IMG/VR virus record: IMGVR_UViG_3300045988_098422
DNA length: 64,000 nucleotides
Source of the DNA: a virus
Reading direction: 5' to 3' (one strand)
Below, one piece after another: positions 1-64,000 of this stretch. A program made the position numbers and the translations under genes. The notes below the pieces were generated by a model. The model saw nothing but the letters and a program-made list of their open reading frames with translations. It made no database searches and was not told the origin of the DNA. Position 1 is the first letter of the stretch. The number at the start of each line of letters is the position of its first letter.

Positions 1-1
1 G

Positions 2-277
2 CTCATAGAACGTGAAATTTGTAGCACCGATATAGTACTTCAGCCGTACAGTGATGATGCCTTAAAGAAGGGAATGACCGACTTACAGCACCGATTGTTT
101 AAGATGTGTGATTATTTGGACTTATGGATATTTTGCAAAAACGAAATAGCGTTGGGAAATGCCTGTAAGAAGATAAAGATGTGCCTAAATAATTGTGAGG
201 TTGCGTTGTGCCGTATTTCCAACGATTTTAAAGATTTTAAGAGTATAAAGAAATTCATGGAACAGTATGAGCCATAA
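2..277 (+). CDS. hypothetical protein, 5' partial (continues upstream of window)
   Basis: Frame of tracked ORF 74..277 stays open back to nt 2; stop 275-277 overlaps next start at 267. Confidence 0.4.
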   Translation, partial: LIEREICSTDIVLQPYSDDALKKGMTDLQHRLFKMCDYLDLWIFCKNEIALGNACKKIKMCLNNCEVALCRISNDFKDFKSIKKFMEQYEP

Positions 278-911
278 AGGAAAGATATATGGAATAGTAG
301 GTGTTATCGGTAGCGGTAAGACTTACAGGGCTGAACAGTTACAATATGACGCAGCAGTTGAAGAACGCCCAATGATACTTGGTGATTTTAGCGAGGGTAT
401 CCGTCAGACGTTAATGAACATTTTCACAGGTAGAAACAGGGGTGTTCAGTTGGATAGTAGTGTCTATGCAGGTTGGAAGAATGCCCAACAGTCAATTCTA
501 TTACCAACTTCTGGGAATGGGTTGTTACCCGATACTGTTAAAGTAACGGGTCGTGAAATGTTGCAGCGTACCGGAGAATATTTAAAAATGTTGGCGGGCG
601 AAGATGTTTGGGCAAAATGGACGGCTCAAGATATTTTGAACCGTTGGTCAAAAATAGATATTGATAAAAGAGAACAGTGTGATATCGTGTTTGGTTCTTT
701 GCGGTTTGATTGCGAAGCGGCACAACTGTTTAACTTGTCTAAAGCCACAGAAAAAGAAGTAGAAATTATTTTCTGCAATTTTAAAAGTGGCAAGTACGAA
801 TTGAACGACCATGTTAGCGAAGACTTTGCAAGGTATTTCCTAGACAAAGGCTGCAAGGACGGTGAGAATATTACTGATTTGGTAAAAGAAAAATTGCATG
901 GAAGAATTTAA
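267..911 (+). CDS. P-loop NTPase, putative nucleotide kinase
   Basis: Walker A at N-terminus (IYGIVGVIGSGKTY); 214 aa; overlaps both neighbours; kinase role is inference. Confidence 0.5.
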   Translation: MSHKGKIYGIVGVIGSGKTYRAEQLQYDAAVEERPMILGDFSEGIRQTLMNIFTGRNRGVQLDSSVYAGWKNAQQSILLPTSGNGLLPDTVKVTGREMLQRTGEYLKMLAGEDVWAKWTAQDILNRWSKIDIDKREQCDIVFGSLRFDCEAAQLFNLSKATEKEVEIIFCNFKSGKYELNDHVSEDFARYFLDKGCKDGENITDLVKEKLHGRI

Positions 912-3900
912 AGCATATTTGACGAACAACCTAATGTCGTTTACGCAAGTTTCTGACTATGTTGTAGAAATTGGTGGGAAGACATTTGAGTTGTACCAGC
1001 CCGCCTACGATGGTGCATTGTTTGACGACGACTTTAATTTTGTTGGAGTACCTATGCACGAACGAGGTGAGGATATTACAACGGAGTGCGACTTTTATGC
1101 TTATAAATTTGGGGGCGTATATTATATGCTTGAAAAGGGGAAGGAAAACGCTGTTAAGTTAACCCGTCTGAAGTATGTGGGGGAAGCACAACAGGAAATT
1201 CCAACCCCTGTCTTTTTGGGCGTACATGGGCAGTATGAAATGATGAGTGGGACGGGTACATATAGTGAATGGTGCAAGAAAGCCAAATTTTTAGGCGTGC
1301 ATACATTGGGTATATGTGAACGGAACAGTTTGGCAGGTGCGTTGAAATTTCAAACAGAATGCAAGGCAAACGGCTTGAAAAGTGTTATTGGAATGGAGTG
1401 CACCGTGTATGATATTCCAAACGATTATCGTTTTACTGTTAAAGTGTATGCGATGAATGAAAATGGTTGGCGTGACTTGCTGACTATAAATAAGTTCATT
1501 AATTGCGATAACCCCAAATATATAAGTCTGGAGGACTTTAGGGCGATAACCCTGCATAATGATAACCTGATGTTGTTTATAGACCCAAAGACTTTGGACT
1601 ACGACAAACTAGCGGGATTGAAATTAGATGTTGGGGTATATCAATTAGACCCCTGTGAATATGTAGACGACAGCCGTGATGAATGGTACTTAAAGAACTT
1701 GAAAAAGTTTTTTAAAGACAGAAACTTGATGCCCGTGCCAATGGGTGACGCATGGTATTTGGATGAGGAGTATTGTTGCATTCGCCCTCGGTTACATAGT
1801 ATTGGCGGTACAACTGCTTATGAAAGCGAAAACCAATACTTTAAATCTAATGACCAACTTTTCTTGGAGTTGGCAGCTATGTTTCCAGATACTGACGAGG
1901 GGTTTGAGGACGCCTATCAGCGTTTCACAGACGCAGCTAGTTTGTTGGAAGACATTGCATTGGGAATTGATTTTACAGTTAATGTGAAACAGCGACATTT
2001 ACCACATTATAAGATGACTCCTGATGAGGCAAAAGTGTACGATACTAATGAAGACCTCTTTTGGGCTCTTATTGCCGAGGGGCTTGATAAGCATCCTGAC
2101 TTACTTGCAACATGGGGCGAAGATGTAATTATGGAACGCATAGACCGTGAAGTGGGGGTTATAAAGCTAGGCGAGGCAATTGATTACTTTTTAATTACAT
2201 GGGATATCATTAATTGGTGTCACCGTAATGGAATAATGACAGGAATAAGTCGTGGTTCAGCGGGTGGATGCTTGGTGTCGTATCTATTGGGAATTACCAA
2301 ACTTGACCCAATGCGTTATGACTTACTTTTTGAGCGTTTCTTGAACGCAGGACGTGTTAAGGTTTCACTCCCCGATATTGACTGTGACTATCCAGGAGAA
2401 GACCGACCCCGTGTAAAGAAATACATGGAAGAACGTTACGGGTGGCAACAGGTTTGTTCTGTGGGAACTTATAGTGCATTGCAACTACGGGCAGCGATTA
2501 AGGATATGGCACGAGTGTACGGGCTTGACTTTCAGGAAATGAACGACATGATGAAAGCGTTTGACGTTAAAGACCGTAAACCTGAAGACCTGTTTAAAAT
2601 TGCGTGTGCCAACAGCCGTGTCAAAGATTTCGTAAAAACGTATCCAGATTTAATTAACGAAGTAATGTTGATTATGCCTGCACCTAAGGCACAAAGTATC
2701 CATGCGTGTGCGATGATGGTTTTCCCAGATGAGCACGATATGTTCAGGTGGGTTCCTATTCGTAAACAGGGTGACGATTATGTGACAGAATGGGAAGGCG
2801 GTGAAATGGATGCAGCCGGATTTTTGAAAGAGGACGTTTTGGGGGTAGCCCAATTTGATAAATTTCAAGACATGGTACGCCTCATCAAAGAGCACGAAAA
2901 TGTGGATTTGGATATATTTAGTGTACCGCTTGATGACAAAGAGGTTTACAGGTTTTTCCAGAACGGGTGGAATGAAGATAATTTTCACTTCGGTAGCCGT
3001 GGATTAACGGGTTATTGCCGTCAGATGAAACCTGAAAATATTGAAGACCTGATTGCCGCTATTTCGTTGTATCGTCCGGGAGCAATGGAAAACAACTTCC
3101 ATAATGAGTACGTGTTGCGTAAAGAGGGCAAAAAGACGGTGGAGTATTTTACAGGCACACAAGATATTCTTAAGAACACGTATGGAGTATTTGCCTATCA
3201 GGAGCAAATTATGCAACTTTGTCGGGAGCTAGGCGGGTTGTCTTTGGTAGAAGCTGATGACGTGCGTAAAGCAATGGTAAAGAAGAAGTACGAGGCACTG
3301 CAACAGTACAAAGAACGGTTTATTCCGTATTACCGTGATACCTATCATGTAACACAGGAATACAGTGAAAATGTGTGGGATGCTATTGATAAGGCTAGTA
3401 CTTATCTTTTCAATCGTAGCCATGCCGCAGCGTATGCAATAACAGGTTATATTTCTCAATGGATTAAAGTACATTATCCAATAGAATACTGGAGTGTGGC
3501 GTTTAAATATGCACAGGACTTTGACTATTCCCGTTATATTGCGGAAATCAATAAGACTGGGATGTGTACGGTTCGGCAGGTGGACATAAACATATCCAGC
3601 ACGGATGTAGTTATCAACTTTACGGAAAAGGCTCTATATTGGGCTATAACCGGAGTTAAGCAGGTTGCCGAAAAAGCGGCTACGCAAATATTAAAAGAGC
3701 GTGACGAAAATGGACAGTACTTTTCACTAAGCGATTTTATTAGTCGCCATAAATGGAAAGGCTCGGCAGTAAATAGCCGTGTAATTAGAAACCTTATATT
3801 GGCAGGTGCATTTGACAAACTTGAAGGAGTTACCAAAGCTAAGGACAGAATTGACCTGTTAGTGGAATATTTGGGCAAAGCGAGTGTAGCCGTACGGGAA

Positions 3901-4365
3901 GATGATATTGTATTAACAGGGGCTGACCGCCATGCGAATGATGAATGGTGGTGGGCGTTATTACAAAAGAAAGTATCGGGTTTTGCGTTCTTTAATTACG
4001 AGAGCATTTATAAACGGTTTGTCGGTGAGTTCCCAGAGGAATATGAATACGCAACGTTTGAGGAGTGTTTAGACACGGAACATCTTGCTCACAATGGTTA
4101 TGTCGTGGTAGCGGGTTATATTGCTGAAATGGAGATTAAAAAGACCAAAAAAGGCGAAATGATGGCACGCTTAACACTCGAGGCTAACTACGAATTTTTG
4201 GAAGTAATGATATTCCAGCAAGAATATCAGCAGCTTTCCGACTTATTGGTGGCAGGGCGTGCTAACCTGCTATTAATTAATGGAGTTGTTTCTTATGATA
4301 AGCGCAAAGAAAGTAATATTCTACGGGCTAATTATGAAACCAACATTGTCACCTTAACGCTATGA
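898..4365 (+). CDS. dnaE: DNA polymerase III alpha subunit (DnaE-type replicative polymerase)
   Basis: 1155 aa; PHP-domain start FLGVHGQYEMMSGTG; core motifs GISRGSAGGCLVSYLLGITKLDP, FERFLN, LPDIDCDY, YQEQIMQ, FNRSHAAAYA. Confidence 0.9.
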   Translation: MEEFKAYLTNNLMSFTQVSDYVVEIGGKTFELYQPAYDGALFDDDFNFVGVPMHERGEDITTECDFYAYKFGGVYYMLEKGKENAVKLTRLKYVGEAQQEIPTPVFLGVHGQYEMMSGTGTYSEWCKKAKFLGVHTLGICERNSLAGALKFQTECKANGLKSVIGMECTVYDIPNDYRFTVKVYAMNENGWRDLLTINKFINCDNPKYISLEDFRAITLHNDNLMLFIDPKTLDYDKLAGLKLDVGVYQLDPCEYVDDSRDEWYLKNLKKFFKDRNLMPVPMGDAWYLDEEYCCIRPRLHSIGGTTAYESENQYFKSNDQLFLELAAMFPDTDEGFEDAYQRFTDAASLLEDIALGIDFTVNVKQRHLPHYKMTPDEAKVYDTNEDLFWALIAEGLDKHPDLLATWGEDVIMERIDREVGVIKLGEAIDYFLITWDIINWCHRNGIMTGISRGSAGGCLVSYLLGITKLDPMRYDLLFERFLNAGRVKVSLPDIDCDYPGEDRPRVKKYMEERYGWQQVCSVGTYSALQLRAAIKDMARVYGLDFQEMNDMMKAFDVKDRKPEDLFKIACANSRVKDFVKTYPDLINEVMLIMPAPKAQSIHACAMMVFPDEHDMFRWVPIRKQGDDYVTEWEGGEMDAAGFLKEDVLGVAQFDKFQDMVRLIKEHENVDLDIFSVPLDDKEVYRFFQNGWNEDNFHFGSRGLTGYCRQMKPENIEDLIAAISLYRPGAMENNFHNEYVLRKEGKKTVEYFTGTQDILKNTYGVFAYQEQIMQLCRELGGLSLVEADDVRKAMVKKKYEALQQYKERFIPYYRDTYHVTQEYSENVWDAIDKASTYLFNRSHAAAYAITGYISQWIKVHYPIEYWSVAFKYAQDFDYSRYIAEINKTGMCTVRQVDINISSTDVVINFTEKALYWAITGVKQVAEKAATQILKERDENGQYFSLSDFISRHKWKGSAVNSRVIRNLILAGAFDKLEGVTKAKDRIDLLVEYLGKASVAVREDDIVLTGADRHANDEWWWALLQKKVSGFAFFNYESIYKRFVGEFPEEYEYATFEECLDTEHLAHNGYVVVAGYIAEMEIKKTKKGEMMARLTLEANYEFLEVMIFQQEYQQLSDLLVAGRANLLLINGVVSYDKRKESNILRANYETNIVTLTL

Positions 4366-5018
4366 GTACAGTTATTGGACATATTTATTGTGTTGTTTGC
4401 AATAGAAATCAAAGAATGTATTTTGGGCAAACAATGCAGCAAGTAGAAAGTCGTTTTGAGGCTCACATACGTAGGGCAAAACGTGGTTCGCTTCTTAAGT
4501 TCCACCGAGCCATACGAAAGTATGGCGAGGATAACTTTGTCATTGAGGAAGTGATGTGGGTGGAAGCTCCTACGAAGAAGGAGCTGAAAGCCAAACTTGA
4601 TTTCCTTGAACGGCATTTCATCCAGCGTTACGACACCCGAAAGAATGGCTACAACATGACAGACGGTGGCGATAGTTGTCCAATGGTAGGTAAAAATCAT
4701 TCTGAAGAAACCAAATTAAAGATAGGAATGGCAACAAAGGGTCGCAAACATTTGAAAGCAACTAAAGATAAAATTTCAAAGGGAAACAAAGGTAAGAAAC
4801 TTTCTGAAGAAACCCGACGTAAAATTTCGGAAGCCAAGAAAGGCAAGACTTCTCCATTTAAGGGTAAACATTTATCTAAAGAAGTTAGGAAACATTTATC
4901 AGAATTGGCAATCGGTAGGCAAAGTCCATTTAAGGGACATCACCATTCTGAAGCCACTAAACGTAAAATGAGTGAAATAAAAATTATACAAAATCATGGA
5001 AATATTAGTACATTTTAG
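4362..5018 (+). CDS. free-standing GIY-YIG homing endonuclease with NUMOD3-like repeats
   Basis: GHIYCVVC..MYFGQT, YGEDNF, NGYNMTDGG (GIY-YIG core) followed by about 5 repeats of GKxHSEETKxKIS type; ATGA overlap with dnaE stop. Confidence 0.8.
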   Translation: MSTVIGHIYCVVCNRNQRMYFGQTMQQVESRFEAHIRRAKRGSLLKFHRAIRKYGEDNFVIEEVMWVEAPTKKELKAKLDFLERHFIQRYDTRKNGYNMTDGGDSCPMVGKNHSEETKLKIGMATKGRKHLKATKDKISKGNKGKKLSEETRRKISEAKKGKTSPFKGKHLSKEVRKHLSELAIGRQSPFKGHHHSEATKRKMSEIKIIQNHGNISTF

Positions 5019-5526
5019 TGGAGTACCCGTAACACTTGAAACAAACGGTTTTTCTGGACGCATAGATATAGACCAATTAACGTCTATTGATTATGGCAAT
5101 TTGTACGGTGAAGCCGTGACAGTTAGTGCTCTTCTAAATAAGGTTGGTTTGCTACGTGCCGAGGCAGAGCAGGCATTAGCCGAGAAGAAGTTGGAAAGGG
5201 ACGTGTGCGAGGCTGATACGAAGCGTAAATGGCGACAGCAAGCCAACGCCAACCAAGGAAAGTTCTGTTTTGAGGGTGAGTGGATAAAGCTGTCAGAAAA
5301 GGCGTTGGATGAGGCGTTGCTACTTGATGATGCTTATCAGGGATTGTGCTGTGAGTATATTGAGGCACAAAAGAACTTTAATGTCCTTGACGCTTTGCAA
5401 TGGGCGGTGCAAGATAAGTCTAAGAAACTTAATAACCTGTTAAAACCCGTGACACCTACTGAGTTGCTCGGGGAGTTGGTGGAGAGTAACGTAAATAGTT
5501 TTGTGATAACTAAAAAAGGATACTAA
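4996..5526 (+). CDS. hypothetical protein
   Basis: Tracked ORF, 176 aa, co-directional, 23-nt overlap with upstream gene; no motif recognised. Confidence 0.5.
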   Translation: MEILVHFSGVPVTLETNGFSGRIDIDQLTSIDYGNLYGEAVTVSALLNKVGLLRAEAEQALAEKKLERDVCEADTKRKWRQQANANQGKFCFEGEWIKLSEKALDEALLLDDAYQGLCCEYIEAQKNFNVLDALQWAVQDKSKKLNNLLKPVTPTELLGELVESNVNSFVITKKGY

Positions 5527-5527
5527 T

Positions 5528-5833
5528 ATGGCAACAACATCAACAATTTTTGACGGGTTTATTAAACTGGTAGGCAACATTTACATGAAGCCCTGTGAGG
5601 CTCATCCATCTGCATACGATTTGTATGTACACAAACCGAGTACAAGTGCTAGACACCCCGAGGGTAAAATGGACGACGTGGCATTTGGTTTGTCATTGGA
5701 GCTAGCTATTTCGTGGGCGTGTCATAAGGCAGCGGGCGAACGTGAAGTTAAAGACTTGCAGGGATTGTTGAAAGAACTGCATAAAGTAAACCAAGAAATT
5801 AGAGAGAACGTACTAAGTTTTATTAACGATTAA
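5528..5833 (+). CDS. hypothetical protein
   Basis: Tracked ORF, 101 aa, 1-nt gap to previous gene. Confidence 0.5.
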   Translation: MATTSTIFDGFIKLVGNIYMKPCEAHPSAYDLYVHKPSTSARHPEGKMDDVAFGLSLELAISWACHKAAGEREVKDLQGLLKELHKVNQEIRENVLSFIND

Positions 5834-5847
5834 TTTATAGAAAAATT

Positions 5848-7299
5848 ATGGCAGGATTTGACCGCAGCAAGTGGAAAGCTGCACCCCTAGCAACAGTGAA
5901 TTCAACAGTGAACGAAACAAAAAAGTTTGACACTTATTTTGAGAGTGGAAATAACGAATATGCTCGTTTTTGGGCAAATCGTGACGGCATTACGATAAAA
6001 CGTGTGCTGCCTGCACATGAGCCAGGAGATAGCCCTTATGTGCCTATGTTGACAGCCATGCTGAAAATTGAAGTAGACGATAAGGACAGCAATGGCACAG
6101 TGATTGGGAAGAAAGTCGCTAACAAGAAAATTTTTATTGGTACTTTGCACGGTGGTTATCCGTACGATATCATTGAGGAGTACATTAAACGGGTGTACGA
6201 AAAGGCTGATGCTTATCAGGGCGATGAGCGTGACCGTTATTTGAACCCTGTTAAAGGTTACAGAATGGGCGGTAAGAATGGCACATGGGTTCCGGGAATT
6301 AGACCTCAACTGGAGTATGTGTTTTATGCTCTTATTGAGGGTAAAATTTACCGTGACAGTTTGAAACCGAAGCAAATGGAAGCCTTGAATAAGGAAAGTG
6401 CTGACCTTTGTGCACAGAACGACACGGCTGCAATTGATATGTTTAGCGACCCGACAACAGGTTTTCCAATTCAGTGGAGTGTAGGAAAGGATAAGGATGG
6501 CAAAAAGGAAACCACTCTTAAATCTTTGCCGTTGAAAATGCAACAGACTTGGGATGAATACTTTGGTGAAAATGCAGTTCCTGACGCAATTTTGGAACAG
6601 CTTGAAAAGTTGCCAAGTTTGAAGAGCCTGTACGTTGACAGTTACAAAAAACGTGACTTTGACCTTGCATTGGAAGGACTGAAACGTTTTGATGAAGCCA
6701 ACGTTTACAAGATTTTTGCCGACGAAGAGTTTTTGGACATGGTTGAACAGATGGCTGAAATGGTGGCAGAAAAGACAGGGGATGACGGAAAGCCAAGCGG
6801 TACAGATGATTTGCCTTTTGGTGATGAAGCTCCTAGCGCAGCTCCGGCTCCAGCCGCTAAAAAGACGCCCGTAGCTAAAGCTCCAGCAGCTAAGAAAGCC
6901 GTAGCAAAGAAAAAACCCGCTGAACCGACACCTGAAGAAAAACTTGCTGTCATCAACACTGAATTTGTGCGCCAATACGGTGACGGTTACGATGAATTTA
7001 CACTTGAGGATATGGGCGATGAACTGGAAGAAACATACCAACTTGCACTCAAGAAAGAAGATTTGGGTTATGACATACCTCACGTTGACGGTTGGGATGG
7101 CGATGGTGATAATGGTGAGGACGAAACTCCAGCCGAAGACCCTGAACCGGAACAAGCTCCGGCAGTACCAGAAGTTCACACCGCAGTCGGTCCGGCAGCA
7201 GTGAAAGCTCCTGCAGACGCAAATAGCAAAAGTGCGATGAGTGCTGTTGAGCGCATACGTTTGCTTCGTGAACAAAAAGCCGCAGCCGCTAAGAAGTAA
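5848..7299 (+). CDS. hypothetical protein; possible gp32-like ssDNA-binding protein
   Basis: 483 aa. It sits between the polymerase and recombination genes. It has an Ala/Pro/Lys-rich linker (AAPAPAAKKTPVAKAPAAKKAVAKKKP) and an acidic tail (DGWDGDGDNGEDETPAEDPEPE), as in phage SSBs. The SSB role is inference only. Confidence 0.55.
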   Translation: MAGFDRSKWKAAPLATVNSTVNETKKFDTYFESGNNEYARFWANRDGITIKRVLPAHEPGDSPYVPMLTAMLKIEVDDKDSNGTVIGKKVANKKIFIGTLHGGYPYDIIEEYIKRVYEKADAYQGDERDRYLNPVKGYRMGGKNGTWVPGIRPQLEYVFYALIEGKIYRDSLKPKQMEALNKESADLCAQNDTAAIDMFSDPTTGFPIQWSVGKDKDGKKETTLKSLPLKMQQTWDEYFGENAVPDAILEQLEKLPSLKSLYVDSYKKRDFDLALEGLKRFDEANVYKIFADEEFLDMVEQMAEMVAEKTGDDGKPSGTDDLPFGDEAPSAAPAPAAKKTPVAKAPAAKKAVAKKKPAEPTPEEKLAVINTEFVRQYGDGYDEFTLEDMGDELEETYQLALKKEDLGYDIPHVDGWDGDGDNGEDETPAEDPEPEQAPAVPEVHTAVGPAAVKAPADANSKSAMSAVERIRLLREQKAAAAKK

Positions 7300-7317
7300 A
7301 TTTTATTCACCAATATA

Positions 7318-7340
7318 GGCGGGCTTTCGCCCGCCTTTTT
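7318..7340 (+). terminator. rho-independent terminator
   Basis: GGCGGGC-TTTC-GCCCGCC followed by TTTTT. Confidence 0.8.
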
Positions 7341-7351
7341 GCTTTTATACA

Positions 7352-8386
7352 ATGAAAAGAAACCCGATAGCCGTTATAAGTACAGACAGACATTTAAAGG
7401 AAGAAAACGCTTTAGACCTGTTAGATTTGTCTGAACAAGAAATTGCGCTTGCTCAAAAGCTGAAAGTTAAGACCGTTATTTGGTTGGGAGACATATTTGA
7501 TAGCCGCCTTAGTCAGCGTCAAGAATTGCTTAACTGTTTAACGTTGATGATACAAATGTATCACGAGGCAGGGCTGCAAATTATTTGTATTCCTGGAAAC
7601 CACGATAAGACAGATTATGAGGATGACGATAGCTTTTTGACCGCCTACAAATATCATCCCGGATTTGACCTAATTGAGACACCTCAAGCCCGTGTAATAG
7701 GTGGGGTTGATTTTGACTTTGTGCCGTTTTATTCGGTGGATATGTGGTTGGATAAGTTTGCGGAATTAGACCCGCCTCCGGGATTAAAATCAGTACTATG
7801 TAGTCATACAGCCGTACAAGGTTCTATCAATAACGACGGCAAAGTAGTAGAGAACCGCATTAAGACAAAGTTATTCAACAAATACGGAAAAGTATTGTTA
7901 GGGCATTATCACAATGCTCAACAACCCGCTTCAAATGTTTTTCACCTACCGTCTATAAGACAAAATAACTTTGGTGAAGATGAAGAAAAAGGCTTTACGG
8001 TGTTGTATGACGATGTAAGTTTTGATTTCGTTAAGTCTGATTTTGTGCCATACAGAGAAGTCAAAATTGATGTGGCGACTGTGACAAAGGCTGAACTTCA
8101 AAAGTTGCATACGGAAATTGATGATGGGGTACATTCCCGAGTGGTGCTTATTGGCGACCAACAGGCAGTGAAAGCGGTTAACAAGAAATGGTTTACGGAA
8201 CACGGAATAGCCGTAAAAGCTAAATACACCGATGTAGAAGTAACGGAAACCGAAGAAACAGAAGCGGTGCAGGAATTAAGCGGAGAAGACTTAAAAGATA
8301 AGTTTGAGGCGTTTTGTACTGAAAAGGGTTACGATTACAAAGAGGGGTTTAAACTATTAAAAGAAATAATGAAATGGCAGGAGTAA
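7352..8386 (+). CDS. sbcD: SbcD/Mre11-family nuclease
   Basis: Calcineurin-like phosphoesterase motifs VISTDRH, WLGDIFD, IPGNHD, GHYH. Confidence 0.8.
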   Translation: MKRNPIAVISTDRHLKEENALDLLDLSEQEIALAQKLKVKTVIWLGDIFDSRLSQRQELLNCLTLMIQMYHEAGLQIICIPGNHDKTDYEDDDSFLTAYKYHPGFDLIETPQARVIGGVDFDFVPFYSVDMWLDKFAELDPPPGLKSVLCSHTAVQGSINNDGKVVENRIKTKLFNKYGKVLLGHYHNAQQPASNVFHLPSIRQNNFGEDEEKGFTVLYDDVSFDFVKSDFVPYREVKIDVATVTKAELQKLHTEIDDGVHSRVVLIGDQQAVKAVNKKWFTEHGIAVKAKYTDVEVTETEETEAVQELSGEDLKDKFEAFCTEKGYDYKEGFKLLKEIMKWQE

Positions 8387-9333
8387 AAGATTTTGTGAAT
8401 ACCGTACAAAAGAAGTTCGGTAAAGAAGTAATTGCCGGAGATAACCGTGCAGGGGTAGAGTTTCTACCGTCAGGCAGCTTGTCTTTGGATTTAGCATTGG
8501 GCGGGGGTTATGCAAAGGGGCGCATTATTGAGCTCATGGGTTACGAAAGTTGTGGTAAAACGACACTAGCTTTACACGCTTGCTTGAGTGCCCAAAATGA
8601 GGGTAAAGCTGTTTTATACGTAGACCGTGAGAACGCTATTGATATTGATTATGTACAGAATTTAGGCATTGACACTGACCCTGAAAAGTTTATCTTGACA
8701 CAGCCCGGAGTAGCCGAGGAATGTTTTGAAATTATAAGGGAAGCAATTAAGACTGATGAAATTGGTGTTATTGTTTTGGACAGTGTTGCCGCTTTGTTCC
8801 CTAAATGTTACTTAGACGCTGATGTCGGTGATGCTAAGATGGGCACAGTCGCTCGCATTATGTCTACGTGGCTTCCTGGATTTGTGGGGGATATTAAACG
8901 TAATAACATCGTTGTAATATTCATCAACCAATATCGCGACAAAATTGGCGTAATGTTTGGTGACCCTCGCACAACTCCGGGAGGGAAAGCATTAGGGTTT
9001 TATTCTTCCCAGCGTCTGGATATTGCCCGTGCAGGTGCGGCAGGCGACAAGGGGGAAGAGTTTGCTAATCACGTTAAAGTTAAAGTGACGAAAAACAAGG
9101 TCGCCCCACCGTTCCGAAAAGCTGAATTTGATATACGTTTTGGCGAGGGTATTGATAAGGCATTGGATATCCTTAATCTGGCGGTTGAAAAAGGCGTAGT
9201 GGAAAAGGCAGGCTCGTTCTTTAAGTATGGGGGTAAAACCCTAGCACAAGGCGCAGAGAAAACTCGTGATGTGATAGCTGAGGACGAAGACCTTATGGCA
9301 CGCATTGAAGAAGAAATTATGCAAAATATTTAG
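8374..9333 (+). CDS. recA: RecA recombinase
   Basis: LPSGSLSLDLALGGGYAKGRIIELMGYESCGKTTLALH (RecA N-region plus Walker A), VIVLDSVAAL (Walker B), 319 aa. Confidence 0.9.
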   Translation: MAGVKDFVNTVQKKFGKEVIAGDNRAGVEFLPSGSLSLDLALGGGYAKGRIIELMGYESCGKTTLALHACLSAQNEGKAVLYVDRENAIDIDYVQNLGIDTDPEKFILTQPGVAEECFEIIREAIKTDEIGVIVLDSVAALFPKCYLDADVGDAKMGTVARIMSTWLPGFVGDIKRNNIVVIFINQYRDKIGVMFGDPRTTPGGKALGFYSSQRLDIARAGAAGDKGEEFANHVKVKVTKNKVAPPFRKAEFDIRFGEGIDKALDILNLAVEKGVVEKAGSFFKYGGKTLAQGAEKTRDVIAEDEDLMARIEEEIMQNI

Positions 9334-9336
9334 TTT

Positions 9337-11337
9337 ATGGAATTGAAGTATTTGCGTCTGCAGAATTTTTTGTCATTCAAGGATATGCAACACACATTTT
9401 TGAATGAGCCTGTTTTAATTAAAGGGAAGAACCTTACTGAGACGGAAAGCCAAGAAACCAACGGTGCAGGAAAGAGTACAATGGAAGCGGGGATTGCATT
9501 TGCAATTCTCGCCACTTCTTTGCGCAAACAAACCTTAGATAAAGACTTGATATATTGGGGTGCGGATGAAGCGCATATATGGCTTGACATCTATTGTCCT
9601 ATTCGCAAACAGACCCTAAATATTCATCGCACGTTGCGTACAAAGGGGTCACAACTGTTGGAATTGACTTTGAACGAGGAAGAGGGTAGTGTGCATTTTG
9701 CCACTGTATCAGATGGCAACAACTACATTCTTAATTGGATAGGTATATCAGCAGTGGATTTGAAGAATTACTACTTGATTAACAAGGAGAATTTTAAATC
9801 GTTTGTTTCAAGTAGTAATACTGAACGTTTGGCGTTGATAAGCCGTTTTATTAAAGCTGAACAGTTGGACACGGCTGATGATGTTATAAAAGCTAAGAAT
9901 AAACCACTTGAGGCACAGGCTAAAGAGGCAGCGTTTAAGGTCGCGACGATAGAGGGTGAATTAAGCGTCTATACGCAACAATTAGAGGCTGAGGCGGAGC
10001 GTAACTTGGAACAAGAGCGCAACGACAAATTAGAGGCTTTAAATATGCGTATGGATGGTGTGATTGCCCGCTATGATAAAGCGGAGCAAATAAAACAGAA
10101 TGCGACATTGGCTATAAAGTTGGCAGAAGATAACATTGCTAAAGAGAAACATAAACTTCAGGATTTTGAAAAGGCATTAGCCGAACTTAACAAGCAAGAT
10201 TTTACAGCCCGTTATAAAAGTATTCAGGAAGCCCGTGCCACCGCTGACAGCAAAGTAGACGCAGAACGCCAACAGTTAACAGATACGAAGAAAAATGTAC
10301 AGAGTTTAAGCCTTTCTATTCAACGTTTGTCAGGCATTTTGCAAGGGACGATAAAGTGCCCCAAATGTCAGCACGAGTTTGCTATTGCTGACCCCGATTT
10401 GGATTTGCAGGGGGTACGCAAGAAATTAGAGTTGGAAACTTCTAAGCGAACTTCTACGGAGCAACAGGTGGCATCACTACAAAAACGGCTTGAAACGCTA
10501 GCCACCCAATTGAAAACGTTTGATGAAGAAACTGGACAGGTACGTGAGGAAGAACGTGAACATTTGAAATCTGTAAGGGCTTTGCAGTCCCAAGTATTTG
10601 AAGTCCAAGACACTATTAAAAGACACGAACAATTGATTAAAAGTAATCAACGTGACATTGAGCAAATGGACGTGGAACTTGAAAACTGCAATTCCCAAAG
10701 TGAAAAATTACTTGAGGAAATTGAAAAGGTTGAAAAAGAAGAGTTAGAAACCCGTGAAGCCGAGTTAAAAGGGATTATAGCTTTAACCGAAAAGAAGTTA
10801 CAGAAAGCTCAAAAAGAACGTGACAAATACGAAGCCGAGGTATCTAACAATGTGCAATGGGGGCTGAGAATGAAAGAATTTAAGATGTCCCTAGCGTGCG
10901 AACAGTTGCGCATCATTCAAAATTTTGCTAATTTGGCTCTCCAAAAACAAAGGTCAGATTTACGTTTAAGTATTGACGGTTTTAAACGTAACGCCAACGG
11001 TAAAGTAAAAGAAGAGATTACTGTTACAGTCATTAACAGTGAGGGCGAGTATAAACCATTTTGGTCTTTCAGTGGCGGTGAGCGTGCCCGTATAGAAGTT
11101 GCACTTATACAGGCTTTCCAGGAAATGATAAACGGAACGAATGAGTGGGGTGGTTTGCATTTCCTAATGATTGATGAAGTATTGGAAGGGACAGACCCGT
11201 TGGGATTGGCTTTGTTGCTAGAAAGTTTGAACGATGTTGGACATCCGGTGTATATAATAAGTCACGTGATGAATATACGTGCCGGAGTCCGCACATTAAC
11301 AGTCGTAAAAGAAAATGGCGAAAGTTACATTGAGTAA
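9337..11337 (+). CDS. sbcC: SbcC/Rad50-family ATPase
   Basis: Walker A NGAGKST, long coiled coil with CPKCQ zinc-hook, signature FSGGERARIEVAL, Walker B FLMIDEVLEG. Confidence 0.85.
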   Translation: MELKYLRLQNFLSFKDMQHTFLNEPVLIKGKNLTETESQETNGAGKSTMEAGIAFAILATSLRKQTLDKDLIYWGADEAHIWLDIYCPIRKQTLNIHRTLRTKGSQLLELTLNEEEGSVHFATVSDGNNYILNWIGISAVDLKNYYLINKENFKSFVSSSNTERLALISRFIKAEQLDTADDVIKAKNKPLEAQAKEAAFKVATIEGELSVYTQQLEAEAERNLEQERNDKLEALNMRMDGVIARYDKAEQIKQNATLAIKLAEDNIAKEKHKLQDFEKALAELNKQDFTARYKSIQEARATADSKVDAERQQLTDTKKNVQSLSLSIQRLSGILQGTIKCPKCQHEFAIADPDLDLQGVRKKLELETSKRTSTEQQVASLQKRLETLATQLKTFDEETGQVREEEREHLKSVRALQSQVFEVQDTIKRHEQLIKSNQRDIEQMDVELENCNSQSEKLLEEIEKVEKEELETREAELKGIIALTEKKLQKAQKERDKYEAEVSNNVQWGLRMKEFKMSLACEQLRIIQNFANLALQKQRSDLRLSIDGFKRNANGKVKEEITVTVINSEGEYKPFWSFSGGERARIEVALIQAFQEMINGTNEWGGLHFLMIDEVLEGTDPLGLALLLESLNDVGHPVYIISHVMNIRAGVRTLTVVKENGESYIE

Positions 11338-11833
11338 AGAAATAGATTGGACAGCAATTGGAATTGACCCCGGAAAAGAGGGGTTTATTACAGTAATGCG
11401 ACGGGGTTTTATACACAGTTACCCTGTTCCAAAAGTAAAGGATGTTATTGATGAGGAAGGATTGGCAGCGTTGGTTTTAGAAATCGCTGAACAGTGTGAC
11501 CCTCAATACACTCACATAGCGATAGAGGACGTACACGCTTTGCACGGTTCATCAGCGCAGGGGACATTCAACTTTGGTGGGATAACATGGGCTCTCCGTA
11601 TGGCGTTTATTGTGTGCGGGCTACCTGTTCATCGGGTAGCCCCTAAAAAGTGGCAAAAAGAGATGCACGAGGGAGTTAAACCGTGCGCAGATAAGAAACA
11701 GATGTCTATATTAGCGGCTAAACGGTTGTTCCCTAATTACAATCTTTTACGGACGCCAAACTGCAAGAAGCCTGATGACAATCTTGTGGACAGTTTGTTG
11801 ATTGCTGAATATTGTAGGAGAAATTATTTATGA
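11315..11833 (+). CDS. ruvC: RuvC-like Holliday junction resolvase
   Basis: IGIDPGKEG, IAIEDV and DDNLVDSLLIAEY acidic motifs of the RuvC/RNase H fold; 172 aa. Confidence 0.65.
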   Translation: MAKVTLSKEIDWTAIGIDPGKEGFITVMRRGFIHSYPVPKVKDVIDEEGLAALVLEIAEQCDPQYTHIAIEDVHALHGSSAQGTFNFGGITWALRMAFIVCGLPVHRVAPKKWQKEMHEGVKPCADKKQMSILAAKRLFPNYNLLRTPNCKKPDDNLVDSLLIAEYCRRNYL

Positions 11834-12174
11834 AATACGTATTGGTTTGCCCGAATACGGGCTGCATAGAGCATAATAAGCCTGTGGATGCGGGTACTTA
11901 TTGCATGAAGTATGACAAAGCAACCAAACAGATGAAACCCGAATTTAAGGGGGAAATTCAGCGGTGTGTGGTTTGTGGTGAAGAATTACAGTTTACCGAA
12001 GCCCCAAGCGTTATTCCGGAATTTAGTGTAGGCACGTTCAAAGGATTGCCGGATGACAAGAAGAAAGAAGTGCTGCATAAACGTTTCCAAAAGGGGATGA
12101 CTAAGGGTGGTAATGATGAGAACGAATTAAGAAAAAGAGGTGCGGTTAAAAAATTAATTGGATATGATGACTAG
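11830..12174 (+). CDS. zinc-ribbon protein, function unknown
   Basis: CPNTGC ... CVVCGEEL Cys pairs; ATGA overlap with ruvC-like gene. Confidence 0.5.
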   Translation: MKYVLVCPNTGCIEHNKPVDAGTYCMKYDKATKQMKPEFKGEIQRCVVCGEELQFTEAPSVIPEFSVGTFKGLPDDKKKEVLHKRFQKGMTKGGNDENELRKRGAVKKLIGYDD

Positions 12175-12496
12175 TGAACAAATTAAAATGATGCTGGACG
12201 GTGTTAAAGGTCTGGCGATGAATTGTGAAGTTAACGTTTTGGTACTGAAAGTACTGGATGAGTACCGTGTTTATTTGGCTCCTGAAGTGCGCCTAAAGAC
12301 ACGTGAGTGCCGTTATAACGAAGTACGGGATGCTCAAGATATTACCGTATTGGTGAAGAACGTGGGGGTGAACTTTGCGCTTGGTATGACGCATCAGACA
12401 TTAATGGAAAAGGCACAGTCCATTCACAAGGAAAGTTTCAAGTTCGGTACTGATGATTATATGTGGTTTACGAAAGTTGATTTAAACCGTGGTTAA
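12158..12496 (+). CDS. hypothetical protein
   Basis: Tracked ORF, 112 aa, 17-nt overlap upstream. Confidence 0.5.
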   Translation: MDMMTSEQIKMMLDGVKGLAMNCEVNVLVLKVLDEYRVYLAPEVRLKTRECRYNEVRDAQDITVLVKNVGVNFALGMTHQTLMEKAQSIHKESFKFGTDDYMWFTKVDLNRG

Positions 12497-12528
12497 GAAG
12501 AAAAGTGCAAATGTTTGCTGAGGATTTC

Positions 12529-12559
12529 TTTGGAATGTCATTTTAAGTTGCTACATTTG
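12529..12559 (+). promoter_or_regulatory. Bacteroidota-type promoter (-33 TTTG / -7 TAcaTTTG)
   Basis: TTTG 12529-12532, 19-nt spacer, TACATTTG 12552-12559. Confidence 0.6.
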
Positions 12560-12579
12560 TGCAGTTAATTAACAACATC

Positions 12580-13665
12580 ATGGAAAATTTAACAGATATC
12601 TTTTTAAAATCCAGAGGGCACAAATATTTACGCAAAGTGCCGAACGGTAAAGGCGGTTATCGTTACATATACGAAGAACCGAGCCTGAAAACTACTTCGG
12701 TAGTCACACGTGAACAAAAGTACAAACAGAACGGGTGGGATTACAATACCCCATCAACGGTTGAGTACGCAAACGACCCACAGCGTAAACGGCTGCATCG
12801 TAAAACAGTTGCCGAGTACATTAAACGTTCAAGCCGACAGGGTGAAACGCCTCGTGCGGTGTTTACATTAGGCGGTTCGGGTGCGGGTAAAAGTACCGTT
12901 CTTAGAATGTTAGGTGAGCAAGACCCGTCCTTTAACAAAATTGTTACTGTTGATAGTGACGATATTAAGACAAAAACGTTTAAGGAAGATTTTGACGCTT
13001 ACAACAAACAAAAGAAGATGAGTGCCGCAGGGCGTTTGCATGAAGAGAGTAGCGAATTGGCTGATAAAATTGTTGACGGTATATTAAGCGTAAATAATGA
13101 CTACTTAAAGGATGGTACGATGAAAACGTATGCTTCTGCCGCAGCGGAAATTGAAAAAGCTAAGAAGAAAGGCTACCGGACTGATGTAGTAGGTGTGACA
13201 ATTTCGGTGGAAGAAGCCATTCGTCGGGCATATTCTAGAGCAGCTAAATCTGGTCGTCACGTTGAACCTGAAGTAATTGTAAAGGCTCATGTCGGTTCTA
13301 CGGAAACATTTTTGAAGTTAATTGAAACAGGTTTGGCAGATAGTTTGAAATTGTATGATAATTCGAGTAGTTCGCCAATACTAATCTATGATAGTGAGGA
13401 TGAAAATCCTATTAAGAACGTTAAGTTATTTGAGGAATTTAAAAATAAGAGGAATTACACTATGGCAAAGAAAGACAACAACATTGAAAAATCTTATGAT
13501 TTTGGTAAAAGTGAGTTTAACCGAAAAATGAAAAAGATATACCAAGAGCGAGAGGCTAAAGGTCTTCCAAATAGTGTGGATATACCAAACGACGCAGATG
13601 CGGACGACTTGGCACGCTTAAGAGCTTTTGGGGAATGGTTGAGCGATGGGCAACCCGTAGATTAA
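12580..13665 (+). CDS. zeta-toxin-like P-loop kinase domain protein
   Basis: Walker A LGGSGAGKSTV then VDSDDIK and HEESSEL. The N-terminus carries HKYLRKVPNGKGGYRYIYEEP. Start moved to ATG 12580 because the tracked GTG 12559 lies inside the -7 box. Confidence 0.55.
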   Translation: MENLTDIFLKSRGHKYLRKVPNGKGGYRYIYEEPSLKTTSVVTREQKYKQNGWDYNTPSTVEYANDPQRKRLHRKTVAEYIKRSSRQGETPRAVFTLGGSGAGKSTVLRMLGEQDPSFNKIVTVDSDDIKTKTFKEDFDAYNKQKKMSAAGRLHEESSELADKIVDGILSVNNDYLKDGTMKTYASAAAEIEKAKKKGYRTDVVGVTISVEEAIRRAYSRAAKSGRHVEPEVIVKAHVGSTETFLKLIETGLADSLKLYDNSSSSPILIYDSEDENPIKNVKLFEEFKNKRNYTMAKKDNNIEKSYDFGKSEFNRKMKKIYQEREAKGLPNSVDIPNDADADDLARLRAFGEWLSDGQPVD

Positions 13666-13689
13666 TCTAAAGATTTTTCGGCTAGTTCC

Positions 13690-13719
13690 TTGCATAATTC
13701 AAAATTATGACTACCTTTG
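13690..13719 (+). promoter_or_regulatory. Bacteroidota-type promoter in conserved cassette
   Basis: TTG 13690-13692, 19-nt spacer, TACCTTTG 13712-13719, then leader TAGTGTCAATCAATAAAAC. Confidence 0.7.
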
Positions 13720-13747
13720 TAGTGTCAATCAATAAAACAAGGTAGTC

Positions 13748-14050
13748 ATGAAAAGAAAAGTATTAACAGTCAGTGAAGTTAACCAAATGTTAATCCGCAA
13801 GGGATATAGAAGTTGTGAAACTATTCACATAGATATAGAAAATTCTTGGGAAGCGGATACTTTAGTATTTGAAGAATACAAAGATGGACACAGCGTTTGC
13901 GGGCTTTATAAGTTTCATCAATCTGAAGGCTGTCCAGTAGGTTGCGGCAATTTAACTAGAGTGGCAACCTACCGTAAATTAAAGGTTGCTGAAAAATACG
14001 AAATTATTGGTATTGTGGCACGTTTACCCAAACAAGAAAATAAAAATTGA
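13748..14050 (+). CDS. hypothetical protein
   Basis: Tracked ORF, 100 aa, directly downstream of promoter cassette. Confidence 0.55.
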   Translation: MKRKVLTVSEVNQMLIRKGYRSCETIHIDIENSWEADTLVFEEYKDGHSVCGLYKFHQSEGCPVGCGNLTRVATYRKLKVAEKYEIIGIVARLPKQENKN

Positions 14051-14057
14051 TTTAGTT

Positions 14058-16022
14058 ATGGCAAAGAAAGTTAGTTGTGAAGAATTAAGAAACCAACTGT
14101 TAGCCGCAAATGCGGCTTACAGAAGCGGTGAAAGTATTATGTCCGATGTGGAATACGATGCGTTGGTGGAAAAGCTACGTAAACTAGACCCGTCGGACAT
14201 CTTTTTTAATAAAGGAATAGTTGAAGCAGCCGATGACAGAATGGAAGAGTTGCCTGTTCCTATGTACAGTCTTGAAAAGATTAAGGAAATTAAACCGTTG
14301 CGCAAGTGGTTGAAAAAGATGTTGGATGCTGGAGCTTGCGAAGTTGTGGCGATGCCAAAATTTGACGGAATAAGCCTGTTGACCTACGATATGGATGGCG
14401 ACCAAGCGTGGACACGTGGTGACGGTATTGAGGGGCAACGAAGTGACGCACATTTTACTCGCATGAATAACGGCAAGCCCAAAGGATATTTCTGTAACGT
14501 GCATACATGGGGCGAAGCCATTTGTAAGAAAACCACCTTTGCACACTTAAAGGATGAATTGAATGTAGCGTACAAGAACGCCCGAAACATGGTGGCGGGC
14601 GTGTTTAATTCTTCGGACGGTTTTAAGAACTCTGTAATTGCCTATATTGATTTTGTGCGATATGGTATTGATGAACCAATTGACAAGGATGACCAATTGC
14701 GGGTGTTGCGCAATCGTTACCAGAATGTCACACCATCCAGAACCTACTTAATTGAAGAATTATTGGAGCTTGATGATGCAGACTTGAACGACCTTATTGA
14801 TTTGGAACTGCATGATGAATTTGACGCAGAGTACAAGATAGACGGTATTGTATTGGAAATTAATGAATGGGCGGTGAAACAACAGCTTGGAAGACTACCG
14901 AATGGAAACCCCGCTTATTCGGTTGCATTTAAGCGTGAAGAATGGTGTGACATTTATCAAACTAAAGTGACAGGGATTGAAAAAGGTATTGGCAAAACAG
15001 GTGTTTTGAACCCTGTTATCCTAATTGAACCCGTGGAAATAAATGGTGCGACAGTGAGCCGTGCTACCGCTTATAACGCTGCCTATTTGGTTGAAAACAA
15101 CATTTGTGAGGGGGCTGTGATAGAGGTTACTCGTGGGGGTGATGTAATACCCAAACACTTGAAAACATTGGAATATAACGAAACAATGTTTGAAAAGATG
15201 TGTGATGACCTTGTTATCTGTCCTTCGTGTGGGAAACCGTTAAAATGGAATGAAACAAATGTTGATTTAGTGTGTACGAATGACAAATGTAAAGAAATGG
15301 TAATCAGTGAAATGGTTTACTTTTTCCGTACAATGGGGTGTGAACAGTTTGAAGAACCTACAATACGTCGTTTGTATAATTTTGGCTACCGTAGTGTAGA
15401 AACGATTTTAGAGTCTCATGTAGCCGAGTTCCAAAAGTTGCTCGGCAAGGCTAAGGGTAAAACGGTTTACGACCAAATACAGAAAGTGTTGACTGAAGGC
15501 GTGCCGATGGCACGTTACATGACGGCACTAAATATTTTTGATGGCAAAATTGCCGAAGCCACCTGTCAGAAAATTTTTGATGCAGCGAATCCGGAAATGG
15601 TGGAAAGAGTAAAAACTGTTTCGTACGAAATTGGTAGCATAGCGGAAGCCACCTATTTAGCCAAGTCTTTAGAACAGGTTAACGGGGTAGGCGAGATATT
15701 GGCACGCTCATTCGTTAAGGGGCTGATAAAACTTCAACACATAGGTATATATCCGGGAGTAAATATTACCTATGTTCAGACGCCTGAAACTACACCGCTT
15801 GCAGAAAATGCGATGGTTGTATGTATGACAGGTTTTAGGGATAAGGAAATGGAAGTGCAACTCAATAAACTTGGACACAGGGTTGTTGATGGCGTTACTA
15901 AAGAATGCAATGTGCTCGTAGTTGCTGATTTGAACAGCAATAGCAGCAAGATGAAAAAGGCAAAAGAAAAAGGACTTAGAATTGTAGAACGTATGGAATT
16001 TAGACGTGAATTACTATTATAA
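14058..16022 (+). CDS. ligA: NAD-dependent DNA ligase
   Basis: Adenylation motif AMPKFDGIS (KxDG), Zn finger CPSCGKPLKW..VCTNDKC and a C-terminal BRCT-like VVCMTGF. Start moved to ATG 14058 (MAKKVSCEEL), after the stop of the upstream gene. Confidence 0.9.
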   Translation: MAKKVSCEELRNQLLAANAAYRSGESIMSDVEYDALVEKLRKLDPSDIFFNKGIVEAADDRMEELPVPMYSLEKIKEIKPLRKWLKKMLDAGACEVVAMPKFDGISLLTYDMDGDQAWTRGDGIEGQRSDAHFTRMNNGKPKGYFCNVHTWGEAICKKTTFAHLKDELNVAYKNARNMVAGVFNSSDGFKNSVIAYIDFVRYGIDEPIDKDDQLRVLRNRYQNVTPSRTYLIEELLELDDADLNDLIDLELHDEFDAEYKIDGIVLEINEWAVKQQLGRLPNGNPAYSVAFKREEWCDIYQTKVTGIEKGIGKTGVLNPVILIEPVEINGATVSRATAYNAAYLVENNICEGAVIEVTRGGDVIPKHLKTLEYNETMFEKMCDDLVICPSCGKPLKWNETNVDLVCTNDKCKEMVISEMVYFFRTMGCEQFEEPTIRRLYNFGYRSVETILESHVAEFQKLLGKAKGKTVYDQIQKVLTEGVPMARYMTALNIFDGKIAEATCQKIFDAANPEMVERVKTVSYEIGSIAEATYLAKSLEQVNGVGEILARSFVKGLIKLQHIGIYPGVNITYVQTPETTPLAENAMVVCMTGFRDKEMEVQLNKLGHRVVDGVTKECNVLVVADLNSNSSKMKKAKEKGLRIVERMEFRRELLL

Positions 16023-17670
16023 GGACAATCAATATTGGTACGTAGGATTTCGCTACGACGAACGCTTGGTTAAAGAAATCAAGCGTTTTGTTGGAGCGGG
16101 GTATAATCCCGAGAATAAAGAATGGTACATTCCTTTCACATTACCAACTGTCGCACCGTTGCAAAAATGGTTACACGACAATGGATTTGTGGAAGGGATG
16201 AATTATTACCCCTCTAAACGGGTGCTGGAGTATCAGGAACCCCCTGTAATTATTACCCCTGAAGATGTGGCTATTGCTTGTAAAGAGCTAGGGTTTAAGC
16301 GAATGCCACGTCCATATCAATGTGAGGGTATTGCTTACATGATAAATCATGGCAACTGCATAAACGGGGATGATTGTGGCTTAGGGAAAACAGGGCAAAC
16401 GATTGCGACATTAGAATTAATGGATGCTTTTCCAGCTTTGGTTATCACTCCTGCATCTGTGAAATACAACTGGAAAAAGGAGTGGGAAAAATGGAACCCG
16501 ACCCGCACTGTTGGGGTAGTTGGGCGCAAAAAGAAGTTTGACGAAAATGTATGGCAGAATGACGTGATTATTATTAATTACGATATACTAGGTGAGCGGG
16601 GCTTAGATAAGCCAACAGCGAAGTTCAAAGAGCTCCTAAAGAAGCGATGGGCGTCTTGTGTGATGGATGAAATACATTTCTTGAAGAGCGAAAAGGCGTT
16701 ACGAACCAAAATGGCGAAGAAAATTGTAAAAACAGTTCCGCATGTATGGGGGTTAACAGGCACATTGACACAGAACAAACCCGCAGACTTAATACAGCCG
16801 TTTACGATAATACGTAGGTTTGAGGACATTTTTGGCAGTACGAAAGAATTTAAGTATCGTTATTGCAATGCGAAAATGACAGTATTTGGAATGGATTGTA
16901 GTGGGTTTAGCAATTTGGAAGAGCTACATGAATTGTTGCGAATGGGTGGGTACATCAGGCGTAATAAAAGAGATGTGCTGGATGAATTGCCGCCAATGGT
17001 GGAACAAACTATTGACGTGCCTATTAGCAATACTAGAGAATACCGTAAAGCGGAAAATAACCTGTTGGAATACTTGGAAAAGATAGATATAAACAAGGTG
17101 AACAGCGCAGTCAATGCTCCACACTTGGTAATGATACAAACGTTGAAACAATTAAGTATAGAGGGCAAACTTCCATTTATCACCACTTATATAAAAGAAT
17201 GGTTGGAAGCAAACGAGGGCGAGCAATTGCTTGTCTTTGGCGTGCACCGGATGCCTCTGCAACAGTTAGCCGAGTACTTCAAAGCCCCGCTTATACAAGG
17301 CGGAGTAAGTGCCGACAAGAAGCAACAAATCGTAAATGAATTCAGTAACGGGGGTCATCGCCTATTGTTTGCCAATATTCAGTCAGCCGGAACAGGTACG
17401 GACGGTCTACAAGATAATTGCAGCAACTTAGTATATATAGAGCTACCCGACAAAAGTACCGAGCTAGAGCAAGCAAATGCAAGACTTGAGCGGATGGGGC
17501 AACGGAATAGTATAAATATAACTTACTTGCTGTCACCGGACACGATAGATGCTGATATCAAAGAGATGGTTGCTGATAAAGGGATGATTACAGGCTTGGT
17601 GAACAAAGGTGGCAATGAAAACGAATTATTAACTAAGAAATTCTTATTAAAGAAAAATGGCAAAATTTGA
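16006..17670 (+). CDS. SNF2-family helicase
   Basis: DDCGLGKTGQ (motif I), MDEIHFLKS (DExH), LLFANIQSAGTGTDGLQ, ARLERMGQ. Confidence 0.85.
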   Translation: MNYYYKDNQYWYVGFRYDERLVKEIKRFVGAGYNPENKEWYIPFTLPTVAPLQKWLHDNGFVEGMNYYPSKRVLEYQEPPVIITPEDVAIACKELGFKRMPRPYQCEGIAYMINHGNCINGDDCGLGKTGQTIATLELMDAFPALVITPASVKYNWKKEWEKWNPTRTVGVVGRKKKFDENVWQNDVIIINYDILGERGLDKPTAKFKELLKKRWASCVMDEIHFLKSEKALRTKMAKKIVKTVPHVWGLTGTLTQNKPADLIQPFTIIRRFEDIFGSTKEFKYRYCNAKMTVFGMDCSGFSNLEELHELLRMGGYIRRNKRDVLDELPPMVEQTIDVPISNTREYRKAENNLLEYLEKIDINKVNSAVNAPHLVMIQTLKQLSIEGKLPFITTYIKEWLEANEGEQLLVFGVHRMPLQQLAEYFKAPLIQGGVSADKKQQIVNEFSNGGHRLLFANIQSAGTGTDGLQDNCSNLVYIELPDKSTELEQANARLERMGQRNSINITYLLSPDTIDADIKEMVADKGMITGLVNKGGNENELLTKKFLLKKNGKI

Positions 17671-17851
17671 AGCAAAGTTTTGGGGCACAAAAGAGAAGCG
17701 AGGACAGCTTGCTAAAGAAGTGGAAATTGTTGAGGCTACCACCCGAGGTGAGGTGGAGGGCAAGCTGTATGCTCGTGGATGGCTAAAAATTAACGGTTTA
17801 AAAGTAAGAGAAGCAAAGAATGAACCGAGTACCGATAACAATATGGACTGA
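17657..17851 (+). CDS. hypothetical small protein
   Basis: Tracked ORF, 64 aa, overlaps both neighbours (14 and 32 nt). Confidence 0.35.
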   Translation: MAKFEAKFWGTKEKRGQLAKEVEIVEATTRGEVEGKLYARGWLKINGLKVREAKNEPSTDNNMD

Positions 17852-18518
17852 TGGCAGTTGTACCACTAAAGACGACCGAAAAGGTGGAATGGGTGTGTAC
17901 CTACTTGCAGACGGATGCGAAGTAGCTTTGCGACGTGGTTATTGGAACACCACTACACCACGCATGGAACAGCGTGCGTTGATTGCAGCCGTGCAAATGA
18001 TAAACGTTGACATTCCTACTGATGTGTTGATTTGGTGCGACAGCAAGTTTATTGTAGAAGCGATAATGAACGGGGGTGTGCGACAATGGCGTGCCGATGG
18101 CTGGAAAGGTGTTGCAAACGTTGAACTTTGGAAGGAATTTGTTACCGAGGTTGAAAAACGTAGAAAGATGCGCTTATGCGTGCGTCATATCAATGGACAC
18201 CAAAAAGACTTGTTGAACCCTGTTATTTATGGGAATAATGTGGCTGATGCCCTTGCTGATTACCACACGCAAGATTCCTATGTGCAGGATAAGCCCCTAG
18301 AGGGGTTTAGTTGGTACGTTCACGACCCTAGTAGTTTGATATTTATTGCTAAAAACGAGGAACACGAGTATTTGGTTACACATGACGATATTGTGTTGTT
18401 AGGAGATTGCCATTATGCAACAGAAGAAGACCTTGTGAACTGCATAAATGGAAAATGGATTTTTGATGGTTACTACAACGGTGACTACGAAATAAATACC
18501 GAAATAAAAACGATTTAG
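17820..18518 (+). CDS. rnhA: RNase H (type I) with C-terminal extension
   Basis: ITIWTDGSC..GGMGVYL, EQRALIAAV, CDSKFIV, NNVADALA. Confidence 0.75.
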   Translation: MNRVPITIWTDGSCTTKDDRKGGMGVYLLADGCEVALRRGYWNTTTPRMEQRALIAAVQMINVDIPTDVLIWCDSKFIVEAIMNGGVRQWRADGWKGVANVELWKEFVTEVEKRRKMRLCVRHINGHQKDLLNPVIYGNNVADALADYHTQDSYVQDKPLEGFSWYVHDPSSLIFIAKNEEHEYLVTHDDIVLLGDCHYATEEDLVNCINGKWIFDGYYNGDYEINTEIKTI

Positions 18519-18521
18519 TAT

Positions 18522-19976
18522 ATGGCTGACTTGGATAAGTATAAACAAGCGATTGTGGATGTTTATGACACCACTAATAAAAATATTTTTGTGAATGCAA
18601 CCGCAGGCAGTGGGAAAACATTTACTTTGTGCACACTTGCTGACCGCACACCACCTATAAAATCGTCCATATTCCTAGCCTTTAACAAGTCAATAGCTCA
18701 AGAATTGGGGGCACGTTTGCCTCGCACAGTTAAAGCGTCAACACTACATTCGTGTTCGTTGTCGGCTTTATTGAAAGCATTTAAAATGGATTTCGCTATA
18801 AGTGAAAACAAATACTTTGGAATGGCTAGGGAGTGTTTGGATTTTAAAGGAATAGCCGCTAAAAGAATTAACGGGTTATGCGGCAGAGCTTGCACTCTGT
18901 ATGACCTTATGCGGTTCAACCTGATTACAGACGATTTTGACAAGGTTACAGAGTTGGGGGAAAGGTACGGTGTTGACGCAGACGAAGAAAGCGTACAGAG
19001 AGCCCTAGAGCTTTATAGGGTCGCAAAACACAAAGCCGATAGATACTTTGAGGGTTCAGTAGGTGGAAAATTACGTATGGATTTTACTGATATGCTATAT
19101 TATGCCGCCAATTACATAGACATGAAAGACTTTAAACAATACAATGTCGTAATGCTGGATGAGTGCCAAGATATCAGCCCGTTACAGTTTGAGGTCGTGA
19201 AGCGGTGCAAGACACCACGAGGCAGACTGATAGCCGTAGGTGATGAAAAACAAAGTATTTACAGTTTCATGGGAAGTAATTTGGACAGTTTGCACGCTAT
19301 AAAGAATTCCCCGAATACGATTGAATTACCTTTGTCTATGACATACCGTTGTGCGGTGAATATTGTAGACGAAGCCCGTAAAGTGTTTCCGGACGGTATT
19401 GAGGCAGCTCCGGGAGCTGTATTGGGGAGTGTTGATTGTGGTAGTTTTAGAGATGCCAAAGATGGCGACTTTATATTGTGCCGAAACAATGCACCCCTGA
19501 TGGAAACGTTTATAGAATTATTGAAACTAGGCAAACGGTGCGCCATTATGGGTAAAGATTACGGTGATGAGTTGGTGTACCTAATAGATAGCATTAAAGA
19601 TATTTGGGGGCTGGAAGCTAAGTTAGAAAAGCTAAGTGAAAGCCTTGCGAAGAAAGGTGTTAAAATGCCGACCAAAGTGCCTGCATACGCCCAATTGGAA
19701 GAAAAAGTACACGTCTTGCTCACCCTGTATGAATATTTTGGCGACTTAGAGGTGGTGCGTAATCGCATTTATGATATATTCACAGATACGCAGAGCAAGG
19801 GGGTGACGTTGAGTACGATACATAAATCTAAAGGTTTAGAGGCTGATAACGTATATTTCTTGCAACCGGATTTATTACCGAGCAAGTATGCGGTTACGGA
19901 GTTAGCCTTGTATGCGGAAAAATGTTTAAAATTTGTGGCAATAACGAGGAGTAGAAAGAATTTAATATATTGTTAA
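18522..19976 (+). CDS. UvrD/PcrA-like SF1 DNA helicase
   Basis: Walker A ATAGSGKTFTL, MLDECQD, LSTIHKSKGLEADNVY, VAITRSRKNL. Confidence 0.8.
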   Translation: MADLDKYKQAIVDVYDTTNKNIFVNATAGSGKTFTLCTLADRTPPIKSSIFLAFNKSIAQELGARLPRTVKASTLHSCSLSALLKAFKMDFAISENKYFGMARECLDFKGIAAKRINGLCGRACTLYDLMRFNLITDDFDKVTELGERYGVDADEESVQRALELYRVAKHKADRYFEGSVGGKLRMDFTDMLYYAANYIDMKDFKQYNVVMLDECQDISPLQFEVVKRCKTPRGRLIAVGDEKQSIYSFMGSNLDSLHAIKNSPNTIELPLSMTYRCAVNIVDEARKVFPDGIEAAPGAVLGSVDCGSFRDAKDGDFILCRNNAPLMETFIELLKLGKRCAIMGKDYGDELVYLIDSIKDIWGLEAKLEKLSESLAKKGVKMPTKVPAYAQLEEKVHVLLTLYEYFGDLEVVRNRIYDIFTDTQSKGVTLSTIHKSKGLEADNVYFLQPDLLPSKYAVTELALYAEKCLKFVAITRSRKNLIYC

Positions 19977-19994
19977 ACGAATTAAATTAATTTC

Positions 19995-20456
19995 ATGGAA
20001 GAACAAGAAAAACAAGCGGTAAAACAAACTCCCGCTGATTTATATTTGATGGTTCCTAAAAATTCAAAGACAGGGGTGCGGATTTCATTCCTTAGTGTAA
20101 AGAAAATTAAATCCTTTTTTGGGATTGCGCCCACAAGGGAAATTCTTGAAGCTCACTTTCAGGCGGAGCATGTGCGAATGGAAATAGCCGATGCCGAAGC
20201 TAAAAAGGCGGGAAAGAATGCAAAATATTTACCTCAACCCTTGTATTTGCAAATACAAAGTAGTATATTTGCAACTATTGTTGAAGAAGCCCGTGGCAAA
20301 GACAAGGATGTGGATGGTAAAGCCTTGTGTCTAACTCTTGGTTCGCAGATACCCTGTTGTGTAATTACACCTATGCCGGAAGCACCTGTTGAGGACGAGC
20401 AACCAAAACAAGTTCGTAAAAAGAGAACCCCAAAAATTGTTATTAACAATGATTAG
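19995..20456 (+). CDS. hypothetical protein
   Basis: Tracked ORF, 153 aa, basic C-terminus. Confidence 0.5.
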   Translation: MEEQEKQAVKQTPADLYLMVPKNSKTGVRISFLSVKKIKSFFGIAPTREILEAHFQAEHVRMEIADAEAKKAGKNAKYLPQPLYLQIQSSIFATIVEEARGKDKDVDGKALCLTLGSQIPCCVITPMPEAPVEDEQPKQVRKKRTPKIVINND

Positions 20457-22785
20457 TAAAGACAGTAGAAAGGTCGTAGGTGAATACGTGTTTTTGAGCA
20501 AGTATTCACAGACACACAACGGTGTTAAAGAAACATGGGACGAGGCTGTTAACCGTGTCATGACAATGCACTGGAACCGTTACAAAGAGATAGTTAATGA
20601 GGCAGATATGCCCGAGTTTGAACGTTTGTTTGGATTTGCTGAAAAGTTGTATCATCAGCAACATATTTTAGGGGCACAAAGAGCCTTACAATATGGGGGT
20701 GAGTTGATGCTTGAAAAACACGCTCGGTTTTACAACTGTTCAAGCACTTATATTGACCGTGTGGAAGTGTTTGAGGAAATTATGTATTTGCTCTTATGTG
20801 GGGCGGGTACAGGGTACAGTGTTCAACATATCCACACCGAACAATTGCCTATCCCCAAAGGGTTTAATCCCAAACTTGAGAAAAAGATATTTGTAATACC
20901 CGATACGATTGAGGGGTGGGCAAAGGCGGCAGGCGAGTTGATTGGAGCTTACTATTATGGACGTGCCGAAGTGTTGTTTGACTATTCCCAAATCCGCCCG
21001 AAAGGTGCTTACATACGAGGTGGATTTAGAGCTCCAGGACCCGAACCATTGCGGGAAGCACTGGACAAAGTAAGAAGCCTCTTGTGCAAAGTTCAGAAGC
21101 GTAAATTGAGACCGTTTGAGCTTCATTATATTATTTGCGTTTTAGCGAATAGTGTGGTAACAGGTGGTGTTCGTCGCAGTGCGATGATAAGTATTTTTGA
21201 CGCTGACGATGTGGAAATGGCAGGTTGTAAAGTTGGGGCGTGGATTAGCACACATCCTGAACTATGCCGAAGCAATAATTCCGCAGCTATTTTGCCCAAT
21301 ACCCCAAAAGAAACATTTGACATGATTTACGAGTTTACCCGTAAATTTGGGGAACCCGGATTTGTGTTTATAGACAGTCCGTGGTTTGTCTATAATCCGT
21401 GCGGGGAAGTGGGTATGTACCCTCGCATCCAGGACGAAAACGGTGCATGGAAATCAGGATGGGGCTTTTGTAACCTATCTGAAATAAACGGGGGTAAAAT
21501 ACAAACCGAACAAGATTTCTATGATGCTTGTGTGGGTGCGTCTGTTATATGTACGTTGCAAGCGGGTTACACGAATTTTAAAGTGTTACAGCCGTGGTCG
21601 CAAAAAATTGCAGAGCGTGACGCCCTGATTGGAGTAGGTATTACGGGGCTATGTGAGAACCCTGACTTATTGTTTGACCCTATTATTCAACGCAAAGGGG
21701 CGATGTTGGTAAAGGAAACGAACCAGAAGATAGCCCGCATGATTGGGATAAATTCAGCGGCACGATGTACCGTTGTCAAGCCGTCGGGTAACAGTTCTCA
21801 ATTACTTGGTACACTGTCAGGTATTACTCCAGGACACGCCCGCCATTACATACGTCATATTCAGGCGGCAGACACCGAACAGGCGGTTCAACTATGGGAA
21901 AAGATAAACCCGAATTGTGTTGAACCGAGTGCATGGAACCCGACCCGTGAAAAAGTACTTGCTTTCCCCGTTACATTGCCAGAGGGTGCAATTCTTAAAC
22001 AAAACCTTTCTGCCATTGAATTCTTGAAATTTGTGCTGATTACCAAACAAAATTGGATAGAGTACGGTACAAACTTTGACCATCCGAGCACTAAAGAAAA
22101 TCCAACGCTACGTATGAATGTTTCTAATACTTGTACGGTAAAACCGGACGAGTGGGATGAAGTACGTGAATTTTTGTGGGAACACCGTGGTGAGTTTGGC
22201 GGAATTAGCCTGTTGTCATCATTCGGTGATTTGGATTACCCTCAAGCACCATACACCGAAGTTCTTGACGAGGTGGAATTGGCTGAACGATACGGTGCAG
22301 GTGCAATTCTGTCCAGTGGTTTAATAGTGGATGCAGCTGATGTCTTTAAGGACGTTTGGGAAGGCTGCAACGCTGCAACAGGCTTAGCTCCTAATTTACT
22401 GACTCTTACTGATGCAGACATTGCTAAATACATTACAGATAATATTAAGGACGGCAAGTTTTTAGTAGATATTGACGGGGTGTGTTTTAGCGATGTGAAT
22501 TGCGTAATTGACTATTTGAAACGTAGGGTTGTGAAACGTCTTGAATGGGTGCGCAGGTTCAACAGTTTTGCTGACAAATATATGGAGGGTGACCGTTTAA
22601 AGACCGCCTATTGTTTGAAGCACGTAAACGCCTTTCACAAATGGCAGTTGATTTGCAGGATGAAACCTGTTGATTACTCCGGGATTGTATGGGAAGAGCC
22701 ACTGAAACAAGCAGGCAGTGAGATTGCGACAGCTTGTGCGGGTGGAGCTTGTAGTTTGGAAGAATATAGACGTAGTAAAGAATAA
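20449..22785 (+). CDS. nrdJ: ribonucleotide reductase, class II (B12-dependent) type
   Basis: About 778 aa. It has VYNPCGEVGM (NPCGE active-site loop), AGTGYSVQ and a C-terminal Cys pair ATACAGGACS. Start set at ATG 20449 (MISKDSRK), which overlaps the upstream stop by 8 nt. The class assignment comes from motif memory. Confidence 0.8.
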   Translation: MISKDSRKVVGEYVFLSKYSQTHNGVKETWDEAVNRVMTMHWNRYKEIVNEADMPEFERLFGFAEKLYHQQHILGAQRALQYGGELMLEKHARFYNCSSTYIDRVEVFEEIMYLLLCGAGTGYSVQHIHTEQLPIPKGFNPKLEKKIFVIPDTIEGWAKAAGELIGAYYYGRAEVLFDYSQIRPKGAYIRGGFRAPGPEPLREALDKVRSLLCKVQKRKLRPFELHYIICVLANSVVTGGVRRSAMISIFDADDVEMAGCKVGAWISTHPELCRSNNSAAILPNTPKETFDMIYEFTRKFGEPGFVFIDSPWFVYNPCGEVGMYPRIQDENGAWKSGWGFCNLSEINGGKIQTEQDFYDACVGASVICTLQAGYTNFKVLQPWSQKIAERDALIGVGITGLCENPDLLFDPIIQRKGAMLVKETNQKIARMIGINSAARCTVVKPSGNSSQLLGTLSGITPGHARHYIRHIQAADTEQAVQLWEKINPNCVEPSAWNPTREKVLAFPVTLPEGAILKQNLSAIEFLKFVLITKQNWIEYGTNFDHPSTKENPTLRMNVSNTCTVKPDEWDEVREFLWEHRGEFGGISLLSSFGDLDYPQAPYTEVLDEVELAERYGAGAILSSGLIVDAADVFKDVWEGCNAATGLAPNLLTLTDADIAKYITDNIKDGKFLVDIDGVCFSDVNCVIDYLKRRVVKRLEWVRRFNSFADKYMEGDRLKTAYCLKHVNAFHKWQLICRMKPVDYSGIVWEEPLKQAGSEIATACAGGACSLEEYRRSKE

Positions 22786-22790
22786 TTTTG

Positions 22791-22798
22791 TATATTTG
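22791..22798 (+). promoter_or_regulatory. possible -7 box (TATATTTG) ahead of homing endonuclease gene
   Basis: TAnnTTTG match; no -33 TTG at proper spacing; overlaps terminator stem. Confidence 0.3.
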
Positions 22799-22828
22799 CA
22801 CCCTATAAACAAATAGGGTGCATTTATT
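22798..22828 (+). terminator. terminator hairpin after nrdJ
   Basis: GCACCCTAT-6 nt-ATAGGGTGC perfect 9-bp stem then ATTTATT. Confidence 0.6.
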
Positions 22829-23527
22829 ATGAAAGAAAAGACTTTAGGTGAGGTTTATTTGGTTACGTGCTTAGTAACAGGTAAACAATACGTTGGAATA
22901 ACTGCAAGAGGTTATTTAAATCGCTGGAAGAAGCATGTTGCAATGTCTAAAACAAAAGCAACAGGTCTTCACGAGGATATTGCTAAGTTTGGGGAAGATA
23001 ACTTTAAAATAGAAGTTATAGAGAGCAAATTATATGCAAATCGTGATAGAATGGCTAAATGGCTATTTAAAAGAGAGCGTTATTGGATTGCTTATTACGG
23101 TACTTATGAAAATGGATATAATTTGACCGCAGGTGGTGACGGTGTGGCAGGCGCACATAAATCAAAAGTTATTAGAGAGCTTATGGCTGAAATGATGAAG
23201 GATTTGTACGAAAACCACCCAGAAGAAAAGATTAAGCGATTGGAAAAGGCTCACGCCAAATTGCGCGACCCCGAATATCGCAAAATTAATTCTGAGAGGG
23301 TAAAAGCCCGTTTTGCTAATCCAGCGGAAAGACAAAGAACTAGCCGCCTAACGAAAGAAGCGATGGATAAATTACCAAAATACAAGAAAGATAAAATTAA
23401 GGAGAAACAGTTTAAGAAGGGATTAATACCTTGGAATAAAGGAAAATCTATGTCTGAAGAACAGAAAAACAAAATTTCTGAAAGCTGCAAAGGCAGAAAG
23501 GCATGGAACAAAGGTTTGAGGAATTGA
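22829..23527 (+). CDS. free-standing GIY-YIG homing endonuclease
   Basis: GEVYLVTCLVTGKQYVGIT, FGEDNF, YWIAYYGTYENGYNLTAGGDG; C-terminal basic NUMOD-like repeats (IPWNKGKSMSEEQKNKISE, GRKAWNKG). Confidence 0.8.
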   Translation: MKEKTLGEVYLVTCLVTGKQYVGITARGYLNRWKKHVAMSKTKATGLHEDIAKFGEDNFKIEVIESKLYANRDRMAKWLFKRERYWIAYYGTYENGYNLTAGGDGVAGAHKSKVIRELMAEMMKDLYENHPEEKIKRLEKAHAKLRDPEYRKINSERVKARFANPAERQRTSRLTKEAMDKLPKYKKDKIKEKQFKKGLIPWNKGKSMSEEQKNKISESCKGRKAWNKGLRN

Positions 23528-23568
23528 TTTGTTTTTAAACGTATTAAAATAAAAACGATTAAATAATT

Positions 23569-25179
23569 ATGAACGTACAGATTTTATTTAATGATGACGC
23601 CCGAAAGAAAATGTTTGAGGGGGTTGAAGAGTTGGCAAATGCAGTGTCGTCCACGCTCGGACCAAAAGGGCACTCGGTTATCCTGGATAAAGGCTATGGA
23701 ATACCCCACATCACCAAAGACGGTGTGACAGTTGCCCGTGCCTACGATACGGATGATACGATGAAGCGTATGGGTGCGACGCTTGTGAAGACCGTTGCTG
23801 CAAAAACATGTGATGAGGCGGGGGATGGCACTACGACAGCCACCATTTTAACCCGTGCATTAATGAAAGAGGGGATGGCAACATTAGCCCGTGTGTCTAA
23901 TCCACAGCGTTTTAAAGAGGGTATTGAAGCCGCTAAATGCGAAGCCGTGAAGTTTATGCAACAGATGAGCAAAGAAATTGGTGAAAACGATTTTGAGCGT
24001 ATCAGACAGATTGCGACAATAAGTGCCAACGGTGATGAGGAAATTGGGGCTATTATCACTGAAGCTATTGGCAAAGTAGGCAACGACGGAGTAATTACTG
24101 TTGAAGAAAGTAGCAAGAGCGAAACCACCGTAGAGGTGACGACAGGCTTCCAATGGGAAAAGGGGCTGTTGAACCCGTATTTTGTGACTGACCCCGAACG
24201 AATAGAATGTGTACTGAACAAACCATACATTTTGCTCTTTGGGCAAAACATAAACTACCCCGATGAAATATTGGGTGTATGTCGCAAGGTGTACGATAGT
24301 CACCGTTCTCTTTTGGTTGTTGCTCCTAATGCGTCTAACGACGTAGTGAATTTCTTGGTGCAGAATGTTAAACAAGCCAATGGACTGAAAGCCTGTTTCG
24401 TTAAAGCTCCGGGATATGGGCAGATGCAAAAGGATTTGATTATGGATTTGGGCGTTAAGATTGGCGCACACGTAATCGGAGAAGAGTATGGCAATCGTGT
24501 AGAAGAAATTGGCGTGGATTGGCTTGGTGAGTGTGAGCGTGTTGTGGTAAATAGCACTCGTACTATACTCACAGGGGGCGCAGGTTCGCCAGATGAGGTA
24601 AATACACAGGTAGCCGCAATTAAGCACCAATTAGACGACAGTACGAACGCTTTTGACATTGAAAAGTACCGTGAACGTATTGCACGCCTGACAGGTGGTG
24701 CGGCTGTTATTTATGTAGGCGCAGACAGTGACGTAGAAATGAAGGAACGGAAAGACCGTGTTGATGATGCTATTGCCGCAACTCGTGCAGCATTGGAAGA
24801 GGGGTACGTTCCGGGAGGCGGCACAATTCAGCTTCGTGCCTCTGAACTGCTTGTGCACCAACTTGCAGACTTGAATGAAAAACCAGCCGATTTCAGAGCT
24901 GGATGGTGTGTAGTGGCTGAGGCTTTGCGTTACCCGTTCCGTCAATTATGCGAAAATGCTAGTGCGAACGCAGTACGTATTCAAGTGGATATGGAACTTC
25001 AACCGTGGATGCACGGTTATGACCCTATAAAGGAAGAAGTTTGTGATATGTATGATGCAGGAATTATTGACCCGACAAAGGTGGCACGCTTGACGCTTGA
25101 GAACGCTACGTCGGTTGCAATTCAATTCCTCAATACTTCATGTGCAATGGCAGCTAGTAATGATGAGAAAGGGAGTTAA
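23569..25179 (+). CDS. groEL: GroEL-type chaperonin
   Basis: 536 aa; LGPKGHSVIL, ITKDGVTVA, AGDGTTTATIL, KAPGYG, GGGTIQL. Confidence 0.95.
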   Translation: MNVQILFNDDARKKMFEGVEELANAVSSTLGPKGHSVILDKGYGIPHITKDGVTVARAYDTDDTMKRMGATLVKTVAAKTCDEAGDGTTTATILTRALMKEGMATLARVSNPQRFKEGIEAAKCEAVKFMQQMSKEIGENDFERIRQIATISANGDEEIGAIITEAIGKVGNDGVITVEESSKSETTVEVTTGFQWEKGLLNPYFVTDPERIECVLNKPYILLFGQNINYPDEILGVCRKVYDSHRSLLVVAPNASNDVVNFLVQNVKQANGLKACFVKAPGYGQMQKDLIMDLGVKIGAHVIGEEYGNRVEEIGVDWLGECERVVVNSTRTILTGGAGSPDEVNTQVAAIKHQLDDSTNAFDIEKYRERIARLTGGAAVIYVGADSDVEMKERKDRVDDAIAATRAALEEGYVPGGGTIQLRASELLVHQLADLNEKPADFRAGWCVVAEALRYPFRQLCENASANAVRIQVDMELQPWMHGYDPIKEEVCDMYDAGIIDPTKVARLTLENATSVAIQFLNTSCAMAASNDEKGS

Positions 25180-25181
25180 CC

Positions 25182-25406
25182 ATGAGCCAAAAAACCATTC
25201 GGAAAGGCGACATTTGCCGCATCCGGCACAATACTAGCCTACACGGATTTCCGGAAAATACGCTAGTAATAATAAAAGAGTGCCGTCCTCGTAGGGCGGA
25301 GTTCCCACACCTATTTAAAGCCGCCACAGCGAAAGAGTGGTGGTGGGTGGATATTGCTGATATTACCTTGTTTGAACGAGGCAATTATGATGAAGACGAT
25401 TGGTAA
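25182..25406 (+). CDS. hypothetical protein tightly coupled to groEL
   Basis: Tracked ORF, 74 aa, 2-nt gap; not GroES-like by eye. Confidence 0.5.
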   Translation: MSQKTIRKGDICRIRHNTSLHGFPENTLVIIKECRPRRAEFPHLFKAATAKEWWWVDIADITLFERGNYDEDDW

Positions 25407-25412
25407 ATTAAA

Positions 25413-25433
25413 GCCCGTGCGCATTGCACGGGC
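25413..25433 (+). terminator. hairpin (weak terminator, no T-run)
   Basis: GCCCGTGC-GCATT-GCACGGGC. Confidence 0.4.
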
Positions 25434-25448
25434 ACAATATTAAAAATA

Positions 25449-25850
25449 ATGGATGCTCACATTTTACACGTTGTTTTCTTTGCCACGGTGATAGCTTTAG
25501 GGGGCTTGTTAATGTGGTGGAAAAAGAATAGAAAGAGATTTGCTTGCAGGCGAATGAGAAAGCATTTGTTGAAACACCCGTCAAACGGTATTCCATCAGA
25601 TTACCTGTTAAATGCTTTAGAAAGGGAATTTAAAGGAATAACCTTTCAGGAGTATTCCTTTGGGGTATTCATTTATAACGAAATGGGTGGAAACATTGCA
25701 TATTTATGCTGTAAAGATGGAATTTTGAGCGGTACGGCTTCAACGGATAAAATGCCTTGTTTGGCAAAATTTGTTGAAGAATTTAAAGGGAAACCAGAAT
25801 GGCAGGCAGTGTCGTCCCTAATGAAGTGCGGCTGTTATTGTACAAAATGA
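25449..25850 (+). CDS. membrane-anchored hypothetical protein
   Basis: N-terminal hydrophobic helix HVVFFATVIALGGLLMWW; 133 aa. Confidence 0.5.
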   Translation: MDAHILHVVFFATVIALGGLLMWWKKNRKRFACRRMRKHLLKHPSNGIPSDYLLNALEREFKGITFQEYSFGVFIYNEMGGNIAYLCCKDGILSGTASTDKMPCLAKFVEEFKGKPEWQAVSSLMKCGCYCTK

Positions 25851-25851
25851 T

Positions 25852-27285
25852 ATGGCAGAAGAAAAAAGACTGATACAGGAAGAAGACATTGAGCGCATTA
25901 TGCACAATGCGCCTGACTATATATTGGATGCTACTGATGAGATAAAGGATTTATGGGTAGCGTCTGAATGGGCTAAGGAAGAACGTGACTTGACCCCTAA
26001 ACGCTATTATGAGGTAGTGTTGTTTGAGGGTGAAGACAAAGAAAAACGTATTGAAATAGACTTCCAGCAAACAGTTAATCCAGGGACTATTGTAAAGGCG
26101 GCAGGCGGAAGTGTTACTGACGTGCGTAGTGTTAATGCAAAACGATTGCAGTACCTAAAATACGAACGTGAGTACCAACGTTTAGTCAAGGAGCTAAACA
26201 AGGCTATCGGCAAAAGAACTCACCGTCCTCGTAATATAGTGGATTATACGGGGAATATTTTGGAGCTATTTGGCAAGTTCTACACTATTGCGGACGTTGC
26301 TAAGATAATGGCGAAAGAATACCGTATAAAGATACCTGAAGACGAATTAAAGAAGTTCTATGTTGAACACCGTGATTTAGTTACTCGCAGGCGAGCTGAA
26401 TACGTATTGCAGAACAAAGACTTTCGGGTTGCCACTGAAACGGGGCGTCTGGAAGTGCTGAACCAGATGCTAGTAGAGGTTGAAATAAAGAACCGAGCGT
26501 GTGGTGGTAGCAATGTAGACTATTGCAACCTGATACTTCGTATTATTGAGCAGGCACGCAAAGAAGTTAAGGGGAACGAAATAAAGATGACCGTAGATGG
26601 CAAGATAGACATTAATGCGACCATACAGGCAGAAACGAATGTTATGTCGGTAATGAAGCAAATGTCTATTAATGCGCTTGTCGTTGGTCTTACAGCCGCA
26701 AAAGCAGGGTTGAATCCAGCCGTTCTTATCGCACAACTTGCTAACAGTTGGTATTCACAATTCAATGGGTTTAATGGCAACGTCATGGACGGTGTACAGG
26801 TGCAACTCCCATCCGCACTTATCAAACAGTACGATTGGGGTGCAATGGAAAAACAGAGCAAACAGTTTGTGAACGATTTTACCCCGATAGCGGAAATTAT
26901 AGAAGAGCCCGAAGAAGTTGCAAACAACGAGGCAGAAAATACCCGTAAGAAGCTGTTAGAGCAATTAAAGAACATGAGGCGGGCGAAACATACCGAAGAC
27001 GGGAAAGCGAACGTTATTACACCTGACAGCCCTGATATGGAATTGCGTGACACGGGTGTAGTGTTGGCGGCTGAACCTGTTGATGAGGAAGAACCTACGC
27101 AGGAATTTGAGATTGATTACAATGCACGCAAACAGAAGAAGGGGATGCGTATAAAAGGTAAGATAAAAGAGAGTGTAGCACGTCATAAAGCGAAAGCCGA
27201 GGCAGAAGAGGCGGACTTAACGGCTGCCGAATTAGCTGCAAGGCAGAGACGTAAAGAAAGACGGGCGGCTCGTAAAAAGAAATAA
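25852..27285 (+). CDS. hypothetical protein with basic C-terminal tail
   Basis: Tracked ORF, 477 aa, C-terminus AARQRRKERRAARKKK; no family recognised. Confidence 0.6.
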   Translation: MAEEKRLIQEEDIERIMHNAPDYILDATDEIKDLWVASEWAKEERDLTPKRYYEVVLFEGEDKEKRIEIDFQQTVNPGTIVKAAGGSVTDVRSVNAKRLQYLKYEREYQRLVKELNKAIGKRTHRPRNIVDYTGNILELFGKFYTIADVAKIMAKEYRIKIPEDELKKFYVEHRDLVTRRRAEYVLQNKDFRVATETGRLEVLNQMLVEVEIKNRACGGSNVDYCNLILRIIEQARKEVKGNEIKMTVDGKIDINATIQAETNVMSVMKQMSINALVVGLTAAKAGLNPAVLIAQLANSWYSQFNGFNGNVMDGVQVQLPSALIKQYDWGAMEKQSKQFVNDFTPIAEIIEEPEEVANNEAENTRKKLLEQLKNMRRAKHTEDGKANVITPDSPDMELRDTGVVLAAEPVDEEEPTQEFEIDYNARKQKKGMRIKGKIKESVARHKAKAEAEEADLTAAELAARQRRKERRAARKKK

Positions 27286-27290
27286 TAGAA

Positions 27291-27311
27291 AGACGGGTAT
27301 AGTGCCCGTCT
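27291..27311 (+). terminator. terminator hairpin
   Basis: AGACGGG-TATAGTG-CCCGTCT. Confidence 0.5.
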
Positions 27312-27328
27312 AATTAAATATTAAAATT

Positions 27329-27946
27329 ATGAAGAAAGATTTCCTTAATGTTTCTCCTGATACAGGGGGGGGTAGCGGAACGGTAACTGTCACCGCTGAC
27401 CCTAATTTAAACTTTGCTAGTCGTACGACAACTTTGAATTTTAATGCTGATGGAGAAGTATTAAAAGAGGTTGAAGCGTTACAGTTTGGGAATACCATTA
27501 TTCCGCAATTTTATTTAAGTCCAACCGTTTCAAGTAACAATGACTTATGGGCGTTGAAAATTACAACAACCTTAGAACTAGAAGAATTTGCGGCTGGAGC
27601 TTATAATTTCTTGGTGGATTGTACCGCTAATAAGAAGATAGCTACGGAAGGGACAGCTCCTAATGTAACTATTTGTATTTCGGTGATTAATAGTGTTATC
27701 ATACCGAGTGGTGGAAGTAACATAAATAACCGAGAATACGATATGTATTACAGTAAAGACAACGGTACTAAGACTAAGATGACAGTAAGTAAAGACCAAT
27801 ACAGTCAGTTTATTTCTTTCCGTTTTATGGAGAGGGCTACATTTGAAGAACTAACTGTTTCTAATTATCGCTTTTGGCTTCGCAATATAAACGATGCAAG
27901 TGAAATAGAACTTCCAGTTAGGTTTAGATTAGCTTATCATTATTAA
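27329..27946 (+). CDS. poly-G paralog family member A (G8, in frame, ON); BACON/Ig-like N-module (inference)
   Basis: MKKDFLNVSPDTGGGSGTVTVTADPNLNFASRTTTLNFNADGEVLKEVEALQ shared with 4 paralogs; 205 aa. Confidence 0.75.
   Translation: MKKDFLNVSPDTGGGSGTVTVTADPNLNFASRTTTLNFNADGEVLKEVEALQFGNTIIPQFYLSPTVSSNNDLWALKITTTLELEEFAAGAYNFLVDCTANKKIATEGTAPNVTICISVINSVIIPSGGSNINNREYDMYYSKDNGTKTKMTVSKDQYSQFISFRFMERATFEELTVSNYRFWLRNINDASEIELPVRFRLAYHY
27365..27372 (+). repeat. G8 homopolymer encoding Gly-Gly-Gly
   Basis: ACA GGG GGG GGT counted directly. Confidence 0.95.
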
Positions 27947-27951
27947 AATAA

Positions 27952-27971
27952 GGGGAGCCAAATGGCTCCCC
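27952..27971. terminator. bidirectional terminator between convergent genes
   Basis: GGGGAGCC-AAAT-GGCTCCCC between + gene end 27946 and - gene end 27979. Confidence 0.7.
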
Positions 27972-27978
27972 GATTTGT

Positions 27979-28458
27979 TTACCGCATTTCGTTATAACTA
28001 CGGTTCATCCACGCTTCTTTTTCCATGCTTTCAATCATGTCCTCAAGGAAATTTAAGGTTCCTTGGTCAGCGGGTGGCACTTGGTCATGAATTTCACGGA
28101 TGCGTCTAATTACCGTGTCCCAGTCGGCAGAAATAATTTTCCACATTTCCATGTCCGTCGGGAGTGGCTGAGACATTTCAAACTCCTGAATGTGGTTTGC
28201 CTGTAACATAGCTTCCATACTACCGAGCGGTCTGCCACCTAAAGCCCGCACACGTTCAGCAACGTCATCAACACGTTCAATTTCGGCTTCATAAAGTTTC
28301 AGCATAGCTTCGTGATAGCTGCCAAAAGAAGAACCAATAACGTTCCAATGGAACTGCCATGTTTTTAGCAACAGGGTAAAGTGGTCGGCTAATAAGCCGT
28401 TCAACAGGACAAGACTTTTAGCTATGTCCTCTGATGTTAATCCAATGTTTACTTTCAT
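27979..28458 (-). CDS. dps: Dps (DNA-binding ferritin-like protein)
   Basis: LLADHFTLLLKTWQFHWNVIGSSFGSYHEAMLKLYEAEIERVDDVAERVRALGG. Start set at MKVNIG (28458; alternative start 28467) because the tracked upstream Mets run into the promoter box. Confidence 0.85.
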   Translation of the reverse strand: MKVNIGLTSEDIAKSLVLLNGLLADHFTLLLKTWQFHWNVIGSSFGSYHEAMLKLYEAEIERVDDVAERVRALGGRPLGSMEAMLQANHIQEFEMSQPLPTDMEMWKIISADWDTVIRRIREIHDQVPPADQGTLNFLEDMIESMEKEAWMNRSYNEMR

Positions 28459-28493
28459 AATGTACATTTTAAAAAGTTGATGTATATACGCCA

Positions 28494-28501
28494 CAAAGGT
28501 A
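28494..28501 (-). promoter_or_regulatory. -7 box TACCTTTG for dps (minus strand)
   Basis: Minus-strand GACTACCTTTGT, same 12-mer as the + strand promoters at 13710 and 28570. Confidence 0.55.
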
Positions 28502-28549
28502 GTCAAAAGAAAATTATTAGAAAAATCTTAGAAAAAGTCCGGTGAAGTC

Positions 28550-28579
28550 TTGTTATTTCAAAAATTATGACTACCTTTG
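28550..28579 (+). promoter_or_regulatory. Bacteroidota-type promoter in conserved cassette
   Basis: TTG 28550-52, 19-nt spacer, TACCTTTG 28572-79; about 30 nt nearly identical to 13700-13733. Confidence 0.7.
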
Positions 28580-28618
28580 TAGTGTCAATAAACAATAACT
28601 CATTAAAAATTCAAAATT

Positions 28619-28906
28619 ATGGCAACAACAGTAAATAACAAAAGAACTTTTGCAAAAGACATTGCAACTATTAGCACAGCTTTAGACGGCATAGTAGAAT
28701 TTCAAAGTATTGAATTTAGCCAAATACTTATTACGGAACATGGGCAAAGCATTAACGATTTACAGTATGTGAACAAAATACGTGGTATTTACTTTTATAC
28801 AAGCCGCAGCAAAGTAGAAAATATTGTTTGTGCTTTATGGCGTAATGAAACCCTACCGACTTATGTAGTTTGCGCTGACAGCAAAAACGTTTACGAACTT
28901 AAATGA
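28619..28906 (+). CDS. hypothetical protein
   Basis: Tracked ORF, 95 aa, downstream of promoter cassette. Confidence 0.55.
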   Translation: MATTVNNKRTFAKDIATISTALDGIVEFQSIEFSQILITEHGQSINDLQYVNKIRGIYFYTSRSKVENIVCALWRNETLPTYVVCADSKNVYELK

Positions 28907-28912
28907 TAACCC

Positions 28913-28930
28913 GTGGGGCGCAAGCCCCGC
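28913..28930 (+). terminator. hairpin terminator
   Basis: GTGGGGC-GCAA-GCCCCGC (one G-U pair). Confidence 0.45.
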
Positions 28931-28944
28931 ACAACTTTTGAATT

Positions 28945-29388
28945 ATGGAACATAACAGATGTATGATATGTGGAGCGGTTATTAGCGATAACAATACGGA
29001 CGGTATTGGTTGGGGCTGTATGGCAAATGTTGTGAAACCCGCTATTAAAGAAACTATGTGGGAAGTGTACGGGTTGGACATTTGGGTGGCAAAAGCCAAC
29101 AGAATAAAGGAAGCGTTTTTGAACGCTTATGCAGGCGTAAAATTCCGTAATGAATTTAAACGGGGGTTTTACGAAAGTATGGCGAAAGCCGAAAGGGTGA
29201 GCAAGAAACAACTGGAAATTATGAACCAGATGCTGGACGATAAATGTGTTTTGCTGGACTTTAAAGACATTTTTGAACGTTACGAGGGAATGGCACAGAG
29301 TAGCGAATGTAAAGCCCAATTTCAGGCTAATATTGCGAAATACAAGAAGATTTATTTAAGTGGACGTAAAAATAAAACGGAGGAATAA
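28945..29388 (+). CDS. hypothetical protein (Cys-rich N-terminus)
   Basis: Tracked ORF, 147 aa, CMICG...GWGC. Confidence 0.5.
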   Translation: MEHNRCMICGAVISDNNTDGIGWGCMANVVKPAIKETMWEVYGLDIWVAKANRIKEAFLNAYAGVKFRNEFKRGFYESMAKAERVSKKQLEIMNQMLDDKCVLLDFKDIFERYEGMAQSSECKAQFQANIAKYKKIYLSGRKNKTEE

Positions 29389-29390
29389 TT

Positions 29391-29711
29391 ATGAAGCCAA
29401 CTGTTGAGAATTTTCAGGTTATTAATTCAACGAGCACAGAATTGGAAGTTGAATTAACCCCAACGATACGTTTGAAGTGCCTACGTCATTCTAATCGCAG
29501 GACGGGTTCTTCGGTTTGGGAAGCTCGCTTGTACCAATTTGGGAAGTGGAGGGTGTTTAACAACCCGTTTGACCGCAAAGATTATGAGGTGGTTGAAAAA
29601 TGGGGGAAGATAAAGGCAAACGCTTTTCGGGGCGTGATTATTGCCAAAAGTTATTCCTACAAAAAGGATATTATAAGTGCTTTAAATAGCGTACCACTAA
29701 AAATAAATTGA
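29391..29711 (+). CDS. hypothetical protein
   Basis: Tracked ORF, 106 aa, 2-nt gap. Confidence 0.5.
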   Translation: MKPTVENFQVINSTSTELEVELTPTIRLKCLRHSNRRTGSSVWEARLYQFGKWRVFNNPFDRKDYEVVEKWGKIKANAFRGVIIAKSYSYKKDIISALNSVPLKIN

Positions 29712-29717
29712 TTGAAT

Positions 29718-30014
29718 ATGGCAAAGAAACAGAAAAGAGCGTTGCTAGCCGCTGAAATAGCACAGCTATGCACCAATAAAGGGTATAACAGTTTTAGTGA
29801 TTATATTCCGATTGCACCTAATAAATGGGGTGCGACACATGTTGATTTTGTGGATAACCTGAATGGATATACATGGCTTTATTTGCGTAAATTAGAGAAA
29901 CGGTTTGGCATTAAACATTATACCACCGTAGTAGAATATACTAAGCTGAACGCAGACGATAAACGTTTGGTTGAGGCTTTAATTAGGGAAGCACCTGATA
30001 AAGAAACTAAATAA
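29718..30014 (+). CDS. hypothetical protein
   Basis: Tracked ORF; start moved from TTG 29712 to ATG 29718. Confidence 0.5.
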   Translation: MAKKQKRALLAAEIAQLCTNKGYNSFSDYIPIAPNKWGATHVDFVDNLNGYTWLYLRKLEKRFGIKHYTTVVEYTKLNADDKRLVEALIREAPDKETK

Positions 30015-30023
30015 AAGAAGATT

Positions 30024-30587
30024 ATGTATTTAAAGAAAAATTTGTGGCAAAGAATTAAGTTTGCTTTTAAAACATTGTTAAGCGACGCACCGCTTGAAGA
30101 AATGTACACAACCGGATACAAAGCCGGAGTGGACGAAGTGATTAACGATTATCGTTTGTTGAAAGAAAAGTTGGTTCCGATACTGACAGAGCTAGCCACA
30201 CCACCGCAAAAGTTGGATGATAATTTTATCACGTATCCGGATATGTCGGTACGGCAACTAAGTTTCTTTAATGTTGAACACCCTACCCCACGATTTTTGC
30301 ATAACGACATTAACAGCCCTTATCCAATAGAAAGGGTAACGGTGGAAAGGGTTATATACACAGCGAACCAAGTGCAAGTGACAGCAATGTCAGACCCTAT
30401 GGTTAAACAGTTGCAGGGTGACGCCCGTTATGCTAAGTATTTGGAGCATGAGCAACGCAATGCAGCCCAACGACTAGGGGAATACCTGTTGAAGAATGGG
30501 TTTATTAGGGCGACCCGATTGGCTAGTACAAATCCCCATGACATGAGAGTTATGTACTGGACATTAACTTATACTAAGTTGCAGTAA
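30024..30587 (+). CDS. hypothetical protein
   Basis: Tracked ORF, 187 aa. Confidence 0.5.
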   Translation: MYLKKNLWQRIKFAFKTLLSDAPLEEMYTTGYKAGVDEVINDYRLLKEKLVPILTELATPPQKLDDNFITYPDMSVRQLSFFNVEHPTPRFLHNDINSPYPIERVTVERVIYTANQVQVTAMSDPMVKQLQGDARYAKYLEHEQRNAAQRLGEYLLKNGFIRATRLASTNPHDMRVMYWTLTYTKLQ

Positions 30588-30604
30588 AACAAATCTATGA
30601 ATAA

Positions 30605-30631
30605 GCCGGAAAATTTTCCGGCTTTTCTTTT
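30605..30631 (+). terminator. terminator hairpin of cassette
   Basis: GCCGGAAAATTTTCCGGC perfect palindrome then TTTTCTTTT; identical hairpin at 55340. Confidence 0.75.
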
Positions 30632-30658
30632 GCAGTTTAAATTAAAGTATTATATTTG
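30629..30658 (+). promoter_or_regulatory. Bacteroidota-type promoter in conserved cassette
   Basis: TTTG 30629-32, 18-nt spacer, TATATTTG 30651-58, leader CGGTGTCAATAAAAAC. Confidence 0.65.
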
Positions 30659-30683
30659 CGGTGTCAATAAAAACTTAATAGTT

Positions 30684-31292
30684 ATGTCAACAGAAAATTT
30701 AGTACCCGCAGCAATACTCTTAAAGATTAAGAAGTTGCAAGAACTAGCCTTGAGAGGCGTAGGTGGTGAGGCGCAAAATGCTCAAAGAGTTTTAGAAGCC
30801 TTGTGTGAAAAATATGGTTTAACCCTTGAGGATTTAGACCAAGATGCAAAAGTAACTTATGAATTTCCACTACGAGCTTCTATTCGTTCGCTGTTTGTTA
30901 ATTGTTTTACGTACATGTTTGGGGCGAATACCCGCTTTAAAGAAGACTACACGGCTTATCGTGGCTGTGATACAAAGAAAGAATGGGTGGAATTAAATCT
31001 GACACCTAGCGAATATATAGAATTTTCACAGTTCTGGGAATGGCATAAACATAATTTTCTTAAAGAACGTGCTGCCATGCGTGAAGCGTTTAAGAGTGCC
31101 TATTGTGAAAAGCACCAATTATTTACAAACGATTTTGCCGACGATATACGTGAGGAGCTAGATAGCCGTAAAGAACCGACCTTAGAGGAAATAATGGCGA
31201 TTAAAGCACTGGCGGGGACGCTTAAAAATAATACCTATCATAAACAGATTGGGAGCAGTGCAAACGCTTATAACGAGGAGGACGAAGAATGA
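30684..31292 (+). CDS. hypothetical protein, DUF2786-like N-terminus (tentative)
   Basis: Start moved to ATG 30684 because the tracked start 30597 runs through the terminator and promoter. The N-terminus LLKIKKLQELALRGVGGEAQNAQRVLEALCEKYGL resembles DUF2786. ATGA overlap with the sigma gene. Confidence 0.45.
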   Translation: MSTENLVPAAILLKIKKLQELALRGVGGEAQNAQRVLEALCEKYGLTLEDLDQDAKVTYEFPLRASIRSLFVNCFTYMFGANTRFKEDYTAYRGCDTKKEWVELNLTPSEYIEFSQFWEWHKHNFLKERAAMREAFKSAYCEKHQLFTNDFADDIREELDSRKEPTLEEIMAIKALAGTLKNNTYHKQIGSSANAYNEEDEE

Positions 31293-31930
31293 TGACTACA
31301 AAAGAGCGTGACTTCCATTTAGTACAAAAGGCTTTAGGTGGAGATAACAAGGCTTGTGAAACAATATACAACAGGTTTAACAGGGCGGTAAATTATCAGA
31401 TAGGCAAGATAGTGATGGACACCGAAATAGCCTTAGACCTTACAATGGAAACATTTGAAAAGATATTTACCCGTTTGCACCGCTATCAGCCGGATTACTG
31501 TTTAAGCACATGGGTGAGCCGCATAGCTACTAACACCGCATTAGATTACACCCGAAAAGTAAGGCGTGTTACAATTGTAAGTATAGAAGCAAGTATAGAA
31601 AACGAGGATGGGGCAGATATACAGGTGATGGACGACGAACCAACTCCCGATGAGCGTATAATCTTAACACAAAAGATGACCTACCTTACAGGGCTGATGC
31701 GGTACATGCAGCCGAATGAATGTAGGCTGTTGCAACTGTATTACGTGAACGACATGGGTTATACCGAAATAGCTGACGAAATGGATATTTCGGTGCGTGT
31801 TGTCAGGCAGTATATCAGGGATGCACGCAATAAACTACGCAAGTTGACGCAGGAAATAAGCATGCGGGAAGTATTAACCAAAGAACAAAGAAGATATGAA
31901 AAAGAATTACAGAGCCAAGTTACAGGGTGA
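31289..31930 (+). CDS. RNA polymerase sigma-70 family factor (ECF-like, two-domain)
   Basis: Region 2 TWVSRIATNTALDYTRK; region 4 HTH MGYTEIADEMDISVRVVRQYIRDARNKLRK; 213 aa. Confidence 0.8.
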   Translation: MMTTKERDFHLVQKALGGDNKACETIYNRFNRAVNYQIGKIVMDTEIALDLTMETFEKIFTRLHRYQPDYCLSTWVSRIATNTALDYTRKVRRVTIVSIEASIENEDGADIQVMDDEPTPDERIILTQKMTYLTGLMRYMQPNECRLLQLYYVNDMGYTEIADEMDISVRVVRQYIRDARNKLRKLTQEISMREVLTKEQRRYEKELQSQVTG

Positions 31931-32171
31931 ATTTGACATTATACAATTAACCGATGACAATTATGAGGAAGTGGTAGCCTTTATCGCCAGAAAGGATGAA
32001 TATGCTGTTTTTGACGAAACCTTTTGCAACAGTTCTACTCCTTACATAGAATTTATACAAGATGCACGCATGAAATGCGTGCAACGAGGCGATTATGTAT
32101 TTACAACTCCTGACGGCACGTTGCATATAATGTCCAAGGAAAAATTTGAGAGCACTTATGAGGAGATTTAG
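31896..32171 (+). CDS. hypothetical protein
   Basis: Tracked ORF, 91 aa, 35-nt overlap. Confidence 0.45.
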   Translation: MKKNYRAKLQGEFDIIQLTDDNYEEVVAFIARKDEYAVFDETFCNSSTPYIEFIQDARMKCVQRGDYVFTTPDGTLHIMSKEKFESTYEEI

Positions 32172-32173
32172 CT

Positions 32174-32413
32174 ATGGAACTGCTAGAAAGAGAAAATACG
32201 GTTACGGCATGGGGCGTGAAAGATGGTGTAGTCACTGTAATAGGCGTTGACTTTGGGCATAAGAACGATTATGCTGTTAAGACAACGTTAAAGAAATATC
32301 CGGATGGTAGAGTTGAAGTTGCAAGTTCTGAACATATTGGGCGGGCAATTGACTTTAACGACCCCACCCGCAAACAAAAAGTTATTGACGAAATTAGAAA
32401 CTTTAAATTATAG
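32174..32413 (+). CDS. hypothetical protein
   Basis: Tracked ORF, 79 aa. Confidence 0.5.
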   Translation: MELLERENTVTAWGVKDGVVTVIGVDFGHKNDYAVKTTLKKYPDGRVEVASSEHIGRAIDFNDPTRKQKVIDEIRNFKL

Positions 32414-32417
32414 AAAA

Positions 32418-32795
32418 ATGGAAAAATTGATTTTGTTTGTATTGATTGGATTAGTGCTTGTTTTGGCGTGTTGCAAAATGTATTTTAAAGTGCGTTTTGA
32501 GTATTTGTTGCGTGAAATGGCTAAGTACCAAAAGAGAAAATTGCAAGTAGACAAGAGAGTATATATGGTGTATTATGTGCCATTAGTTCCAGACTTATGT
32601 GATAGTCGGGTGGTTGCCCAAATGGTGAATGAAAAAGATTGGGGAATATTTTGTCAACCAGATTGTGAAGCGATTGAGTTGTATATACAGGCGAATCCCA
32701 ATTGCCGAGTATTTAATATTCCGACGGTACTGTTCAATCCCGATAATGTGGAATTAAACTTTAGAGCTATTTACAAAGTAGTACGAGTAAAATGA
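32418..32795 (+). CDS. membrane/secreted hypothetical protein
   Basis: Start moved to ATG 32418 (MEKLILFVLIGLVLVLACC hydrophobic N-terminus), 4 nt after previous stop. Confidence 0.5.
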   Translation: MEKLILFVLIGLVLVLACCKMYFKVRFEYLLREMAKYQKRKLQVDKRVYMVYYVPLVPDLCDSRVVAQMVNEKDWGIFCQPDCEAIELYIQANPNCRVFNIPTVLFNPDNVELNFRAIYKVVRVK

Positions 32796-33145
32796 AAACA
32801 GAAGTAACAAGAACGGTTGTAACGTTGGTTGAAGTACATACCCGTGAAATGGGTGACGCCACTGTAAAGGGTGTGGGCAAAGTATCTAATGATTCCACAT
32901 TGTCAAGAAAAATATGGATTAATGGGGAAGAAGTGTATGCTGAACAGTACCCGACACGTTGCATAGACAAATTTGCACAGCCAGAACTCCAAGCGTTTGT
33001 AGAAATGTTGAGTAAGTATGAAGTCCCACGCAAAAGGAGCGTGCACCTATCTACGGGCTTCTATAAGACATTATGTATAGTCTTGGCGTGTATTTGGCTA
33101 GTTACATTATTATTCTTTCTATATAGACCTAATTTGAGCTTATGA
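32792..33145 (+). CDS. hypothetical protein with C-terminal TM helix
   Basis: ATGA overlap; C-terminus LCIVLACIWLVTLLFFLY. Confidence 0.5.
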   Translation: MKTEVTRTVVTLVEVHTREMGDATVKGVGKVSNDSTLSRKIWINGEEVYAEQYPTRCIDKFAQPELQAFVEMLSKYEVPRKRSVHLSTGFYKTLCIVLACIWLVTLLFFLYRPNLSL

Positions 33146-33351
33146 GAAAACAATTGCCACCACCCCCGCCAAAGCCAAGAGAGGGGCAAACAAGAGTAAG
33201 AAGTTGGTTTGCTTGAAAGCCTGTAACAATTGGATACGAACAACGTTGGTTGGAAAAAGTAACTGTATTAGAAGTGTGCCGTTACCATAGTCTTCCACAT
33301 ATTGGGGAAGTACCTGAATGGGACAAAGTTAAATTTATAGATGAATAAAAT

Positions 33352-33558
33352 ATGGATTGGAGTTTTATGATAGTAGTCGGACCGCTTGTGATACTAATAG
33401 TATTTGGGTGGAACATTTGGTATTGGAATAACGAGGAGTGCCCTAAATGTGGCAGTCATAGAAACGATTACTTGGGTGGTGCGGGGCACTGTAAAGATAA
33501 GTACCAATGCAAGAAATGTGGAAAAGAATTTATTAAAAGACACGCTTTTTATGATTAA
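33352..33558 (+). CDS. small membrane protein with zinc ribbon
   Basis: N-terminal TM FMIVVGPLVILIVFGW; CPKCGSH...CKKCGKEF. Confidence 0.5.
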   Translation: MDWSFMIVVGPLVILIVFGWNIWYWNNEECPKCGSHRNDYLGGAGHCKDKYQCKKCGKEFIKRHAFYD

Positions 33559-33889
33559 ATATTATTGGTTTGAAAATAGCCAACTTCTACCCTATTGTGA
33601 AACAGGCAAATGTCAGGTTGCTAGTGCAGCGTGTCACGATTGTCCTATGTGCTTGGGAATAAATAAAGTTGAGCGACAGGTGCAATGTGGAGCAGATGGT
33701 ACAGGCTATCATGAAACCCCGTTTGAGAAATTAACAGTGGGGCAAGAGTTCAGCTTGCATCAGACGTTGCTTGAGCCTATTTACACCGTGTTAGAAAAAC
33801 AAGGGGTTGAGACCCTGTTGGTTCAGTCACACGTAACTGGCATAAGCCAGATGCGATATAGTGGAAACGTGTTTGTAATAAGAAAGTGA
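33551..33889 (+). CDS. hypothetical Cys-rich protein
   Basis: Start moved to ATG 33551 (8-nt overlap with previous gene); CETGKC..CHDCPMC. Confidence 0.45.
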   Translation: MIKYYWFENSQLLPYCETGKCQVASAACHDCPMCLGINKVERQVQCGADGTGYHETPFEKLTVGQEFSLHQTLLEPIYTVLEKQGVETLLVQSHVTGISQMRYSGNVFVIRK

Positions 33890-33896
33890 GGGTATA

Positions 33897-34142
33897 ATGA
33901 AAAATATTTGTTATCTATTGGCTATAATGTTCTTAAACAAGGACGGAATGGTGGGGCATCAGAATGTATATGTAAATGTCAAAGGAGACGAGTTTATATT
34001 ATCAAAGGTTGTTGCTCGCCTTTGTCAAGATTATGGTTTTCAAAAAGTAACTGTTCTATATAGAACGGAAGTAGCCAAGACGGAGTTTGAAGCAAACTTT
34101 GCTGAAAATCCAGAGATATGTTGTTTTGTCTATCCTAAATAA
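33897..34142 (+). CDS. hypothetical protein
   Basis: Tracked ORF, 81 aa. Confidence 0.45.
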   Translation: MKNICYLLAIMFLNKDGMVGHQNVYVNVKGDEFILSKVVARLCQDYGFQKVTVLYRTEVAKTEFEANFAENPEICCFVYPK

Positions 34143-34153
34143 ATTGAGGGCGT

Positions 34154-34345
34154 ATGTTTTTAGATGTAAACAGAAGAGAAATACAGCTAGGCGATAAGCT
34201 AGCTGATGTAAGCGGTGAATGGTATGCGGATGACGAAACACCCGTAGTGGAAAGTGAGGGTGATGAGTTGTGTATTTGCGTGGACGGTACTACGATTTAC
34301 TTGAGTGAAATAGAAACAGAGAAAACATGTTTAATAGTGGATTAA
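34154..34345 (+). CDS. hypothetical protein
   Basis: Tracked ORF, 63 aa. Confidence 0.45.
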   Translation: MFLDVNRREIQLGDKLADVSGEWYADDETPVVESEGDELCICVDGTTIYLSEIETEKTCLIVD

Positions 34346-34346
34346 T

Positions 34347-34649
34347 ATGAAAATACAAGAAGTGACATTGAATATTCCACTGCAATATAAGGCGGTGCAG
34401 TATTGTGAAGGACATTTTGATGAGTTGCGTGAATGGGTGGAAAAAGAAAGTCTTGGGATTTTACAAGTGATGTTCACCCGTAGTACAACTCCAGGGAAAC
34501 CGTTTGTGTATATTTATGATACACAGAGGGACAGATGTGTGCCTGTTGAGGCTGAGGATTGGGTATTGTTACCTATTACGACCTCGCATGGGGTATATCC
34601 GACTTATCATGTGGTAGTGGACGAACTGTTTAAAAGGATGTATAAATAG
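34347..34649 (+). CDS. hypothetical protein
   Basis: Tracked ORF, 100 aa, 1-nt gap. Confidence 0.5.
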   Translation: MKIQEVTLNIPLQYKAVQYCEGHFDELREWVEKESLGILQVMFTRSTTPGKPFVYIYDTQRDRCVPVEAEDWVLLPITTSHGVYPTYHVVVDELFKRMYK

Positions 34650-34657
34650 AAAATATT

Positions 34658-34966
34658 ATGGCAGAAAAAGAAACAGGGGAGAGCATATTGCATCTCCCTA
34701 TTCCGCAAGAGGCGGTAAATGTAATATTAGAACCAAGCCGTCAGCAGGACGTCTATTTGGTTATCAAATTGGGTGGGGGTGAAAACCGTACTGTGACGTA
34801 TGTGGCAGCAGCCAAAGAGAACCCCGATGAGATACTAAGACAGATGAAGAGTGCGCTGAATAAACCGAAGGGAAGCATATTTGCAGCCATGCAACAGTTG
34901 AGCAAATTGTTTGAGAAGTACTTTGGTACAAGAGTACGGGGTGAGAACGATGGGGTAGCAGATTGA
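34658..34966 (+). CDS. hypothetical protein
   Basis: Tracked ORF, 102 aa. Confidence 0.5.
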   Translation: MAEKETGESILHLPIPQEAVNVILEPSRQQDVYLVIKLGGGENRTVTYVAAAKENPDEILRQMKSALNKPKGSIFAAMQQLSKLFEKYFGTRVRGENDGVAD

Positions 34967-34979
34967 TGAATTTTGGTAT

Positions 34980-35174
34980 ATGAGTGATGTGTTATTCATT
35001 ATGTGGACATCGGCTTTGTTGGCATATATAGCCCTCATCGTGCTGATAGTTTTAGCACTGTTCAATAAAAGAATAGCGGGGTGGAAATTGTTCCCTGTTC
35101 TAATATCTTGGCTGTTTGTAATAGGGGTTCTGCTTGATTTCACAGGGTTCCTTATATGGCACACTATAAGGTAA
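34980..35174 (+). CDS. small two-TM membrane protein
   Basis: Tracked ORF, 64 aa, two hydrophobic helices. Confidence 0.45.
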   Translation: MSDVLFIMWTSALLAYIALIVLIVLALFNKRIAGWKLFPVLISWLFVIGVLLDFTGFLIWHTIR

Positions 35175-35757
35175 TCGACGGTGGATACAGGTAGTCTACG
35201 AAAATTGAAATTGTAAATTCGAGTGGGATGTCAGTAGGGGTGATTTGGACGTGATAGAGCCGGATCACTCCTATTGATGTCTTAAATAAAAAGGCAGGGT
35301 GGATACATCGTAATCGTCTGACAGTTAAAATTGTAGGTACTCAAAAGAAATAAGGGGTGGGGCACATAATCAGTGATGAATAATAGGGAGTAACACAGGT
35401 ATAAGACATATAGTAGGTAGTATAGAGGGTGGATAGGTACAGGGGTGTAGCGGGGAGTGAGGTGGTTCGGGGGTGGTGGGTTGGGTGGTTATATAGTGGT
35501 TACAGGAGTTTTGAGGCGAAATTCCCGCCCGCATCAATATCCCCGAAGACCGAGGGCTGTCGTGTGGAGCAGATGCGAAAACAGGCAAGATTTAGAGCTC
35601 CTAATGTCTTATATACAATTTGACGCTCATGCTCCGGACACTTACATCTATTTGTGAGTACTGACACATCCATATTTAAGAAAGTGCCGCTCCCGTTCCG
35701 GGCGAGTGTAACAAAACGATAGATAAGATATAAAAGTCTGGTTTAAGAAAAATCAAA
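35175..35757. other. about 580-nt non-coding, purine/G-rich region with degenerate direct repeats (candidate origin/iterons or ncRNA)
   Basis: No credible ORF. GGTGGATAC occurs at 35179 and 35297 and GGTGGATAG at 35427. AAATTGTA lies 28-30 nt into units 1 and 2. A G-run cluster spans 35441-35487. Confidence 0.5.
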
Positions 35758-35786
35758 ATAATTCTAAGAAAAACTCCGGGCAACTC

Positions 35787-35816
35787 TTGTTTATTCAAGA
35801 ATTATATGTACCTTTG
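35787..35816 (+). promoter_or_regulatory. Bacteroidota-type promoter in conserved cassette
   Basis: TTG 35787-89, 19-nt spacer, TACCTTTG 35809-16; upstream TTCTAAGAAAAACTCCGGGCAACTC cassette arm. Confidence 0.7.
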
Positions 35817-35881
35817 CAGTGTTGATAAAGGTTATCAACGGTGTGGGTGGCACATTCCACTCGGTTTTAATACTTGGTATT

Positions 35882-36163
35882 ATGAAGGCAAGTTCAGTTT
35901 TAGTTTCCAGAGTTAAAGAAATCGTTGCTATTAACGGTGAAGTTAAACTTAATAATCCAGTAACGATTAGTTACCAAAGATACATCGGGTATAATTACAC
36001 TACTAAACAACATGAATACGTGCCGACAACGGTGCAAATAAGAGAAGTGTACCGTTACGGTAAGAGAGGCGAGGTTAGACTTAGTGAAGGCTTTAACTAC
36101 TGGAGACCTACTGAATTAACAGCCAAAGAATGTGAGGCAATATTGGCACAGCTCCCCAACTAG
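35882..36163 (+). CDS. hypothetical protein
   Basis: Start moved to ATG 35882 (MKASSVLV); tracked GTG 35819 lies just after the -7 box. Confidence 0.5.
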   Translation: MKASSVLVSRVKEIVAINGEVKLNNPVTISYQRYIGYNYTTKQHEYVPTTVQIREVYRYGKRGEVRLSEGFNYWRPTELTAKECEAILAQLPN

Positions 36164-36173
36164 GGAGCTTTTA
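36150..36173 (+). terminator. terminator hairpin overlapping stop codon
   Basis: AGCTCCC-CAACTA-GGGAGCT then TTTTA. Confidence 0.6.
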
Positions 36174-36181
36174 TACCTTTG
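36174..36181 (+). promoter_or_regulatory. -7 box TACCTTTG (no clear -33)
   Basis: TAnnTTTG followed by leader TACCACCAATCAATAAAAAC. Confidence 0.45.
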
Positions 36182-36209
36182 TACCACCAATCAATAAAAA
36201 CTCATAATC

Positions 36210-36581
36210 ATGGAAAAGTACATTTTAAAGAAAACCAAAGTAAGAGGCACTAACTTATACACAGTTGTCAACGAACAAGGAGTGGTTATATCCACGACGA
36301 AGGACAAAAGGGATTTTGTGGCTTGCACGATTAAGGGGCACTACTTTTTCGGTCGTAAGGACTTAATAGGTAAAGGGGAACATGGGAAGCAACTGAAGTA
36401 CTGGAAAGCGGTGCTCGCCAATCCAGAACAAGCCTACGAAAGTTTTATACGTGGCTATTACAAGAGTGCCAGAGAAAAGATACGTAAAGAGTACTATTAT
36501 GAAAAATGGCTGGAAGAAAGCATAAAACGAGCTCCAGAACTTGTGGAAGTGTTTGGCACTATTGCCTATTTAGAGGAATAA
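36210..36581 (+). CDS. hypothetical protein
   Basis: Tracked ORF, 123 aa. Confidence 0.55.
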   Translation: MEKYILKKTKVRGTNLYTVVNEQGVVISTTKDKRDFVACTIKGHYFFGRKDLIGKGEHGKQLKYWKAVLANPEQAYESFIRGYYKSAREKIRKEYYYEKWLEESIKRAPELVEVFGTIAYLEE

Positions 36582-36604
36582 GCGGGGAAACCCGCTTTTA
36601 TTTT
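36581..36604 (+). terminator. rho-independent terminator
   Basis: AGCGGG-GAAA-CCCGCT then TTTATTTT. Confidence 0.75.
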
Positions 36605-36636
36605 GAATAAATTCTAAGAATTTCCCCGAGCACTCC

Positions 36637-36666
36637 TTGGATATTCAAATAAAAAGACTACCTTTG
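36637..36666 (+). promoter_or_regulatory. Bacteroidota-type promoter in conserved cassette
   Basis: TTG 36637-39, 19-nt spacer, TACCTTTG 36659-66; upstream TTCTAAGAATTTCCCCGAGCACTCC. Confidence 0.7.
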
Positions 36667-36697
36667 CAACATCAAAATCAATAAAACGTTTAAGACT

Positions 36698-36958
36698 ATG
36701 TTAACGAAAGAACAGTACATCGCAAAAGAAATTGAGCTTACAGCCGCTTACGAGGCTGCCGATAAAGCCTTTGATAAGAACCCGTGCAAAGAAACAGCAA
36801 CAGCACTTTCTAACAGTCGTCAGGCTTTAAAAACGTTGCGTGCCGAGGGTTATGTAGGGCGTGACCGTGAATTAAGCCGCCAACTTGCTAAGGACGTGGC
36901 ACAGGTGTTTGATTATGCAGCCGGAAGAACTAACGAATTACCAACAGTATTTAAATAA
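36698..36958 (+). CDS. hypothetical protein
   Basis: Tracked ORF, 86 aa. Confidence 0.55.
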   Translation: MLTKEQYIAKEIELTAAYEAADKAFDKNPCKETATALSNSRQALKTLRAEGYVGRDRELSRQLAKDVAQVFDYAAGRTNELPTVFK

Positions 36959-36972
36959 TAGGAGATAACGAT

Positions 36973-37455
36973 ATGGCAACTAGAGACGAATTAGTAGCAA
37001 TGAACAGTAAGCAACTAGAAGAAATTTGCGGGTTAATACAAAAAGAGTGCCCGCTCGCAAAACAAGTGCGATACAGTTGCACCAACTTTTACCCGAACAT
37101 TTGTTTTATTGTAGTGGACGCTTTGAACCCGCAGGACTACCCGAACGGTATTAGCGACAACAGCGTTTTCTTGATGTTCCGTGTGGATTTTGAGGCAAAG
37201 ACGGTGGAGTACAAACGTAGCGGATTTATTTACCTGTCAGAAAAAGACAAGCGTGAAAACCCGAAACTCCGCTATTTGGCGATGAACAGCATGGTTGAGA
37301 TAGCTACACGAGCAGGCGTTAAAAAGATGCGTAGAAGCCAACATAAGGACAACGCAACGTCGGCTCACAAGATGGCTACCTACTTTAATGAGGTGATGGG
37401 AAAAGTGGTGGAATATACTAATGGCTACCCGTACAAACAGGGTGTTGAAAAATAA
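36973..37455 (+). CDS. hypothetical protein
   Basis: Tracked ORF, 160 aa. Confidence 0.55.
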   Translation: MATRDELVAMNSKQLEEICGLIQKECPLAKQVRYSCTNFYPNICFIVVDALNPQDYPNGISDNSVFLMFRVDFEAKTVEYKRSGFIYLSEKDKRENPKLRYLAMNSMVEIATRAGVKKMRRSQHKDNATSAHKMATYFNEVMGKVVEYTNGYPYKQGVEK

Positions 37456-37478
37456 TTTTGAGTTTTATTGATGAATTT

Positions 37479-37517
37479 ATAGGGGCAGGTCTTGGATATT
37501 CCAGATTTTGCCCCTAT
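37479..37517 (+). terminator. long-loop hairpin enclosing the next promoter's -33 element
   Basis: ATAGGGGCA-21 nt-TGCCCCTAT; loop contains CTTGGATATTC. Confidence 0.45.
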
Positions 37518-37522
37518 ATTTG
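37492..37522 (+). promoter_or_regulatory. Bacteroidota-type promoter in conserved cassette
   Basis: TTG 37492-94, 20-nt spacer, TATATTTG 37515-22. Confidence 0.65.
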
Positions 37523-37562
37523 TACTATCAAATTAAATCAATAACAATTAAAACTCAAAATT

Positions 37563-37793
37563 ATGAAAGCAATTGTAACAGCCTATTTAACAAGAGAGAC
37601 CCGTAATGGTAATTTAAGCGTGTCAACTGAAATTCCGGTGGGTGGATTTGATGTTAACAAAGCACGAGCAGCAGCAAGAGGATTTATAGACATGCGTAAC
37701 CGCAATAAGAACTATATACCCGCTACTCACTTCAGAGTGCAGATTGTTACTTGTAGAGGCGTTGTTAAAGAGGATTATACTGTTAAGAATTAA
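37563..37793 (+). CDS. hypothetical protein
   Basis: Tracked ORF, 76 aa. Confidence 0.5.
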   Translation: MKAIVTAYLTRETRNGNLSVSTEIPVGGFDVNKARAAARGFIDMRNRNKNYIPATHFRVQIVTCRGVVKEDYTVKN

Positions 37794-37816
37794 CTTTAAT
37801 AAGGGAGGATATTACT

Positions 37817-38008
37817 ATGGCAGAAAAGATTTACAACTTCATTTGCGGACGGTTCGGTAGCCGCATGTTGAAACCCCGTTACCGTAACGTGTGGATAAAG
37901 TTTTGGACGAGCGTTATTATAAGCCTGTTCCTATTGGTATTATACTTCATTGTACAGGCGTGGAGCGTTGTGGTTGAGTGTTTAAACAGAGTTATTTGGA
38001 ATTATTAA
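37817..38008 (+). CDS. small membrane protein
   Basis: Tracked ORF, 63 aa, TM WTSVIISLFLLVLYFIV. Confidence 0.45.
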   Translation: MAEKIYNFICGRFGSRMLKPRYRNVWIKFWTSVIISLFLLVLYFIVQAWSVVVECLNRVIWNY

Positions 38009-38019
38009 ATTTGGGTATT

Positions 38020-38313
38020 ATGAAACTACTTACATTAAAAGAAATCGGCAAATTATTCTTTGAAACGAGCCGTATTAGCGAAATTGAGGAATGCTTGTGG
38101 GAAGGCTGTGACGGTGACGGCTACTATTACCCCTACGACGAAAACGGTATGAGCGAGGAAAACGTGTTGGAGCTTGTACAAAAGCTTAAAACCAACTACC
38201 CCGACACCGTTATTGACAGTGAGGAAGAGGGTTACAAAGAGATAGCCATTTACCCGCAGAGTGTTGAGGCTTGGGCGTACATTTACAGCTACATATACGA
38301 AAAATGTTGGTGA
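38020..38313 (+). CDS. hypothetical acidic protein
   Basis: Start moved to ATG 38020, after the previous stop at 38008. Confidence 0.5.
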   Translation: MKLLTLKEIGKLFFETSRISEIEECLWEGCDGDGYYYPYDENGMSEENVLELVQKLKTNYPDTVIDSEEEGYKEIAIYPQSVEAWAYIYSYIYEKCW

Positions 38314-38314
38314 C

Positions 38315-38908
38315 ATGGACAATTATATCCCCTACTACAAAAGAGACCTGCAAGGGCTAAATAAAAGTGAATGCGTGGATGTGGGCTATGCAGAGGTTCG
38401 CAAGTTCTGTGAGGTGAACCACATTACACCCCCGCAACTTGTAAAGAAAGACACCCGTGGGAATGGGTGTTGCGGGCTTTATTATTGGGGAAGCAACCGT
38501 ATAACGGTGTATGCTCCAAGCGTAGCAAACATAAGTCTACATCCAGCTCCTGGAAACCGCCAATGGAGCTATCCGGGGTACAGGGTTGACCGTACAGGTG
38601 TGGGAGTAACGTGTCACGAAACTGGACATTACTTGGACAACGTGCTACGTATTGGCAAGCGTCGGGGCTTTCCCTAAAAAACAGAGCGGGTGAGCAGTTA
38701 CGAGCCATTTTTAGGAGAAGCCATTGCCGAAACTCTGCGCATTTTCATACTCAACCCCTGTTTGCTTCACATATATGCGCCCGAACGTTGTGAGTTCCTA
38801 ATTAACGAGGTAGGGCTAAAACCACATATAGAAGCTGACTGGGACGAGGTGCTAGCCAATGCGCCCAACCGATATACAGGCGTACTCAAAAGATTTTTGC
38901 AGAAATAG
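38315..38908 (+). CDS. zincin metallopeptidase (HExxH; SprT/MPTase-like) interrupted by one in-frame TAA at 38675-38677
   Basis: VTCHETGHYLD in the first ORF (38315-38677). The second tracked ORF (38690-38908) is in the same frame and carries YEPFLGEAIAETLRIF, the expected downstream Glu helix. Only one stop separates them. Confidence 0.5.
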
Positions 38909-38920
38909 TCCGGTAAAGTC

Positions 38921-38950
38921 TTGGAAATTCAATTATAAACCGTATATTTG
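38921..38950 (+). promoter_or_regulatory. Bacteroidota-type promoter in conserved cassette
   Basis: TTG 38921-23, 19-nt spacer, TATATTTG 38943-50, leader CAGGGTCAATCAGTAATAAC. Confidence 0.7.
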
Positions 38951-38987
38951 CAGGGTCAATCAGTAATAACAATTAAATCTTAGAATT

Positions 38988-39380
38988 ATGGTAACGAAAT
39001 TTATGACGACAAAGGAATTTTTACAGTGGTGCACCAATTACGTAAAAGAGGACATTCAGGCTCTTATAGACAAGGGTGATTTTAAAGCGGTGGTAGAAAA
39101 GTATTACAGCTTTCACTTTCCATTGGTGACAGTATTTGGGGCACACGTTGCAAACGGTTACTTTTACGACAGCCCGACAGAGCACACTCCTGACCACATT
39201 ATCGCACCTATTTGCGCACGTCTGGAACAGGAAATTAATCTGGTTATTGAGGAAGTTTACGAGGATTTTAATGACGAATACTACGAGGATTTTGAAGCAC
39301 CCGAAAATGAAAGCGACGAGTTGTTTGACGACCGCTTTGAGGGTATGGATGTTTGTTGGTTACAGGATATAGACGATTAA
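38988..39380 (+). CDS. hypothetical acidic protein
   Basis: Tracked ORF, 130 aa, very acidic C-terminal half. Confidence 0.55.
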   Translation: MVTKFMTTKEFLQWCTNYVKEDIQALIDKGDFKAVVEKYYSFHFPLVTVFGAHVANGYFYDSPTEHTPDHIIAPICARLEQEINLVIEEVYEDFNDEYYEDFEAPENESDELFDDRFEGMDVCWLQDIDD

Positions 39381-39384
39381 CGAT

Positions 39385-39585
39385 ATGGCAAAAGAATTTA
39401 AAAATGGTGAACGGGTGGAATTTCGCCCGTGGGAAACCGCTCCTGCAAAAGACAGGGTTGCGGGGGAAATTGTTGGTGGCGTGGTTGAGGGTGAATACTA
39501 CATGCTGCTCCCAGATTGGGCAAAACGTAAAGGAGAATTCACTAACCTTAAGAAAATTCATTGGTCACAACTTTATTCTATTTAA
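39385..39585 (+). CDS. hypothetical protein
   Basis: Tracked ORF, 66 aa; preferred over overlapping frame 39353. Confidence 0.5.
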   Translation: MAKEFKNGERVEFRPWETAPAKDRVAGEIVGGVVEGEYYMLLPDWAKRKGEFTNLKKIHWSQLYSI

Positions 39586-39586
39586 T

Positions 39587-39847
39587 ATGGCGGTAGTTAG
39601 TGCCTATATAGGCAAAACAAGTGAGAGTGGACGGGCGACAATGTATAATGTCGCCTTTCGTTATAATGGGCGTGACTATTTGCAGAACGTTTGGGTTCCG
39701 AAGTCAGCCGTGTACTATTACAGGGCGAGCACCTGTAAATTGAGCGTTGATGATTGGGTACTCAAAAAGGTCGTGGAGCTAGCCGTGGCAAACCCTAATA
39801 AACCGTTCGTAGACCGAGGAGCATTGCTGAACGGTGTGGAATGGTAG
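39587..39847 (+). CDS. hypothetical protein
   Basis: Internal ATG 39587 of tracked ORF 39353..39847, 1 nt after previous stop. Confidence 0.5.
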   Translation: MAVVSAYIGKTSESGRATMYNVAFRYNGRDYLQNVWVPKSAVYYYRASTCKLSVDDWVLKKVVELAVANPNKPFVDRGALLNGVEW

Positions 39848-39876
39848 TATAATAACCAAACTAATAAATAAGAATT

Positions 39877-40308
39877 ATGATGGTGAATTTAAACAGCGTG
39901 CCCGAGCGCACGTGGATGCGAGTAATACAGGCGTGTGGAGAACAGTGGGTGCATCGTTCAGCGTGTGGTCGTTACCTATTGACAAGACAACGGGTGTACA
40001 CTCCAGGACATGACTACCAAATCCACATCCGACCCCTGTTGGGTGGTGGCAGCATGGGAATGAGAAACTGTTACCTACGTGCAAATGAGGACAACTGTTG
40101 GGAGATAACCGTTTGCGACGATTTGCGGCACGGACGCCTCGTGACAGTGCATTGTTATCACCCTAATGCTTTAAACGTCATGTTGACCACTTTAGAGCGT
40201 GATACAACATACTTTAAGAGCCTACGTACACACGAGCCAACACCAGACGCTCGCAGGGAACTGGAAGAACGCTTTGCGAACTATGTTATCAACGAAATCT
40301 TTGGATGA
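39877..40308 (+). CDS. hypothetical protein
   Basis: Tracked ORF, 143 aa. Confidence 0.5.
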   Translation: MMVNLNSVPERTWMRVIQACGEQWVHRSACGRYLLTRQRVYTPGHDYQIHIRPLLGGGSMGMRNCYLRANEDNCWEITVCDDLRHGRLVTVHCYHPNALNVMLTTLERDTTYFKSLRTHEPTPDARRELEERFANYVINEIFG

Positions 40309-40370
40309 CCCTCTACACGGGACTTGCAGGCATAAAATCAAAATATTTTGAAGAATTTACGGATAAACTC

Positions 40371-40401
40371 TTGCACAATTCAATTGAAGTAACTACATTT
40401 G
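40371..40401 (+). promoter_or_regulatory. Bacteroidota-type promoter in conserved cassette
   Basis: TTG 40371-73, 20-nt spacer, TACATTTG 40394-401, leader CAATGTCAAATTAATTCAATAAAC. Confidence 0.7.
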
Positions 40402-40444
40402 CAATGTCAAATTAATTCAATAAACAATTTAAAATTCAATAGTT

Positions 40445-41071
40445 ATGAAAGCAACAGTAAACAATTCCGCAAATTTCGTGATTAACAACGATATGTTGAA
40501 CGAAACAAAATGTCTGAAGTATGTAAGCAAACCAACTATGTTGGAAGAAATTGTTAATATACAGGTAGCACTTGCCAAGCTAAACAGCAACTACACGCCA
40601 CGCCAATACACCGAAAAGAACAGCAAAAAGGAACTGTTTGAGGGTTATGGACGCCTCGTTACCATTTACAAGGAGTTAAGCGAAAAGCGTGAAGCCGAAA
40701 TTGCTAAGAACGTGGCAACTTGCATTAAGACGGCTGACGTATTGGCAGAGGAAGCCCGTGTAAAGGCTGAGGCTGAAGCCGCTAAGAAAGCTGAAGAAGA
40801 GGCTAAGCGGGCGAAAAAGGCTGCAAAGGTAGCCAAGCAAGAGGCAGAACCAAAAGCCGCTAAAAAGAACCCCAAAGAGAACGTAAACACTGATAAAAAG
40901 GCACGTCGCGGGGATGCCCAAGAACGGTTGGACAAGTACACGGCTGAACTTAAAGAAAAAGAAGCCATTGCCGAACCCTCTAAAGAGGTTAAACACCGCA
41001 TTGCAAGCCTGAAACGTAAAATTGCTCGTGCCGAAAAGGCTCTGGGCAACGTAACAGTTACTAACGAATAA
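40445..41071 (+). CDS. hypothetical Lys/Ala/Glu-rich protein
   Basis: Tracked ORF, 208 aa, low-complexity AEAAKKAEEEAKRAKKAAKVAKQEAEPKAAKK. Confidence 0.55.
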   Translation: MKATVNNSANFVINNDMLNETKCLKYVSKPTMLEEIVNIQVALAKLNSNYTPRQYTEKNSKKELFEGYGRLVTIYKELSEKREAEIAKNVATCIKTADVLAEEARVKAEAEAAKKAEEEAKRAKKAAKVAKQEAEPKAAKKNPKENVNTDKKARRGDAQERLDKYTAELKEKEAIAEPSKEVKHRIASLKRKIARAEKALGNVTVTNE

Positions 41072-41081
41072 TCTACTTGAC

Positions 41082-41339
41082 ATGGGAACAGCAACAAAGA
41101 GCCCCGAAATTGGGGCTCGTTATTATAGAGTGTACGTGTTAAACAGTGACGGAACCCGTTTTAAGACACTGGACAAGGTATATCGCAAGTCAGCTCAAGC
41201 GGCTGCAAATAAAGCCGCCCGAATTGTAGCCGCTAACGACCGTAACATTACCGCTGAAGCATTGTTGTGTCGTGTGTACTGTATGCCGAGCGGGCGACAT
41301 AGCGGTTTATATTATGGAAAAACAGGAATTAAAAGATAA
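41082..41339 (+). CDS. hypothetical protein
   Basis: Tracked ORF, 85 aa. Confidence 0.5.
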   Translation: MGTATKSPEIGARYYRVYVLNSDGTRFKTLDKVYRKSAQAAANKAARIVAANDRNITAEALLCRVYCMPSGRHSGLYYGKTGIKR

Positions 41340-41352
41340 GGAGAAATAGATT

Positions 41353-41787
41353 ATGGCAAAGAAAAAGGAAAGAAAGGGTTTTACGCCCGAACTTCACGAG
41401 TTATTTGATACCCTTTATGCGAAACTTCGTGAATATGGACAGTGTTGCGCATTTATCGCTATTTGTGACAACAAAAACGAAATCACTAAACGCATCGGAA
41501 TTATAGATGAGGTAACGCATCAAGAAGAGGGCGGGGTCATATTGCCTGACACAGCCATTGCGAACGCTATGGGTGGGGATAGCCCACAGGATATCGCTGG
41601 ACGACACTTGGTATATAATGCGGTTCTGTCGTACTTACACGAATACCCCGATGAGATACCCGATTTTTTAATGAATTTCCAAGAAATGGTGAAAGACATA
41701 CGTGAAGAGATGGATGATAATGATACTCCAGAGGTAGAAATTCCTATTGTTATAAACAGCAATAACAACCCGAATGGAGACTGCTAG
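41353..41787 (+). CDS. hypothetical protein
   Basis: Tracked ORF, 144 aa. Confidence 0.5.
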   Translation: MAKKKERKGFTPELHELFDTLYAKLREYGQCCAFIAICDNKNEITKRIGIIDEVTHQEEGGVILPDTAIANAMGGDSPQDIAGRHLVYNAVLSYLHEYPDEIPDFLMNFQEMVKDIREEMDDNDTPEVEIPIVINSNNNPNGDC

Positions 41788-42025
41788 TAGAATGCACTTA
41801 GTCACACCGCAAACAGTGTGGCAGGTGACAACCGAGTTCTTTATTGAACGGCACGTGCCGTTTCATTTAACGTTTGGAATTAACCCCGTAGGCGAACCCG
41901 CACTGATATACACGGTTGTAGCCGACGGAGTAGTTACAGAGCAACAGCTCGCAGACCTGATATTGGAAGTCCAGGGATATTTGACCTCCTACGATGTTAC
42001 ACCTATAATTCATTTACAACCATGA
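41774..42025 (+). CDS. hypothetical protein
   Basis: Tracked ORF, 83 aa, 14-nt overlap. Confidence 0.45.
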   Translation: METASRMHLVTPQTVWQVTTEFFIERHVPFHLTFGINPVGEPALIYTVVADGVVTEQQLADLILEVQGYLTSYDVTPIIHLQP

Positions 42026-42300
42026 TTTACGGACTTTATTTAGCTTATAGCAAATGGGAAGTATTACCCGATGAAGAATGTGCTAACCCTACGGTTCCTC
42101 GTTACCCCGCTTCTGTTGCTCGTGTACGAGCGTATAACAACAAACGTGACCAGATAGAAGCGTATGCGAATACAATGTGCCCCGCCTCGCAGATGTTTGA
42201 GGCTGAAACTAAAGAAGAATTTGACGTCAAAGTCGCAGAATTTAAAAAGAATTTTGAGGACGAGGCGTGGCTTGCTGAAAACATTGACCCGTTCCTGTAA
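42022..42300 (+). CDS. hypothetical protein
   Basis: Tracked ORF, 92 aa, ATGA overlap. Confidence 0.5.
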   Translation: MIYGLYLAYSKWEVLPDEECANPTVPRYPASVARVRAYNNKRDQIEAYANTMCPASQMFEAETKEEFDVKVAEFKKNFEDEAWLAENIDPFL

Positions 42301-42302
42301 TT

Positions 42303-42473
42303 ATGAGAAAGATGTGGAAATATTATATCCCTATCATTGGGATAGGTATTATGTTCAGCAACTGGACAAAGTTTTCCGAAAACGACCCTACGGGTATTCA
42401 TTGGGCGATGACTGCATTTTGGCAGTCTATCTGGACAACTGTTATATTAATAATTTTGTTATTTGAGCCATGA
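42303..42473 (+). CDS. small two-TM membrane protein (below ORF-track size cutoff)
   Basis: ATG 42303 lies 2 nt after the previous stop and its TGA overlaps the next ATG (ATGA). I translated MRKMWKYYIPIIGIGIMFSNW...SIWTTVILIILLFEP by hand (56 aa). Confidence 0.5.
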   Translation: MRKMWKYYIPIIGIGIMFSNWTKFSENDPTGIHWAMTAFWQSIWTTVILIILLFEP

Positions 42474-42889
42474 AACCAATAAAGATAATAAGAGTAAAGA
42501 TGCACGCTGCAACTCGTAAAAGACGTCTAGTTAACCGTTTGATTCGCAAGGTAAACAAACTAACAGCTGAGGCGCAACATTGGCGCAAACGAGCTAAGAA
42601 GCTAGCTAGCGGGGCGATAGAAGTTGAGGACGATGCACCACCTACTAATAAATCGGTATGGCAGAACCCGCCTGACACCATGCGAAGAAACCTGTTGGTC
42701 TGCATAATTAATAACATATCGGGCGAAAGGTTGTATCAAACAGTACGCAGTGTGTCACATACCCGAATTTTAATAGACGTTGCTAGCCCTGTCGCAGGGT
42801 GTATTATTCCATTTGAATGGAATGGCACTATGTACGTGAGTGCCACTAAGGATGAAGACTGTAACCCAATTTACCGACTAGAAATTTAG
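42470..42889 (+). CDS. hypothetical protein with basic N-terminus
   Basis: Tracked ORF, 139 aa. Confidence 0.5.
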   Translation: MKPIKIIRVKMHAATRKRRLVNRLIRKVNKLTAEAQHWRKRAKKLASGAIEVEDDAPPTNKSVWQNPPDTMRRNLLVCIINNISGERLYQTVRSVSHTRILIDVASPVAGCIIPFEWNGTMYVSATKDEDCNPIYRLEI

Positions 42890-42913
42890 GTCAATTGTTA
42901 AATCTTAGGAATT

Positions 42914-42933
42914 TCCCGGAAATATTTCCGGGA
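42914..42933 (+). terminator. terminator hairpin of cassette
   Basis: TCCCGGAAATATTTCCGGGA perfect palindrome then TTTCTTG. Confidence 0.7.
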
Positions 42934-42937
42934 TTTC

Positions 42938-42968
42938 TTGTTTATATAAATCACTCCCACTATATTTG
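42938..42968 (+). promoter_or_regulatory. Bacteroidota-type promoter in conserved cassette
   Basis: TTG 42938-40, 20-nt spacer, TATATTTG 42961-68, leader CGCTGTCAATCAATAAAAAC. Confidence 0.7.
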
Positions 42969-42997
42969 CGCTGTCAATCAATAAAAACAAAGAAATT

Positions 42998-43519
42998 ATG
43001 AAGATAACAGACATTACCTTAGAAATACGTACCGAGGACGGACAGAGCCACTTGGTAGTCTTTGACAAATGGGATTTCGCTCCTGACGGTGCGGTGGTGC
43101 TAGCTGGACAACTCGTACGTGAGAAGTGGCGTGCCATATTTGGCGACAGCAGTCAATTACAGGACGGACAGATACGCTCTGTCATGGATTGTAGTGCGTT
43201 GGTGCGTTTTTACTATAATGACGCTATGCGAACAGCCGCTATCACGCATATCACGAACAAGGCGTTTCGCATCATTAACAACGATTTGGGTGTGACATGG
43301 ATACCGAAGAACATACTACGTTGGAGCCGAGTAGCGCAACAGTTCGTAGTCGTGGATGAAACCTATAAGCCGGACTTTACGATGGTAGTGGCAGAGGGTA
43401 TGGACGAATATCCAACCGAGTTTGATGCTCACGATGAACTTATTGACGCATTGGACACACCCGTAACTATACCAACAGATGATAATATTACTAACGATAA
43501 TGAGGAGAACCAATTATGA
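42998..43519 (+). CDS. hypothetical protein
   Basis: Tracked ORF, 173 aa. Confidence 0.55.
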   Translation: MKITDITLEIRTEDGQSHLVVFDKWDFAPDGAVVLAGQLVREKWRAIFGDSSQLQDGQIRSVMDCSALVRFYYNDAMRTAAITHITNKAFRIINNDLGVTWIPKNILRWSRVAQQFVVVDETYKPDFTMVVAEGMDEYPTEFDAHDELIDALDTPVTIPTDDNITNDNEENQL

Positions 43520-44049
43520 GAACAAGAATTTTGCTAGGTCTATTTACAGTCCTGATGCTTGGTGCAAGCTGCACCACTGCACAAAACAGTAAAGAAACGT
43601 TTTACGACAAAGTGCTGTCCTTGAATCTGGACGATGAAATGTTGCGTGATGACGGGACAACTCTTAAGATTACTGAACTCGCACCCCAACAGTTCAGGTT
43701 AAGAGTGTGCAAGGGTGATGACCTTATGTTTGTTGCATGGGTGGAATTACGAGCCGTGGAGAACACCGTGAATAACAGGGTGTTCAGAAATAAATTTGGT
43801 ATGCTCGGCACTTATACCGCTCCAGTAGTTTATATCTACACAGGCGAAGCCGTGCAATTTGACCGCAAGGATAAAAGCGTAGCGACCACGATTATAACTT
43901 CTACACGGCTGGAGAACTACGTAGCCCGAAAGACGGTAAATATAGAACAGCAAGACGGATGCGGCAACTGTATTTTCGTTGACAACCGCCCGTTTAATCA
44001 TCCGGAAGAGAAAGGTCAGGTTTCCTATTTATTCCCCTTAAATCAGTAG
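43516..44049 (+). CDS. predicted lipoprotein
   Basis: Signal peptide plus lipobox MRTRILLGLFTVLMLGASC; ATGA overlap. Confidence 0.6.
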   Translation: MRTRILLGLFTVLMLGASCTTAQNSKETFYDKVLSLNLDDEMLRDDGTTLKITELAPQQFRLRVCKGDDLMFVAWVELRAVENTVNNRVFRNKFGMLGTYTAPVVYIYTGEAVQFDRKDKSVATTIITSTRLENYVARKTVNIEQQDGCGNCIFVDNRPFNHPEEKGQVSYLFPLNQ

Positions 44050-44054
44050 AAGCT

Positions 44055-44612
44055 ATGGGAATACGATTTTACTCTTTCTATCCTGGAAGAGCCAACAGGT
44101 TACGTTTCAAGAAACGTTTGGGAATTGTTTGGTGGGTGACGTGGCACATGGTTGTTCTTGCCTTATTTGTCATCCTAATCAATAAAGCGTGTATTGGAAC
44201 GCAATGCAGCAAACCAATAGTTACCCCGACTGACAGCACGAACGTCGCCACAACGCTCCAAGATAGCGTGTACGGGGCGATATACGCTTTGCGAATACAG
44301 CATCCAGACATTGTGATGGCACAATGTATTGAAGAAAGCGGACACTTTACGAGCCGTCTATTCGTAGACGGGCACAACTGCACCGGAATGAAAGTACCCT
44401 CTACCCGCCCGACGCTTGCTGTTGGGGTATTGTATGGGCACGCCTGTTTTAATAGTTGGTACGAATGTCTTGTGGATTATGCACTTTGGCAGACAGCATT
44501 TGCCCGCAAGCTGTCACGTGACGAATATTTCGCCTATTTAGACAGAGTTTATGCAGAGAAGAAAAATTACTCACAACGTATAAAAGCCATAATTAAAACC
44601 AATGGATTATGA
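44055..44612 (+). CDS. peptidoglycan hydrolase, glucosaminidase-family (candidate signal-anchored endolysin)
   Basis: AQCIEESGHFTSRLFVDGHNCTGMK resembles the FlgJ/LytD-type glucosaminidase catalytic motif; N-terminal TM WWVTWHMVVLALFVILI. Confidence 0.6.
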   Translation: MGIRFYSFYPGRANRLRFKKRLGIVWWVTWHMVVLALFVILINKACIGTQCSKPIVTPTDSTNVATTLQDSVYGAIYALRIQHPDIVMAQCIEESGHFTSRLFVDGHNCTGMKVPSTRPTLAVGVLYGHACFNSWYECLVDYALWQTAFARKLSRDEYFAYLDRVYAEKKNYSQRIKAIIKTNGL

Positions 44613-44851
44613 ATTTAGAGGAAATTAAGAAACTGTACGAAGAGTGCGAACTAAACGTGGACGCTCTTGCTTTTGAAATGGCTATTCCCGTAGCCGAGTT
44701 ATTGGCACGGGGCGAAAATGAAGCCGCTGACAAACTTGACAAGGAGAACCGAGCTAACTTGGAAGACTTTATGCGAAACCATGTTGGCGGCTTATGTGAC
44801 GCAGACGTGGAAGAAGTACTGGAAGAATATGCGTATAACACTTTAAAATAG
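44609..44851 (+). CDS. hypothetical acidic protein
   Basis: Tracked ORF, 80 aa, ATGA overlap. Confidence 0.5.
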   Translation: MNLEEIKKLYEECELNVDALAFEMAIPVAELLARGENEAADKLDKENRANLEDFMRNHVGGLCDADVEEVLEEYAYNTLK

Positions 44852-44858
44852 ATAGATT

Positions 44859-45035
44859 ATGGATGAAGCTGAAAAATTTTTGTGGGAAGAGATAGCACAG
44901 CTTCCCGAACATAAAAGAACATTTGACACTGATGTGTTTAATGCTATTATTGCAGCGATGAAACGTTATGCCGCTGAAAAGTGTGATGAGTTAAAGCAAG
45001 ATTTTGCAGAGTTTCACAGTGATGATTGTAGATAG
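44859..45035 (+). CDS. hypothetical small protein (below ORF-track cutoff)
   Basis: Hand-translated MDEAEKFLWEEIAQLPEHKRTFDTDVFNAIIAAMKRYAAEKCDELKQDFAEFHSDDCR (58 aa); fills the gap between two genes exactly. Confidence 0.5.
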   Translation: MDEAEKFLWEEIAQLPEHKRTFDTDVFNAIIAAMKRYAAEKCDELKQDFAEFHSDDCR

Positions 45036-45037
45036 CT

Positions 45038-45238
45038 ATGTCAATGATAGATGATGGTGAATGCCGTGCGTGTGGCTGCACTAACGAGGAAGCGTGCGCA
45101 CGTTGCCAACAGGCAAAGAACGAAGAGAATGTACGGGAAATGCAGAAAGGATGTGCCTATCTGGGTTGTTTCGTATTTATCGGTATGATAATCGGAATAA
45201 TTATTACTTTGTTTATGATACTGCCTGTACCTAATTAA
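45038..45238 (+). CDS. small protein with C-terminal TM helix (holin-like candidate)
   Basis: Tracked ORF, 66 aa; CRACGC..CARC then LGCFVFIGMIIGIIITLFMIL. Confidence 0.45.
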   Translation: MSMIDDGECRACGCTNEEACARCQQAKNEENVREMQKGCAYLGCFVFIGMIIGIIITLFMILPVPN

Positions 45239-45316
45239 AGAAACCGGATAAGACACGTGATATCACGTATATAATAACCAAAAGTTTCTATTTTATTAAT
45301 TAAATTAAAGACGAAA

Positions 45317-45613
45317 ATGAGAAAATCAGAATTTATTAAGGCTTTAGCCGAAAACAGTGGTTTGAGCCAAAGAGATTGCGAAAAGGTGGTGGATTCGATG
45401 ACCCCTGTTATTGTTACCGAATGTGTTGAAAACGGTGGTGAAATCAGCCTGCCATTCGGTAAATTCAAACAGAAAATCAACCCTGCGAAAGTTGGTAACA
45501 ACCCGTTAACTAACAAACCGCTTGACATCCCGGAAAGTCATACACTTGGCTTCAAGCCGTCAAAGACAATTAAGGTTGTCATTGAACCGAAGAAAGCCGC
45601 TAAAAAGAACTAG
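45317..45613 (+). CDS. hup: HU/IHF-family DNA-binding protein
   Basis: MRKSEFIKALAENSGLSQRDCEKVVDSM...FGKFKQKINPAKVGNNPLTNKPLDIPESHTLGFKPSK matches the HU fold and arm pattern. Confidence 0.85.
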   Translation: MRKSEFIKALAENSGLSQRDCEKVVDSMTPVIVTECVENGGEISLPFGKFKQKINPAKVGNNPLTNKPLDIPESHTLGFKPSKTIKVVIEPKKAAKKN

Positions 45614-45728
45614 TATTGTGTTTACATAATACAATTATTTTCATATTTTTATATTCTTAATTTAATTGTTGCCATCTAAAAGTGCGTGAGCATAAGTAGG
45701 GTGTTTAATGTTGAAATCATATTTTCGG

Positions 45729-45762
45729 AGCCGTTGCCCGTGAGGGTTGCGGCTTTTATTTT
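45729..45762 (+). terminator. rho-independent terminator
   Basis: AGCCGTTGCCC-GTGA-GGGTTGCGGCT (GNRA loop, 2 wobbles and 1 mismatch) then TTTTATTTT. Confidence 0.6.
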
Positions 45763-45794
45763 GAATTTATGTAAAGAATTTCCCGAGTGTTTCC

Positions 45795-45824
45795 TTGGAT
45801 ATTCCATAAGAACCCGTACATTTG
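45795..45824 (+). promoter_or_regulatory. Bacteroidota-type promoter in conserved cassette
   Basis: TTG 45795-97, 19-nt spacer, TACATTTG 45817-24; upstream AAGAATTTCCCGAGTGTTTCC arm. Confidence 0.7.
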
Positions 45825-45864
45825 CGTAGTCAATTAATTTGGGTGATACTATAAAATAGAATAT

Positions 45865-46182
45865 ATGGACTACAAAGAATTTAGAGCTGAAATGGAAGAC
45901 TTGGAAGAACAGTACAAGTTGGAAAAGAAACGCATTTTAACCGAGTACGTAATGTCGTGGTGTCCCTATAAAGTCGGGGACTTGGTACGTGACCACATTG
46001 GATACGTAAAAATTCTCAGCATTCACCCTATTATCGGCATCTGCAATAAAGTGGATATAATGATGAAAGGTGTGGAATATACCGTTAAGAAAGAACCTAA
46101 AAAGAACGGGGTAACTCGTCAAATTTATCACAGTAATATTGAACAGTATGAAAACAGCACCAAGAAAGAAAACAACAAGTAA
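45865..46182 (+). CDS. hypothetical protein
   Basis: Tracked ORF, 105 aa. Confidence 0.55.
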   Translation: MDYKEFRAEMEDLEEQYKLEKKRILTEYVMSWCPYKVGDLVRDHIGYVKILSIHPIIGICNKVDIMMKGVEYTVKKEPKKNGVTRQIYHSNIEQYENSTKKENNK

Positions 46183-46633
46183 GCCCCAGACAGTTCCTGA
46201 CAGCGGGCAACCATGTATTATCTATTCCCCCACAAAAGTAAAAACGGCTACTCATGGAGATTTTTGCCGTAGGTGGTTTGGCGTGGTAGATATGAGTGAT
46301 GCGATAGGAAAGCATTATGCCCCTATATTGAGCACTCACGGAGAACATTTTGAGTTTCGTGTAGCACGGTTTCATAATTTTAGAGATATCAAAACAGAGG
46401 AACCCCGCACGATAGTGCGATGTGTGGAAACAGGCGAAGTTTGGATACTTAAACCTAATTGGGCAAAATCCTTGACTAAGACTGATGAAGATACCAAACA
46501 AACCATCATTCTCATTCCGCAGCCTGTTAAAAACTACCGTCAGGTATTGGACTTTATGAAACTATTTTACAGTGACGGAGAAACGATGAAACGTTTAATT
46601 AGTATCGGCAGAATTAAAGAGATACTGAAATAA
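46148..46633 (+). CDS. hypothetical protein
   Basis: Tracked ORF; start moved from TTG 46139 to ATG 46148 (35-nt overlap remains). Confidence 0.5.
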   Translation: MKTAPRKKTTSKPQTVPDSGQPCIIYSPTKVKTATHGDFCRRWFGVVDMSDAIGKHYAPILSTHGEHFEFRVARFHNFRDIKTEEPRTIVRCVETGEVWILKPNWAKSLTKTDEDTKQTIILIPQPVKNYRQVLDFMKLFYSDGETMKRLISIGRIKEILK

Positions 46634-46645
46634 TACCAAAAGATT

Positions 46646-47413
46646 ATGGAAAAGGAATTAAAAACACTGTTGCGCAAGTTGGCAGCCGAATATGAAACAA
46701 AAGATTTCATAAACGATGACCCCGTGCGCTTTGCTCATGCCTATGCTGACAAACAGGATATGGAAATCGTAGGGTTCATCGCTTCTTGGTTGGCGTATGG
46801 CAATCGCAAGGTTATTGTTACCACTATACAGGCACTTATCAACGAAATGAATTACCTGTCATCAGGTAGCCCGTTTGTCTTTATAGTGGAACGCAGGTGG
46901 GAACAGATGGAGCACCTAAAAGATGCCACCCTGTACCGCTTCTACAAATGGAGTGATTTCTACGACTTGTGCGAACGCCTGTATGACATTTACCAGAACT
47001 TCACCACTATGGAACAGGCAGTTTGCAAACAGTACGATGAAATTAAGAACCCTGATTGGGTGCAATCAGTTCTAAACCTGTTTCCAGGAGTTAAGGGCGT
47101 GCCAAAAGATACGAAGAGTGCCTGCAAGCGGGTTTGCATGTTCATGCGTTGGATGGTGCGGTGGGGCAGCGATGTTGACCTCGGTATATGGTCTTTCGTT
47201 CCTACTAGCAAACTAATCGTACCACTGGACACTCACGTCGCTCGTATGGCTCGTCAATTGGGTCTTATTGCCGTAAAAGGCAATAACATGAGAGCAGCGT
47301 ACCAATTAACACAGCAATGTCGTCTAGCGTTCCCAAACGACCCCGCAAAAGCTGACTTCGCATTATTCGGATATGGTATAACACATAAAGACAAGAAAAA
47401 TGAATTGTACTAA
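46646..47413 (+). CDS. TIGR02757/DUF2400-family protein
   Basis: FINDDPVRFAHAYADKQDMEIVGFIASWLAYGNRKVIV matches my recollection of the family N-terminal signature (DPI..h.f....D.E..gf.a...a.G.R..I); 255 aa. Confidence 0.6.
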   Translation: MEKELKTLLRKLAAEYETKDFINDDPVRFAHAYADKQDMEIVGFIASWLAYGNRKVIVTTIQALINEMNYLSSGSPFVFIVERRWEQMEHLKDATLYRFYKWSDFYDLCERLYDIYQNFTTMEQAVCKQYDEIKNPDWVQSVLNLFPGVKGVPKDTKSACKRVCMFMRWMVRWGSDVDLGIWSFVPTSKLIVPLDTHVARMARQLGLIAVKGNNMRAAYQLTQQCRLAFPNDPAKADFALFGYGITHKDKKNELY

Positions 47414-47621
47414 CGAAACTATATTCTTGATTATCGTCCTGTTATTTGCAGGTGTATTCATTGTATTGCGACACCTGTACGCAGAACGTCACCCTCGGTG
47501 CATACATTGCGGCAAACGTAGCCGTCGCAAGAATTGGCGACCTGTAAATTATTACAAGAGTAAAAATTCCGGACATCACATTTGTCCAAAGTGTAACCGC
47601 ATCAGCAAAATTGAATTTTAG
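47400..47621 (+). CDS. small membrane protein with zinc ribbon
   Basis: TM IFLIIVLLFAGVFIVL; CIHCGK...CPKCNR. Confidence 0.5.
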   Translation: MNCTNETIFLIIVLLFAGVFIVLRHLYAERHPRCIHCGKRSRRKNWRPVNYYKSKNSGHHICPKCNRISKIEF

Positions 47622-47622
47622 T

Positions 47623-47886
47623 ATGCTCAAAGTTCACGGATTTCACATAAAATTCACCGTGCATACCATTATGTCAGAGGGCGGTGATGTAGCCATGGAA
47701 GAGGATTATACACTTTCCTATCGCACGGAAGAATGGGAACCGGAAAGCCCAAACAATCTAAAGCTCTCTAAAACGCACATTCAGGGCGCAACGGGTATAA
47801 TTGCTAAGGATTTGGGCGTTCATCGTTCACAGATAAGAGTGACCGACATTTACAAAGTACATAACAGCTTAATAATAGAAGAATGA
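47623..47886 (+). CDS. hypothetical protein
   Basis: Start moved from TTG 47611 to ATG 47623, 1 nt after previous stop. Confidence 0.5.
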   Translation: MLKVHGFHIKFTVHTIMSEGGDVAMEEDYTLSYRTEEWEPESPNNLKLSKTHIQGATGIIAKDLGVHRSQIRVTDIYKVHNSLIIEE

Positions 47887-47984
47887 AAAGGTTATTGAAA
47901 TTAATGTTTGGGGATTGGGCTGAAATAAAGCTCGTTCTTTTCGCAGCTATTATTCTATTTATATTGGCTTTAATTTTGGTATAA
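47883..47984 (+). CDS. very small TM peptide (33 aa)
   Basis: ATGA overlap with the previous stop; hand-translated MKRLLKLMFGDWAEIKLVLFAAIILFILALILV; ends 2 nt before the next ATG. Confidence 0.35.
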   Translation: MKRLLKLMFGDWAEIKLVLFAAIILFILALILV

Positions 47985-47986
47985 TT

Positions 47987-48316
47987 ATGAACGATGAACT
48001 ATTAAAGATGCTACCTATGTCAGAAATTGATGCTGACATTCACAGTTCGGCTCCGGGTTATTGGCAACAAACTAAGCGTCCAAGCATTTGGAGTGCGTGG
48101 AAACAAGGGGCACAATGGGAACGCAACAGAGCTAAGAAAGAGGGTGGCTGGATATCAGTAAAGGAAAGCCCGCCTACGACTGACGGTTTGTATTTTACAA
48201 AGGGTGGATTCAGAAAGTACAATATTATGTACTTTCGTGATGGCAAGTTTTTCACACACCGTCACAGTGACACCTACGATAGTGGAATTGAATTTTATAA
48301 ACCCGTAGAAAATTAA
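47987..48316 (+). CDS. hypothetical protein
   Basis: Tracked ORF, 109 aa. Confidence 0.5.
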   Translation: MNDELLKMLPMSEIDADIHSSAPGYWQQTKRPSIWSAWKQGAQWERNRAKKEGGWISVKESPPTTDGLYFTKGGFRKYNIMYFRDGKFFTHRHSDTYDSGIEFYKPVEN

Positions 48317-48321
48317 TAATT

Positions 48322-48711
48322 ATGGACAAGAAACAAAGAAAAGCAAATCAGAAACTGCAACAGGCGCAGAACTTTGCGGAAAATTTACGAGCGAATCAGA
48401 ATTTACCTTTAGAGGAAAAGGCACGTAGAACTAAAGTTATCAGCCCCGAAATAGGCAAACACTTGAAATTCGCTATTTTAAAAGAAAATATTTACTTTGA
48501 TTCCTATTGGGCTCTTCCGACAAAGCGTAGAAACCTACCGTCTTTAAGCGGAAATATCGCCCCATTTATGCGTAAAGGGACTCTTGTGAGTTATGAGCAT
48601 ATCATCAATGATGAATGTGCTTTTACGGACAGCAACCACAACATTATCATCGGGAAATGTTGGCAGGCTAAAACCGTAATATCCGAAACCACTTTAACAC
48701 CACAGCCATGA
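48322..48711 (+). CDS. hypothetical protein
   Basis: Tracked ORF, 129 aa. Confidence 0.5.
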   Translation: MDKKQRKANQKLQQAQNFAENLRANQNLPLEEKARRTKVISPEIGKHLKFAILKENIYFDSYWALPTKRRNLPSLSGNIAPFMRKGTLVSYEHIINDECAFTDSNHNIIIGKCWQAKTVISETTLTPQP

Positions 48712-48981
48712 CAAGAACAGAAAGAAATTTACACATGGGAAAATTTGCTACCGCACATCCCGAAAAGTCGCTAACTTATAGTGAAGCGTATGCGCTGGCT
48801 CAAAAAAGGCGCAAAGATAACTCACCGTTATATGGCAGCTAACGAATGGATGACCGTATTACCGAATGGGCGCATTTGTTTTGAGGACGGATGTGAGCAA
48901 ACTATTGTTGAATTTTGGGCTGCACGTCGCAACCAAACAGGATGGACAGACGGTTGGAGCGTATTTAACGAAGCCAAATAG
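48708..48981 (+). CDS. DUF2829-like protein, frame broken at A6 tract (48802-48807)
   Basis: Frame 0 from ATG 48708 (or 48735) gives ...LTYSEAYALAQK and stops at 48845. Frame +1 (tracked ORF 48781..48981) gives KGAKITHRYMAANEWMTVLPNGRICFEDG... With A5 the two join as SEAYALAQKGAKITHR, resembling the F.EAl.alk.GkkvrR signature. Confidence 0.45.
48802..48807 (+). repeat. A6 tract at frame junction
   Basis: CTC/CAA AAA AGG counted directly. Confidence 0.9.
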
Positions 48982-49039
48982 TGAGGAAAGTGCACGCTTC
49001 ACTATAAGGGTAGATTATTAATAACTAAATTTTAGTAAA

Positions 49040-49661
49040 ATGAAGAAAGATTTTATTACAGTTCTTCCCGAATCGGGGGGGGGGTGACGCACAGGTTCAA
49101 GTAACCGCTGACGTCAATCCAAGTTTCGCAAGTCGTGAAACTACTATCAATTTTAACGCCAACGGGCAAGTTCTTAAAAGTATTCGGGCTGTTCAGGACG
49201 GTATGCCGTTTGTTTGTCAATTAGGTTTTGATGCACCTGCTAATTTAAGTCAAGGGTTCTTTATTCAATATTTTGGGCTTACTCGTACAGGTGGAACTAA
49301 TGGCTGTCCGCTAATAAATGGAATTATAGCCAGAATTATAAAGTTAGACAACGACTTTAAATTAATTCCTATGTTTGGTTGTTTGCGTTCATTTTGGAAA
49401 GAAACCGATGATAAAGAATTAATTGCCGAGCTTAGATGGACGGACAATACAGGGTATGAAGTTGGGAAAACGTACCTAAATTTTACTTTTGACAACGAAG
49501 ACGGTGAGGAGTGGGCTAATTATACCGCTGAATTTAGCGGGTCGGATTTAGTTGTGCCGAGTGATGCTTACAGATTAAGAGTGAGTGTTGGCTTTGGACG
49601 TGGTGATGTTGGTATCGAAGATAATAATTACATTTGGCAGTATTATTTATCTTTCCAATAA
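49040..49661 (+). CDS. poly-G paralog family member B (G10, frame-shifted OFF as written)
   Basis: ATG 49040 gives MKKDFITVLPESGGG then TGA. With G9 it reads SGGGDAQVQVTADVNPSFASRETTINFNANGQVLKSIRAVQDGMPFVCQ..., in frame with tracked ORF 49203..49661. Confidence 0.7.
49075..49084 (+). repeat. G10 homopolymer
   Basis: aatcGGGGGG GGGGtgac counted directly. Confidence 0.95.
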
Positions 49662-49671
49662 AATCAGATTT

Positions 49672-49691
49672 TCCCGGAAGAAATTCCGGGA
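49672..49691 (+). terminator. terminator hairpin of cassette
   Basis: TCCCGGAA-GAAA-TTCCGGGA then TTTTCTTTG. Confidence 0.7.
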
Positions 49692-49696
49692 TTTTC

Positions 49697-49727
49697 TTTG
49701 ATATGTCAATTAGTCTGCCTACATTTG
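49697..49727 (+). promoter_or_regulatory. Bacteroidota-type promoter in conserved cassette
   Basis: TTTG 49697-700, 19-nt spacer, TACATTTG 49720-27, leader CAGTGTCAATCAATAG. Confidence 0.7.
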
Positions 49728-49768
49728 CAGTGTCAATCAATAGTTATTCACTTTAAAACTCAAATGTT

Positions 49769-50041
49769 ATGGCAAACTTACAAGAATTTCATTTTAGTAC
49801 AGGCGTTAAGCCTTACAGTCACATTCCAGCCGTTCCAGTAGGAAAACATGAATTTGTTGACGGCAACGGTGTAAAGATAATTCGCTTCTATTGTGAAGAT
49901 GTGCCACAGGGCGCACAGTTTCAATTCGCTTCACCTTATCCCAACTGCAAAGAAGCCGCTTATGAACATTGGATTGTTCGTGAAATTGTTGATGGTGGTT
50001 TAGCCTCTAAATATGCTTACTTTTATTTGCCAACGTTATGA
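49769..50041 (+). CDS. hypothetical protein
   Basis: Tracked ORF, 90 aa. Confidence 0.55.
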   Translation: MANLQEFHFSTGVKPYSHIPAVPVGKHEFVDGNGVKIIRFYCEDVPQGAQFQFASPYPNCKEAAYEHWIVREIVDGGLASKYAYFYLPTL

Positions 50042-50223
50042 AGAATACTGTAAAAATTCGCATTACAAAAATGGAATATAAACGTAACTGTGAAAACTTT
50101 TGTAATACGGTTTTAATGTTACGTAAAGCCCGCAATATAGGTGATGAAGAAACGGTTAATCATTACGTATTAAGCCGATTAAACAGCCAGAAAGGAGACA
50201 AATTTGATTTTGAAATTCTTTAA
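50038..50223 (+). CDS. hypothetical protein
   Basis: Tracked ORF, 61 aa, ATGA overlap. Confidence 0.45.
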   Translation: MKNTVKIRITKMEYKRNCENFCNTVLMLRKARNIGDEETVNHYVLSRLNSQKGDKFDFEIL

Positions 50224-50235
50224 TACTAAATAATC

Positions 50236-50484
50236 ATGAAAGCCATTGTAGAAAACCCGCTTTTGGATATGCGTGTCTACGCAGCTAGTTTATTCGTTGA
50301 AATTCTTAACGAAATAACTGCCTGTAAAAACGAAGAAGAATTACGTCGCTGTGTAAGGTTATTAGAAAAACGCCATAAATACGATAAACCAGAATTATCA
50401 TGGTATTTTAAATGGGGCTTCGGTCATAATCATTTTTGGGTGAGTGACCTTAACGGGGTTCGTCTGATATTTGTGGAGTTTTAA
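50236..50484 (+). CDS. hypothetical protein
   Basis: Tracked ORF, 82 aa. Confidence 0.5.
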   Translation: MKAIVENPLLDMRVYAASLFVEILNEITACKNEEELRRCVRLLEKRHKYDKPELSWYFKWGFGHNHFWVSDLNGVRLIFVEF

Positions 50485-50494
50485 GAAACTCCAC
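50473..50494 (+). terminator. hairpin overlapping stop codon
   Basis: GTGGAGTT-TTAAGA-AACTCCAC. Confidence 0.45.
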
Positions 50495-50500
50495 TACTTA

Positions 50501-50511
50501 TGCGTATATTT
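50501..50511 (+). promoter_or_regulatory. TGCGTATATTT motif, copy 1 (candidate second promoter class)
   Basis: Exact 11-mer shared with 53644 and 56825; 35 nt upstream of ATG 50546; no -33 TTG. Confidence 0.4.
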
Positions 50512-50545
50512 CACAAAATTTATTAACTTCCTAAAATAAAGAAAG

Positions 50546-51322
50546 ATGGATTTAAAAGACAAAAGAATTGTATTTGTAGGGCTGGACGATGTGCTTATTA
50601 AAACACATTCTAACAAAGAAAAGCCCGTGGGCGTATGGGACATGGAATTCAACCTGAATGTGTTGGAAAAGCTGAAACAACTCAACCCGATTGCTATCTT
50701 TGTTGTAAGCAACCAACCGGACATTCCTGCCAAATTGCACCCGTCACTGTTCCAAGCGAAGTTCGTGTATGTTATTGCGGCACTTCAGGAATACATTGGT
50801 ATGACGGTTTTCCCCGCTGGACAGTATGCGCCTGAAATGCCAGAGGGCGAAGCTCCTATCGCTATGCCGAATTCGACTATGTTGTTGACAATGTTTAATG
50901 AGTTCCTAGCAACGTCTCGTATGGAGCTTAATAGAGAGGATTGCGTAGTGATTGGTACGGGTGAAGAGTATGCGGGTGCGGCTCAAGCCTTTGGATGTGA
51001 TTATTTGGACGTGGCACATTTGTTGGAAGAAAATTTGGGCGAGCCTCTATTCAAGCTCGTATGGAATATTCCGTCCTACGATTTGGTGATTGACCCCGAA
51101 AATCAAGCTATTATGGAAAATCTACCGTGGGAATTTGCGGTTCACCGTGCGGAACAGATTAACAAGCTGCCATTTAAACAAGCAGATGTCCTTGTCGTGG
51201 CTCAAAAATGGGCAACTCCAAAACCTATGGAACATAAAGAATTTAAAGTAGATGCTCGCAAGTTGTCAAAAGGGGCTCAACGAAAAGTTGCGATGCAAAT
51301 TAAGAAAGGAGGGAAGAAGTAA
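50546..51322 (+). CDS. hypothetical protein; N-terminal HAD-IIIA-like region with non-canonical motif I (tentative)
   Basis: RIVFVGLDDVLIKT ... IFVVSNQPDI resembles PNKP/GmhB phosphatase motifs I and II, but the nucleophile Asp position is Gly. Confidence 0.4.
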   Translation: MDLKDKRIVFVGLDDVLIKTHSNKEKPVGVWDMEFNLNVLEKLKQLNPIAIFVVSNQPDIPAKLHPSLFQAKFVYVIAALQEYIGMTVFPAGQYAPEMPEGEAPIAMPNSTMLLTMFNEFLATSRMELNREDCVVIGTGEEYAGAAQAFGCDYLDVAHLLEENLGEPLFKLVWNIPSYDLVIDPENQAIMENLPWEFAVHRAEQINKLPFKQADVLVVAQKWATPKPMEHKEFKVDARKLSKGAQRKVAMQIKKGGKK

Positions 51323-51957
51323 TGGCTATAATTAACGTAGAACTCCGCATGATGATTGCCGAACGTTTGGCAAATGACAATTACCGTGAAGAAATTAAAG
51401 AGGTAAAAGAATCGTTACGCCTGCACCTATTAGCCTACCTCAAGGAGAATTATATTCCTAAAGAAGTACAAACAGTGTTTGAAAAGTATCCACAGTTTTT
51501 CAAGGCAGTTGAGGCAATTTACATAGCTTCCTACAACTTTAAGAATTATCTGCCTGCTGAATGGGGAAGCCGTACTCATCACGCAGATATTAATTTCCAT
51601 GAAAGTTTGCCCCTAGACAAAGAAGAGGTTTACACTTTACTGAAATCCATTCCTAAAGAAAACTATATCCACGAATTAATGCGCAAGTATTTTAAATTGG
51701 AAATGGACAGGTACTTTATGGAAAAGCGGTTGAAATGTATTATGCAGACCCAACGGTTCACACCAAAGACATTGGAGCAAGACTTTCCAGAGGCTTACAA
51801 AGTGTATTTGGACATTACGACTTCTGATGCTTACGACAGTGCCAAAGAACCAAACGGAGCAACCGCTACCCTCTGTGATAATATTGAAAATATTCGTGCC
51901 CAACTAAAAACGAACAGAAATGTTGAAGAAAAAGTACAAGCCAAGTCGGCTGAATAA
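51322..51957 (+). CDS. hypothetical protein
   Basis: Tracked ORF, 211 aa, TAATG overlap. Confidence 0.55.
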   Translation: MAIINVELRMMIAERLANDNYREEIKEVKESLRLHLLAYLKENYIPKEVQTVFEKYPQFFKAVEAIYIASYNFKNYLPAEWGSRTHHADINFHESLPLDKEEVYTLLKSIPKENYIHELMRKYFKLEMDRYFMEKRLKCIMQTQRFTPKTLEQDFPEAYKVYLDITTSDAYDSAKEPNGATATLCDNIENIRAQLKTNRNVEEKVQAKSAE

Positions 51958-51979
51958 ATGGTACACTAAACACTTCGTT

Positions 51980-52003
51980 CTGACCCCGTGTATGCGGGGT
52001 CAG
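51980..52003 (+). terminator. hairpin (9-bp perfect stem)
   Basis: CTGACCCCG-TGTATG-CGGGGTCAG; no T-run. Confidence 0.45.
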
Positions 52004-52042
52004 GCAGAAGTTACTGAAGTAGTGCTCGTTTGGTGGTGTTTT

Positions 52043-52270
52043 ATGTCGTTTTTATATAACGATAGTTTGCTCAATATAATTTGTGCGCATGGCGCAACCT
52101 TTATAGAAATATTAAAGAAGGAAAATGACACCTATACGCAACAATTTGTTTTTAATGCTAATGGTGAAACTATGTGTATTCCGTCCAGTAAAGGGCGAAG
52201 AGAAAGATATTTCAAACAAATCAACGGGATTATTTACGAAATTACGTATGATACCCCACCTGATGAATAA
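52043..52270 (+). CDS. hypothetical protein
   Basis: Start moved to ATG 52043 because tracked start 51920 overlaps the upstream gene and reads through the hairpin. Confidence 0.45.
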   Translation: MSFLYNDSLLNIICAHGATFIEILKKENDTYTQQFVFNANGETMCIPSSKGRRERYFKQINGIIYEITYDTPPDE

Positions 52271-52289
52271 CAATTAAATATCAACGATT

Positions 52290-52667
52290 ATGCTAATTTA
52301 TTTGAATGGAATACCCCTGCAAGGTAATGCACACGATGCACGGGTTCAATCCGCATTACCTTTGTCACGTATTGTTGAAGTGACGGAAGTGGAACAAATA
52401 CCTCGTTTTGGTGACAAATGGGTGTTTAGTATTCGTCTTGATGATGGGCAAGTTGTGTGCTCTGAACCTTGCGAAACTCAACAAGAGGCTGAAATGCACC
52501 AATTGTCCACAGTAAGTCAAATTAATGCTTTAGAAGTGTACGAGCACCGTTTAAAATGTGATTTGCCCGTGTCAAACATTGCTTGTCATTATGTGGATGT
52601 AGCTAAAAAACAATTGATACAATTTTCGTTAGACCCGTTGTATCCAGTATTCACTATTAAAATTTAA
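52290..52667 (+). CDS. hypothetical protein
   Basis: Tracked ORF, 125 aa. Confidence 0.5.
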   Translation: MLIYLNGIPLQGNAHDARVQSALPLSRIVEVTEVEQIPRFGDKWVFSIRLDDGQVVCSEPCETQQEAEMHQLSTVSQINALEVYEHRLKCDLPVSNIACHYVDVAKKQLIQFSLDPLYPVFTIKI

Positions 52668-52671
52668 TTTC

Positions 52672-53520
52672 ATGGAAGTAGTAAAATATGTTATAGCCTA
52701 TCAATTTTTGCCCGGAAAATTACCCAGATATATATCACGTTCTGTAAGCGTTGACGAAAGTCTTGATGCTGATGTTATGCTCCATCTTTGTGAAGTATTT
52801 GTAAACAGAGAAGAAACGACGGATGCAAGATACTTCGGCAAGCCTTATATTATTGGGGCTTTCACTAACAATTCAAAATTTCCTAATTTTTGCTTTGCAT
52901 GTAACACAAACGCTGATTTGAGTATTTGCCGCACATGCAAAATGAAGAAACAGGCGTTGCAGGCTTTAAAAGAGCAAGAGACTCCTGATAATTTAGGTCA
53001 GGAAGAAGAACAGAAAAACCAAAGTTTTGACCCGAATAATACGCCAAAAGAAAGAATGAAAGAGCCGTATTATTGCTTCGTTTACGAAGGAACATTTATG
53101 AAGATGTCAGAAAATGGTGACAATCCTCCTATCAGCAAGCTAATATTGAAATTTTACGAAAAGAAGCCTCTTGTTCTTAACGAATGGTTGCAGAACAAAT
53201 TCAAGGAAGAATTTGAAAAACAACAAAAAGAATTCGGCTGGAGCTTGGTAGGTTTGACCCTCGTTAATGTTGAGCCAACAGGCAGTTATTCTGACCCCTC
53301 GTGTTTCCACCCTAACGAACCTTACAGAATGTATTGGGTACGTGTGCAGGATATGTCTCAGAAAGAGGGCGGTGTAAACTGGATTCCAGGATTTGAACAG
53401 AACGGTAAAATGTGGAGTGTTATCGGTGAATTACTTGACCCCGACAGCCCAGATGACACCCGTCCTTTTAAGGATTCACCTTTTGAAGATTACGTAGTAG
53501 TCCGTAAACCTGGAAATTAG
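52672..53520 (+). CDS. hypothetical protein
   Basis: Tracked ORF, 282 aa; CFACN..CRTC Cys pairs. Confidence 0.55.
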   Translation: MEVVKYVIAYQFLPGKLPRYISRSVSVDESLDADVMLHLCEVFVNREETTDARYFGKPYIIGAFTNNSKFPNFCFACNTNADLSICRTCKMKKQALQALKEQETPDNLGQEEEQKNQSFDPNNTPKERMKEPYYCFVYEGTFMKMSENGDNPPISKLILKFYEKKPLVLNEWLQNKFKEEFEKQQKEFGWSLVGLTLVNVEPTGSYSDPSCFHPNEPYRMYWVRVQDMSQKEGGVNWIPGFEQNGKMWSVIGELLDPDSPDDTRPFKDSPFEDYVVVRKPGN

Positions 53521-53542
53521 CCCTCTATTGCCATTTTATATT

Positions 53543-53575
53543 GAGCACCGGACAATTGCTTCGGTGCTCTTTTTA
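53543..53575 (+). terminator. rho-independent terminator
   Basis: GAGCACCG-11 nt-CGGTGCTC then TTTTTATTT. Confidence 0.7.
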
Positions 53576-53643
53576 TTTGCCTGTATAGACGCTTAAAATG
53601 CGTTATGTTTTGTGGAACTTCTTTTGTGTTGACTGATGAAAAT

Positions 53644-53654
53644 TGCGTATATTT
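53644..53654 (+). promoter_or_regulatory. TGCGTATATTT motif, copy 2
   Basis: Exact 11-mer; 55 nt upstream of ATG 53709; flanked by related AAAATGCGT repeats at about 53597 and 53668. Confidence 0.4.
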
Positions 53655-53708
53655 ACACACTCTTAAAAATGCGTAGAAGAGTTAGTATTAACTTAAAATT
53701 ATCAAATC

Positions 53709-54596
53709 ATGTACAAAGACTTTGTAAATGTAACCCCTGAAAGCGGTGGCGCAGGCACTACTCCGATAGCTGTTGCCGCTGATGAAAACGAAGGAGCTGC
53801 ACGCAGCACTTCACTCAATATTGCGGGTGGCGGTGTGACACGAACTGTCTCTATCACTCAAAAGAAAATGCTTGTGGAAAACCAAATTGAAGTTAAATAT
53901 TGGTTAGACGCAGCAACTAGCGGGACAGGCAAGTCAATTTATTTGGAAGCCTATGCAAACAATGATGTAGCAAGCAACCTGAAAATTAACTTTAGCATTG
54001 ACCAACAGGGACCGACAGGCGAATGGGAAACCAACACTCCAGTAGAAATACTGATAAATACTGGAGATAACGCTTCCACAACTTATGAAATTCCATATTA
54101 TGATTACGGATGGCGTTTTCATGAAGAAGTGGCTACTATTACCCCTTCTCAAGATGAAGATTTTATTTATGATTTTGCAGGATTCATTGAAGAATTTAGG
54201 GCTCCAGAAATTGGTATCTGGAAAATAAACACGCTTACAGGAGAACCAAATGGAGGAGAAGCAACAAACCCATCAGCCGTTTATCAAGTTTCTTCAAACG
54301 CTGACTTCAAAAAAGTTTTGACTTTTGCTTCTTTGGGTGGAGTTACTTTTTATGATGAAAGCGGTTTAGCAAGTATGACACTTACTTGGTTACAAATCCA
54401 ATATTCAGATGAAATTGGGCAAAAGCCATACGCTATTTCTGTTCGGGGTGGCTTTACAGGAGTATCAGAATTAAACACTATGCTTTGGAGTGGTAAATTC
54501 CAAAATGGAGTTATTAATGCAACTTATCAAGCCCAATTTAAAATAGATGGCGTTATTCGCAATTTTAAATGGCGAATTCAAGGAGCACACATTTAA
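53709..54596 (+). CDS. poly-G paralog family member E (no tract; GG encoded GGT GGC; constitutively in frame)
   Basis: MYKDFVNVTPESGGAGTTPIAVAADENEGAARSTSLNIAGGG; 295 aa, longer divergent C-domain. Confidence 0.75.
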   Translation: MYKDFVNVTPESGGAGTTPIAVAADENEGAARSTSLNIAGGGVTRTVSITQKKMLVENQIEVKYWLDAATSGTGKSIYLEAYANNDVASNLKINFSIDQQGPTGEWETNTPVEILINTGDNASTTYEIPYYDYGWRFHEEVATITPSQDEDFIYDFAGFIEEFRAPEIGIWKINTLTGEPNGGEATNPSAVYQVSSNADFKKVLTFASLGGVTFYDESGLASMTLTWLQIQYSDEIGQKPYAISVRGGFTGVSELNTMLWSGKFQNGVINATYQAQFKIDGVIRNFKWRIQGAHI

Positions 54597-54608
54597 CGTA
54601 TAAATAAC

Positions 54609-54626
54609 GGGGAACTCCGGTTCCCC
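54609..54626 (+). terminator. terminator hairpin
   Basis: GGGGAAC-TCCG-GTTCCCC. Confidence 0.6.
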
Positions 54627-54652
54627 TATTGTTTCACTTAATAATTATAATT

Positions 54653-55304
54653 ATGAAGAAAGATTTTGTAACAATTACCCCAGATACGGGGGGGGGGCTC
54701 GGCTACTCCACAAGTAACCGCTGAACCCAATGTGACGGCACAGTCACGCTCAACAACTCTCAATTTTGATGCCAACGGAAAGCAGCTTAAATCCGTTCAA
54801 GTCAATCAACTCGGTATTCCATGGTTCATAAATGTGTGTACCGCCATTCAGGGCGAAATAACTGAAGCCAATACAAACGTCGGACATTCTTTAAAAGAAG
54901 TGGATTTTTCGCCTAGTGGCGATGGTGGTAGTATGCCAAATATTCCATTCTTTCAGTATGATTTTGAAATAAATAATTTCAATTACACCAGTAAGACGGT
55001 TTGGTATTTAGCTCTGGAAGCTAATATATTAGGTACTTTGATTGATACCAATACGGAATATTTAATTCTGGAATTTGATTTAGGCAAAGGAGATGGGTGG
55101 GAACGAATGGAATTTATGTGGGAAAATACCTTTGAGGGCTATCAATATTGGCGCAATACGACACCCAACGTTTACCCCAATGAATATCCGACAGTTAAAA
55201 CTGTCCAAATGCGAGTTGGAATTGGTGATAATACTGACCCAGAGCCTATTCATACTTATCTTGCTCAATTTACAGTAAATATCGTATTAAGCCCCCGACC
55301 CTAG
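54653..55304 (+). CDS. poly-G paralog family member C (G10, frame-shifted OFF as written)
   Basis: ATG 54653 gives MKKDFVTITPDTGGGLGYSTSNR then stop. With G9 it reads TGGGSATPQVTAEPNVTAQSRSTTLNFDANGKQLK, in frame with tracked ORF 54732..55304. Confidence 0.7.
54688..54697 (+). repeat. G10 homopolymer
   Basis: atacGGG GGGGGGGctc counted directly. Confidence 0.95.
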
Positions 55305-55339
55305 CGTAGCCAACATGATTTGATTACGCATTTGGATAA

Positions 55340-55357
55340 GCCGGAAAATTTTCCGGC
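55340..55357 (+). terminator. terminator hairpin of cassette
   Basis: GCCGGAAAATTTTCCGGC (identical to 30605) then TTTTTCTTTG. Confidence 0.75.
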
Positions 55358-55363
55358 TTTTTC

Positions 55364-55394
55364 TTTGCCAATCCAATTTATCTGCCTATCTTTG
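55364..55394 (+). promoter_or_regulatory. Bacteroidota-type promoter in conserved cassette
   Basis: TTTG 55364-67, 19-nt spacer, TATCTTTG 55387-94, leader GGGTGTCAAATTAAAA. Confidence 0.7.
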
Positions 55395-55410
55395 GGGTGT
55401 CAAATTAAAA

Positions 55411-55701
55411 ATGGATTTAGTTATGGAAGTACAAGTAGTTAAAACAACAGTAAAAGCCGCAGCTGGAGTTAAAGAAACGAATTATGCTGCAATTATAAAC
55501 AAGTATTGTAGACAAATCGGTTTCATTACTGATGATGGTATTTATTTAGAACTTTATGACCAAAACCTAAGAGGTTTTGGTATAGGTAGTTTTCAGAAAA
55601 TAGATACAGGCGATGCCAAACCGTTTAGATGGTTATGCAAAATAGTAGAAGATAATTGGGACGCTATGTACGACCGCTATACTTTGGCGATAAAAGGATA
55701 A
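55411..55701 (+). CDS. hypothetical protein
   Basis: Tracked ORF, 96 aa. Confidence 0.55.
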   Translation: MDLVMEVQVVKTTVKAAAGVKETNYAAIINKYCRQIGFITDDGIYLELYDQNLRGFGIGSFQKIDTGDAKPFRWLCKIVEDNWDAMYDRYTLAIKG

Positions 55702-55874
55702 GGAAAGATATTTAGATATACGTATAATAGACGTTGACATAACATTATTTTATTATTTAAGCGAATACTTTTTGTATTTTACCCGAAGCGTCGGGGTTAA
55801 CAAGATGAAACCCGTGAGGGCGGATATTGTCGTAGTAACACGAGTTTTAAAGATTATGTTTATTGATTGGCATG

Positions 55875-55896
55875 GGGCGGAGAATATTCTCCGCCC
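55875..55896 (+). terminator. terminator hairpin
   Basis: GGGCGGAGAATATTCTCCGCCC perfect 22-nt palindrome then TTGCTTTTT. Confidence 0.7.
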
Positions 55897-55927
55897 TTGC
55901 TTTTTCAAAGAAATTGATTTACCTTTG
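55897..55927 (+). promoter_or_regulatory. Bacteroidota-type promoter
   Basis: TTG 55897-99, 20-nt spacer, TACCTTTG 55920-27. Confidence 0.65.
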
Positions 55928-55944
55928 TATTTTAAACAACCAAA

Positions 55945-56400
55945 ATGATGAGACCTTTAGTAATAGTTGGAACCTGCAAAGAATTGCATAAGTGCGCTCG
56001 GTTGCTTGACAGGTTTGGATATATACCTGTCAATTGCCGGATACCTACGTGTGACAATCACGATGGGGGTTTCATTATACTCAATCGTGAGGGCGAGTTT
56101 AGGTTCTCAACATGCAATTTGTACGCAAATTTGGACTGCATGGTAACAGCCTCTGACTTCCTAAAGAATTACGGGGGTTTAGGAATACGCAGCCCGTACA
56201 GCCTAAAGAACATCTATTTTGCCTGCACACTTGGTTTGTTGGTTATGGGTATGGAAGGAAGCCTTCCTGTCGGTAGAATGTGGCTATTGGCTTTCTTTGC
56301 TATTAATATACCACTACATTTTAAAACGATTAAAACATGGTTTACACATGGGAAAGAAAGAAGATTTGGAAAGAGAAGAGCAAAAGCTGATAAAGATTAA
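55945..56400 (+). CDS. hypothetical membrane protein
   Basis: Tracked ORF, 151 aa; C-terminal TM segments IYFACTLGLLVMGM, WLLAFFAINIPL. Confidence 0.5.
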   Translation: MMRPLVIVGTCKELHKCARLLDRFGYIPVNCRIPTCDNHDGGFIILNREGEFRFSTCNLYANLDCMVTASDFLKNYGGLGIRSPYSLKNIYFACTLGLLVMGMEGSLPVGRMWLLAFFAINIPLHFKTIKTWFTHGKERRFGKRRAKADKD

Positions 56401-56824
56401 GTTATTGCTCGTAAAGGATTTTGAAGAACTGGATAAGGGGGAGTTACAAGTATTGCGTAACTACACCCGTGAAGTGTACCACATTGCGGGTGAAATAAAA
56501 TTGGGAGTAAATGAGTTGCTTAATGCTTATCTAATTTTTAAACGCAAGTTTATCACCACTTTGGAAACTGTTGCGGTATGTCCTTATCCGATGATAGAAG
56601 CGGGCGGGAGCTTCGTAGCTGCACAAACTACGTATGCCCCAATAGCTGTTACGACATTTGACGGAGTTTTTAGCTCTTCTAAGGAAACTTTTACTATTAA
56701 CGGATGGCAAAGTTTACCCGTACTCACAGTGTTCTATTTTGACGACAGTACCGAGGTGTGTTGTCTTGCTCCTAATGGACATTTTTGCCGGATAACGAGC
56801 AAGACTTTGCAGTTTGATATATAA
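56348..56824 (+). CDS. hypothetical protein
   Basis: First ATG (56348, MGKKEDLEREE) of tracked ORF 56219..56824 that gives a protein-like N-terminus; 53-nt overlap with the upstream gene remains. Confidence 0.4.
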   Translation: MGKKEDLEREEQKLIKIKLLLVKDFEELDKGELQVLRNYTREVYHIAGEIKLGVNELLNAYLIFKRKFITTLETVAVCPYPMIEAGGSFVAAQTTYAPIAVTTFDGVFSSSKETFTINGWQSLPVLTVFYFDDSTEVCCLAPNGHFCRITSKTLQFDI

Positions 56825-56835
56825 TGCGTATATTT
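56825..56835 (+). promoter_or_regulatory. TGCGTATATTT motif, copy 3
   Basis: Exact 11-mer, here followed by G (TATATTTG); 137 nt upstream of ATG 56972. Confidence 0.4.
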
Positions 56836-56881
56836 GTTGCATCAGTCATGAATGAATAAAGTTGAAATGGTGTTTGAAGGC

Positions 56882-56920
56882 GAGCCGCTTTGAGTAGTGA
56901 TACTAGAGGCGGCTCTTTTT
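56882..56920 (+). terminator. rho-independent terminator (long loop)
   Basis: GAGCCGC-20 nt-GCGGCTC then TTTTT. Confidence 0.5.
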
Positions 56921-56932
56921 AACGTATAATCA

Positions 56933-56953
56933 ATGACACGGCTACCGTGTCAT
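56933..56953 (+). other. perfect 9-bp hairpin just upstream of paralog D
   Basis: ATGACACGG-CTA-CCGTGTCAT. Confidence 0.5.
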
Positions 56954-56971
56954 AACTTAAATATTTTAGAT

Positions 56972-57594
56972 ATGAAGAAAGATTTTATTACTGTAACCCC
57001 TGAATCGGGGGGGGGGCAGGCACAACAGTAAACGTTGTTGCTGACCCTAATTTTGGCTCTATGCCTAGAAAAACAACCTTAAATTTTGCGGCAAATGGGC
57101 AACCGCTTAACAAAGGAATAGAAGTTTCTCAAATAGGAAGTTTCTTTCAATTATTTGCTTTTCCCAACTTTACTTTAGCAACAACCTCACCCAATCAACA
57201 GTACATGTTGAAAATGTTTTTGGATAGTTTGGACTATGATGAGGTTGAATTTCAAGGACAAACTTTTAATGTTCCTTATTATGGGGTACAAACTACCAAA
57301 GCCACGGGAGTAACTCTGTATGATGCCTTCTTAGACTTCCATTTATTATTTTCCACAGAAGCAATTAATAGCTTACAAATCACTGAATTTGTGGCTGATG
57401 TTGAATCAAATAATGGAGGGGTAAGCACTGTGTCTTTAACGCCCGCCCAAGTAGAAACAAATTTGGGTGTGTCAGAATTTACACTAAGCACTAAATCACT
57501 TAGTGGATTACAAACTTTGCATCAGGTCACTTTTTATGCCATTATAAACAATGCGAAAGTGCAAATTTGCAGAGTAGGAAATGCCGTTAGATAA
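56972..57594 (+). CDS. poly-G paralog family member D (G10, frame-shifted OFF as written)
   Basis: ATG 56972 gives MKKDFITVTPESGGGQAQQ then stop. With G11 (or G8) it reads SGG(G)AGTTVNVVADPNFGSMPRKTTLNFAANGQPLNK, in frame with tracked ORF 57061..57594. Confidence 0.7.
57007..57016 (+). repeat. G10 homopolymer
   Basis: aatcGGGG GGGGGGcagg counted directly. Confidence 0.95.
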
Positions 57595-57621
57595 TCTGAT
57601 TTGATAATTCTACGCATAAAA

Positions 57622-57648
57622 GAAGCCCGTTTCACAACGGGCTTTCTT
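57622..57648. terminator. bidirectional terminator between convergent + and - genes
   Basis: GAAGCCCGT-TTCACA-ACGGGCTTTC. Confidence 0.6.
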
Positions 57649-57710
57649 CGTCATAATCCATGATTATGGAAATAAAAGGAATTATTCTAAGAGATATTGT
57701 GTATCAGTAC

Positions 57711-57887
57711 CTAAAAGTATAATGGAGTAATCAATTTTTCTGCCACTTCATCATCATACCAACCACCACGCTTGCACCATTCAACCGGAACTTTTGGGTC
57801 TTCAAGAGGCAGACCTAAATCTTTTGCAACAGCTTCAAGTTCTGCCTTACATCCTTCAACTGTTGGTTTTCTATCAAATTGTTTCAT
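57711..57887 (-). CDS. small hypothetical protein (58 aa, below ORF-track cutoff), third gene of minus-strand cassette
   Basis: Hand-translated MKQFDRKPTVEGCKAELEAVAKDLGLPLEDPKVPVEWCKRGGWYDDEVAEKLITPLYF; ATGA overlap with the stop of the upstream minus-strand gene. Confidence 0.5.
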   Translation of the reverse strand: MKQFDRKPTVEGCKAELEAVAKDLGLPLEDPKVPVEWCKRGGWYDDEVAEKLITPLYF

Positions 57888-58456
57888 GATTTAAGAAGTT
57901 CTTTATATTCATCAATAGGGAAATACATACGCCCAAACTTTTCAGCCCACTTTTCAGGATAAATAGTAACGTACTTGTCATGGTCATGAATAGTGGCACA
58001 GGCGATGATACTTGGTAGCCCAATAATTAGCAAGTAGAACCACCCTGACCAACGGGAATTAATGTGATGCCCGTATTCGTGGCTAGCCGTATCCAATCTG
58101 TTGTAAGCCACCTCACTAATGAGGATAAAGTGACCGAGTGTGACGCTACTCGTACCGCCCTTTTTAAAGTAAAAAGCACCCCCACAGTACCCAATGTACC
58201 GCCAACGTGTGAAAATGGCTAATAGAAGCCCTAAGAGGCTTTGTGGCAGCATCCAAACAATGAGCAACAGGTGCACCAACACACAAGTGAGTTTCCCTTT
58301 CGGGTTGAACAGTGGAAAATCATCCTTTGTGACATCCACGCAAAAATTTTCATTCTGGGCGGTTTTGAAATCTTCGTGACCGCTTGCAGTCTTAGTTTGT
58401 AGTTTTTCTTTCATAAGCCAATAATTTTCGGCAAATTTACAAATTATTTTTCTCAA
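57884..58456 (-). CDS. membrane protein with HExxH zincin motif
   Basis: TM LTCVLVHLLLIVWMLPQSLLGLLLAIF, SHEYGHHINS, TM WFYLLIIGLPSIIACATI; alternative start 58414. Confidence 0.55.
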   Translation of the reverse strand: MRKIICKFAENYWLMKEKLQTKTASGHEDFKTAQNENFCVDVTKDDFPLFNPKGKLTCVLVHLLLIVWMLPQSLLGLLLAIFTRWRYIGYCGGAFYFKKGGTSSVTLGHFILISEVAYNRLDTASHEYGHHINSRWSGWFYLLIIGLPSIIACATIHDHDKYVTIYPEKWAEKFGRMYFPIDEYKELLKS

Positions 58457-58982
58457 TAAAATCCTCTACTTCACTGTCAGTAGCGGGTCTAATCTTTAGG
58501 ATATTCAGGTTATCCAAGTCAGATTGTAAAATAGGAAAAGGCAACCGAGTCCGTCCTGACGGAGTAATATACCACCTGTTTTCGTCATCTCGCAAAAGGA
58601 TGGTATCTGGCGTATCTTCGTCTACAAAGATTTCATCAGTGTAGGCTAACACCATTTCTGACCATTCCTTTTCTAGTCCTTCTTTTGGTGCTCGGTTCAG
58701 CCCTGTTCCACTGCCTAGTTTGGGGTTAAGGAAATCTTCTTTGGTTGGTGCAGGTGTTCCACTACCTTGCAAACCTGTTAGGAGAGTGGTGGTGTGATGT
58801 TGTGCGTTTTCCGCAGTAAGACGGGTCACCTCTGCCACTAGTTGCTCTTCTCTGATAGCGTAGTCATTCACTTCACGTTGGAGCTCCCTAATTTGTTTGT
58901 CCTTAACAAATATCTGTTTTTGTAGGCGGTCAATTTCCGCTTCCAAATTTAATTTCTGCAATATTTTTTCCTTTTCTGGCAT
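58437..58982 (-). CDS. coiled-coil hypothetical protein, first gene of minus-strand cassette
   Basis: Tracked ORF, 181 aa; N-terminal heptad-like LQKLNLEAEIDRLQKQIFVKDKQIRELQREV. Confidence 0.55.
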   Translation of the reverse strand: MPEKEKILQKLNLEAEIDRLQKQIFVKDKQIRELQREVNDYAIREEQLVAEVTRLTAENAQHHTTTLLTGLQGSGTPAPTKEDFLNPKLGSGTGLNRAPKEGLEKEWSEMVLAYTDEIFVDEDTPDTILLRDDENRWYITPSGRTRLPFPILQSDLDNLNILKIRPATDSEVEDFIEKNNL

Positions 58983-59580
58983 AATCTTTTTGGATTGTTA
59001 CAGAGCTTATACGTTGTCGGGGTTTATCTTTCCAAGACTTTTAGGAATCACCGCTGAGGATTTTTGTCGTAAGGGGGCTCCAGGGGTTTCTTTATATTAT
59101 TTATTTAACAGTGAATGAGGTATTACGTAGTAATACCGAAATGAGCTAGTAAATAAATAATATTTTATTATCATGATAATCAATTGATTGGGATTGACGT
59201 GCGTACGCGAGGCTCTTCCCAACCCCTTGTGCACGTGTATGTGAGGGGGCGTGCATGGACATGAGGACTGGACAGATAGGAAATATGGACTGACACCACG
59301 ATGATGCGTATAAGGGTCAAAAGCCAATTGGGAGCGTCACATCTGTGGCACTATCGGCTCCGGTAACTAGGCTCATGCAGATATTGACTTCAGGTTTATC
59401 TCACATTTGTCTTGTTTGAATTTTTAAGATTTGTTTTTATTTGACATTGATTGGGGCAGGGGGCGCACAGCCCCCAACTCTTGCCCGTTTCCCACCTAAT
59501 TAGACAGGACGTTTAGGAATTACCCAAATTTTATGTATCTTTACACCGATTAAATTGTTTTGAACTAAAACTTTAAAGAT
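58983..59580. other. about 600-nt divergent non-coding region with GC-rich core
   Basis: No credible ORF. AT-rich flanks surround a GC-rich core at about 59195-59370. Hairpin GGGGGC-GCACA-GCCCCC lies at about 59457-59473. Confidence 0.5.
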
Positions 59581-59931
59581 ATGAAAACAGTTTCACAAAA
59601 AGTAGAGGGTTTCCTTTATAAAACAGCTTTAGCAAATCCGGGAGGCATCCCAGTTCCGGTGTCTATCCAAAGAGCTTTTGCGGTGGGTGTTCCAACAGAA
59701 GATGTAACCGCTCAAAGTTTCGAGCCTGACACAATGCAACAGCCGGAAGGATTTTTGATAATCCCGTTAAAAGCGGGTACGGTGAAAGTGCATTTGGTTG
59801 GAGCTTCCACTTTTGAGGACTACACAATTAGTGAAGCAGAAATTTCTGCTTGGATTGGAAAACCAACTCCTTATCTGGTTGACAAAGTGTACAAAGATGG
59901 GACAACAGCCGAATTGAATATTGGATGGTAA
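59581..59931 (+). CDS. hypothetical protein (start of probable virion module)
   Basis: Tracked ORF, 116 aa. Confidence 0.55.
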   Translation: MKTVSQKVEGFLYKTALANPGGIPVPVSIQRAFAVGVPTEDVTAQSFEPDTMQQPEGFLIIPLKAGTVKVHLVGASTFEDYTISEAEISAWIGKPTPYLVDKVYKDGTTAELNIGW

Positions 59932-59949
59932 AATTAAAATAAGACAAGT

Positions 59950-61047
59950 ATGGAAAAGAAAATTTCTTTGGCTACATTTGAACAAGTAGCCGCAGATAAT
60001 GGTTATGAAGTGTTTACCGCTGAAGAGGTAGCCGCATATTACAAAGATGGCTTGCAGAAAAGCATGAAGAATGAATTAACTTCTGATGAAAAGGAGTTGT
60101 TTGCGGCTGACATTGCTTTCTTACAAAAAGCCGTTTGTGTTGATGAGAATGGTAAAGAGGTGACACGTTATTTCCGTCCGGAACAGGTTAACTGGGAAAA
60201 GACAGAAGATGGCGTGTTGTTGAAAGGTATTGCCGGAGTTTTTGCTGATACTCCTACTAACAGAAAATTGAATCGTGTTGGAGAGGCTTTTGTGCCTTCA
60301 CCGGATTTTATGAAGTCCTTGGAAAGCGAGGAAATTAACGAAGACATTATTAAAGCCATGAGAACAGGGCGTTACGCTGATACTCCTGAAAATCGTCGCT
60401 TACACCGTGTCGGTCAGCCCTATGCAAAGCGTGAGGGTAAAGGTACAGAAGAAACCGACAAAGAAAAGAAGCGTATTGGTGACACAAAAGCCGAAATTGA
60501 GAAGCTGGATGCCAAGTATGGTAAAGTATATACCGCTCTTGGAAAACGCAAACAAGAGGCTTTAGAGAGGGGCGATAAGGCAGAGGCAAAACGTATGTCG
60601 GAAGCCATTACCAGAATGGAAAATGAACACGATGCCGAAGTAGCTAAACTTAAAGAAAAAGAGGGTGGTGAAAAAGGTGACGAAAAACTACACGTAAAAG
60701 CCGACGAACGTAAAGGTGGCGAAAAGGGTGATAAAAAGCTACATGAGGAAGCTGAAAAGAAAAAGAAAGAGCCCAATCCGGGTTCCAAGAAAAATCCTTT
60801 GAAGATAGACAGCATTAAGGATATTCACAAAGATGCAGCCTATCAGAAAATTACCATTGACGGTCACGAAGCTACTATTGTGAACCGTGGCACATACGAC
60901 GAAGATACTCACAAGCCGATATATTATGTTGAAGCAGGCAGTCAGACGCACGCATATACAGGCTTGGACATGCTGAAAGAAAAGATTGAGGAATTTGTGC
61001 GTGTTGCCAATGGTGGAAAGGCAGACAGTGACGATAAAAAAAAGTGA
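59950..61047 (+). CDS. hypothetical Lys/Glu-rich protein with two ADTPxNRxLxRVG motifs (scaffold/internal-protein-like)
   Basis: FADTPTNRKLNRVGEAF and YADTPENRRLHRVGQPY; tandem KGGEKGD-KLH repeat; ends in GAT AAA AAA AAG TGA. Confidence 0.6.
   Translation: MEKKISLATFEQVAADNGYEVFTAEEVAAYYKDGLQKSMKNELTSDEKELFAADIAFLQKAVCVDENGKEVTRYFRPEQVNWEKTEDGVLLKGIAGVFADTPTNRKLNRVGEAFVPSPDFMKSLESEEINEDIIKAMRTGRYADTPENRRLHRVGQPYAKREGKGTEETDKEKKRIGDTKAEIEKLDAKYGKVYTALGKRKQEALERGDKAEAKRMSEAITRMENEHDAEVAKLKEKEGGEKGDEKLHVKADERKGGEKGDKKLHEEAEKKKKEPNPGSKKNPLKIDSIKDIHKDAAYQKITIDGHEATIVNRGTYDEDTHKPIYYVEAGSQTHAYTGLDMLKEKIEEFVRVANGGKADSDDKKK
61036..61043 (+). repeat. A8 homopolymer / A AAA AAG heptamer at gene end
   Basis: gatAAAAAAAAgtga counted directly. 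Confidence 0.95.
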
Positions 61048-61321
61048 AGTAACACCCTCTGACGCATCCAAATCTTTCTTTGAAAGCAAATTTAAGAATT
61101 TGAAATGGAAGGATGGAGGTGATAAAGATTACCCAAGTGTTGTCGCTCACAAGAAATTTAGAGGCGTGCCTATTGATATAGAAATTGATGAAGATGGGCA
61201 GGGAGAAATTATTATTGGTGATGCCGACGAAGGAATTGAGTTTGGGGCACTTACATCTGAAAAAGCCGCAAAGGAACTTTGGGATACTATTTTAGAGGAA
61301 CTTGAATATTACGAGGACTAA
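61043..61321 (+). CDS. 92-codon ORF in the +1 frame with no start codon of its own after the A8 tract: candidate recoded C-terminal extension
   Basis: SEVTPSDASKSFFESKFKNLKWKDGG...ILEELEYYED contains no Met. The only ATGs of tracked ORF 60986..61321 lie 38-62 nt inside the upstream gene and give a non-protein-like peptide. Confidence 0.45.
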   Translation, partial: SEVTPSDASKSFFESKFKNLKWKDGGDKDYPSVVAHKKFRGVPIDIEIDEDGQGEIIIGDADEGIEFGALTSEKAAKELWDTILEELEYYED

Positions 61322-61332
61322 AATTAAGAAAA

Positions 61333-61575
61333 ATGGAAGATTTATTAATGAAATCAGTGAATAAACATTACTTTCCTGAAAAGGAACGTAAAGAGCTAGC
61401 CAAAGAGGGCGAAGCCATGCCAGATGGTTCTTTTCCTATTCGTAATGAACAAGACTTGAAGGACGCCATACGTAGTGTCGGTAGAGCTAAAGACCCCGCA
61501 GCCGCTAGACGGTGGATAAAGAAGCGTGCCAAAGAAATGGGTAAAGAGGCAACGTTACCGGAAGATTGGAAATAA
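61333..61575 (+). CDS. conserved small phage protein
   Basis: Tracked ORF, 80 aa; AMPDGSFPIRNEQDLKDAIRSVGRA motif seen in many phage proteins (recollection). Confidence 0.55.
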   Translation: MEDLLMKSVNKHYFPEKERKELAKEGEAMPDGSFPIRNEQDLKDAIRSVGRAKDPAAARRWIKKRAKEMGKEATLPEDWK

Positions 61576-61599
61576 TTTAAGAATTTCGGTGGCACTATC

Positions 61600-61630
61600 T
61601 GGGATATTCGTTTTTAAATGTTTATCTTTG
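61600..61630 (+). promoter_or_regulatory. variant cassette promoter (TGG / TATCTTTG)
   Basis: TGG 61600-02, 20-nt spacer, TATCTTTG 61623-30; upstream TTAAGAATTTCGGTGGCACTATC arm. Confidence 0.5.
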
Positions 61631-61656
61631 TAGTGCCACTTTAATTTTGATTAGAT

Positions 61657-63483
61657 ATGGACGATATAGAAAAATCACGCCACGGTCGGTATGAAGACAA
61701 CGCTAAGAACAGGCGGCTTCATCGTGTAGGTCAAGAATATGGCAGTAAGAAGCAGGAAGACGAAACTGTTGACCCTAGCAAATTAACTCTTGACCAATTA
61801 CATAAGGAAATCAATGAGTTGGGGCACATATTAGGCGGTAGGATTAAGGATGGTAGACGTACAGAAGATGTAGAAAAGCGTATTTCTGATTTGCTTAAAT
61901 ATGCTCCCGATAAGGTATTGGAAAGCACCTTAGAAGCTCTTAGGACAAATGTCAAGCCAAACCCGACCGCAAAAATTGCCGCCAAACTGACGGAAATGGA
62001 AATTAACCGTCGCAAAACAGAGGGTTCTGCAAAACAGACTGAAAAGAAAGAGGAAACTCCTAAGGAAGAGCCAAAAGCTCAATCTGAAGAGCCTGAAACA
62101 TATACCCGTGTGAAGTTTGATGATGTGCCTCAAAGCGGAAAGGTAAATCTTAAGAAATACCTTTCTAATAAAATTAGGGCGGAGGTTGACAAGGCTTGGA
62201 AAGACAAGGCTAAAATCGGTGACAAAACTTTGCAGGACATGGAAAAGGGTATGGTCGCAGAGTTTAACAAAAACTTTGACAATCTAAGCAAGTCAAAACG
62301 AGCCGAAGCCCTGTACAGTATTATGACGGTTAAGGCAGAAATAGCCCGTCGGGGTAGAGGGGCTAAAAACGAGGAAAAACAAGGTGAGCAGCTTGCATCT
62401 AAACAGGAAACTCCAACGGAAAAGCCTAAAGTAGACTATAAGAAACCTGAATCCTTTAATGAGCTTTACACCAGAGTTCGAAACACATGGTCGGATATTA
62501 TGGAAACAAAGCCCAAGGAAGTAGATTTTACTAAGCCTAAAGAAGTGGCTGAAATGGCTTCTGCATTTTTTCCTGGAACAACTATATCTAAAGTAGACGG
62601 TGAAGAAGAATATATGGTTCAATATCCTGGGGATGCAAGTAGGTTTATGCGTATTGATAAATATACGAGTTCTCCTAAAGCCTTGAATGATAAAATAAGG
62701 ATGTTTTTATCTATGGATATGGACATGCGCACTAGACAGAATTTTTCAAATGATGAAAAAGAAAAATTTGATAGGATATTTGCGCTAGTTGCGGAAAGTG
62801 TGGCTGATAGGGCACTTGTTAAAGATATGAACGTTGCCCGCACAAAAGCATTTGAAGAACAGGTTGATGAAAACAATAGGAATATTTCAAGGAATGTTAG
62901 GGTAAGAAAGGGTAAACCGATGAGCTTTGAGGAAGCTAATCAAGGTCGTGGAAATCCTAAATATCGTTCTGATGAACTTTTTCGTATAAACTGTCAAACA
63001 TGTGTGGTAATTCATGAATTGCGATTAAGAGGATTTGATTTGGGTGCGAAGCCAAAAACAAGTTCTGCACAATTTGCAATGGCAAAAGATTCCTCCTATG
63101 CTTGGATAGACCCGTTGACAGGGCAGCAACCCGAAGCTGTGAGAATAACTTGTGCCCCAGAGAATAAAGTAATTAAGGTCAGAAAAAGCCAGAAATCAAA
63201 GTCGGATTTACGTAAAAATATTTTAGAAGCTACAAAAGAGGTAGGACGTTATAATTTTTCTTATGGATGGGAAAACGGTAAGGATAGTTCTGGACATATC
63301 ATAACCGCTGAAAGGCACGCTGATGGGAATTTGACATTTTACGACCCTCAAAATGGGAAGAGCGTGCCTATGGTAGAATTATTGGATGAGGTTAGTCCTA
63401 AATATTTGTGCAGGATAATTCGAGTAGATAATTTGCTTATTAAACCGGATATTGTTAAAGATTACGCAATGCAATATGAGTAA
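61657..63483 (+). CDS. large multidomain protein; N-terminal NRRLHRVG motif, C-terminal predicted papain-fold Cys-His-Asp domain
   Basis: GRYEDNAKNRRLHRVGQEYG at the N-terminus; C-terminus RINCQTCVVIHELRLRG ... SSGHIITAERHADGNLTFYDPQNG. Confidence 0.55.
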   Translation: MDDIEKSRHGRYEDNAKNRRLHRVGQEYGSKKQEDETVDPSKLTLDQLHKEINELGHILGGRIKDGRRTEDVEKRISDLLKYAPDKVLESTLEALRTNVKPNPTAKIAAKLTEMEINRRKTEGSAKQTEKKEETPKEEPKAQSEEPETYTRVKFDDVPQSGKVNLKKYLSNKIRAEVDKAWKDKAKIGDKTLQDMEKGMVAEFNKNFDNLSKSKRAEALYSIMTVKAEIARRGRGAKNEEKQGEQLASKQETPTEKPKVDYKKPESFNELYTRVRNTWSDIMETKPKEVDFTKPKEVAEMASAFFPGTTISKVDGEEEYMVQYPGDASRFMRIDKYTSSPKALNDKIRMFLSMDMDMRTRQNFSNDEKEKFDRIFALVAESVADRALVKDMNVARTKAFEEQVDENNRNISRNVRVRKGKPMSFEEANQGRGNPKYRSDELFRINCQTCVVIHELRLRGFDLGAKPKTSSAQFAMAKDSSYAWIDPLTGQQPEAVRITCAPENKVIKVRKSQKSKSDLRKNILEATKEVGRYNFSYGWENGKDSSGHIITAERHADGNLTFYDPQNGKSVPMVELLDEVSPKYLCRIIRVDNLLIKPDIVKDYAMQYE

Positions 63484-63484
63484 A

Positions 63485-63739
63485 ATGACAGAAGAGGTAA
63501 CTCGGGCGATAGCCACGAAGTTCCTAACAAGACCAGAAGATTTTGAATTGACTAAAGAAGAAAACTACAAAAATTATGTAGTCTATTTTGCGGCTTATAA
63601 AGAGGCGAACGGAAATGCAAATTATGGACTTCCTATTTTTGTGTTGATTGATGAATTGGGCAAAGCCCGATTTGCCGAACCTGACGAAACTCGTAAATTA
63701 ATGAGGCGTTGGGATGATAAGGGTGAGGAAGAGGACTAG
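63485..63739 (+). CDS. hypothetical protein
   Basis: Start moved to ATG 63485, 1 nt after the previous stop. Confidence 0.5.
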   Translation: MTEEVTRAIATKFLTRPEDFELTKEENYKNYVVYFAAYKEANGNANYGLPIFVLIDELGKARFAEPDETRKLMRRWDDKGEEED

Positions 63740-63743
63740 CGGC

Positions 63744-63774
63744 TTTCCAATTTACTCTTTTTATTATACATTTG
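63744..63774 (+). promoter_or_regulatory. variant promoter (TTTC / TACATTTG)
   Basis: TACATTTG 63767-74; -33 position reads TTTC. Confidence 0.4.
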
Positions 63775-63808
63775 TACCGTTTAAAGGTAGAACTAAAACA
63801 TAGAAAAG

Positions 63809-64000
63809 ATGAAGAAATATGTTTATTCAAAAGGTGAAGAAACAGTAACCGTTGAAACCGATGGTCTAGCGGCTATCAATAATTTTATGGTGACAGGTCT
63901 TATCGGTCAGAATTACGGTGGGTTGGTACACGCTGGATTGGCTTTTAAGATGGGTGATACAGTAAGCATTCCGGAAATGCTGAATGCGGCTAAAAGATGT
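63809..64000 (+). CDS. hypothetical protein, 3' partial (runs off window)
   Basis: ATG 63809 then 64 open codons to the window end (MKKYVYSKGEETVTVETDGLAAINNFMVTGLIGQNYGG...); preceded by a promoter-like box. Confidence 0.5.
   Translation, partial: MKKYVYSKGEETVTVETDGLAAINNFMVTGLIGQNYGGLVHAGLAFKMGDTVSIPEMLNAAKRC

Follow-up and report, generated by a model that had tools for sequence, protein, structure and literature searches.

Paralog C, a gene at positions 54653..55304 (+ strand) of an uncultivated phage, is very likely a slipped-strand contingency (phase-variable) locus, in which the length of a poly-G tract turns translation on or off. The window, that is, the whole stretch of DNA that was analyzed, comprises 64,000 nucleotides of IMG/VR record IMGVR_UViG_3300045988_098422. 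Three of the features by which a contingency locus is recognized were found at paralog C: a homopolymer in the 5' part of the coding region, length polymorphism of this homopolymer among near-identical genomes, and toggling of an ORF whose remainder is intact. The same switch would be present in at least three further paralogs of this genome.

A G10 tract divides the reading frame of paralog C

In this assembly, the gene is split by its tract. The ATG start codon (54653-54655) leads into the sequence ...CCA GAT ACG GGG GGG GGG CTC..., in which a run of ten G on the coding strand (54688-54697, +) spans the Gly13-15 codons of a BACON module. This run is the variable element of the gene and qualifies as a homopolymer of at least 7 bases near the 5' end of a coding region (codons 12-15). 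Read with G10, the 5' fragment (54653..54724, +) consists of 23 codons, translates as MKKDFVTITPDTGGGLGYSTSNR, and closes at TGA 54722-54724. The preliminary description had placed the truncation at this point, and its coordinates, the tract, and the stop codon were all confirmed. The downstream frame (54732..55304, +), which is the +1 frame, comprises 190 codons counted from a GTG and encodes the rest of the BACON module together with an orphan all-beta C-terminal domain.

With a tract of G9, G6, or G12, the gene would be a single ORF of approximately 216 aa. With G9 in place of G10, the 216-aa fusion product begins with MKKDFVTITPDTGGGSATPQVTAEPNVTAQSRSTTLNFDANGKQLKSVQVNQ, the peptide spanning the tract in the full-length protein is DFVTITPDTGGGSATPQVTAEPNVTAQSR, and GTG 54732 becomes the codon for Val27. 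The claim that G9 restores a real protein was borne out by the protein database, which contains 216-aa orthologues that are 95-96% identical to the repaired product and carry the Pfam BACON domain. The GTG, for its part, was rightly described as an internal valine codon: the BACON match of the repaired protein (residues 4-52) crosses both the tract and the GTG, and the first 26 residues include many positions that are nearly invariant in the family. For this particular assembly, the count of 10 rather than 9 G may be a one-base miscount.

Protein clusters reflect both forms of the gene. The 216-aa protein is found in clusters with BACON (P0001 with 890 members and P0002 with 264 members). Gene callers split or truncate the genes that carry tracts, and the 190-aa ORF starting at GTG, an artefact, stands for the 901 database member sequences of cluster P0004, which has no precomputed Pfam match. 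Annotation and pan-genome counts are therefore systematically wrong at these loci.

The source phage

The phage from which the window derives is probably an uncultivated human gut phage with a genome of about 108 kb that infects Bacteroidota, with Bacteroidales as the likely host order. Human gut metagenomes contain near-identical contigs of 107-110 kb, and the GC content of the genome is 41%. Among the genes in the window are those for a DnaE-type polymerase, an SbcC-like nuclease, SF1/SF2 helicases, an NAD-dependent ligase, a ribonucleotide reductase, and GroEL (23569-25179). Among isolates, the best matches of the DnaE protein were to Bacteroidota phages, namely Tenacibaculum phage Larrie and Cellulophaga phiST (both about 39%) and, at 30-33%, Bacteroides phages. 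Further accessory genes encode a protein with a zeta-toxin-like kinase domain (12559-13665), a 608-aa protein with a C-terminal papain-fold glutamine-deamidase toxin domain (61657-63483), a ferritin/DPS-like protein (27979-28506, - strand; Pfam Ferritin, 76.7 bits), and a DUF2400 protein (46646-47413).

Bacteroides and Parabacteroides are the predicted hosts of the candidate family 'Gratiaviridae' (Benler et al. 2021; PMC8008677). Its members are marked by a phiST-related DnaE accompanied by SbcCD and SF1/SF2 helicases, by a ferritin-like (DPS/Mn-catalase) gene, by a contractile-tail structural module, and by where they fall in the TerL phylogeny. Both the DnaE/replication module and the ferritin-like gene are present in the window; terminase or structural genes were not identified in these 64 kb. 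In its DnaE, replication, and ferritin-like genes, the phage resembles 'Gratiaviridae'.

Related cassettes in the window and their flanks

The window contains five members of the family, four of which (paralogs A-D) carry a tract at the same codons, roughly 12-15. These four share the start MKKDF(I/V/L)x(V/I)xP(D/E)(T/S)GGG, and all four long G runs of the window are located there. Paralog A (27329..27946, +; 205 aa) has a G8 run at 27365-27372 and is in frame here. Paralog B (49040..49661, +; ATG at 49040) has a G10 run at 49075-49084 and is out of frame, as is paralog D (56972..57594, +; ATG at 56972), with its G10 run at 57007-57016. The slip direction of paralog C agrees, as had been stated, with that of paralog B, both needing -1 or +2 bases, while paralog D needs +1 or -2. 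Paralog E (53709..54596, +; 295 aa), located directly upstream of C, has the same N-terminal module but no homopolymer and is intact, its Gly-Gly being encoded by GGT GGC. As such homopolymer-free members show, the tract is not dictated by the amino acid sequence.

After repair, paralogs A-D encode proteins of 205-216 aa, and all four exceed the gathering threshold of Pfam BACON (PF13004; 25 bits), with scores of 32 (A), 25.4 (B), 27.4 (C), and 26.4 bits (D). These matches begin at residue 3-4 and therefore run across the tract. Among paralogs, the N-terminal modules (about 55 aa) share 40-61% identity; between the C-terminal parts (about 150 aa) of the paralogs, no similarity was detectable.

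Several observations concern the mobility of these genes. In eight related contigs (L001-L008), about 125 bp stand in place of the paralog D cassette (56921-57890, about 970 bp), and one further contig, L010, is without the body of paralog C (54775-55371). Judged from such contigs, family cassettes appear to be gained and lost as units. Signs of module exchange were also seen: an A-type gene (L009/L031, the paralog A orthologue) has exactly the 5' 35 nt of C, the chimeras P0007 and P0009 join an E-type N-terminus to a C-type C-terminus, and L018 combines a C-type N-terminus with a different body of 209 aa.

A GC-rich hairpin (54609..54626, +) lies 26 nt upstream of the paralog C ATG, and the leader between the two is AT-rich and without a Shine-Dalgarno sequence. 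Hairpins of this kind occur at the corresponding place in paralogs A and D, again upstream of an AT-rich leader. A hairpin is also present 3' of each of paralogs A-D; that of paralog C (55338..55359, +) is followed by a T run and resembles a terminator. In a promoter search, the motif shared by the AT-rich leaders occurred essentially nowhere but at the paralogs; it therefore belongs to the duplicated cassette and is uninformative on the timing of expression. Inspection by eye found motifs of the Bacteroidetes promoter type (TTTG, about 19 nt, TAnnTTTG) beyond the terminators of B (TACATTTG, about 49690-49740) and C (TATCTTTG, 55364-55394), and none at the paralogs themselves.

Tract length in orthologous loci

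Tract length was compared in 23 assemblies, namely the window and 22 orthologous loci with the same flanks taken from IMG/VR and metagenome assemblies. The paralog C tract was G6 in two, G7 in two, G8 in two, G9 in eight, G10 in seven, and G11 in one of them, and the remaining assembly carried the interrupted form GGGGGAGGG. The locus was in frame in 11 of the 23 assemblies and out of frame in 12, with G9 as the mode. The spread from G6 to G11 between matching flanks upheld the central proposal of the preliminary description, that the tract is a variable frameshift site. Closely related pairs differed in the tract: L002 and L015 are identical over 1075 flanking nt, yet have G9 and G10, respectively; L003 and L024, with 2 differing sites, have G6 and G9; and L006 and L008, with 5 differing sites, have G8 and G7. 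Tract length is thus uncoupled from relatedness, and the tract changes faster than its surroundings.

The rest of the gene appeared constrained. With the tract normalised, all 18 complete orthologues, including all 10 out-of-frame alleles, had an open frame of 216 codons, and orthologues of 215-216 aa were seen with either G6 or G9. The dN/dS ratio of paralog C was 0.38 overall and 0.34 among out-of-frame alleles, not above that of in-frame alleles, and variable sites were distributed over the three codon positions as 11/15/27.

The tracts of the other paralogs vary as well. Paralog A orthologues had G6, G7, G8, G9 (three cases), and G10 (two cases); the paralog B orthologue in L026 had G7, and the paralog D tract was G9 in L106 and L107. 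When the states of A and C were read on the same contigs, ON/OFF, ON/ON, OFF/ON, and OFF/OFF were all present, that is, the two assort independently.

The paralog C tract is more than chance would produce. The G runs of the window comprise one G8 and three G10, with none of 6, 7, or 9; homopolymers are generally depleted, C runs not exceeding 5 and T runs not exceeding 6. The 8-mer GGGGGGGG matched at 10 places in the window, compared with 0.80 +/- 0.99 in 100 shuffles that preserved dinucleotides, none of which (0/100) reached a count of 10. In 34 control ORFs, GGG made up 21% of the Gly codons, and GGG-GGG was used in 0 of 55 Gly-Gly dicodons.

The only A run of at least 7 in the window is an A8 at 61036-61043. 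It lies one codon before the stop of an ORF at 59950-61047 (365 aa, no match to any protein family), which is overlapped by an ORF at 60986-61321. Among relatives, this run was A7, A8 (three cases), A9, A10, or A11, and either A7 or A10 would fuse the 365-aa ORF to an extension of about 90 aa in the +1 frame. From its sequence, this run looks like a second hypervariable homopolymer, either a switch for a C-terminal extension or a site of transcriptional slippage.

Poly-G tracts in distant family members

A profile scan of the viral contigs in IMG/VR yielded 69 starts of family genes. G7 or a longer run was found at about nt 36 in 54 of the 69, and in many, another poly-G tract followed at about nt 115-127 (around codon 41), at an 'A-G-G-G' turn (...S/A-GGG...). 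Across the family, two separate Gly turns of the BACON module can therefore carry poly-G. Carriers of the second tract include L011/L074, L012, L055, L068, and L073; in L074 it is the only tract.

Reading frames could be assessed in 63 of the 69 genes, the other 6 loci being too short. Genes with a tract were in frame in 13 cases and out of frame in 37 (about 26% ON), compared with 12 in frame and 1 out among genes free of a tract. Nearly all broken genes gave an ORF of 170-250 aa when only the tract lengths were changed, by one base each. In-frame protein variants with 3 Gly and with 4 Gly both exist. Some tracts are broken by a single A or T (L022, L054, L051, L059, and L061), for example GGGGAGGGG and GGGGGGAGGGGG; such interruptions would be expected to stabilise tract length and may represent 'locked' alleles.

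In a scan of genome contigs, the sole match was L108 (CAJUGV010000015.1), a 35.7-kb contig with two tandem tract-free family genes (PDSGNLGTE and PDSGKGTDQ) that had been binned with a Paraprevotella MAG from mouse gut. This contig is probably phage and gives a weak hint at a Bacteroidales host.

Origin of the frame differences

We considered whether the variable tract might act on RNA instead of as a heritable switch. Stutter of RNA polymerase, or a ribosomal shift on the G run, could yield full-length protein from the 'out-of-frame' alleles, so that the tract would tune the amount of protein. Long homopolymers are known sites of RNA polymerase slippage, although mainly as A and T runs. Consistent with such recoding, tract-bearing genes are in frame in 13 of 50 cases, near the neutral value of 1/3, and their frames are nevertheless intact with dN/dS below 1, which is as expected if the DNA frame were nearly irrelevant. 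The required shift, however, is not constant: it is -1 nt for paralogs B and C but +1 nt for D, and it differs among orthologues (G7, G8, G10, and G11), leaving no conserved recoding configuration. Moreover, short G7 alleles are out of frame too, G GGG GGG does not count as a classical slippery site of the X XXY YYZ type, and the in-frame lengths 6 and 9 account for 11 of 23 alleles at the paralog C locus, where G9 is the commonest. We judge recoding at the RNA level to be unlikely, and polymerase stuttering would in any event add to the variation found in the DNA rather than replace it. In its programmed form, whether as ribosomal frameshift or as transcriptional slippage, the explanation fails, since neither the frame relation nor the length is conserved and B and C would need the opposite shift to D.

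An artefact of sequencing or assembly, in which every tract would in reality be in frame and simply have its length miscalled, was also weighed. Homopolymers are error-prone, amplification of viromes can add slippage, and several supporting contigs were below 3x; for those at very low coverage (1.4-2.5x), the G counts may be off by one. Nevertheless, well-covered contigs conflict as well (L015 at about 32x with G10, L019 at about 11x with G9, and L106 at about 12x with G10), so miscalling cannot explain the spread of lengths. That spread runs from 6 to 11 and does not stay within +/-1 of a single value, the frames of these genes are otherwise unbroken in the same genomes, and both the interrupted GGGGGAGGG allele and the in-frame variants with 3 and 4 Gly exist. 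An artefact is thus very improbable as the source of the polymorphism.

Decay of redundant paralogs, with frameshifts happening to fall in a fragile run, would fit the three broken genes among the four tract-bearing paralogs of the window, the coming and going of cassettes (D missing in 8 relatives, the body of C deleted in L010), and the ending of L022 at 58 aa, but it is extremely unlikely given that the 216-codon frame is open in all complete orthologues once the tract is set aside, that dN/dS is no higher in out-of-frame alleles, that full length is retained in orthologues down to 65% identity, and that the tract is conserved in distant family members, where decay would erode it.

Slipped-strand switching remains the preferred explanation, and it could operate as follows. 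Mispairing of slipped strands during replication of the phage genome would add or remove G's and thereby cause heritable one-base changes. With G6, G9, or G12, the frame would be kept and the BACON protein of about 216 aa made (ON); with G7, G8, G10, or G11, translation would end after about 20-23 codons (OFF). By this rule, the copy of paralog C in the window would be OFF, with paralog A ON and paralogs B and D OFF. Slippage of DNA as the cause, and the reversibility of the change within a population, are inferred from polymorphism at the population level. As the paralogs vary independently, one genome lineage could yield progeny with differing combinations of these proteins.

Extended to the whole family, the same reasoning leads to a picture that is possible but doubtful, in which gut Bacteroidota phages would carry several BACON-X cassettes, each made up of a conserved N-terminal module with one or two switches and an orphan C-terminal beta-sandwich that can be exchanged, giving a single genome 2^n 'phasotypes' of the virion or of infection. 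Were this true, the family would be a phage counterpart of Opa variation in Neisseria, matched against the phase-variable capsules of Bacteroidales.

Putative function of the encoded protein

The AlphaFold model of the paralog C protein was all-beta (pLDDT 78, pTM 0.71), with low confidence for residues 1-30; misfolding of the GTG product therefore cannot be argued from this model. When the model was compared with the PDB, it matched only generic Ig-like or CBM-like sandwiches (E above 1e-3), with no specific match, and in BFVD its matches were limited to uncharacterised 'BACON domain-containing' proteins of Myoviridae sp. ct3pM2. In a profile search of the PDB, the BACON modules of GH16 and GH5 enzymes were the only matches, and weak ones. 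The C-terminal domain proved to be an orphan: an exhaustive HMMER search of 1.84 billion representatives returned 5 matches, all of them to the same family or to low-complexity sequence, so that domain architecture offers no clue to function.

Other searches were similarly sparse. None of the paralogs, and none of ten genes in their neighbourhood, could be assigned to a PHROGs family. With paralogs C and A as queries, tblastn gave no match among 50,697 GenBank phage records, and megablast of the region from 46 to 60 kb gave a single match of 179 bp. No signal peptide was recognized by eye in the paralog C protein. The family genes are located among replication and accessory genes, outside any recognised structural module.

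BACON is a putative glycan-binding fold. The combination of a conserved N-terminal domain with unrelated, exchangeable C-terminal domains suggests, by analogy, the layout of phage receptor-binding or decoration proteins. As a tentative guess, which we hold to be rather less than even in likelihood, paralog C might encode a virion-associated protein that binds glycans or the host surface and serves bet-hedging against phase-variable Bacteroidales capsules.

Relation to known systems

Bacteroidales escape phages by phase-varying their capsules. To our knowledge, little is known of phage-side answers to this variation beyond diversity-generating retroelements and DNA inversions, and poly-G switching, if it works as proposed, would be a third route of diversification in gut phages. 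A widespread, poly-G-switched family in abundant uncultivated gut phages would accordingly be a concrete and testable candidate for bet-hedging on the side of the phage.

The opa genes of Neisseria are paralogs that each have a repeat in the 5' coding region, switch independently, and consist of a conserved 5' part and a variable remainder. The family described here resembles them in having 5' repeats in multiple paralogs, with combinatorial expression as the likely consequence. The opa repeat, however, is a pentanucleotide in the signal-peptide region of genes for bacterial outer-membrane proteins, whereas the tract reported here repeats a single nucleotide, in a phage gene that encodes no signal peptide.

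The closest phage system is that of Campylobacter Fletchervirus, for which hypermutable tracts of G7-11 in receptor-binding genes and the resulting subpopulations are reported (Sorensen et al. 2021, Cell Rep 35:109214; as summarised in PMC12633550 and PMC12823448). The two systems have in common runs of 7-11 G inside coding genes of the phage, several such runs per genome, and switching of the frame by tract length. They differ in the host, which is here Bacteroidota and not Campylobacter, and in the 41% GC of the present genome. The switched genes of Fletchervirus are reported to be for receptor binding, while those described here encode a paralogous family of BACON-module proteins of about 200 aa, for which such a role is a guess. 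In addition, the tract is here confined to one fixed homologous position (codons 13-15), some members having a second one at about codon 41.

Contingency loci have also been described in T2 and T4, where homopolymers undergo reversible frameshifts by polymerase slippage, with bet-hedging as the proposed benefit (Gomez, Barrick and Waters, bioRxiv 2025; PMC12633550). Runs of at least 6 bases are spread there over many functional classes (PMC12633550). In the present phage, by contrast, the long G runs all belong to a single gene family, and homopolymers are avoided in the rest of the genome. Poly-G tracts have been noted in BPP-1 and PB1-like phages as well (PMC12633550, PMC12823448).

BACON domains are familiar from crAssphage and other gut phages with Bacteroidales hosts, for which glycan binding has been proposed (de Jonge et al. 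2019; PMC6949934). In contrast to the N-terminal module described here, BACON domains of the crAssphage type form tandem arrays in large proteins, which differ in how many repeats they have, and that article makes no mention of frameshift, poly-G, or slippage (PMC6949934). In the literature searched, the coverage of which was incomplete, no account was found of poly-G switches in 'Gratiaviridae' or in the BACON genes of gut phages. Poly-G switches in phages are thus already known, and the BACON genes of gut phages appear to be a new setting for them, one that is well supported at the level of sequence and population.

Follow-up and report, generated by a model that had tools for sequence, protein, structure and literature searches.

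We analysed a 64,000-nucleotide stretch of the virus record IMGVR_UViG_3300045988_098422, referred to below as the window. The source is a phage of ~108 kb from the human gut, of Bacteroidota type, and related contigs of 105–110 kb come from human-gut metagenomes. The window encodes a DnaE-type polymerase (PHP and pol3-alpha domains), SbcC, an SbcD-like protein, RecA, and an NAD-dependent ligase, together with SF1/SF2 helicases, ribonucleotide reductase, GroEL, and RNase H. Overall, the best matches of the DnaE protein are found in Tenacibaculum, Cellulophaga phiST, Chryseobacterium, and Bacteroides phages (30–39% identity), with the Tenacibaculum and Cellulophaga phiST group at the top (39%). 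The proposed 'Gratiaviridae' carry a phiST-related DnaE in a module with SF1/SF2 helicases, SbcCD, and RecA, and their predicted hosts are Bacteroides and Parabacteroides (Benler 2021, PMC8008677). The replication module of the window matches this description, a module-based assignment made with TerL lying outside the window. Neither tRNAs nor Rfam families were detected in the window.

The genes considered here are five paralogs, A to E, all on the plus strand, and our focus is D. They sit outside the recognisable structural module; in syntenic relatives, the portal gene lies ~7 kb downstream of D. Each paralog gene appears to be its own transcription unit, bracketed by terminator-like hairpins. 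Upstream of D, a terminator-like hairpin followed by U5 (56882–56920, plus strand; −22.1 kcal/mol, z = −4.2) closes the preceding gene, which marks D as a separate unit. The leader of D contains a 9-bp hairpin (56933–56953, plus strand; z = −3.8) located 19 nt upstream of the start codon, and a further hairpin (57620–57648; z = −3.6), terminator-like on both strands, separates D from the convergent minus-strand genes. A sigma-70 promoter scan returned 38 sites against 29 expected. Inspection by eye revealed Bacteroidota-type TAnnTTTG motifs near 49718, 55392, and 56831, none of them directly upstream of D.

Reading frames of the poly-G tract in paralog D

Paralog D contains a tract of exactly ten G (57007–57016, plus strand), which occupies nucleotides 36–45 of the ORF, that is, codons 13–15. 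The 5′ end of the gene (56972–57031, plus strand) consists of the start codon and the conserved codons for MKKDFITVTPE (11 codons), the S-G-G-G stretch formed by the tract, QAQQ, and TAA. Read from ATG 56972, the sequence runs ...CCT GAA TCG GGG GGG GGG CAG GCA CAA CAG TAA, and the frame closes after 19 codons at a stop at 57029–57031. The body of the gene (57017–57594, plus strand) lies in the +1 frame relative to this ATG; it encodes the remainder of a BACON-like N-terminal domain followed by a ~150-aa, lineage-specific, beta-rich C-terminal domain and ends with a stop at 57592–57594. The called ORF of 177 aa, which begins at an internal ATG (57061–57594, plus strand), is the tail of the restored D frame.

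Editing of the tract in silico defined a simple frame rule. The G8 version yielded a protein of 206 aa (MKKDFITVTPESGGAGTTVNVVADPNFGSMPRKTTLNFAANGQPLNK... / ...ESGGAGTTVNVV...) and the G11 version one of 207 aa (...ESGGGAGTT...), while G9, G10, and G12 gave products of only 19–24 aa. Only lengths of 3n+2 (G5, G8, G11) join ATG 56972 to the gene body. The locus displays several hallmarks of a contingency locus: a homopolymer of at least ~7 near the 5′ end of the ORF, and gain or loss of a single G that toggles between full-length and truncated products while the remaining frame stays intact. We therefore annotate 57007–57016 (plus strand) as a putative hypermutable switch, ON at G5, G8, and G11 and OFF at G7, G9, and G10.

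A preliminary description had read D from ATG 56972 through the tract into TAA and had placed the downstream ORF within reach of one added or two removed G; both readings were reproduced from the sequence and by tract editing (G11, 207 aa; G8, 206 aa). It had further proposed that the G8 version recreates the string ESGGAGTT of the tract-free paralog E, and this string was recovered both in silico and in two natural loci (L112 and L113).

Sister paralogs and the rarity of long G runs

The tracts of A to D all fall on the same Gly-Gly-Gly loop codons of a shared domain. Paralog A (27329–27946, plus strand) carries G8 at 27365–27372, is in frame (205 aa), and is ON in most database copies. Paralog B (49040–49661, plus strand) carries G10 at 49075–49084 with TGA directly after the tract, and paralog C (54653–55304, plus strand) carries G10 at 54688–54697; both are OFF and both are restored by G9 or G12. 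Paralog E (53709–54596, plus strand; 295 aa) has no tract and is always in frame: it reads MYKDFVNVTPESGGAGTT, in which ESGGAGTT is coded by AGC GGT GGC GCA, with GGT GGC in place of a G run. All four long G runs (4/4) begin at nucleotide 36–37 of paralogous ORFs that open with ATGAAGAAAGATTT.

The preliminary description had also pointed out that B and C need one G fewer while D needs one more or two fewer. Tract editing confirmed these requirements, and since the corrections run in opposite directions, a single systematic miscount is unlikely to account for all three tracts.

Such runs are otherwise scarce. The G-run spectrum of the 64-kb window comprises 38 G5, no G6, no G7, one G8, and three G10 runs, and no C run exceeds 5 anywhere in the window, so that the four tracts are the sole G or C runs of at least six within 64 kb. 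Overlapping G8 matches number 10 against 0.8 expected, a count reached in 0 of 100 shuffles. By our own extrapolation of the geometric decay, ~13 G6 and G7 runs would be expected; because none is present, the spectrum suggests that long G runs are selected against outside this domain. Across 1.08 Mb of related loci, 175 runs reach G7 or more, and 140 of them are found no farther than 45 nt from an MxKDF start. Other family members add some 15 distinct contexts of G7 or more at a second Gly loop of this domain (…LNFSA-G7-10…, around nucleotide 120). Long G runs are confined to this domain.

Coding status of paralog D

The downstream frame of D bears the signature of purifying selection. Its restored frame contains no stop in 10 diverged orthologs, and dN/dS is ~0.2 (0.15–0.30) across these ten at dS values of 0.15–1.05. 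Upstream of the tract, comparison of the 12 pre-tract codons between the window and L033, read by eye, revealed four changes (GAT/GAC, ATT/ATC, ACT/ACA, CCT/CCC), all synonymous, which indicates that ATG 56972 is translated.

We also considered the ATG at 57061 as the true start and rejected it, as the corresponding residue is T, V, or A instead of Met in L038, L041, L039, and L036. Since this Met is not conserved, the 177-aa product is not the functional form, and the ORF at 57061–57594 is an artefact of the OFF state.

Truncated forms nevertheless fill the protein databases, where cluster sizes range from 70 to 1766 sequences across the paralogs. The D cluster consists mainly of 176/177-aa proteins with few members of 204/205 aa, the C cluster mainly of 190-aa proteins against a full form of 216 aa, and the B cluster of 152- and 162-aa proteins against a full form of 206 aa. 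The A cluster consists mainly of full-length proteins of 205 aa, and most of its 1766 members are in frame.

A disrupted frame, both in the window and in the majority of database copies, and an orphan C-terminal domain in D would fit decaying pseudogenes, with D, B, and C as dead frameshifted duplicates. The low dN/dS maintained over dS up to ~1, together with the frame that stays intact in ten orthologs, shows instead that D is not a pseudogene. Moreover, the sole lesion is always at the tract, and ON alleles exist. We regard decay as extremely improbable.

Tract length differs among independent assemblies

Syntenic loci were drawn from Logan, ENA, JGI, and IMG/VR assemblies, and every family start was tabulated; the evidence base is thus one of consensus assemblies. 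For D, the allelic series was restricted to loci that share the flanks of the window (cctgaatc|caggcacaac). On these identical flanks we identified G5 (ON, 204 aa) in L032, G7 (OFF) in L048, G8 (ON, ESGGAGTT, 205 aa, equal to protein P0020) in L112 and L113, G9 (OFF) in L044 and L049–L052, and G10 (OFF) in the window, L042, L043, and L045–L047. The G8 allele foreseen from the sequence of the window therefore occurs in nature, and the tract of D is polymorphic among close relatives with conserved flanks, a further hallmark of contingency loci. The preference of the preliminary description for real length variation over a uniform miscount agrees with these comparative lengths.

The same holds for the sister genes, with G6, G7, G8, G9, and G10 at C and G6, G7, G8, G9, G10, and G12 at B. 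In seven backgrounds, the flanks and the last 170 aa are identical and the tract lengths differ, indicating that the tract changes faster than any amino-acid substitution. When 13 diverged relatives were compared with the window, the poly-G sites and one poly-A site were multi-allelic for the length of a single homopolymer. Most of the remaining indel sites reflected either one and the same event in several genomes or pairs of indels that compensate each other; several indel lengths were also seen in a few regions other than homopolymers. A run of A7–A11 was observed at 61037.

About one third of the distinct tract-bearing alleles are in frame, which is the expectation of free length drift. 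Individual genes depart from it, D with an ON share below that of free drift and A with one above. Among the 15 members listed of the 70 in the D cluster, ~74 contigs are OFF versus 3 ON; this shortage of ON alleles relative to free drift requires an additional influence of selection or mutational bias. Tracts of G10 are the most frequent, and hardly any reach G11 or more. This distribution could reflect a biological equilibrium or be partly technical. In Campylobacter jejuni, modal tract lengths are 9–10 G.

In some family members the tract is broken while the frame is kept. In-frame interrupted alleles include GGGGAGGGG (L010) and GGGGAGGGGGG (L008), and a G-E-G interruption is present in proteins P0072, P0083, P0086, and P0090. 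Judged by their sequence, these interrupted tracts look like locked-ON alleles.

The length differences might in principle stem from sequencing or assembly, the true tract having one fixed in-frame length. Several platforms make errors in homopolymers, coverage is low for some of the source contigs, and the predominance of G10 with hardly any longer runs would fit such errors. Several observations argue against this. An independent Logan assembly (L042, from SRR341632) matches window positions 46972–64000 with zero mismatches or gaps over 16,940 aligned bases and reproduces all three G10 tracts, so the G10 calls do not derive from one assembler. Paralog C is OFF at G10 even on a contig covered 32x (that of L085). 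The preliminary description had raised basecaller or consensus saturation at ten; this idea is rejected because lengths of 5 to 12 are called in other assemblies, spanning Logan, SPAdes 'NODE', MEGAHIT 'k141', and JGI contigs. G8–G9 runs are not generally miscalled, as A is called in frame in most members of its cluster. The opposite corrections needed by B and C and by D likewise speak against one fixed error, and read errors would explain neither the shortage of G6 and G7 elsewhere nor the interrupted alleles, both of which are signatures of evolution. A technical origin is accordingly very unlikely.

Probable phase variation and the alternative of programmed recoding

Set beside the frame logic, the length polymorphism on identical backgrounds, and the purifying selection on the downstream frame, the G10 tract of D is probably a hypermutable contingency locus that confers phase-variable ON/OFF expression, with the window carrying an OFF allele. 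The phage's own DnaE-type polymerase would copy the tract, and slipped-strand mispairing during phage DNA replication would add or remove G residues. With 5, 8, or 11 G, ATG 56972 would be in frame with the body of more than 200 codons (ON); at other lengths, translation would end after 18–24 codons (OFF). The Gly-Gly-Gly loop would accept one, two, or three glycines, and in-frame length changes would for that reason be harmless. Paralogs A, B, and C would each be controlled by an equivalent device in the corresponding codons, each switching independently of the others. Tract lengths would be mixed within a single population, and with four genes switching independently, such a population would be a mixture of up to 16 expression combinations, potentially a form of bet-hedging against variable Bacteroidota host surfaces or the gut environment.

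Programmed recoding offers a different account, in which RNA-polymerase slippage or ribosomal frameshifting would deliver a set, low ratio of full-length product (a −1 shift on G GGG GGG at D and a +1 shift at B and C). Polymerases in general tend to slip on ten identical bases in a row, and OFF alleles dominate in nature although the downstream frame is under purifying selection. The pattern at B is the most favourable to this account. Among the distinct alleles tabulated, 19 of the 20 OFF alleles of B share one frame (G7 or G10), and alleles with the tgac flank, including that of the window, place TGA-C immediately after the last GGG. The resulting GGG-TGA-C resembles the CUU-UGA-C site of prfB. 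Right behind the B tract of the window, a stable hairpin begins (z = −3.2). The G7/G10 alleles of B with the cgac flank have no stop directly after the tract.

At D, neither OFF frame clearly prevails: 6 distinct samples have G7/G10, with the window and the identical L042 taken as one, and 5 have G9; this sample was fetched through the truncated product P0012, so that it is skewed toward OFF alleles but unskewed between the two OFF frames. In-frame G5 and G8 alleles occur on the same background, and with both OFF frames and in-frame alleles present, D lacks the conserved frame relation that a programmed shift would require. Downstream of the D tract, RNA folding gave no significant structure (z = −0.67), which deprives recoding of a stimulatory element there. 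A directional programmed frameshift at D is thus unsupported, given the similar frequency of the two OFF frames and the lack of structure behind the tract; interrupted in-frame alleles, moreover, are viable. We consider recoding an improbable explanation, but it may contribute leaky expression on top of mutational switching.

Protein domains and homology

Paralogs A to E share a common N-terminal BACON domain of ~55 aa, joined to unrelated C-terminal beta-sandwich domains of ~150 aa. Frame-corrected D matched the Pfam BACON profile (PF13004) over residues 3–54 with 26.4 bits against a cut-off of 25 bits; A, B, and C scored 32.0, 25.4, and 27.4 bits, and E, at 24.6 bits, fell slightly under the cut-off. 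In the ~205-aa proteins, the match begins at profile position 9–10 of 61. The tract codes for a conserved Gly-Gly(-Gly) loop of the BACON domain, at residues 13–15 of the protein. No signal peptide was visible by eye at the N-terminus (MKKDF…).

Past residue ~60–95, the paralogs are unrelated in sequence, and profile comparison of A-type with D-type proteins recovered homology only across residues 1–94. The C-terminal domain of D is represented by only 3 representative clusters among 1.84 billion proteins in an exhaustive phmmer search. An exact-flank search of IMG/VR for D returned no match, and the D C-terminal cassette is rare in that database. Megablast of the region against GenBank phages produced a single 179-bp match, and a tblastn search with A and D as queries found nothing in 50,697 phage records. 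PHROGs contained no family for A, B, D, E, or the five neighbouring ORFs scanned; the one match of C, to a family of unknown function, stayed below threshold.

An AF2 model of A built from a family-wide alignment (pLDDT 73.5) comprises two beta-sandwich domains; that of the D ortholog P0001, built from 8 sequences, was poor (pLDDT 55). The top structural neighbours of the A model were three 'BACON domain-containing proteins' of 195–211 aa from an uncultured gut myovirus (E = 2e-11, TM 0.5–0.6). In the PDB, the model matched just generic sandwiches of the Ig-like or RhoGDI type, at E values above 1e-3, so no specific function is drawn from them. There was also a weak match to the BACON-like module of the GH16 structure 8va4.

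One and the same N-terminal handle can be joined to differing C-terminal domains, as in P0082 versus A and P0087 versus C. P0002 combines the N-terminus of C with the C-terminus of D, and this hybrid occupies the C locus in L034, L035, and L038. These combinations indicate that the family evolves by cassette exchange. The BACON Ig-like domain with its variable beta-sandwich partner, the lack of a signal peptide, and the phage context suggest a role in binding or adhesion. From fold, domain type, and phage context, we infer that A to E are virion-exposed binding or adhesion modules in which the variable C-terminal domains would give specificity.

Discussion

Homopolymer slippage as a means of phase variation is textbook knowledge for bacteria. 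To our knowledge, the record of such phase variation in phages consists of Campylobacter Fletchervirus, where it was established experimentally, and T-even phages, for which it was recently proposed. The mechanism proposed here is therefore known, and what is new is the phage lineage, the host phylum, and the protein family. Added features are the placement of the switch in the Gly loops of a shared domain, its copying across paralogs, and its combination with C-terminal cassette exchange.

The closest parallel is provided by the receptor-binding protein genes of Campylobacter Fletchervirus, reported to contain hypermutable poly-G tracts of 7–11 (Sorensen et al. 2021, Cell Rep 35:109214). As reported for that system, multiple genes of one phage genome contain G tracts of ~7–11 within their ORFs, and tract length toggles the frame. 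The Fletchervirus report describes mixed phage populations, and such mixtures are likewise predicted here. Our phage is a DnaE-encoding gut phage of Bacteroidota type, so that both lineage and host phylum are unrelated to Fletchervirus. Unlike the Fletchervirus tracts, those described here are fixed at the BACON Gly loop of a paralog family with swappable C-terminal domains, and receptor binding, the role of the tract-bearing Fletchervirus proteins, is only putative here. Neither PHROG comparison nor tblastn against the 50,697 phage records detected homology to the Fletchervirus receptor-binding proteins; the likeness is one of mechanism only.

Bacterial simple-sequence-repeat contingency loci, such as the poly-G genes of Campylobacter jejuni and the repeats of Haemophilus and Neisseria (PMC11868660, PMC4235727), share with the proposed switch a 5′-proximal homopolymer, slipped-strand mispairing, and reversible ON/OFF expression, and their typical targets are surface or interaction proteins. 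In contrast to the bacterial loci, the tract here is virus-borne and would be replicated by a phage-encoded polymerase; switching would consequently occur per burst rather than per cell division.

Contingency loci have also been described in T2, T4, and other phages, and poly-G tracts are listed in BPP-1 and PB1-like phages (Gomez, Barrick and Waters, bioRxiv 10.1101/2025.10.21.683753). Repeats within phage genes, reversible frameshifts, and the concept of bet-hedging are common to both settings. The T2/T4 loci, however, belong to coliphage genes of many functional classes (agt, rIIA) and were shown experimentally, while the present case involves long G8–G10 tracts, a dedicated paralog family, and comparative evidence.

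BACON-domain proteins occur in crAssphage and other gut phages (de Jonge et al. 2019; Pfam PF13004, PF19190), and a role of the domain in adhering to glycans or cells has been proposed (Benler 2021, PMC8008677). The paralogs resemble crAssphage BACON proteins in having a BACON Ig-like domain in a gut Bacteroidota phage. Those of the crAssphage type are large with tandem BACON repeats, whereas the proteins described here are ~205 aa long with a single N-terminal BACON-like domain and a variable domain. Full-text literature searches returned no report of homopolymer switching of BACON proteins or in gut Bacteroidota phages. Among other phage diversification systems, diversity-generating retroelements and invertible tail-fibre segments, exemplified by mtd of BPP-1 and the G segment of Mu, are likewise phage-encoded devices that diversify a binding protein, binding being putative here. 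The poly-G device differs from them in that it involves no reverse transcriptase or invertase and its output is ON/OFF rather than sequence diversification.

Our data provide comparative evidence for a poly-G device in an uncultured phage common in human-gut metagenomes. If the switch operates as proposed, gut phage populations would be phenotypically mixed for putative adhesion or host-recognition proteins, which would bear on host-range prediction, gut phage persistence, and the design of phage therapy. Gene callers would, in that case, systematically mis-annotate these genes as truncated proteins of 150–190 aa, and poly-G length at the four loci could serve as a population marker in existing metagenomic reads.

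A more far-reaching possibility, which we put forward tentatively and consider rather doubtful, is a combinatorial display. The BACON domain would act as a handle for C-terminal binding domains swappable by recombination, each behind one or two poly-G gates in the Gly loops of the handle, and each burst would release virions with different sets of adhesins or receptor-binding proteins, mirroring the phase-variable capsules of Bacteroides; readthrough by polymerase or ribosome slippage would possibly set a low basal dose. Partial readthrough may take place, for instance, at the A7–A11 run at 61037 and at B, in tgac-flank alleles whose G7/G10 tract runs directly into TGA-C.

Length distribution of the paralog B tract

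Orthologs of paralog B, one of five window paralogs that join a BACON N-terminal domain to differing C-terminal domains (B, 49040..49661; G10 tract at 49075-49084), carry G7 or G10 nearly always. These two lengths share a single OFF frame, in which the start codon is out of frame with the gene body, and they recur on three independent backgrounds, while G8 and G9 are rare. Simple drift is no explanation for this skew. Alleles of the tgac-flank type place TGA-C directly 3′ of the G tract, a feature absent from cgac-flank alleles; this context is similar to the prfB +1 frameshift site. Downstream of the tract, the window copy (region 49075-49125) also has a stable hairpin (-19.1 kcal/mol, z = -3.2).

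Additional homopolymers

Across the whole window, G5 runs number 38, G6 and G7 runs are absent, and the next lengths are G8 and G10; no C run exceeds five nucleotides. The missing G6/G7 classes and the lack of longer C runs suggest that slippery G/C runs have been selected against outside the BACON genes.

In related phages, other BACON-family members contain a second poly-G tract, G7-G10 in length, located some 120 nt from the gene start, as in the related loci L005, L006, L015 and L021 (position 3121 in each), L007 (3124), L031 (3125), and L066, L077, L078 and others. The tract coincides with the second Gly loop of the BACON-family domain (TLNFSA-GGG), so that some genes hold two switches within one domain. 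Because of this second tract, ON/OFF calls for the "other" BACON cassettes may be wrong.

Besides poly-G, a second type of length-variable homopolymer was observed: the A8 run at 61037-61044, the only A run longer than six in the window, lies at the 3′ end of ORF 59950-61047 and overlaps ORF 60986-61321. Relatives carry A7, A8, A9, A10 or A11 between identical flanks. In our reading, A8 and A11 bring TGA directly 3′ of the run, giving products of 365/366 aa. A7 and A10 would instead yield a fusion with the next ORF (junction KKKSEVTPSDASKSFF), in agreement with gene calls of 457 aa at this position in L038, L043, L047 and L049. This run could be a further contingency locus, toggling the reading frame by hypermutation, or a slippage site.

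Domain exchange between paralogs

Some relatives join the N-terminal segment of paralog C to the C-terminal domain of paralog D at the C locus and lack the D locus (L034 7761-8378, L035 1079-1696 and L038 9769-10387, set against window 54653-57594). The family proteins P0082 and P0087 likewise pair A-type and C-type N-termini with C-terminal domains other than those of A and C. Together, these hybrids and alternative pairings indicate that the paralogs recombine with each other inside the conserved 5′ region.

Other features of the window

Candidate TAnnTTTG motifs, of the Bacteroidota -7 promoter type, were spotted by eye just past the B and C terminators (49718-49725 and 55392-55399) and upstream of the pre-D hairpin (56831-56838); such motifs would fit a host from the Bacteroidota. 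A homing-endonuclease-like ORF (GIY-YIG + NUMOD3; 4362-5018) lies directly 3′ of the DnaE polymerase gene (898-4365), and a zeta-toxin-like kinase domain is located at 12559-13665. Upstream of the portal region, a 608-aa protein (61657-63483) carries at its C terminus a glutamine-deamidase toxin domain of the papain fold (PF15644, E = 7e-15).

Follow-up and report, generated by a model that had tools for sequence, protein, structure and literature searches.

A variable poly-A tract as a putative switch joining an optional C-terminal domain to a gut phage protein

An uninterrupted run of eight adenines (A8) at the 3′ end of a gene from an uncultured human-gut phage is, with a probability that we put at roughly 0.6, a hypermutable homopolymer switch of the contingency type, placed in the Lys-rich linker that separates an optional 92-residue domain from the main part of a modular protein. 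As read from genome comparison, slippage during DNA replication would shift the length of the run by single A's, and a genome carrying A7, A10, or A13 encodes one fused long protein of 456 to 458 amino acids, while a genome carrying A8, A9, or A11 encodes a short protein of 365 to 367 amino acids and leaves the extension out of frame; a change of three A's would add or remove one linker lysine and do nothing more. Because slippage would change the run length, a phage population would be a mixture of genotypes, some short-only and some long-form, that is heritable yet quickly reversible. From out-of-frame alleles, including the A8 allele described here, slippage by RNA polymerase would be expected to yield A7 or A10 transcripts as a minority of long-form mRNA (that it adds some long form from A8 alleles is plausible), and both isoforms may arise in any infection. 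There is precedent for contingency loci in phages (bioRxiv 10.1101/2025.10.21.683753; Sorensen 2021, as cited in PMC12823448).

RESULTS

Layout of the locus and its reading frames

The window is the whole stretch of 64,000 nucleotides that was analyzed; positions refer to it, and all of the features described lie on the plus strand. The short-form ORF (59950 to 61047, 365 aa) ends GAT AAA AAA AAG TGA, such that the putative switch, the uninterrupted A8 tract at 61036 to 61043, codes for the KK(K) of an interdomain linker and the 0-frame TGA stop codon (61045 to 61047) lies directly past it. The C-terminal extension module (61043 to 61321) lies in the +1 frame relative to this ORF and runs for 92 codons, from AGT at 61043 to GAC at 61318, before a TAA stop at 61319 to 61321; its translation is SEVTPSDASK...EELEYYED. 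An A AAA AAG slippery heptamer is present in the 0 frame within the tract, and the −1 frame past it reads K-V-K-stop, closing after 3 codons. An earlier note on this DNA had described the end of the ORF, the exact position of the A8 tract, the 92 open codons, and the dead end that a −1 slip would meet, and all of these were borne out. Its statement that the extension has no start holds only in part: there is no ATG past the tract, but the extension frame has an ATG at 61010 to 61012, 26 nt 5′ of the tract, as well as in-frame TTG (61100) and GTG (61166) codons. Gene callers start a separate 103-aa ORF at this ATG, with a 38-nt overlap with the upstream gene.

The extension is a coding module

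The substitution pattern indicates that the extension truly codes for protein and that purifying selection acts on its own frame, which supports this part of the earlier interpretation. Compared with a 14%-divergent relative (L024), the extension shows 11, 3, and 33 differences at the first, second, and third codon positions, respectively, and its segregating sites are distributed in the same order as 11, 4, and 35. It is intact in 18 of 19 aligned genomes; one genome with an A8 tract (L017) carries an additional frameshift inside it. Four proteins (P0001, P0002, P0004, and P0005) have the extension fused in frame, and two of them, the independent deletion variants P0004 and P0005, keep this fusion although their deletions take out the ATG at 61010. 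A homologue of the extension, 54% identical, is an internal in-frame domain of a 576-aa protein (P0115). In an AF2 model of the fused homologue P0001, the extension (residues 368 to 457) has a pLDDT of 85 to 90 and is predicted to fold as a domain of its own. Two other ideas about this region were rejected. The extension is not a diverged duplicate of the preceding domain (BLASTP E = 43), and read-through or reassignment of the TGA is opposed both by further TGA and TAA stops in the 0 frame within 16 codons and by the third-position substitution signal, which belongs to the +1 frame.

Architecture of the protein

The short form comprises a conserved N-terminal domain with two ADTPxNRxLxRVG motifs, a helical hairpin, a disordered linker of GGEKGDxKLH repeats, and a third alpha/beta domain, and its C-terminal end is a Lys-rich linker coded by the A-tract. 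The AF2 model of P0001 is structured over residues 1 to 160, 177 to 238, and 290 to 355 and of low confidence over residues 161 to 177, 238 to 283, and 356 to 367, and in this model the A-tract is predicted to encode a low-confidence interdomain linker. Searches of Pfam and PHROGs with the 365-aa ORF, the extension, and the 80-aa and 116-aa neighbors gave no match, nor did megablast of positions 59500 to 62000 against 50,697 GenBank phage records. A family profile search against PDB sequences gave nothing meaningful, and a Foldseek search with the AF2 model found no match in the PDB at E <= 1e-3; the Foldseek matches in BFVD were uncharacterized metagenomic phage proteins only, aligned through the N-terminal domain. 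The gene sits in a block of modular genes just 5′ of the portal gene. It had been called a virion-module gene, a label that we could not sustain: neither ORF has a Pfam or PHROG match. In relatives the portal gene starts ~3.2 kb after the end of the family gene.

Tract length varies among near-identical genomes

At the DNA level, 24 independent assemblies carried tracts of A7 (two assemblies), A8 (14), A9 (two), A10 (three), and A11 (three); an A13 tract is known from protein sequence. (L011, a metagenome hit that matched the anchors by chance and lacks the A-tract, was left out of this census.) The A7, A10, and A13 alleles encode fused proteins of 456, 457, and 458 aa, respectively, and the A8 and A9 alleles encode proteins of 365 and 367 aa. 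With fused proteins encoded in many relatives, the suggestion of short and long isoforms, with the extension joined to the upstream protein via the A-tract, was supported. Out-of-frame alleles make up 19 of the 24, and in-frame A7, which is the more stable, is rare. The exact A8 protein of the window was found on 34 contigs (JGI, ENA, and Logan), fused A10 forms were found on at least 29, and in-frame fused alleles were found on at least 34 in a partial census. An AAG-UGA stands past the run in A8 and A11 alleles, that of the divergent L024 included, and is absent in A9 alleles.

Tract length changed where the flanking sequence did not. Two pairs of genomes, L003 (A8) with L010 (A11) and L009 (A10) with L015 (A11), differ at 0 of 1,640 sites, and the window differs at 8 sites (99.5% identity) from its closest relative, L007, in which an A7 tract yields a single fused gene. 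At least six independent changes of tract length fall inside a clade of ~0.3% diversity. The only other coding indels in the alignment of 19 genomes over 1.64 kb are two singletons, and runs shorter than the tract keep their length in these alignments. The variation spans several unrelated data sets, SPAdes-style short-read assemblies included, and A8 is the modal length in three clades, one of them 14% divergent. Some of the differences in length could be noise that arises when a consensus is drawn from a mixed population. These comparisons indicate that tract length is a heritable, fast-changing DNA polymorphism. The earlier idea of a fixed geometry that needs a +1 or −2 ribosomal shift is not supported by this result, the tract being polymorphic from A7 to A13 and the frame relation varying among near-identical genomes.

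The tract stands out in a genome that avoids A-runs

The A8 tract is the sole site with seven or more A's on either strand of the 64 kb, whereas 75 ± 11 such matches are expected from dinucleotide shuffles; runs of exactly six A's number 13 in the genome. Likewise, AAA-AAA spells 9 of the 131 Lys-Lys pairs, compared with 48.6 expected, a genome-wide depletion of ~5-fold, and the tract is the sole KKK spelled AAA-AAA-AAG. The tract is above chance, and the genome otherwise avoids A-runs; despite this purging elsewhere, all 24 genomes keep the tract free of any other base. What was found are the marks of a contingency locus: a pure coding repeat against its genomic background, a length that changes faster than its flanks, and a product altered by frame.

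Other variable tracts in the neighborhood

Comparison of related lineages indicates that variable A-tracts recur at other module junctions of the gene family. In the window, an interrupted A-rich run, AAAAGAAAAAGAAAGA (60755 to 60770), codes for EKKKKE at the junction before the third domain. At the homologous position in the L042/L048 lineage there is a pure, variable tract (A9 in L042 and A8 in L048, both out of frame), and within the lineage of the window itself this junction has frameshifted variants (P0104, P0110, and P0113) and provides one end point of the in-frame deletion in P0004. A neighboring gene type carries A14, A10, A10, and A9 tracts.

Directly downstream of the extension lies an 80-aa gene with its own ATG (61333 to 61575). 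Its homologue is an in-frame C-terminal module of the family gene in the L045 lineage and, in L022 and L023, where the extension is absent, lies 10 nt past the family gene. The same phages also carry variable G7 to G11 tracts in BACON-domain paralogues, located at codon ~13 of at least four such paralogues per genome, and these probably toggle the paralogues ON and OFF. Complete genomes of this phage group are ~105 kb.

Alternative explanations for the two forms

Programmed transcriptional slippage might instead be the main selected mechanism, which we consider unlikely. RNA polymerase would then add or drop A's and thereby set the short:long ratio in every infected cell, the out-of-frame A8, A9, and A11 alleles would be the functional norm, and length variation in the DNA would be a minor by-product because the mRNA pool would be heterogeneous anyway. 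The preponderance of out-of-frame alleles and the modal A8 in three clades, one of them so divergent, speak for this explanation, as do the persistence of purifying selection on the extension in A8 lineages and the identical haplotypes that differ as A8 and A11 with their frame class unchanged. Both L042/L048 alleles are out of frame, too, even though the module downstream of them is conserved and looks essential, and the A11 tract of Citrobacter tssM1, which gives ~20 to 25% long form with both forms needed, provides a precedent (PMC4256274). E. coli-type RNA polymerase is reported to require at least seven T's, and "even more" A's, for appreciable slippage, whereas T7 RNAP needs far fewer A's than E. 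coli RNAP to slip (PMC6260861). A8 is therefore marginal if the transcribing polymerase is of the E. coli type; the run length that we took as the criterion for bacterial RNAP was ~9 or more A/T, compared with A8 in the window and A7 to A13 in its relatives. Moreover, in-frame fused alleles are frequent, which would be unexpected were a fixed short:long ratio essential. Two observations count against the DNA-level switch: an A8 run is short by the standard of classical contingency tracts, and the out-of-frame majority, with A7 rare, could mean that the long form normally arises via RNA-level slippage and not via DNA switching. For programmed ribosomal frameshifting we found no support, and we judge it very improbable. 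On A8 it would take a +1 slip of tRNA-Lys at A_AAA_A, or a −2 slip at AAG by a ribosome paused on the adjacent UGA, and on A9 alleles it would take a classical −1 slip at A_AAA_AAA. An adjacent stop stimulates +1 and −2 events, as at prfB-type sites, and a 0-frame stop does lie immediately past the run in A8 and A11 alleles. The A_AAA_AAG heptamer lies inside the run, and ribosomes are able to slide on poly-A Lys codons (PMC4363877). However, the downstream RNA (61044 to 61140, 97 nt) has no significant structure (z = −0.91; 37 of 200 shuffles fold equally well), and the shift needed would be +1 in some genomes, −1 in others, and nil in the rest, the opposite of what conserved programmed sites do. 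In the window allele the −1 frame stops so early and the extension lies in +1; the heptamer of a −1 site is thus present, but its −1 extension, stimulator, and conserved frame are not, and A9 alleles alone would fit.

It is also improbable that the locus consists of two overlapping genes, with the extension translated alone from the ATG at 61010 as a 103-aa protein and the fused alleles being incidental. This in-frame ATG is conserved, gene callers annotate such an ORF (P0077 and P0079), and Bacteroidota-type initiation, which works without a Shine-Dalgarno sequence, leaves the start possible. Its context is nevertheless of the internal-ATG type (a PWM score of −6.19, with 4% of real starts scoring below it and 73% of internal ATGs above it, and an upstream AT fraction of 0.56 compared with 0.73 for real starts), and the ATG is fixed by the 0-frame codons AAT GGT. 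It is lost from P0004 and P0005, in which the module is still fused in frame, and the homologous domain is internal to P0115. An exhaustive search found no standalone homologue of the extension with its own start, and there is no promoter-like or terminator-like signal between the two ORFs. Hardly credible, finally, is the view that a homopolymer was misread or misassembled in what is a single 456-aa gene, or that the locus is the remnant of a pseudogene with a recent frameshift, even though homopolymers are prone to error, the nearly identical L007 has A7 and a single fused gene, and L017 has a further frameshift in its extension. The earlier note had held that A7 DNA would prove an assembly error; A7 was indeed found in the relative L007, yet three clades have A8 as their modal length, and the occurrence of the window's exact A8 protein on 34 JGI, ENA, and Logan contigs means that A8 is no such error. 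Shorter runs are stable in the same alignments, the extension is intact in nearly all genomes and under purifying selection, and parallel tracts occur at other junctions in other lineages. The census has already largely refuted explanation by artifact or decay.

DISCUSSION

The reading that we prefer, a DNA-level homopolymer switch, has counterparts elsewhere. Phages of Campylobacter likewise have uninterrupted homopolymers in their genes, poly-G tracts whose length varies among progeny and relatives, shifts the frame, and diversifies the phage population (Sorensen et al. 2021, Cell Rep 35:109214, as cited in PMC12823448). The G7 to G11 tracts in the BACON paralogues look like their direct counterpart, whereas the tract described here is poly-A, lies at a 3′ module junction, and belongs to phages whose host group is of the gut Bacteroidota type. 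Because of its location at the 3′ module junction, the A-tract would toggle a C-terminal domain and not turn the whole protein ON or OFF. Coliphages T2 and T4 also have homopolymer repeats in ORFs, typically of at least 6 bp, at which DNA polymerase slippage causes reversible frameshifts that inactivate or restore a gene (agt and rIIA), a proposed form of bet-hedging (Gomez, Barrick, and Waters, bioRxiv 10.1101/2025.10.21.683753). Compared with those loci, the genome studied here is otherwise purged of runs, and its tracts lie at the domain linkers of a modular family, with the junction varying by lineage. In the contingency genes of the Campylobacter, Neisseria, and Haemophilus phasomes, as here, length modulo 3 decides expression, there are many loci per genome, and sampled genomes are mostly OFF (PMC8355987 and PMC6321876). 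The loci described here are, in contrast, virus encoded, and the A-tract would switch domain composition and not a gene. Our literature search found no account of such tracts in gut Bacteroidota phages or in BACON-domain phage genes.

Two length variants also arise by transcriptional slippage at the A9 of Thermus dnaX and the T9 of Shigella mxiE. In Citrobacter rodentium tssM1, as here, a poly-A run (A11) precedes a premature stop, a genuine C-terminal domain lies in the downstream frame, and one gene gives short and long isoforms, but there the tract does not vary in the DNA and heterogeneity arises in the RNA, whereas the DNA tract here is polymorphic (PMC4256274). The A8 tract is shorter than the proven bacterial slippage sites. 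Frameshifts in phage structural proteins (lambda gpG/gpGT, the tail-chaperone family, T7 10A/10B, and Ig-like extensions) likewise place a C-terminal extension on a fraction of the protein and have their slippery site shortly before the upstream ORF ends (Xu, Hendrix, and Duda 2004; Levin 1993; Baranov 2006; as listed under references 77 to 79 of PMC8008677). Their frame relation and heptamer are conserved, often with a stimulator, whereas here the frame varies and a stimulator is undetectable.

Taken further, and only tentatively, an abundant gut phage group might run a virus-encoded "phasome," in which linker poly-A and BACON poly-G tracts together generate combinatorial domain mixtures as a form of bet-hedging; its poly-A tracts may lie in the domain linkers of two modular proteins whose genes are just 5′ of the portal gene. 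We infer the bet-hedging role, and a mutational hot spot that is tolerated in a dispensable linker would give a similar picture. If the phasome is real, every burst would yield virions or infections that differ in protein domain composition, the mixture would be set by slippage at the DNA level plus slippage at the RNA level, and homopolymers would serve as programmable module joints, a form of bet-hedging in the face of variable hosts or mucosal environments.

Bacterial host adaptation has homopolymer contingency loci as a cornerstone; in phages, the demonstrated cases to date are confined to those of Campylobacter and, as of very recently, the T-even group. Here, a widespread gut phage lineage has several tracts, of which the poly-A ones form candidate switchable module joints, an unusual use. 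Annotation pipelines would systematically miscall such genes as a truncated protein plus an orphan ORF, and metagenomic "frameshift errors" at such sites would be biology and not noise. The locus offers a concrete case in a Bacteroidota system for telling DNA-level from RNA-level slippage, and gut phage populations may be far more heterogeneous in their proteins than consensus genomes suggest.

The A8 run is exceptional in the window

The 365-codon open reading frame (ORF) at 59950-61047 (+ strand) ends in GAT AAA AAA AAG TGA, with the A8 run at 61036-61043, and the +1 frame remains open for 92 codons (61043-61318) as far as a TAA stop at 61319-61321, exactly as an earlier note on this DNA had described. 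The -1 frame reads K-V-K and then stops, in line with the note. Its statement that the extension frame has no Met or plausible start stands only with qualification: an ATG in this frame (61010) lies 26 nt before the run, and TTG 61100 and GTG 61166 are also in frame. The label "virion-module gene" had rested on gene context, and neither the 365-aa ORF nor the extension matched any entry in Pfam or PHROGs.

The A8 run is not a chance product of an A-rich genome. It is the single site of A≥7 on either strand of the 64 kb, against 75 ± 11 matches expected from dinucleotide shuffles, and the window contains no T≥7 and no C≥6 (A6 and T6 runs number 13 and 7, respectively). Within confident ORFs, Lys-Lys pairs are spelled AAA-AAA in 9 of 131 cases, versus 48.6 expected from codon usage, and Lys-Lys-Lys is spelled AAA-AAA-AAG at the A-run site only. 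This strong genome-wide avoidance of long homopolymers implied selection against slippery runs except at five tract sites.

The extension is a real protein module

Compared with L024, a related locus that is 14% divergent, the extension shows 47 differences, distributed 11/3/33 by codon position in its own frame, a skew equal to that of the upstream gene (24/13/120). Among 19 aligned genomes, segregating sites fall 11/4/35 by codon position and all 92 codons are kept in 18. In the AlphaFold model of the fused homologue P0001, which has four structured parts with disordered linkers between them, the A-run lysines fall in a low-confidence linker (residues 356-367) and the extension forms a separate alpha/beta domain (residues 368-457, pLDDT 85-90). 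By exhaustive HMMER search, a homologue 54% identical to the extension was identified as an internal, in-frame domain (residues 126-199) of the 576-aa protein P0115, which bears the same NRRxHRVGQ motif close to its N-terminus. The extension is thus genuinely coding and forms a true module of the protein.

The A-run changes length far faster than its flanks

We searched public contigs with the flanks of the A-run as anchors around a free gap and recovered 20 independent loci with near-identical flanks. In these loci together with the window, L024/L025 and L026, the tract was pure A in every genome, with A7 in 2 genomes, A8 in 14, A9 in 2, A10 in 3 and A11 in 3, and A8 was the modal length in all three clades. 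An A13 allele (KKKK-SEV) was seen at the protein level. In a 1.64-kb alignment around the run, no substitutions separate L003 (A8) from L010 (A11) or L009 (A10) from L015 (A11), two separate L019 (A8) from L016 (A9), and eight separate the window (A8) from L007 (A7, fused), to which it is most closely related. Outside the run, the entire alignment contains just two coding indels, both singletons. The A-run therefore mutates far faster than its flanks.

The earlier note had proposed that A7 in DNA reads would mean a single 456-aa gene and an assembly error. A7 does occur, in L007, yet A8 is not an assembly error, because the exact 365-aa product is found on 34 contigs, length variation is present in several unrelated datasets (SPAdes-style short-read assemblies among them), and near-identical genomes differ in length. 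With fused 457-aa forms on at least 29 contigs (the cluster census covers 30 of 635 members), short and fused alleles are both common, in agreement with the two isoforms that the note expected. Part of the length calls could be the consensus of mixed populations, which hypermutability would fit as well.

A DNA-level switch probably accounts for the two forms

These data show that heritable, recurrent change in the length of the A-run at the DNA level toggles between short and fused coding, and replication slippage would be its cause. Nineteen of the 24 alleles are out of frame at the DNA level. Taken with the purifying selection that still acts on the extension, this predominance argues for expression of the module, either from such genomes or from frequent ON variants. 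In genomes with A8, RNA polymerase slippage on the same run may provide a share of long-form mRNA. The principle of such slippage sites is illustrated by tssM1, whose A11 run yields 20 to 25% long form (PMC4256274), and A8 is marginal for slippage by the E. coli type of polymerase (PMC6260861).

Programmed ribosomal frameshifting, which the earlier note had put forward as a +1 or -2 shift, fits poorly: no downstream RNA structure was found (z = -0.91), and the frame relation differs between genomes. Most of the features that define a programmed -1 frameshift are lacking at the A-run. A separate gene translated from ATG 61010 also fits poorly: the context of this codon is like that of an internal ATG, and the natural deletion variants P0004 and P0005 have lost both it and the third domain (the last domain before the run) while keeping the extension fused in frame. 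The internal position of the homologue in P0115 and the absence of any promoter-like or terminator-like signal between the short ORF and the extension likewise argue against a separate gene.

Homopolymer tracts recur elsewhere in these phages

A pattern-based search for family members gave 52 loci (353 kb), in which homopolymers of ≥7 are rare yet recurrent in the two modular genes. In L042 and L048 (54 to 55% identity), a pure A9 or A8 replaces the interrupted AAAAGAAAAAGAAAGA of the window (60755-60770); both alleles are out of frame, and the 99-codon module that follows is homologous (~85% identity) to the third domain, which in the window is constitutively in frame. In the L043/L045/L046/L071 lineage, the homologue of the 608-aa gene carries a run of A14 (out of frame), A10 (in frame, twice) or A9 (out of frame) before a 174-codon module. 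An intergenic A-tract also lies 7 nt before the ATG of the 608-aa-type gene in L043, L044, L045, L046 (locus position 3968) and L071 (position 109), with lengths of A7, A9, A9, A10 and A10; a translation-initiation leader or promoter spacer of variable length could be its role.

The window has four G-runs, each ~35 nt into a paralogous gene starting ATGAAGAAAGATTT. One paralogue (27329-27946; G8 at 27365-27372) is in frame and encodes 205 aa. The other three are frameshifted OFF in the window assembly: 49040-~49090, remainder to 49661 (G10 at 49075-49084); ~54653-~54720, remainder to 55304 (G10 at 54688-54697); and 56972-~57030, remainder to 57594 (G10 at 57007-57016). The restored proteins match Pfam BACON (PF13004) above the gathering cut-off. 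The same paralogue carries G7 to G11 in relatives, where ±1 G mostly restores an ORF of ~203 to 216 aa; in L028, G11 at the 57007 paralogue is ON and gives an intact 206-aa protein. Of 43 distinct instances, 8 are ON and 35 OFF. Judged from sequence, this is the pattern by which homopolymer phase variation is classically recognised, and the four tracts look like a poly-G phasome carried by the phage, arguably a more striking case than the A-tract. With this signature in the same phages, a DNA-level switch is the economical reading for the A-run too.

The A-run marks the joint of an acquired module in a pre-portal block

In L022 and L023 (~77% identical), the family gene lacks the extension and ends GAT AAA TAA, with the 80-aa gene 10 nt on; in the window, the extension occupies exactly the interval from GAT AAA to ...TATTACGAGGAC TAA. 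The A-run therefore marks where an acquired module is joined on at its 5' end. In L045, the 80-aa gene is part of the family gene, as its in-frame C-terminal module, and lineages shuffle the third domain, the extension, the 80-aa protein and alternative Lys/Glu-rich tails. The region at 60640-60775 is recombinogenic (variants P0004, P0005, P0013, P0002/P0007, P0083 and P0084), with a GGEKGD(E/K)KLH repeat of varying copy number, an insertion module of ~72 aa in some relatives, in-frame deletions between A-rich microhomologies, and chimeras in which the extension is fused to the 80-aa gene product.

The window is phage-like (41% GC, one coding strand dominant) and encodes a Pol III alpha-type polymerase, an SbcC-like nuclease, NAD ligase, helicases, ribonucleotide reductase and GroEL. 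It had no nucleotide match among GenBank phages; its polymerase shares only 39% identity with the enzymes of Cellulophaga and Tenacibaculum phages and 30% with Bacteroides phage ones, and its relatives are human-gut contigs of ~105 to 108 kb. Their gene order is 116-aa gene, family gene, 80-aa gene, 608-aa gene, two small genes (on the 3' side of the 608-aa gene) and portal. An extra gene of 883 to 988 aa lies between the first two in L022 (1091-3958), L023 (992-3958) and L024 (1-2638) and is missing from the window, in which 59950 comes straight after 59931, another presence/absence polymorphism of the pre-portal block. The 608-aa protein (61657-63483) has a C-terminal Pfam Gln_amidase domain (papain-fold toxin 1, glutamine deamidase; E = 6.8e-15), resembles a polymorphic-toxin-like effector, and may possibly be delivered with the virion. 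The motif (G)RY(A/E)D(T)xxNRRLHRVGQxY, nearly invariant in 49 family members, occurs twice in the 365-aa ORF (60245-60285 and 60380-60420) and once at the N-terminus of the 608-aa protein (61675-61730); a signal for targeting, packaging or processing, common to these pre-portal modular proteins, could be its role.

A probable switch of a known kind in a new setting

Among known systems, the nearest are the hypermutable poly-G tracts of Campylobacter phages (Sorensen 2021, as cited in PMC12823448), the contingency loci reported for T2/T4 (bioRxiv 10.1101/2025.10.21.683753) and the poly-A transcriptional slippage that gives two length variants of tssM1. The A-run has the contingency-locus features that we tested: the tract is pure, its length changes much more rapidly than substitutions accumulate, and these changes affect the frame. 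The kind of mechanism is therefore already known. We found no account in the literature searched of such poly-A switchable joints at domain linkers in gut phages. The novelty lies in the carrier, an uncultured gut phage group with an uncharacterised modular gene family, and, as the compared sequences indicate, in the placement: poly-A tracts in domain linkers appear to serve as switchable joints, and the junction that carries them varies among lineages.
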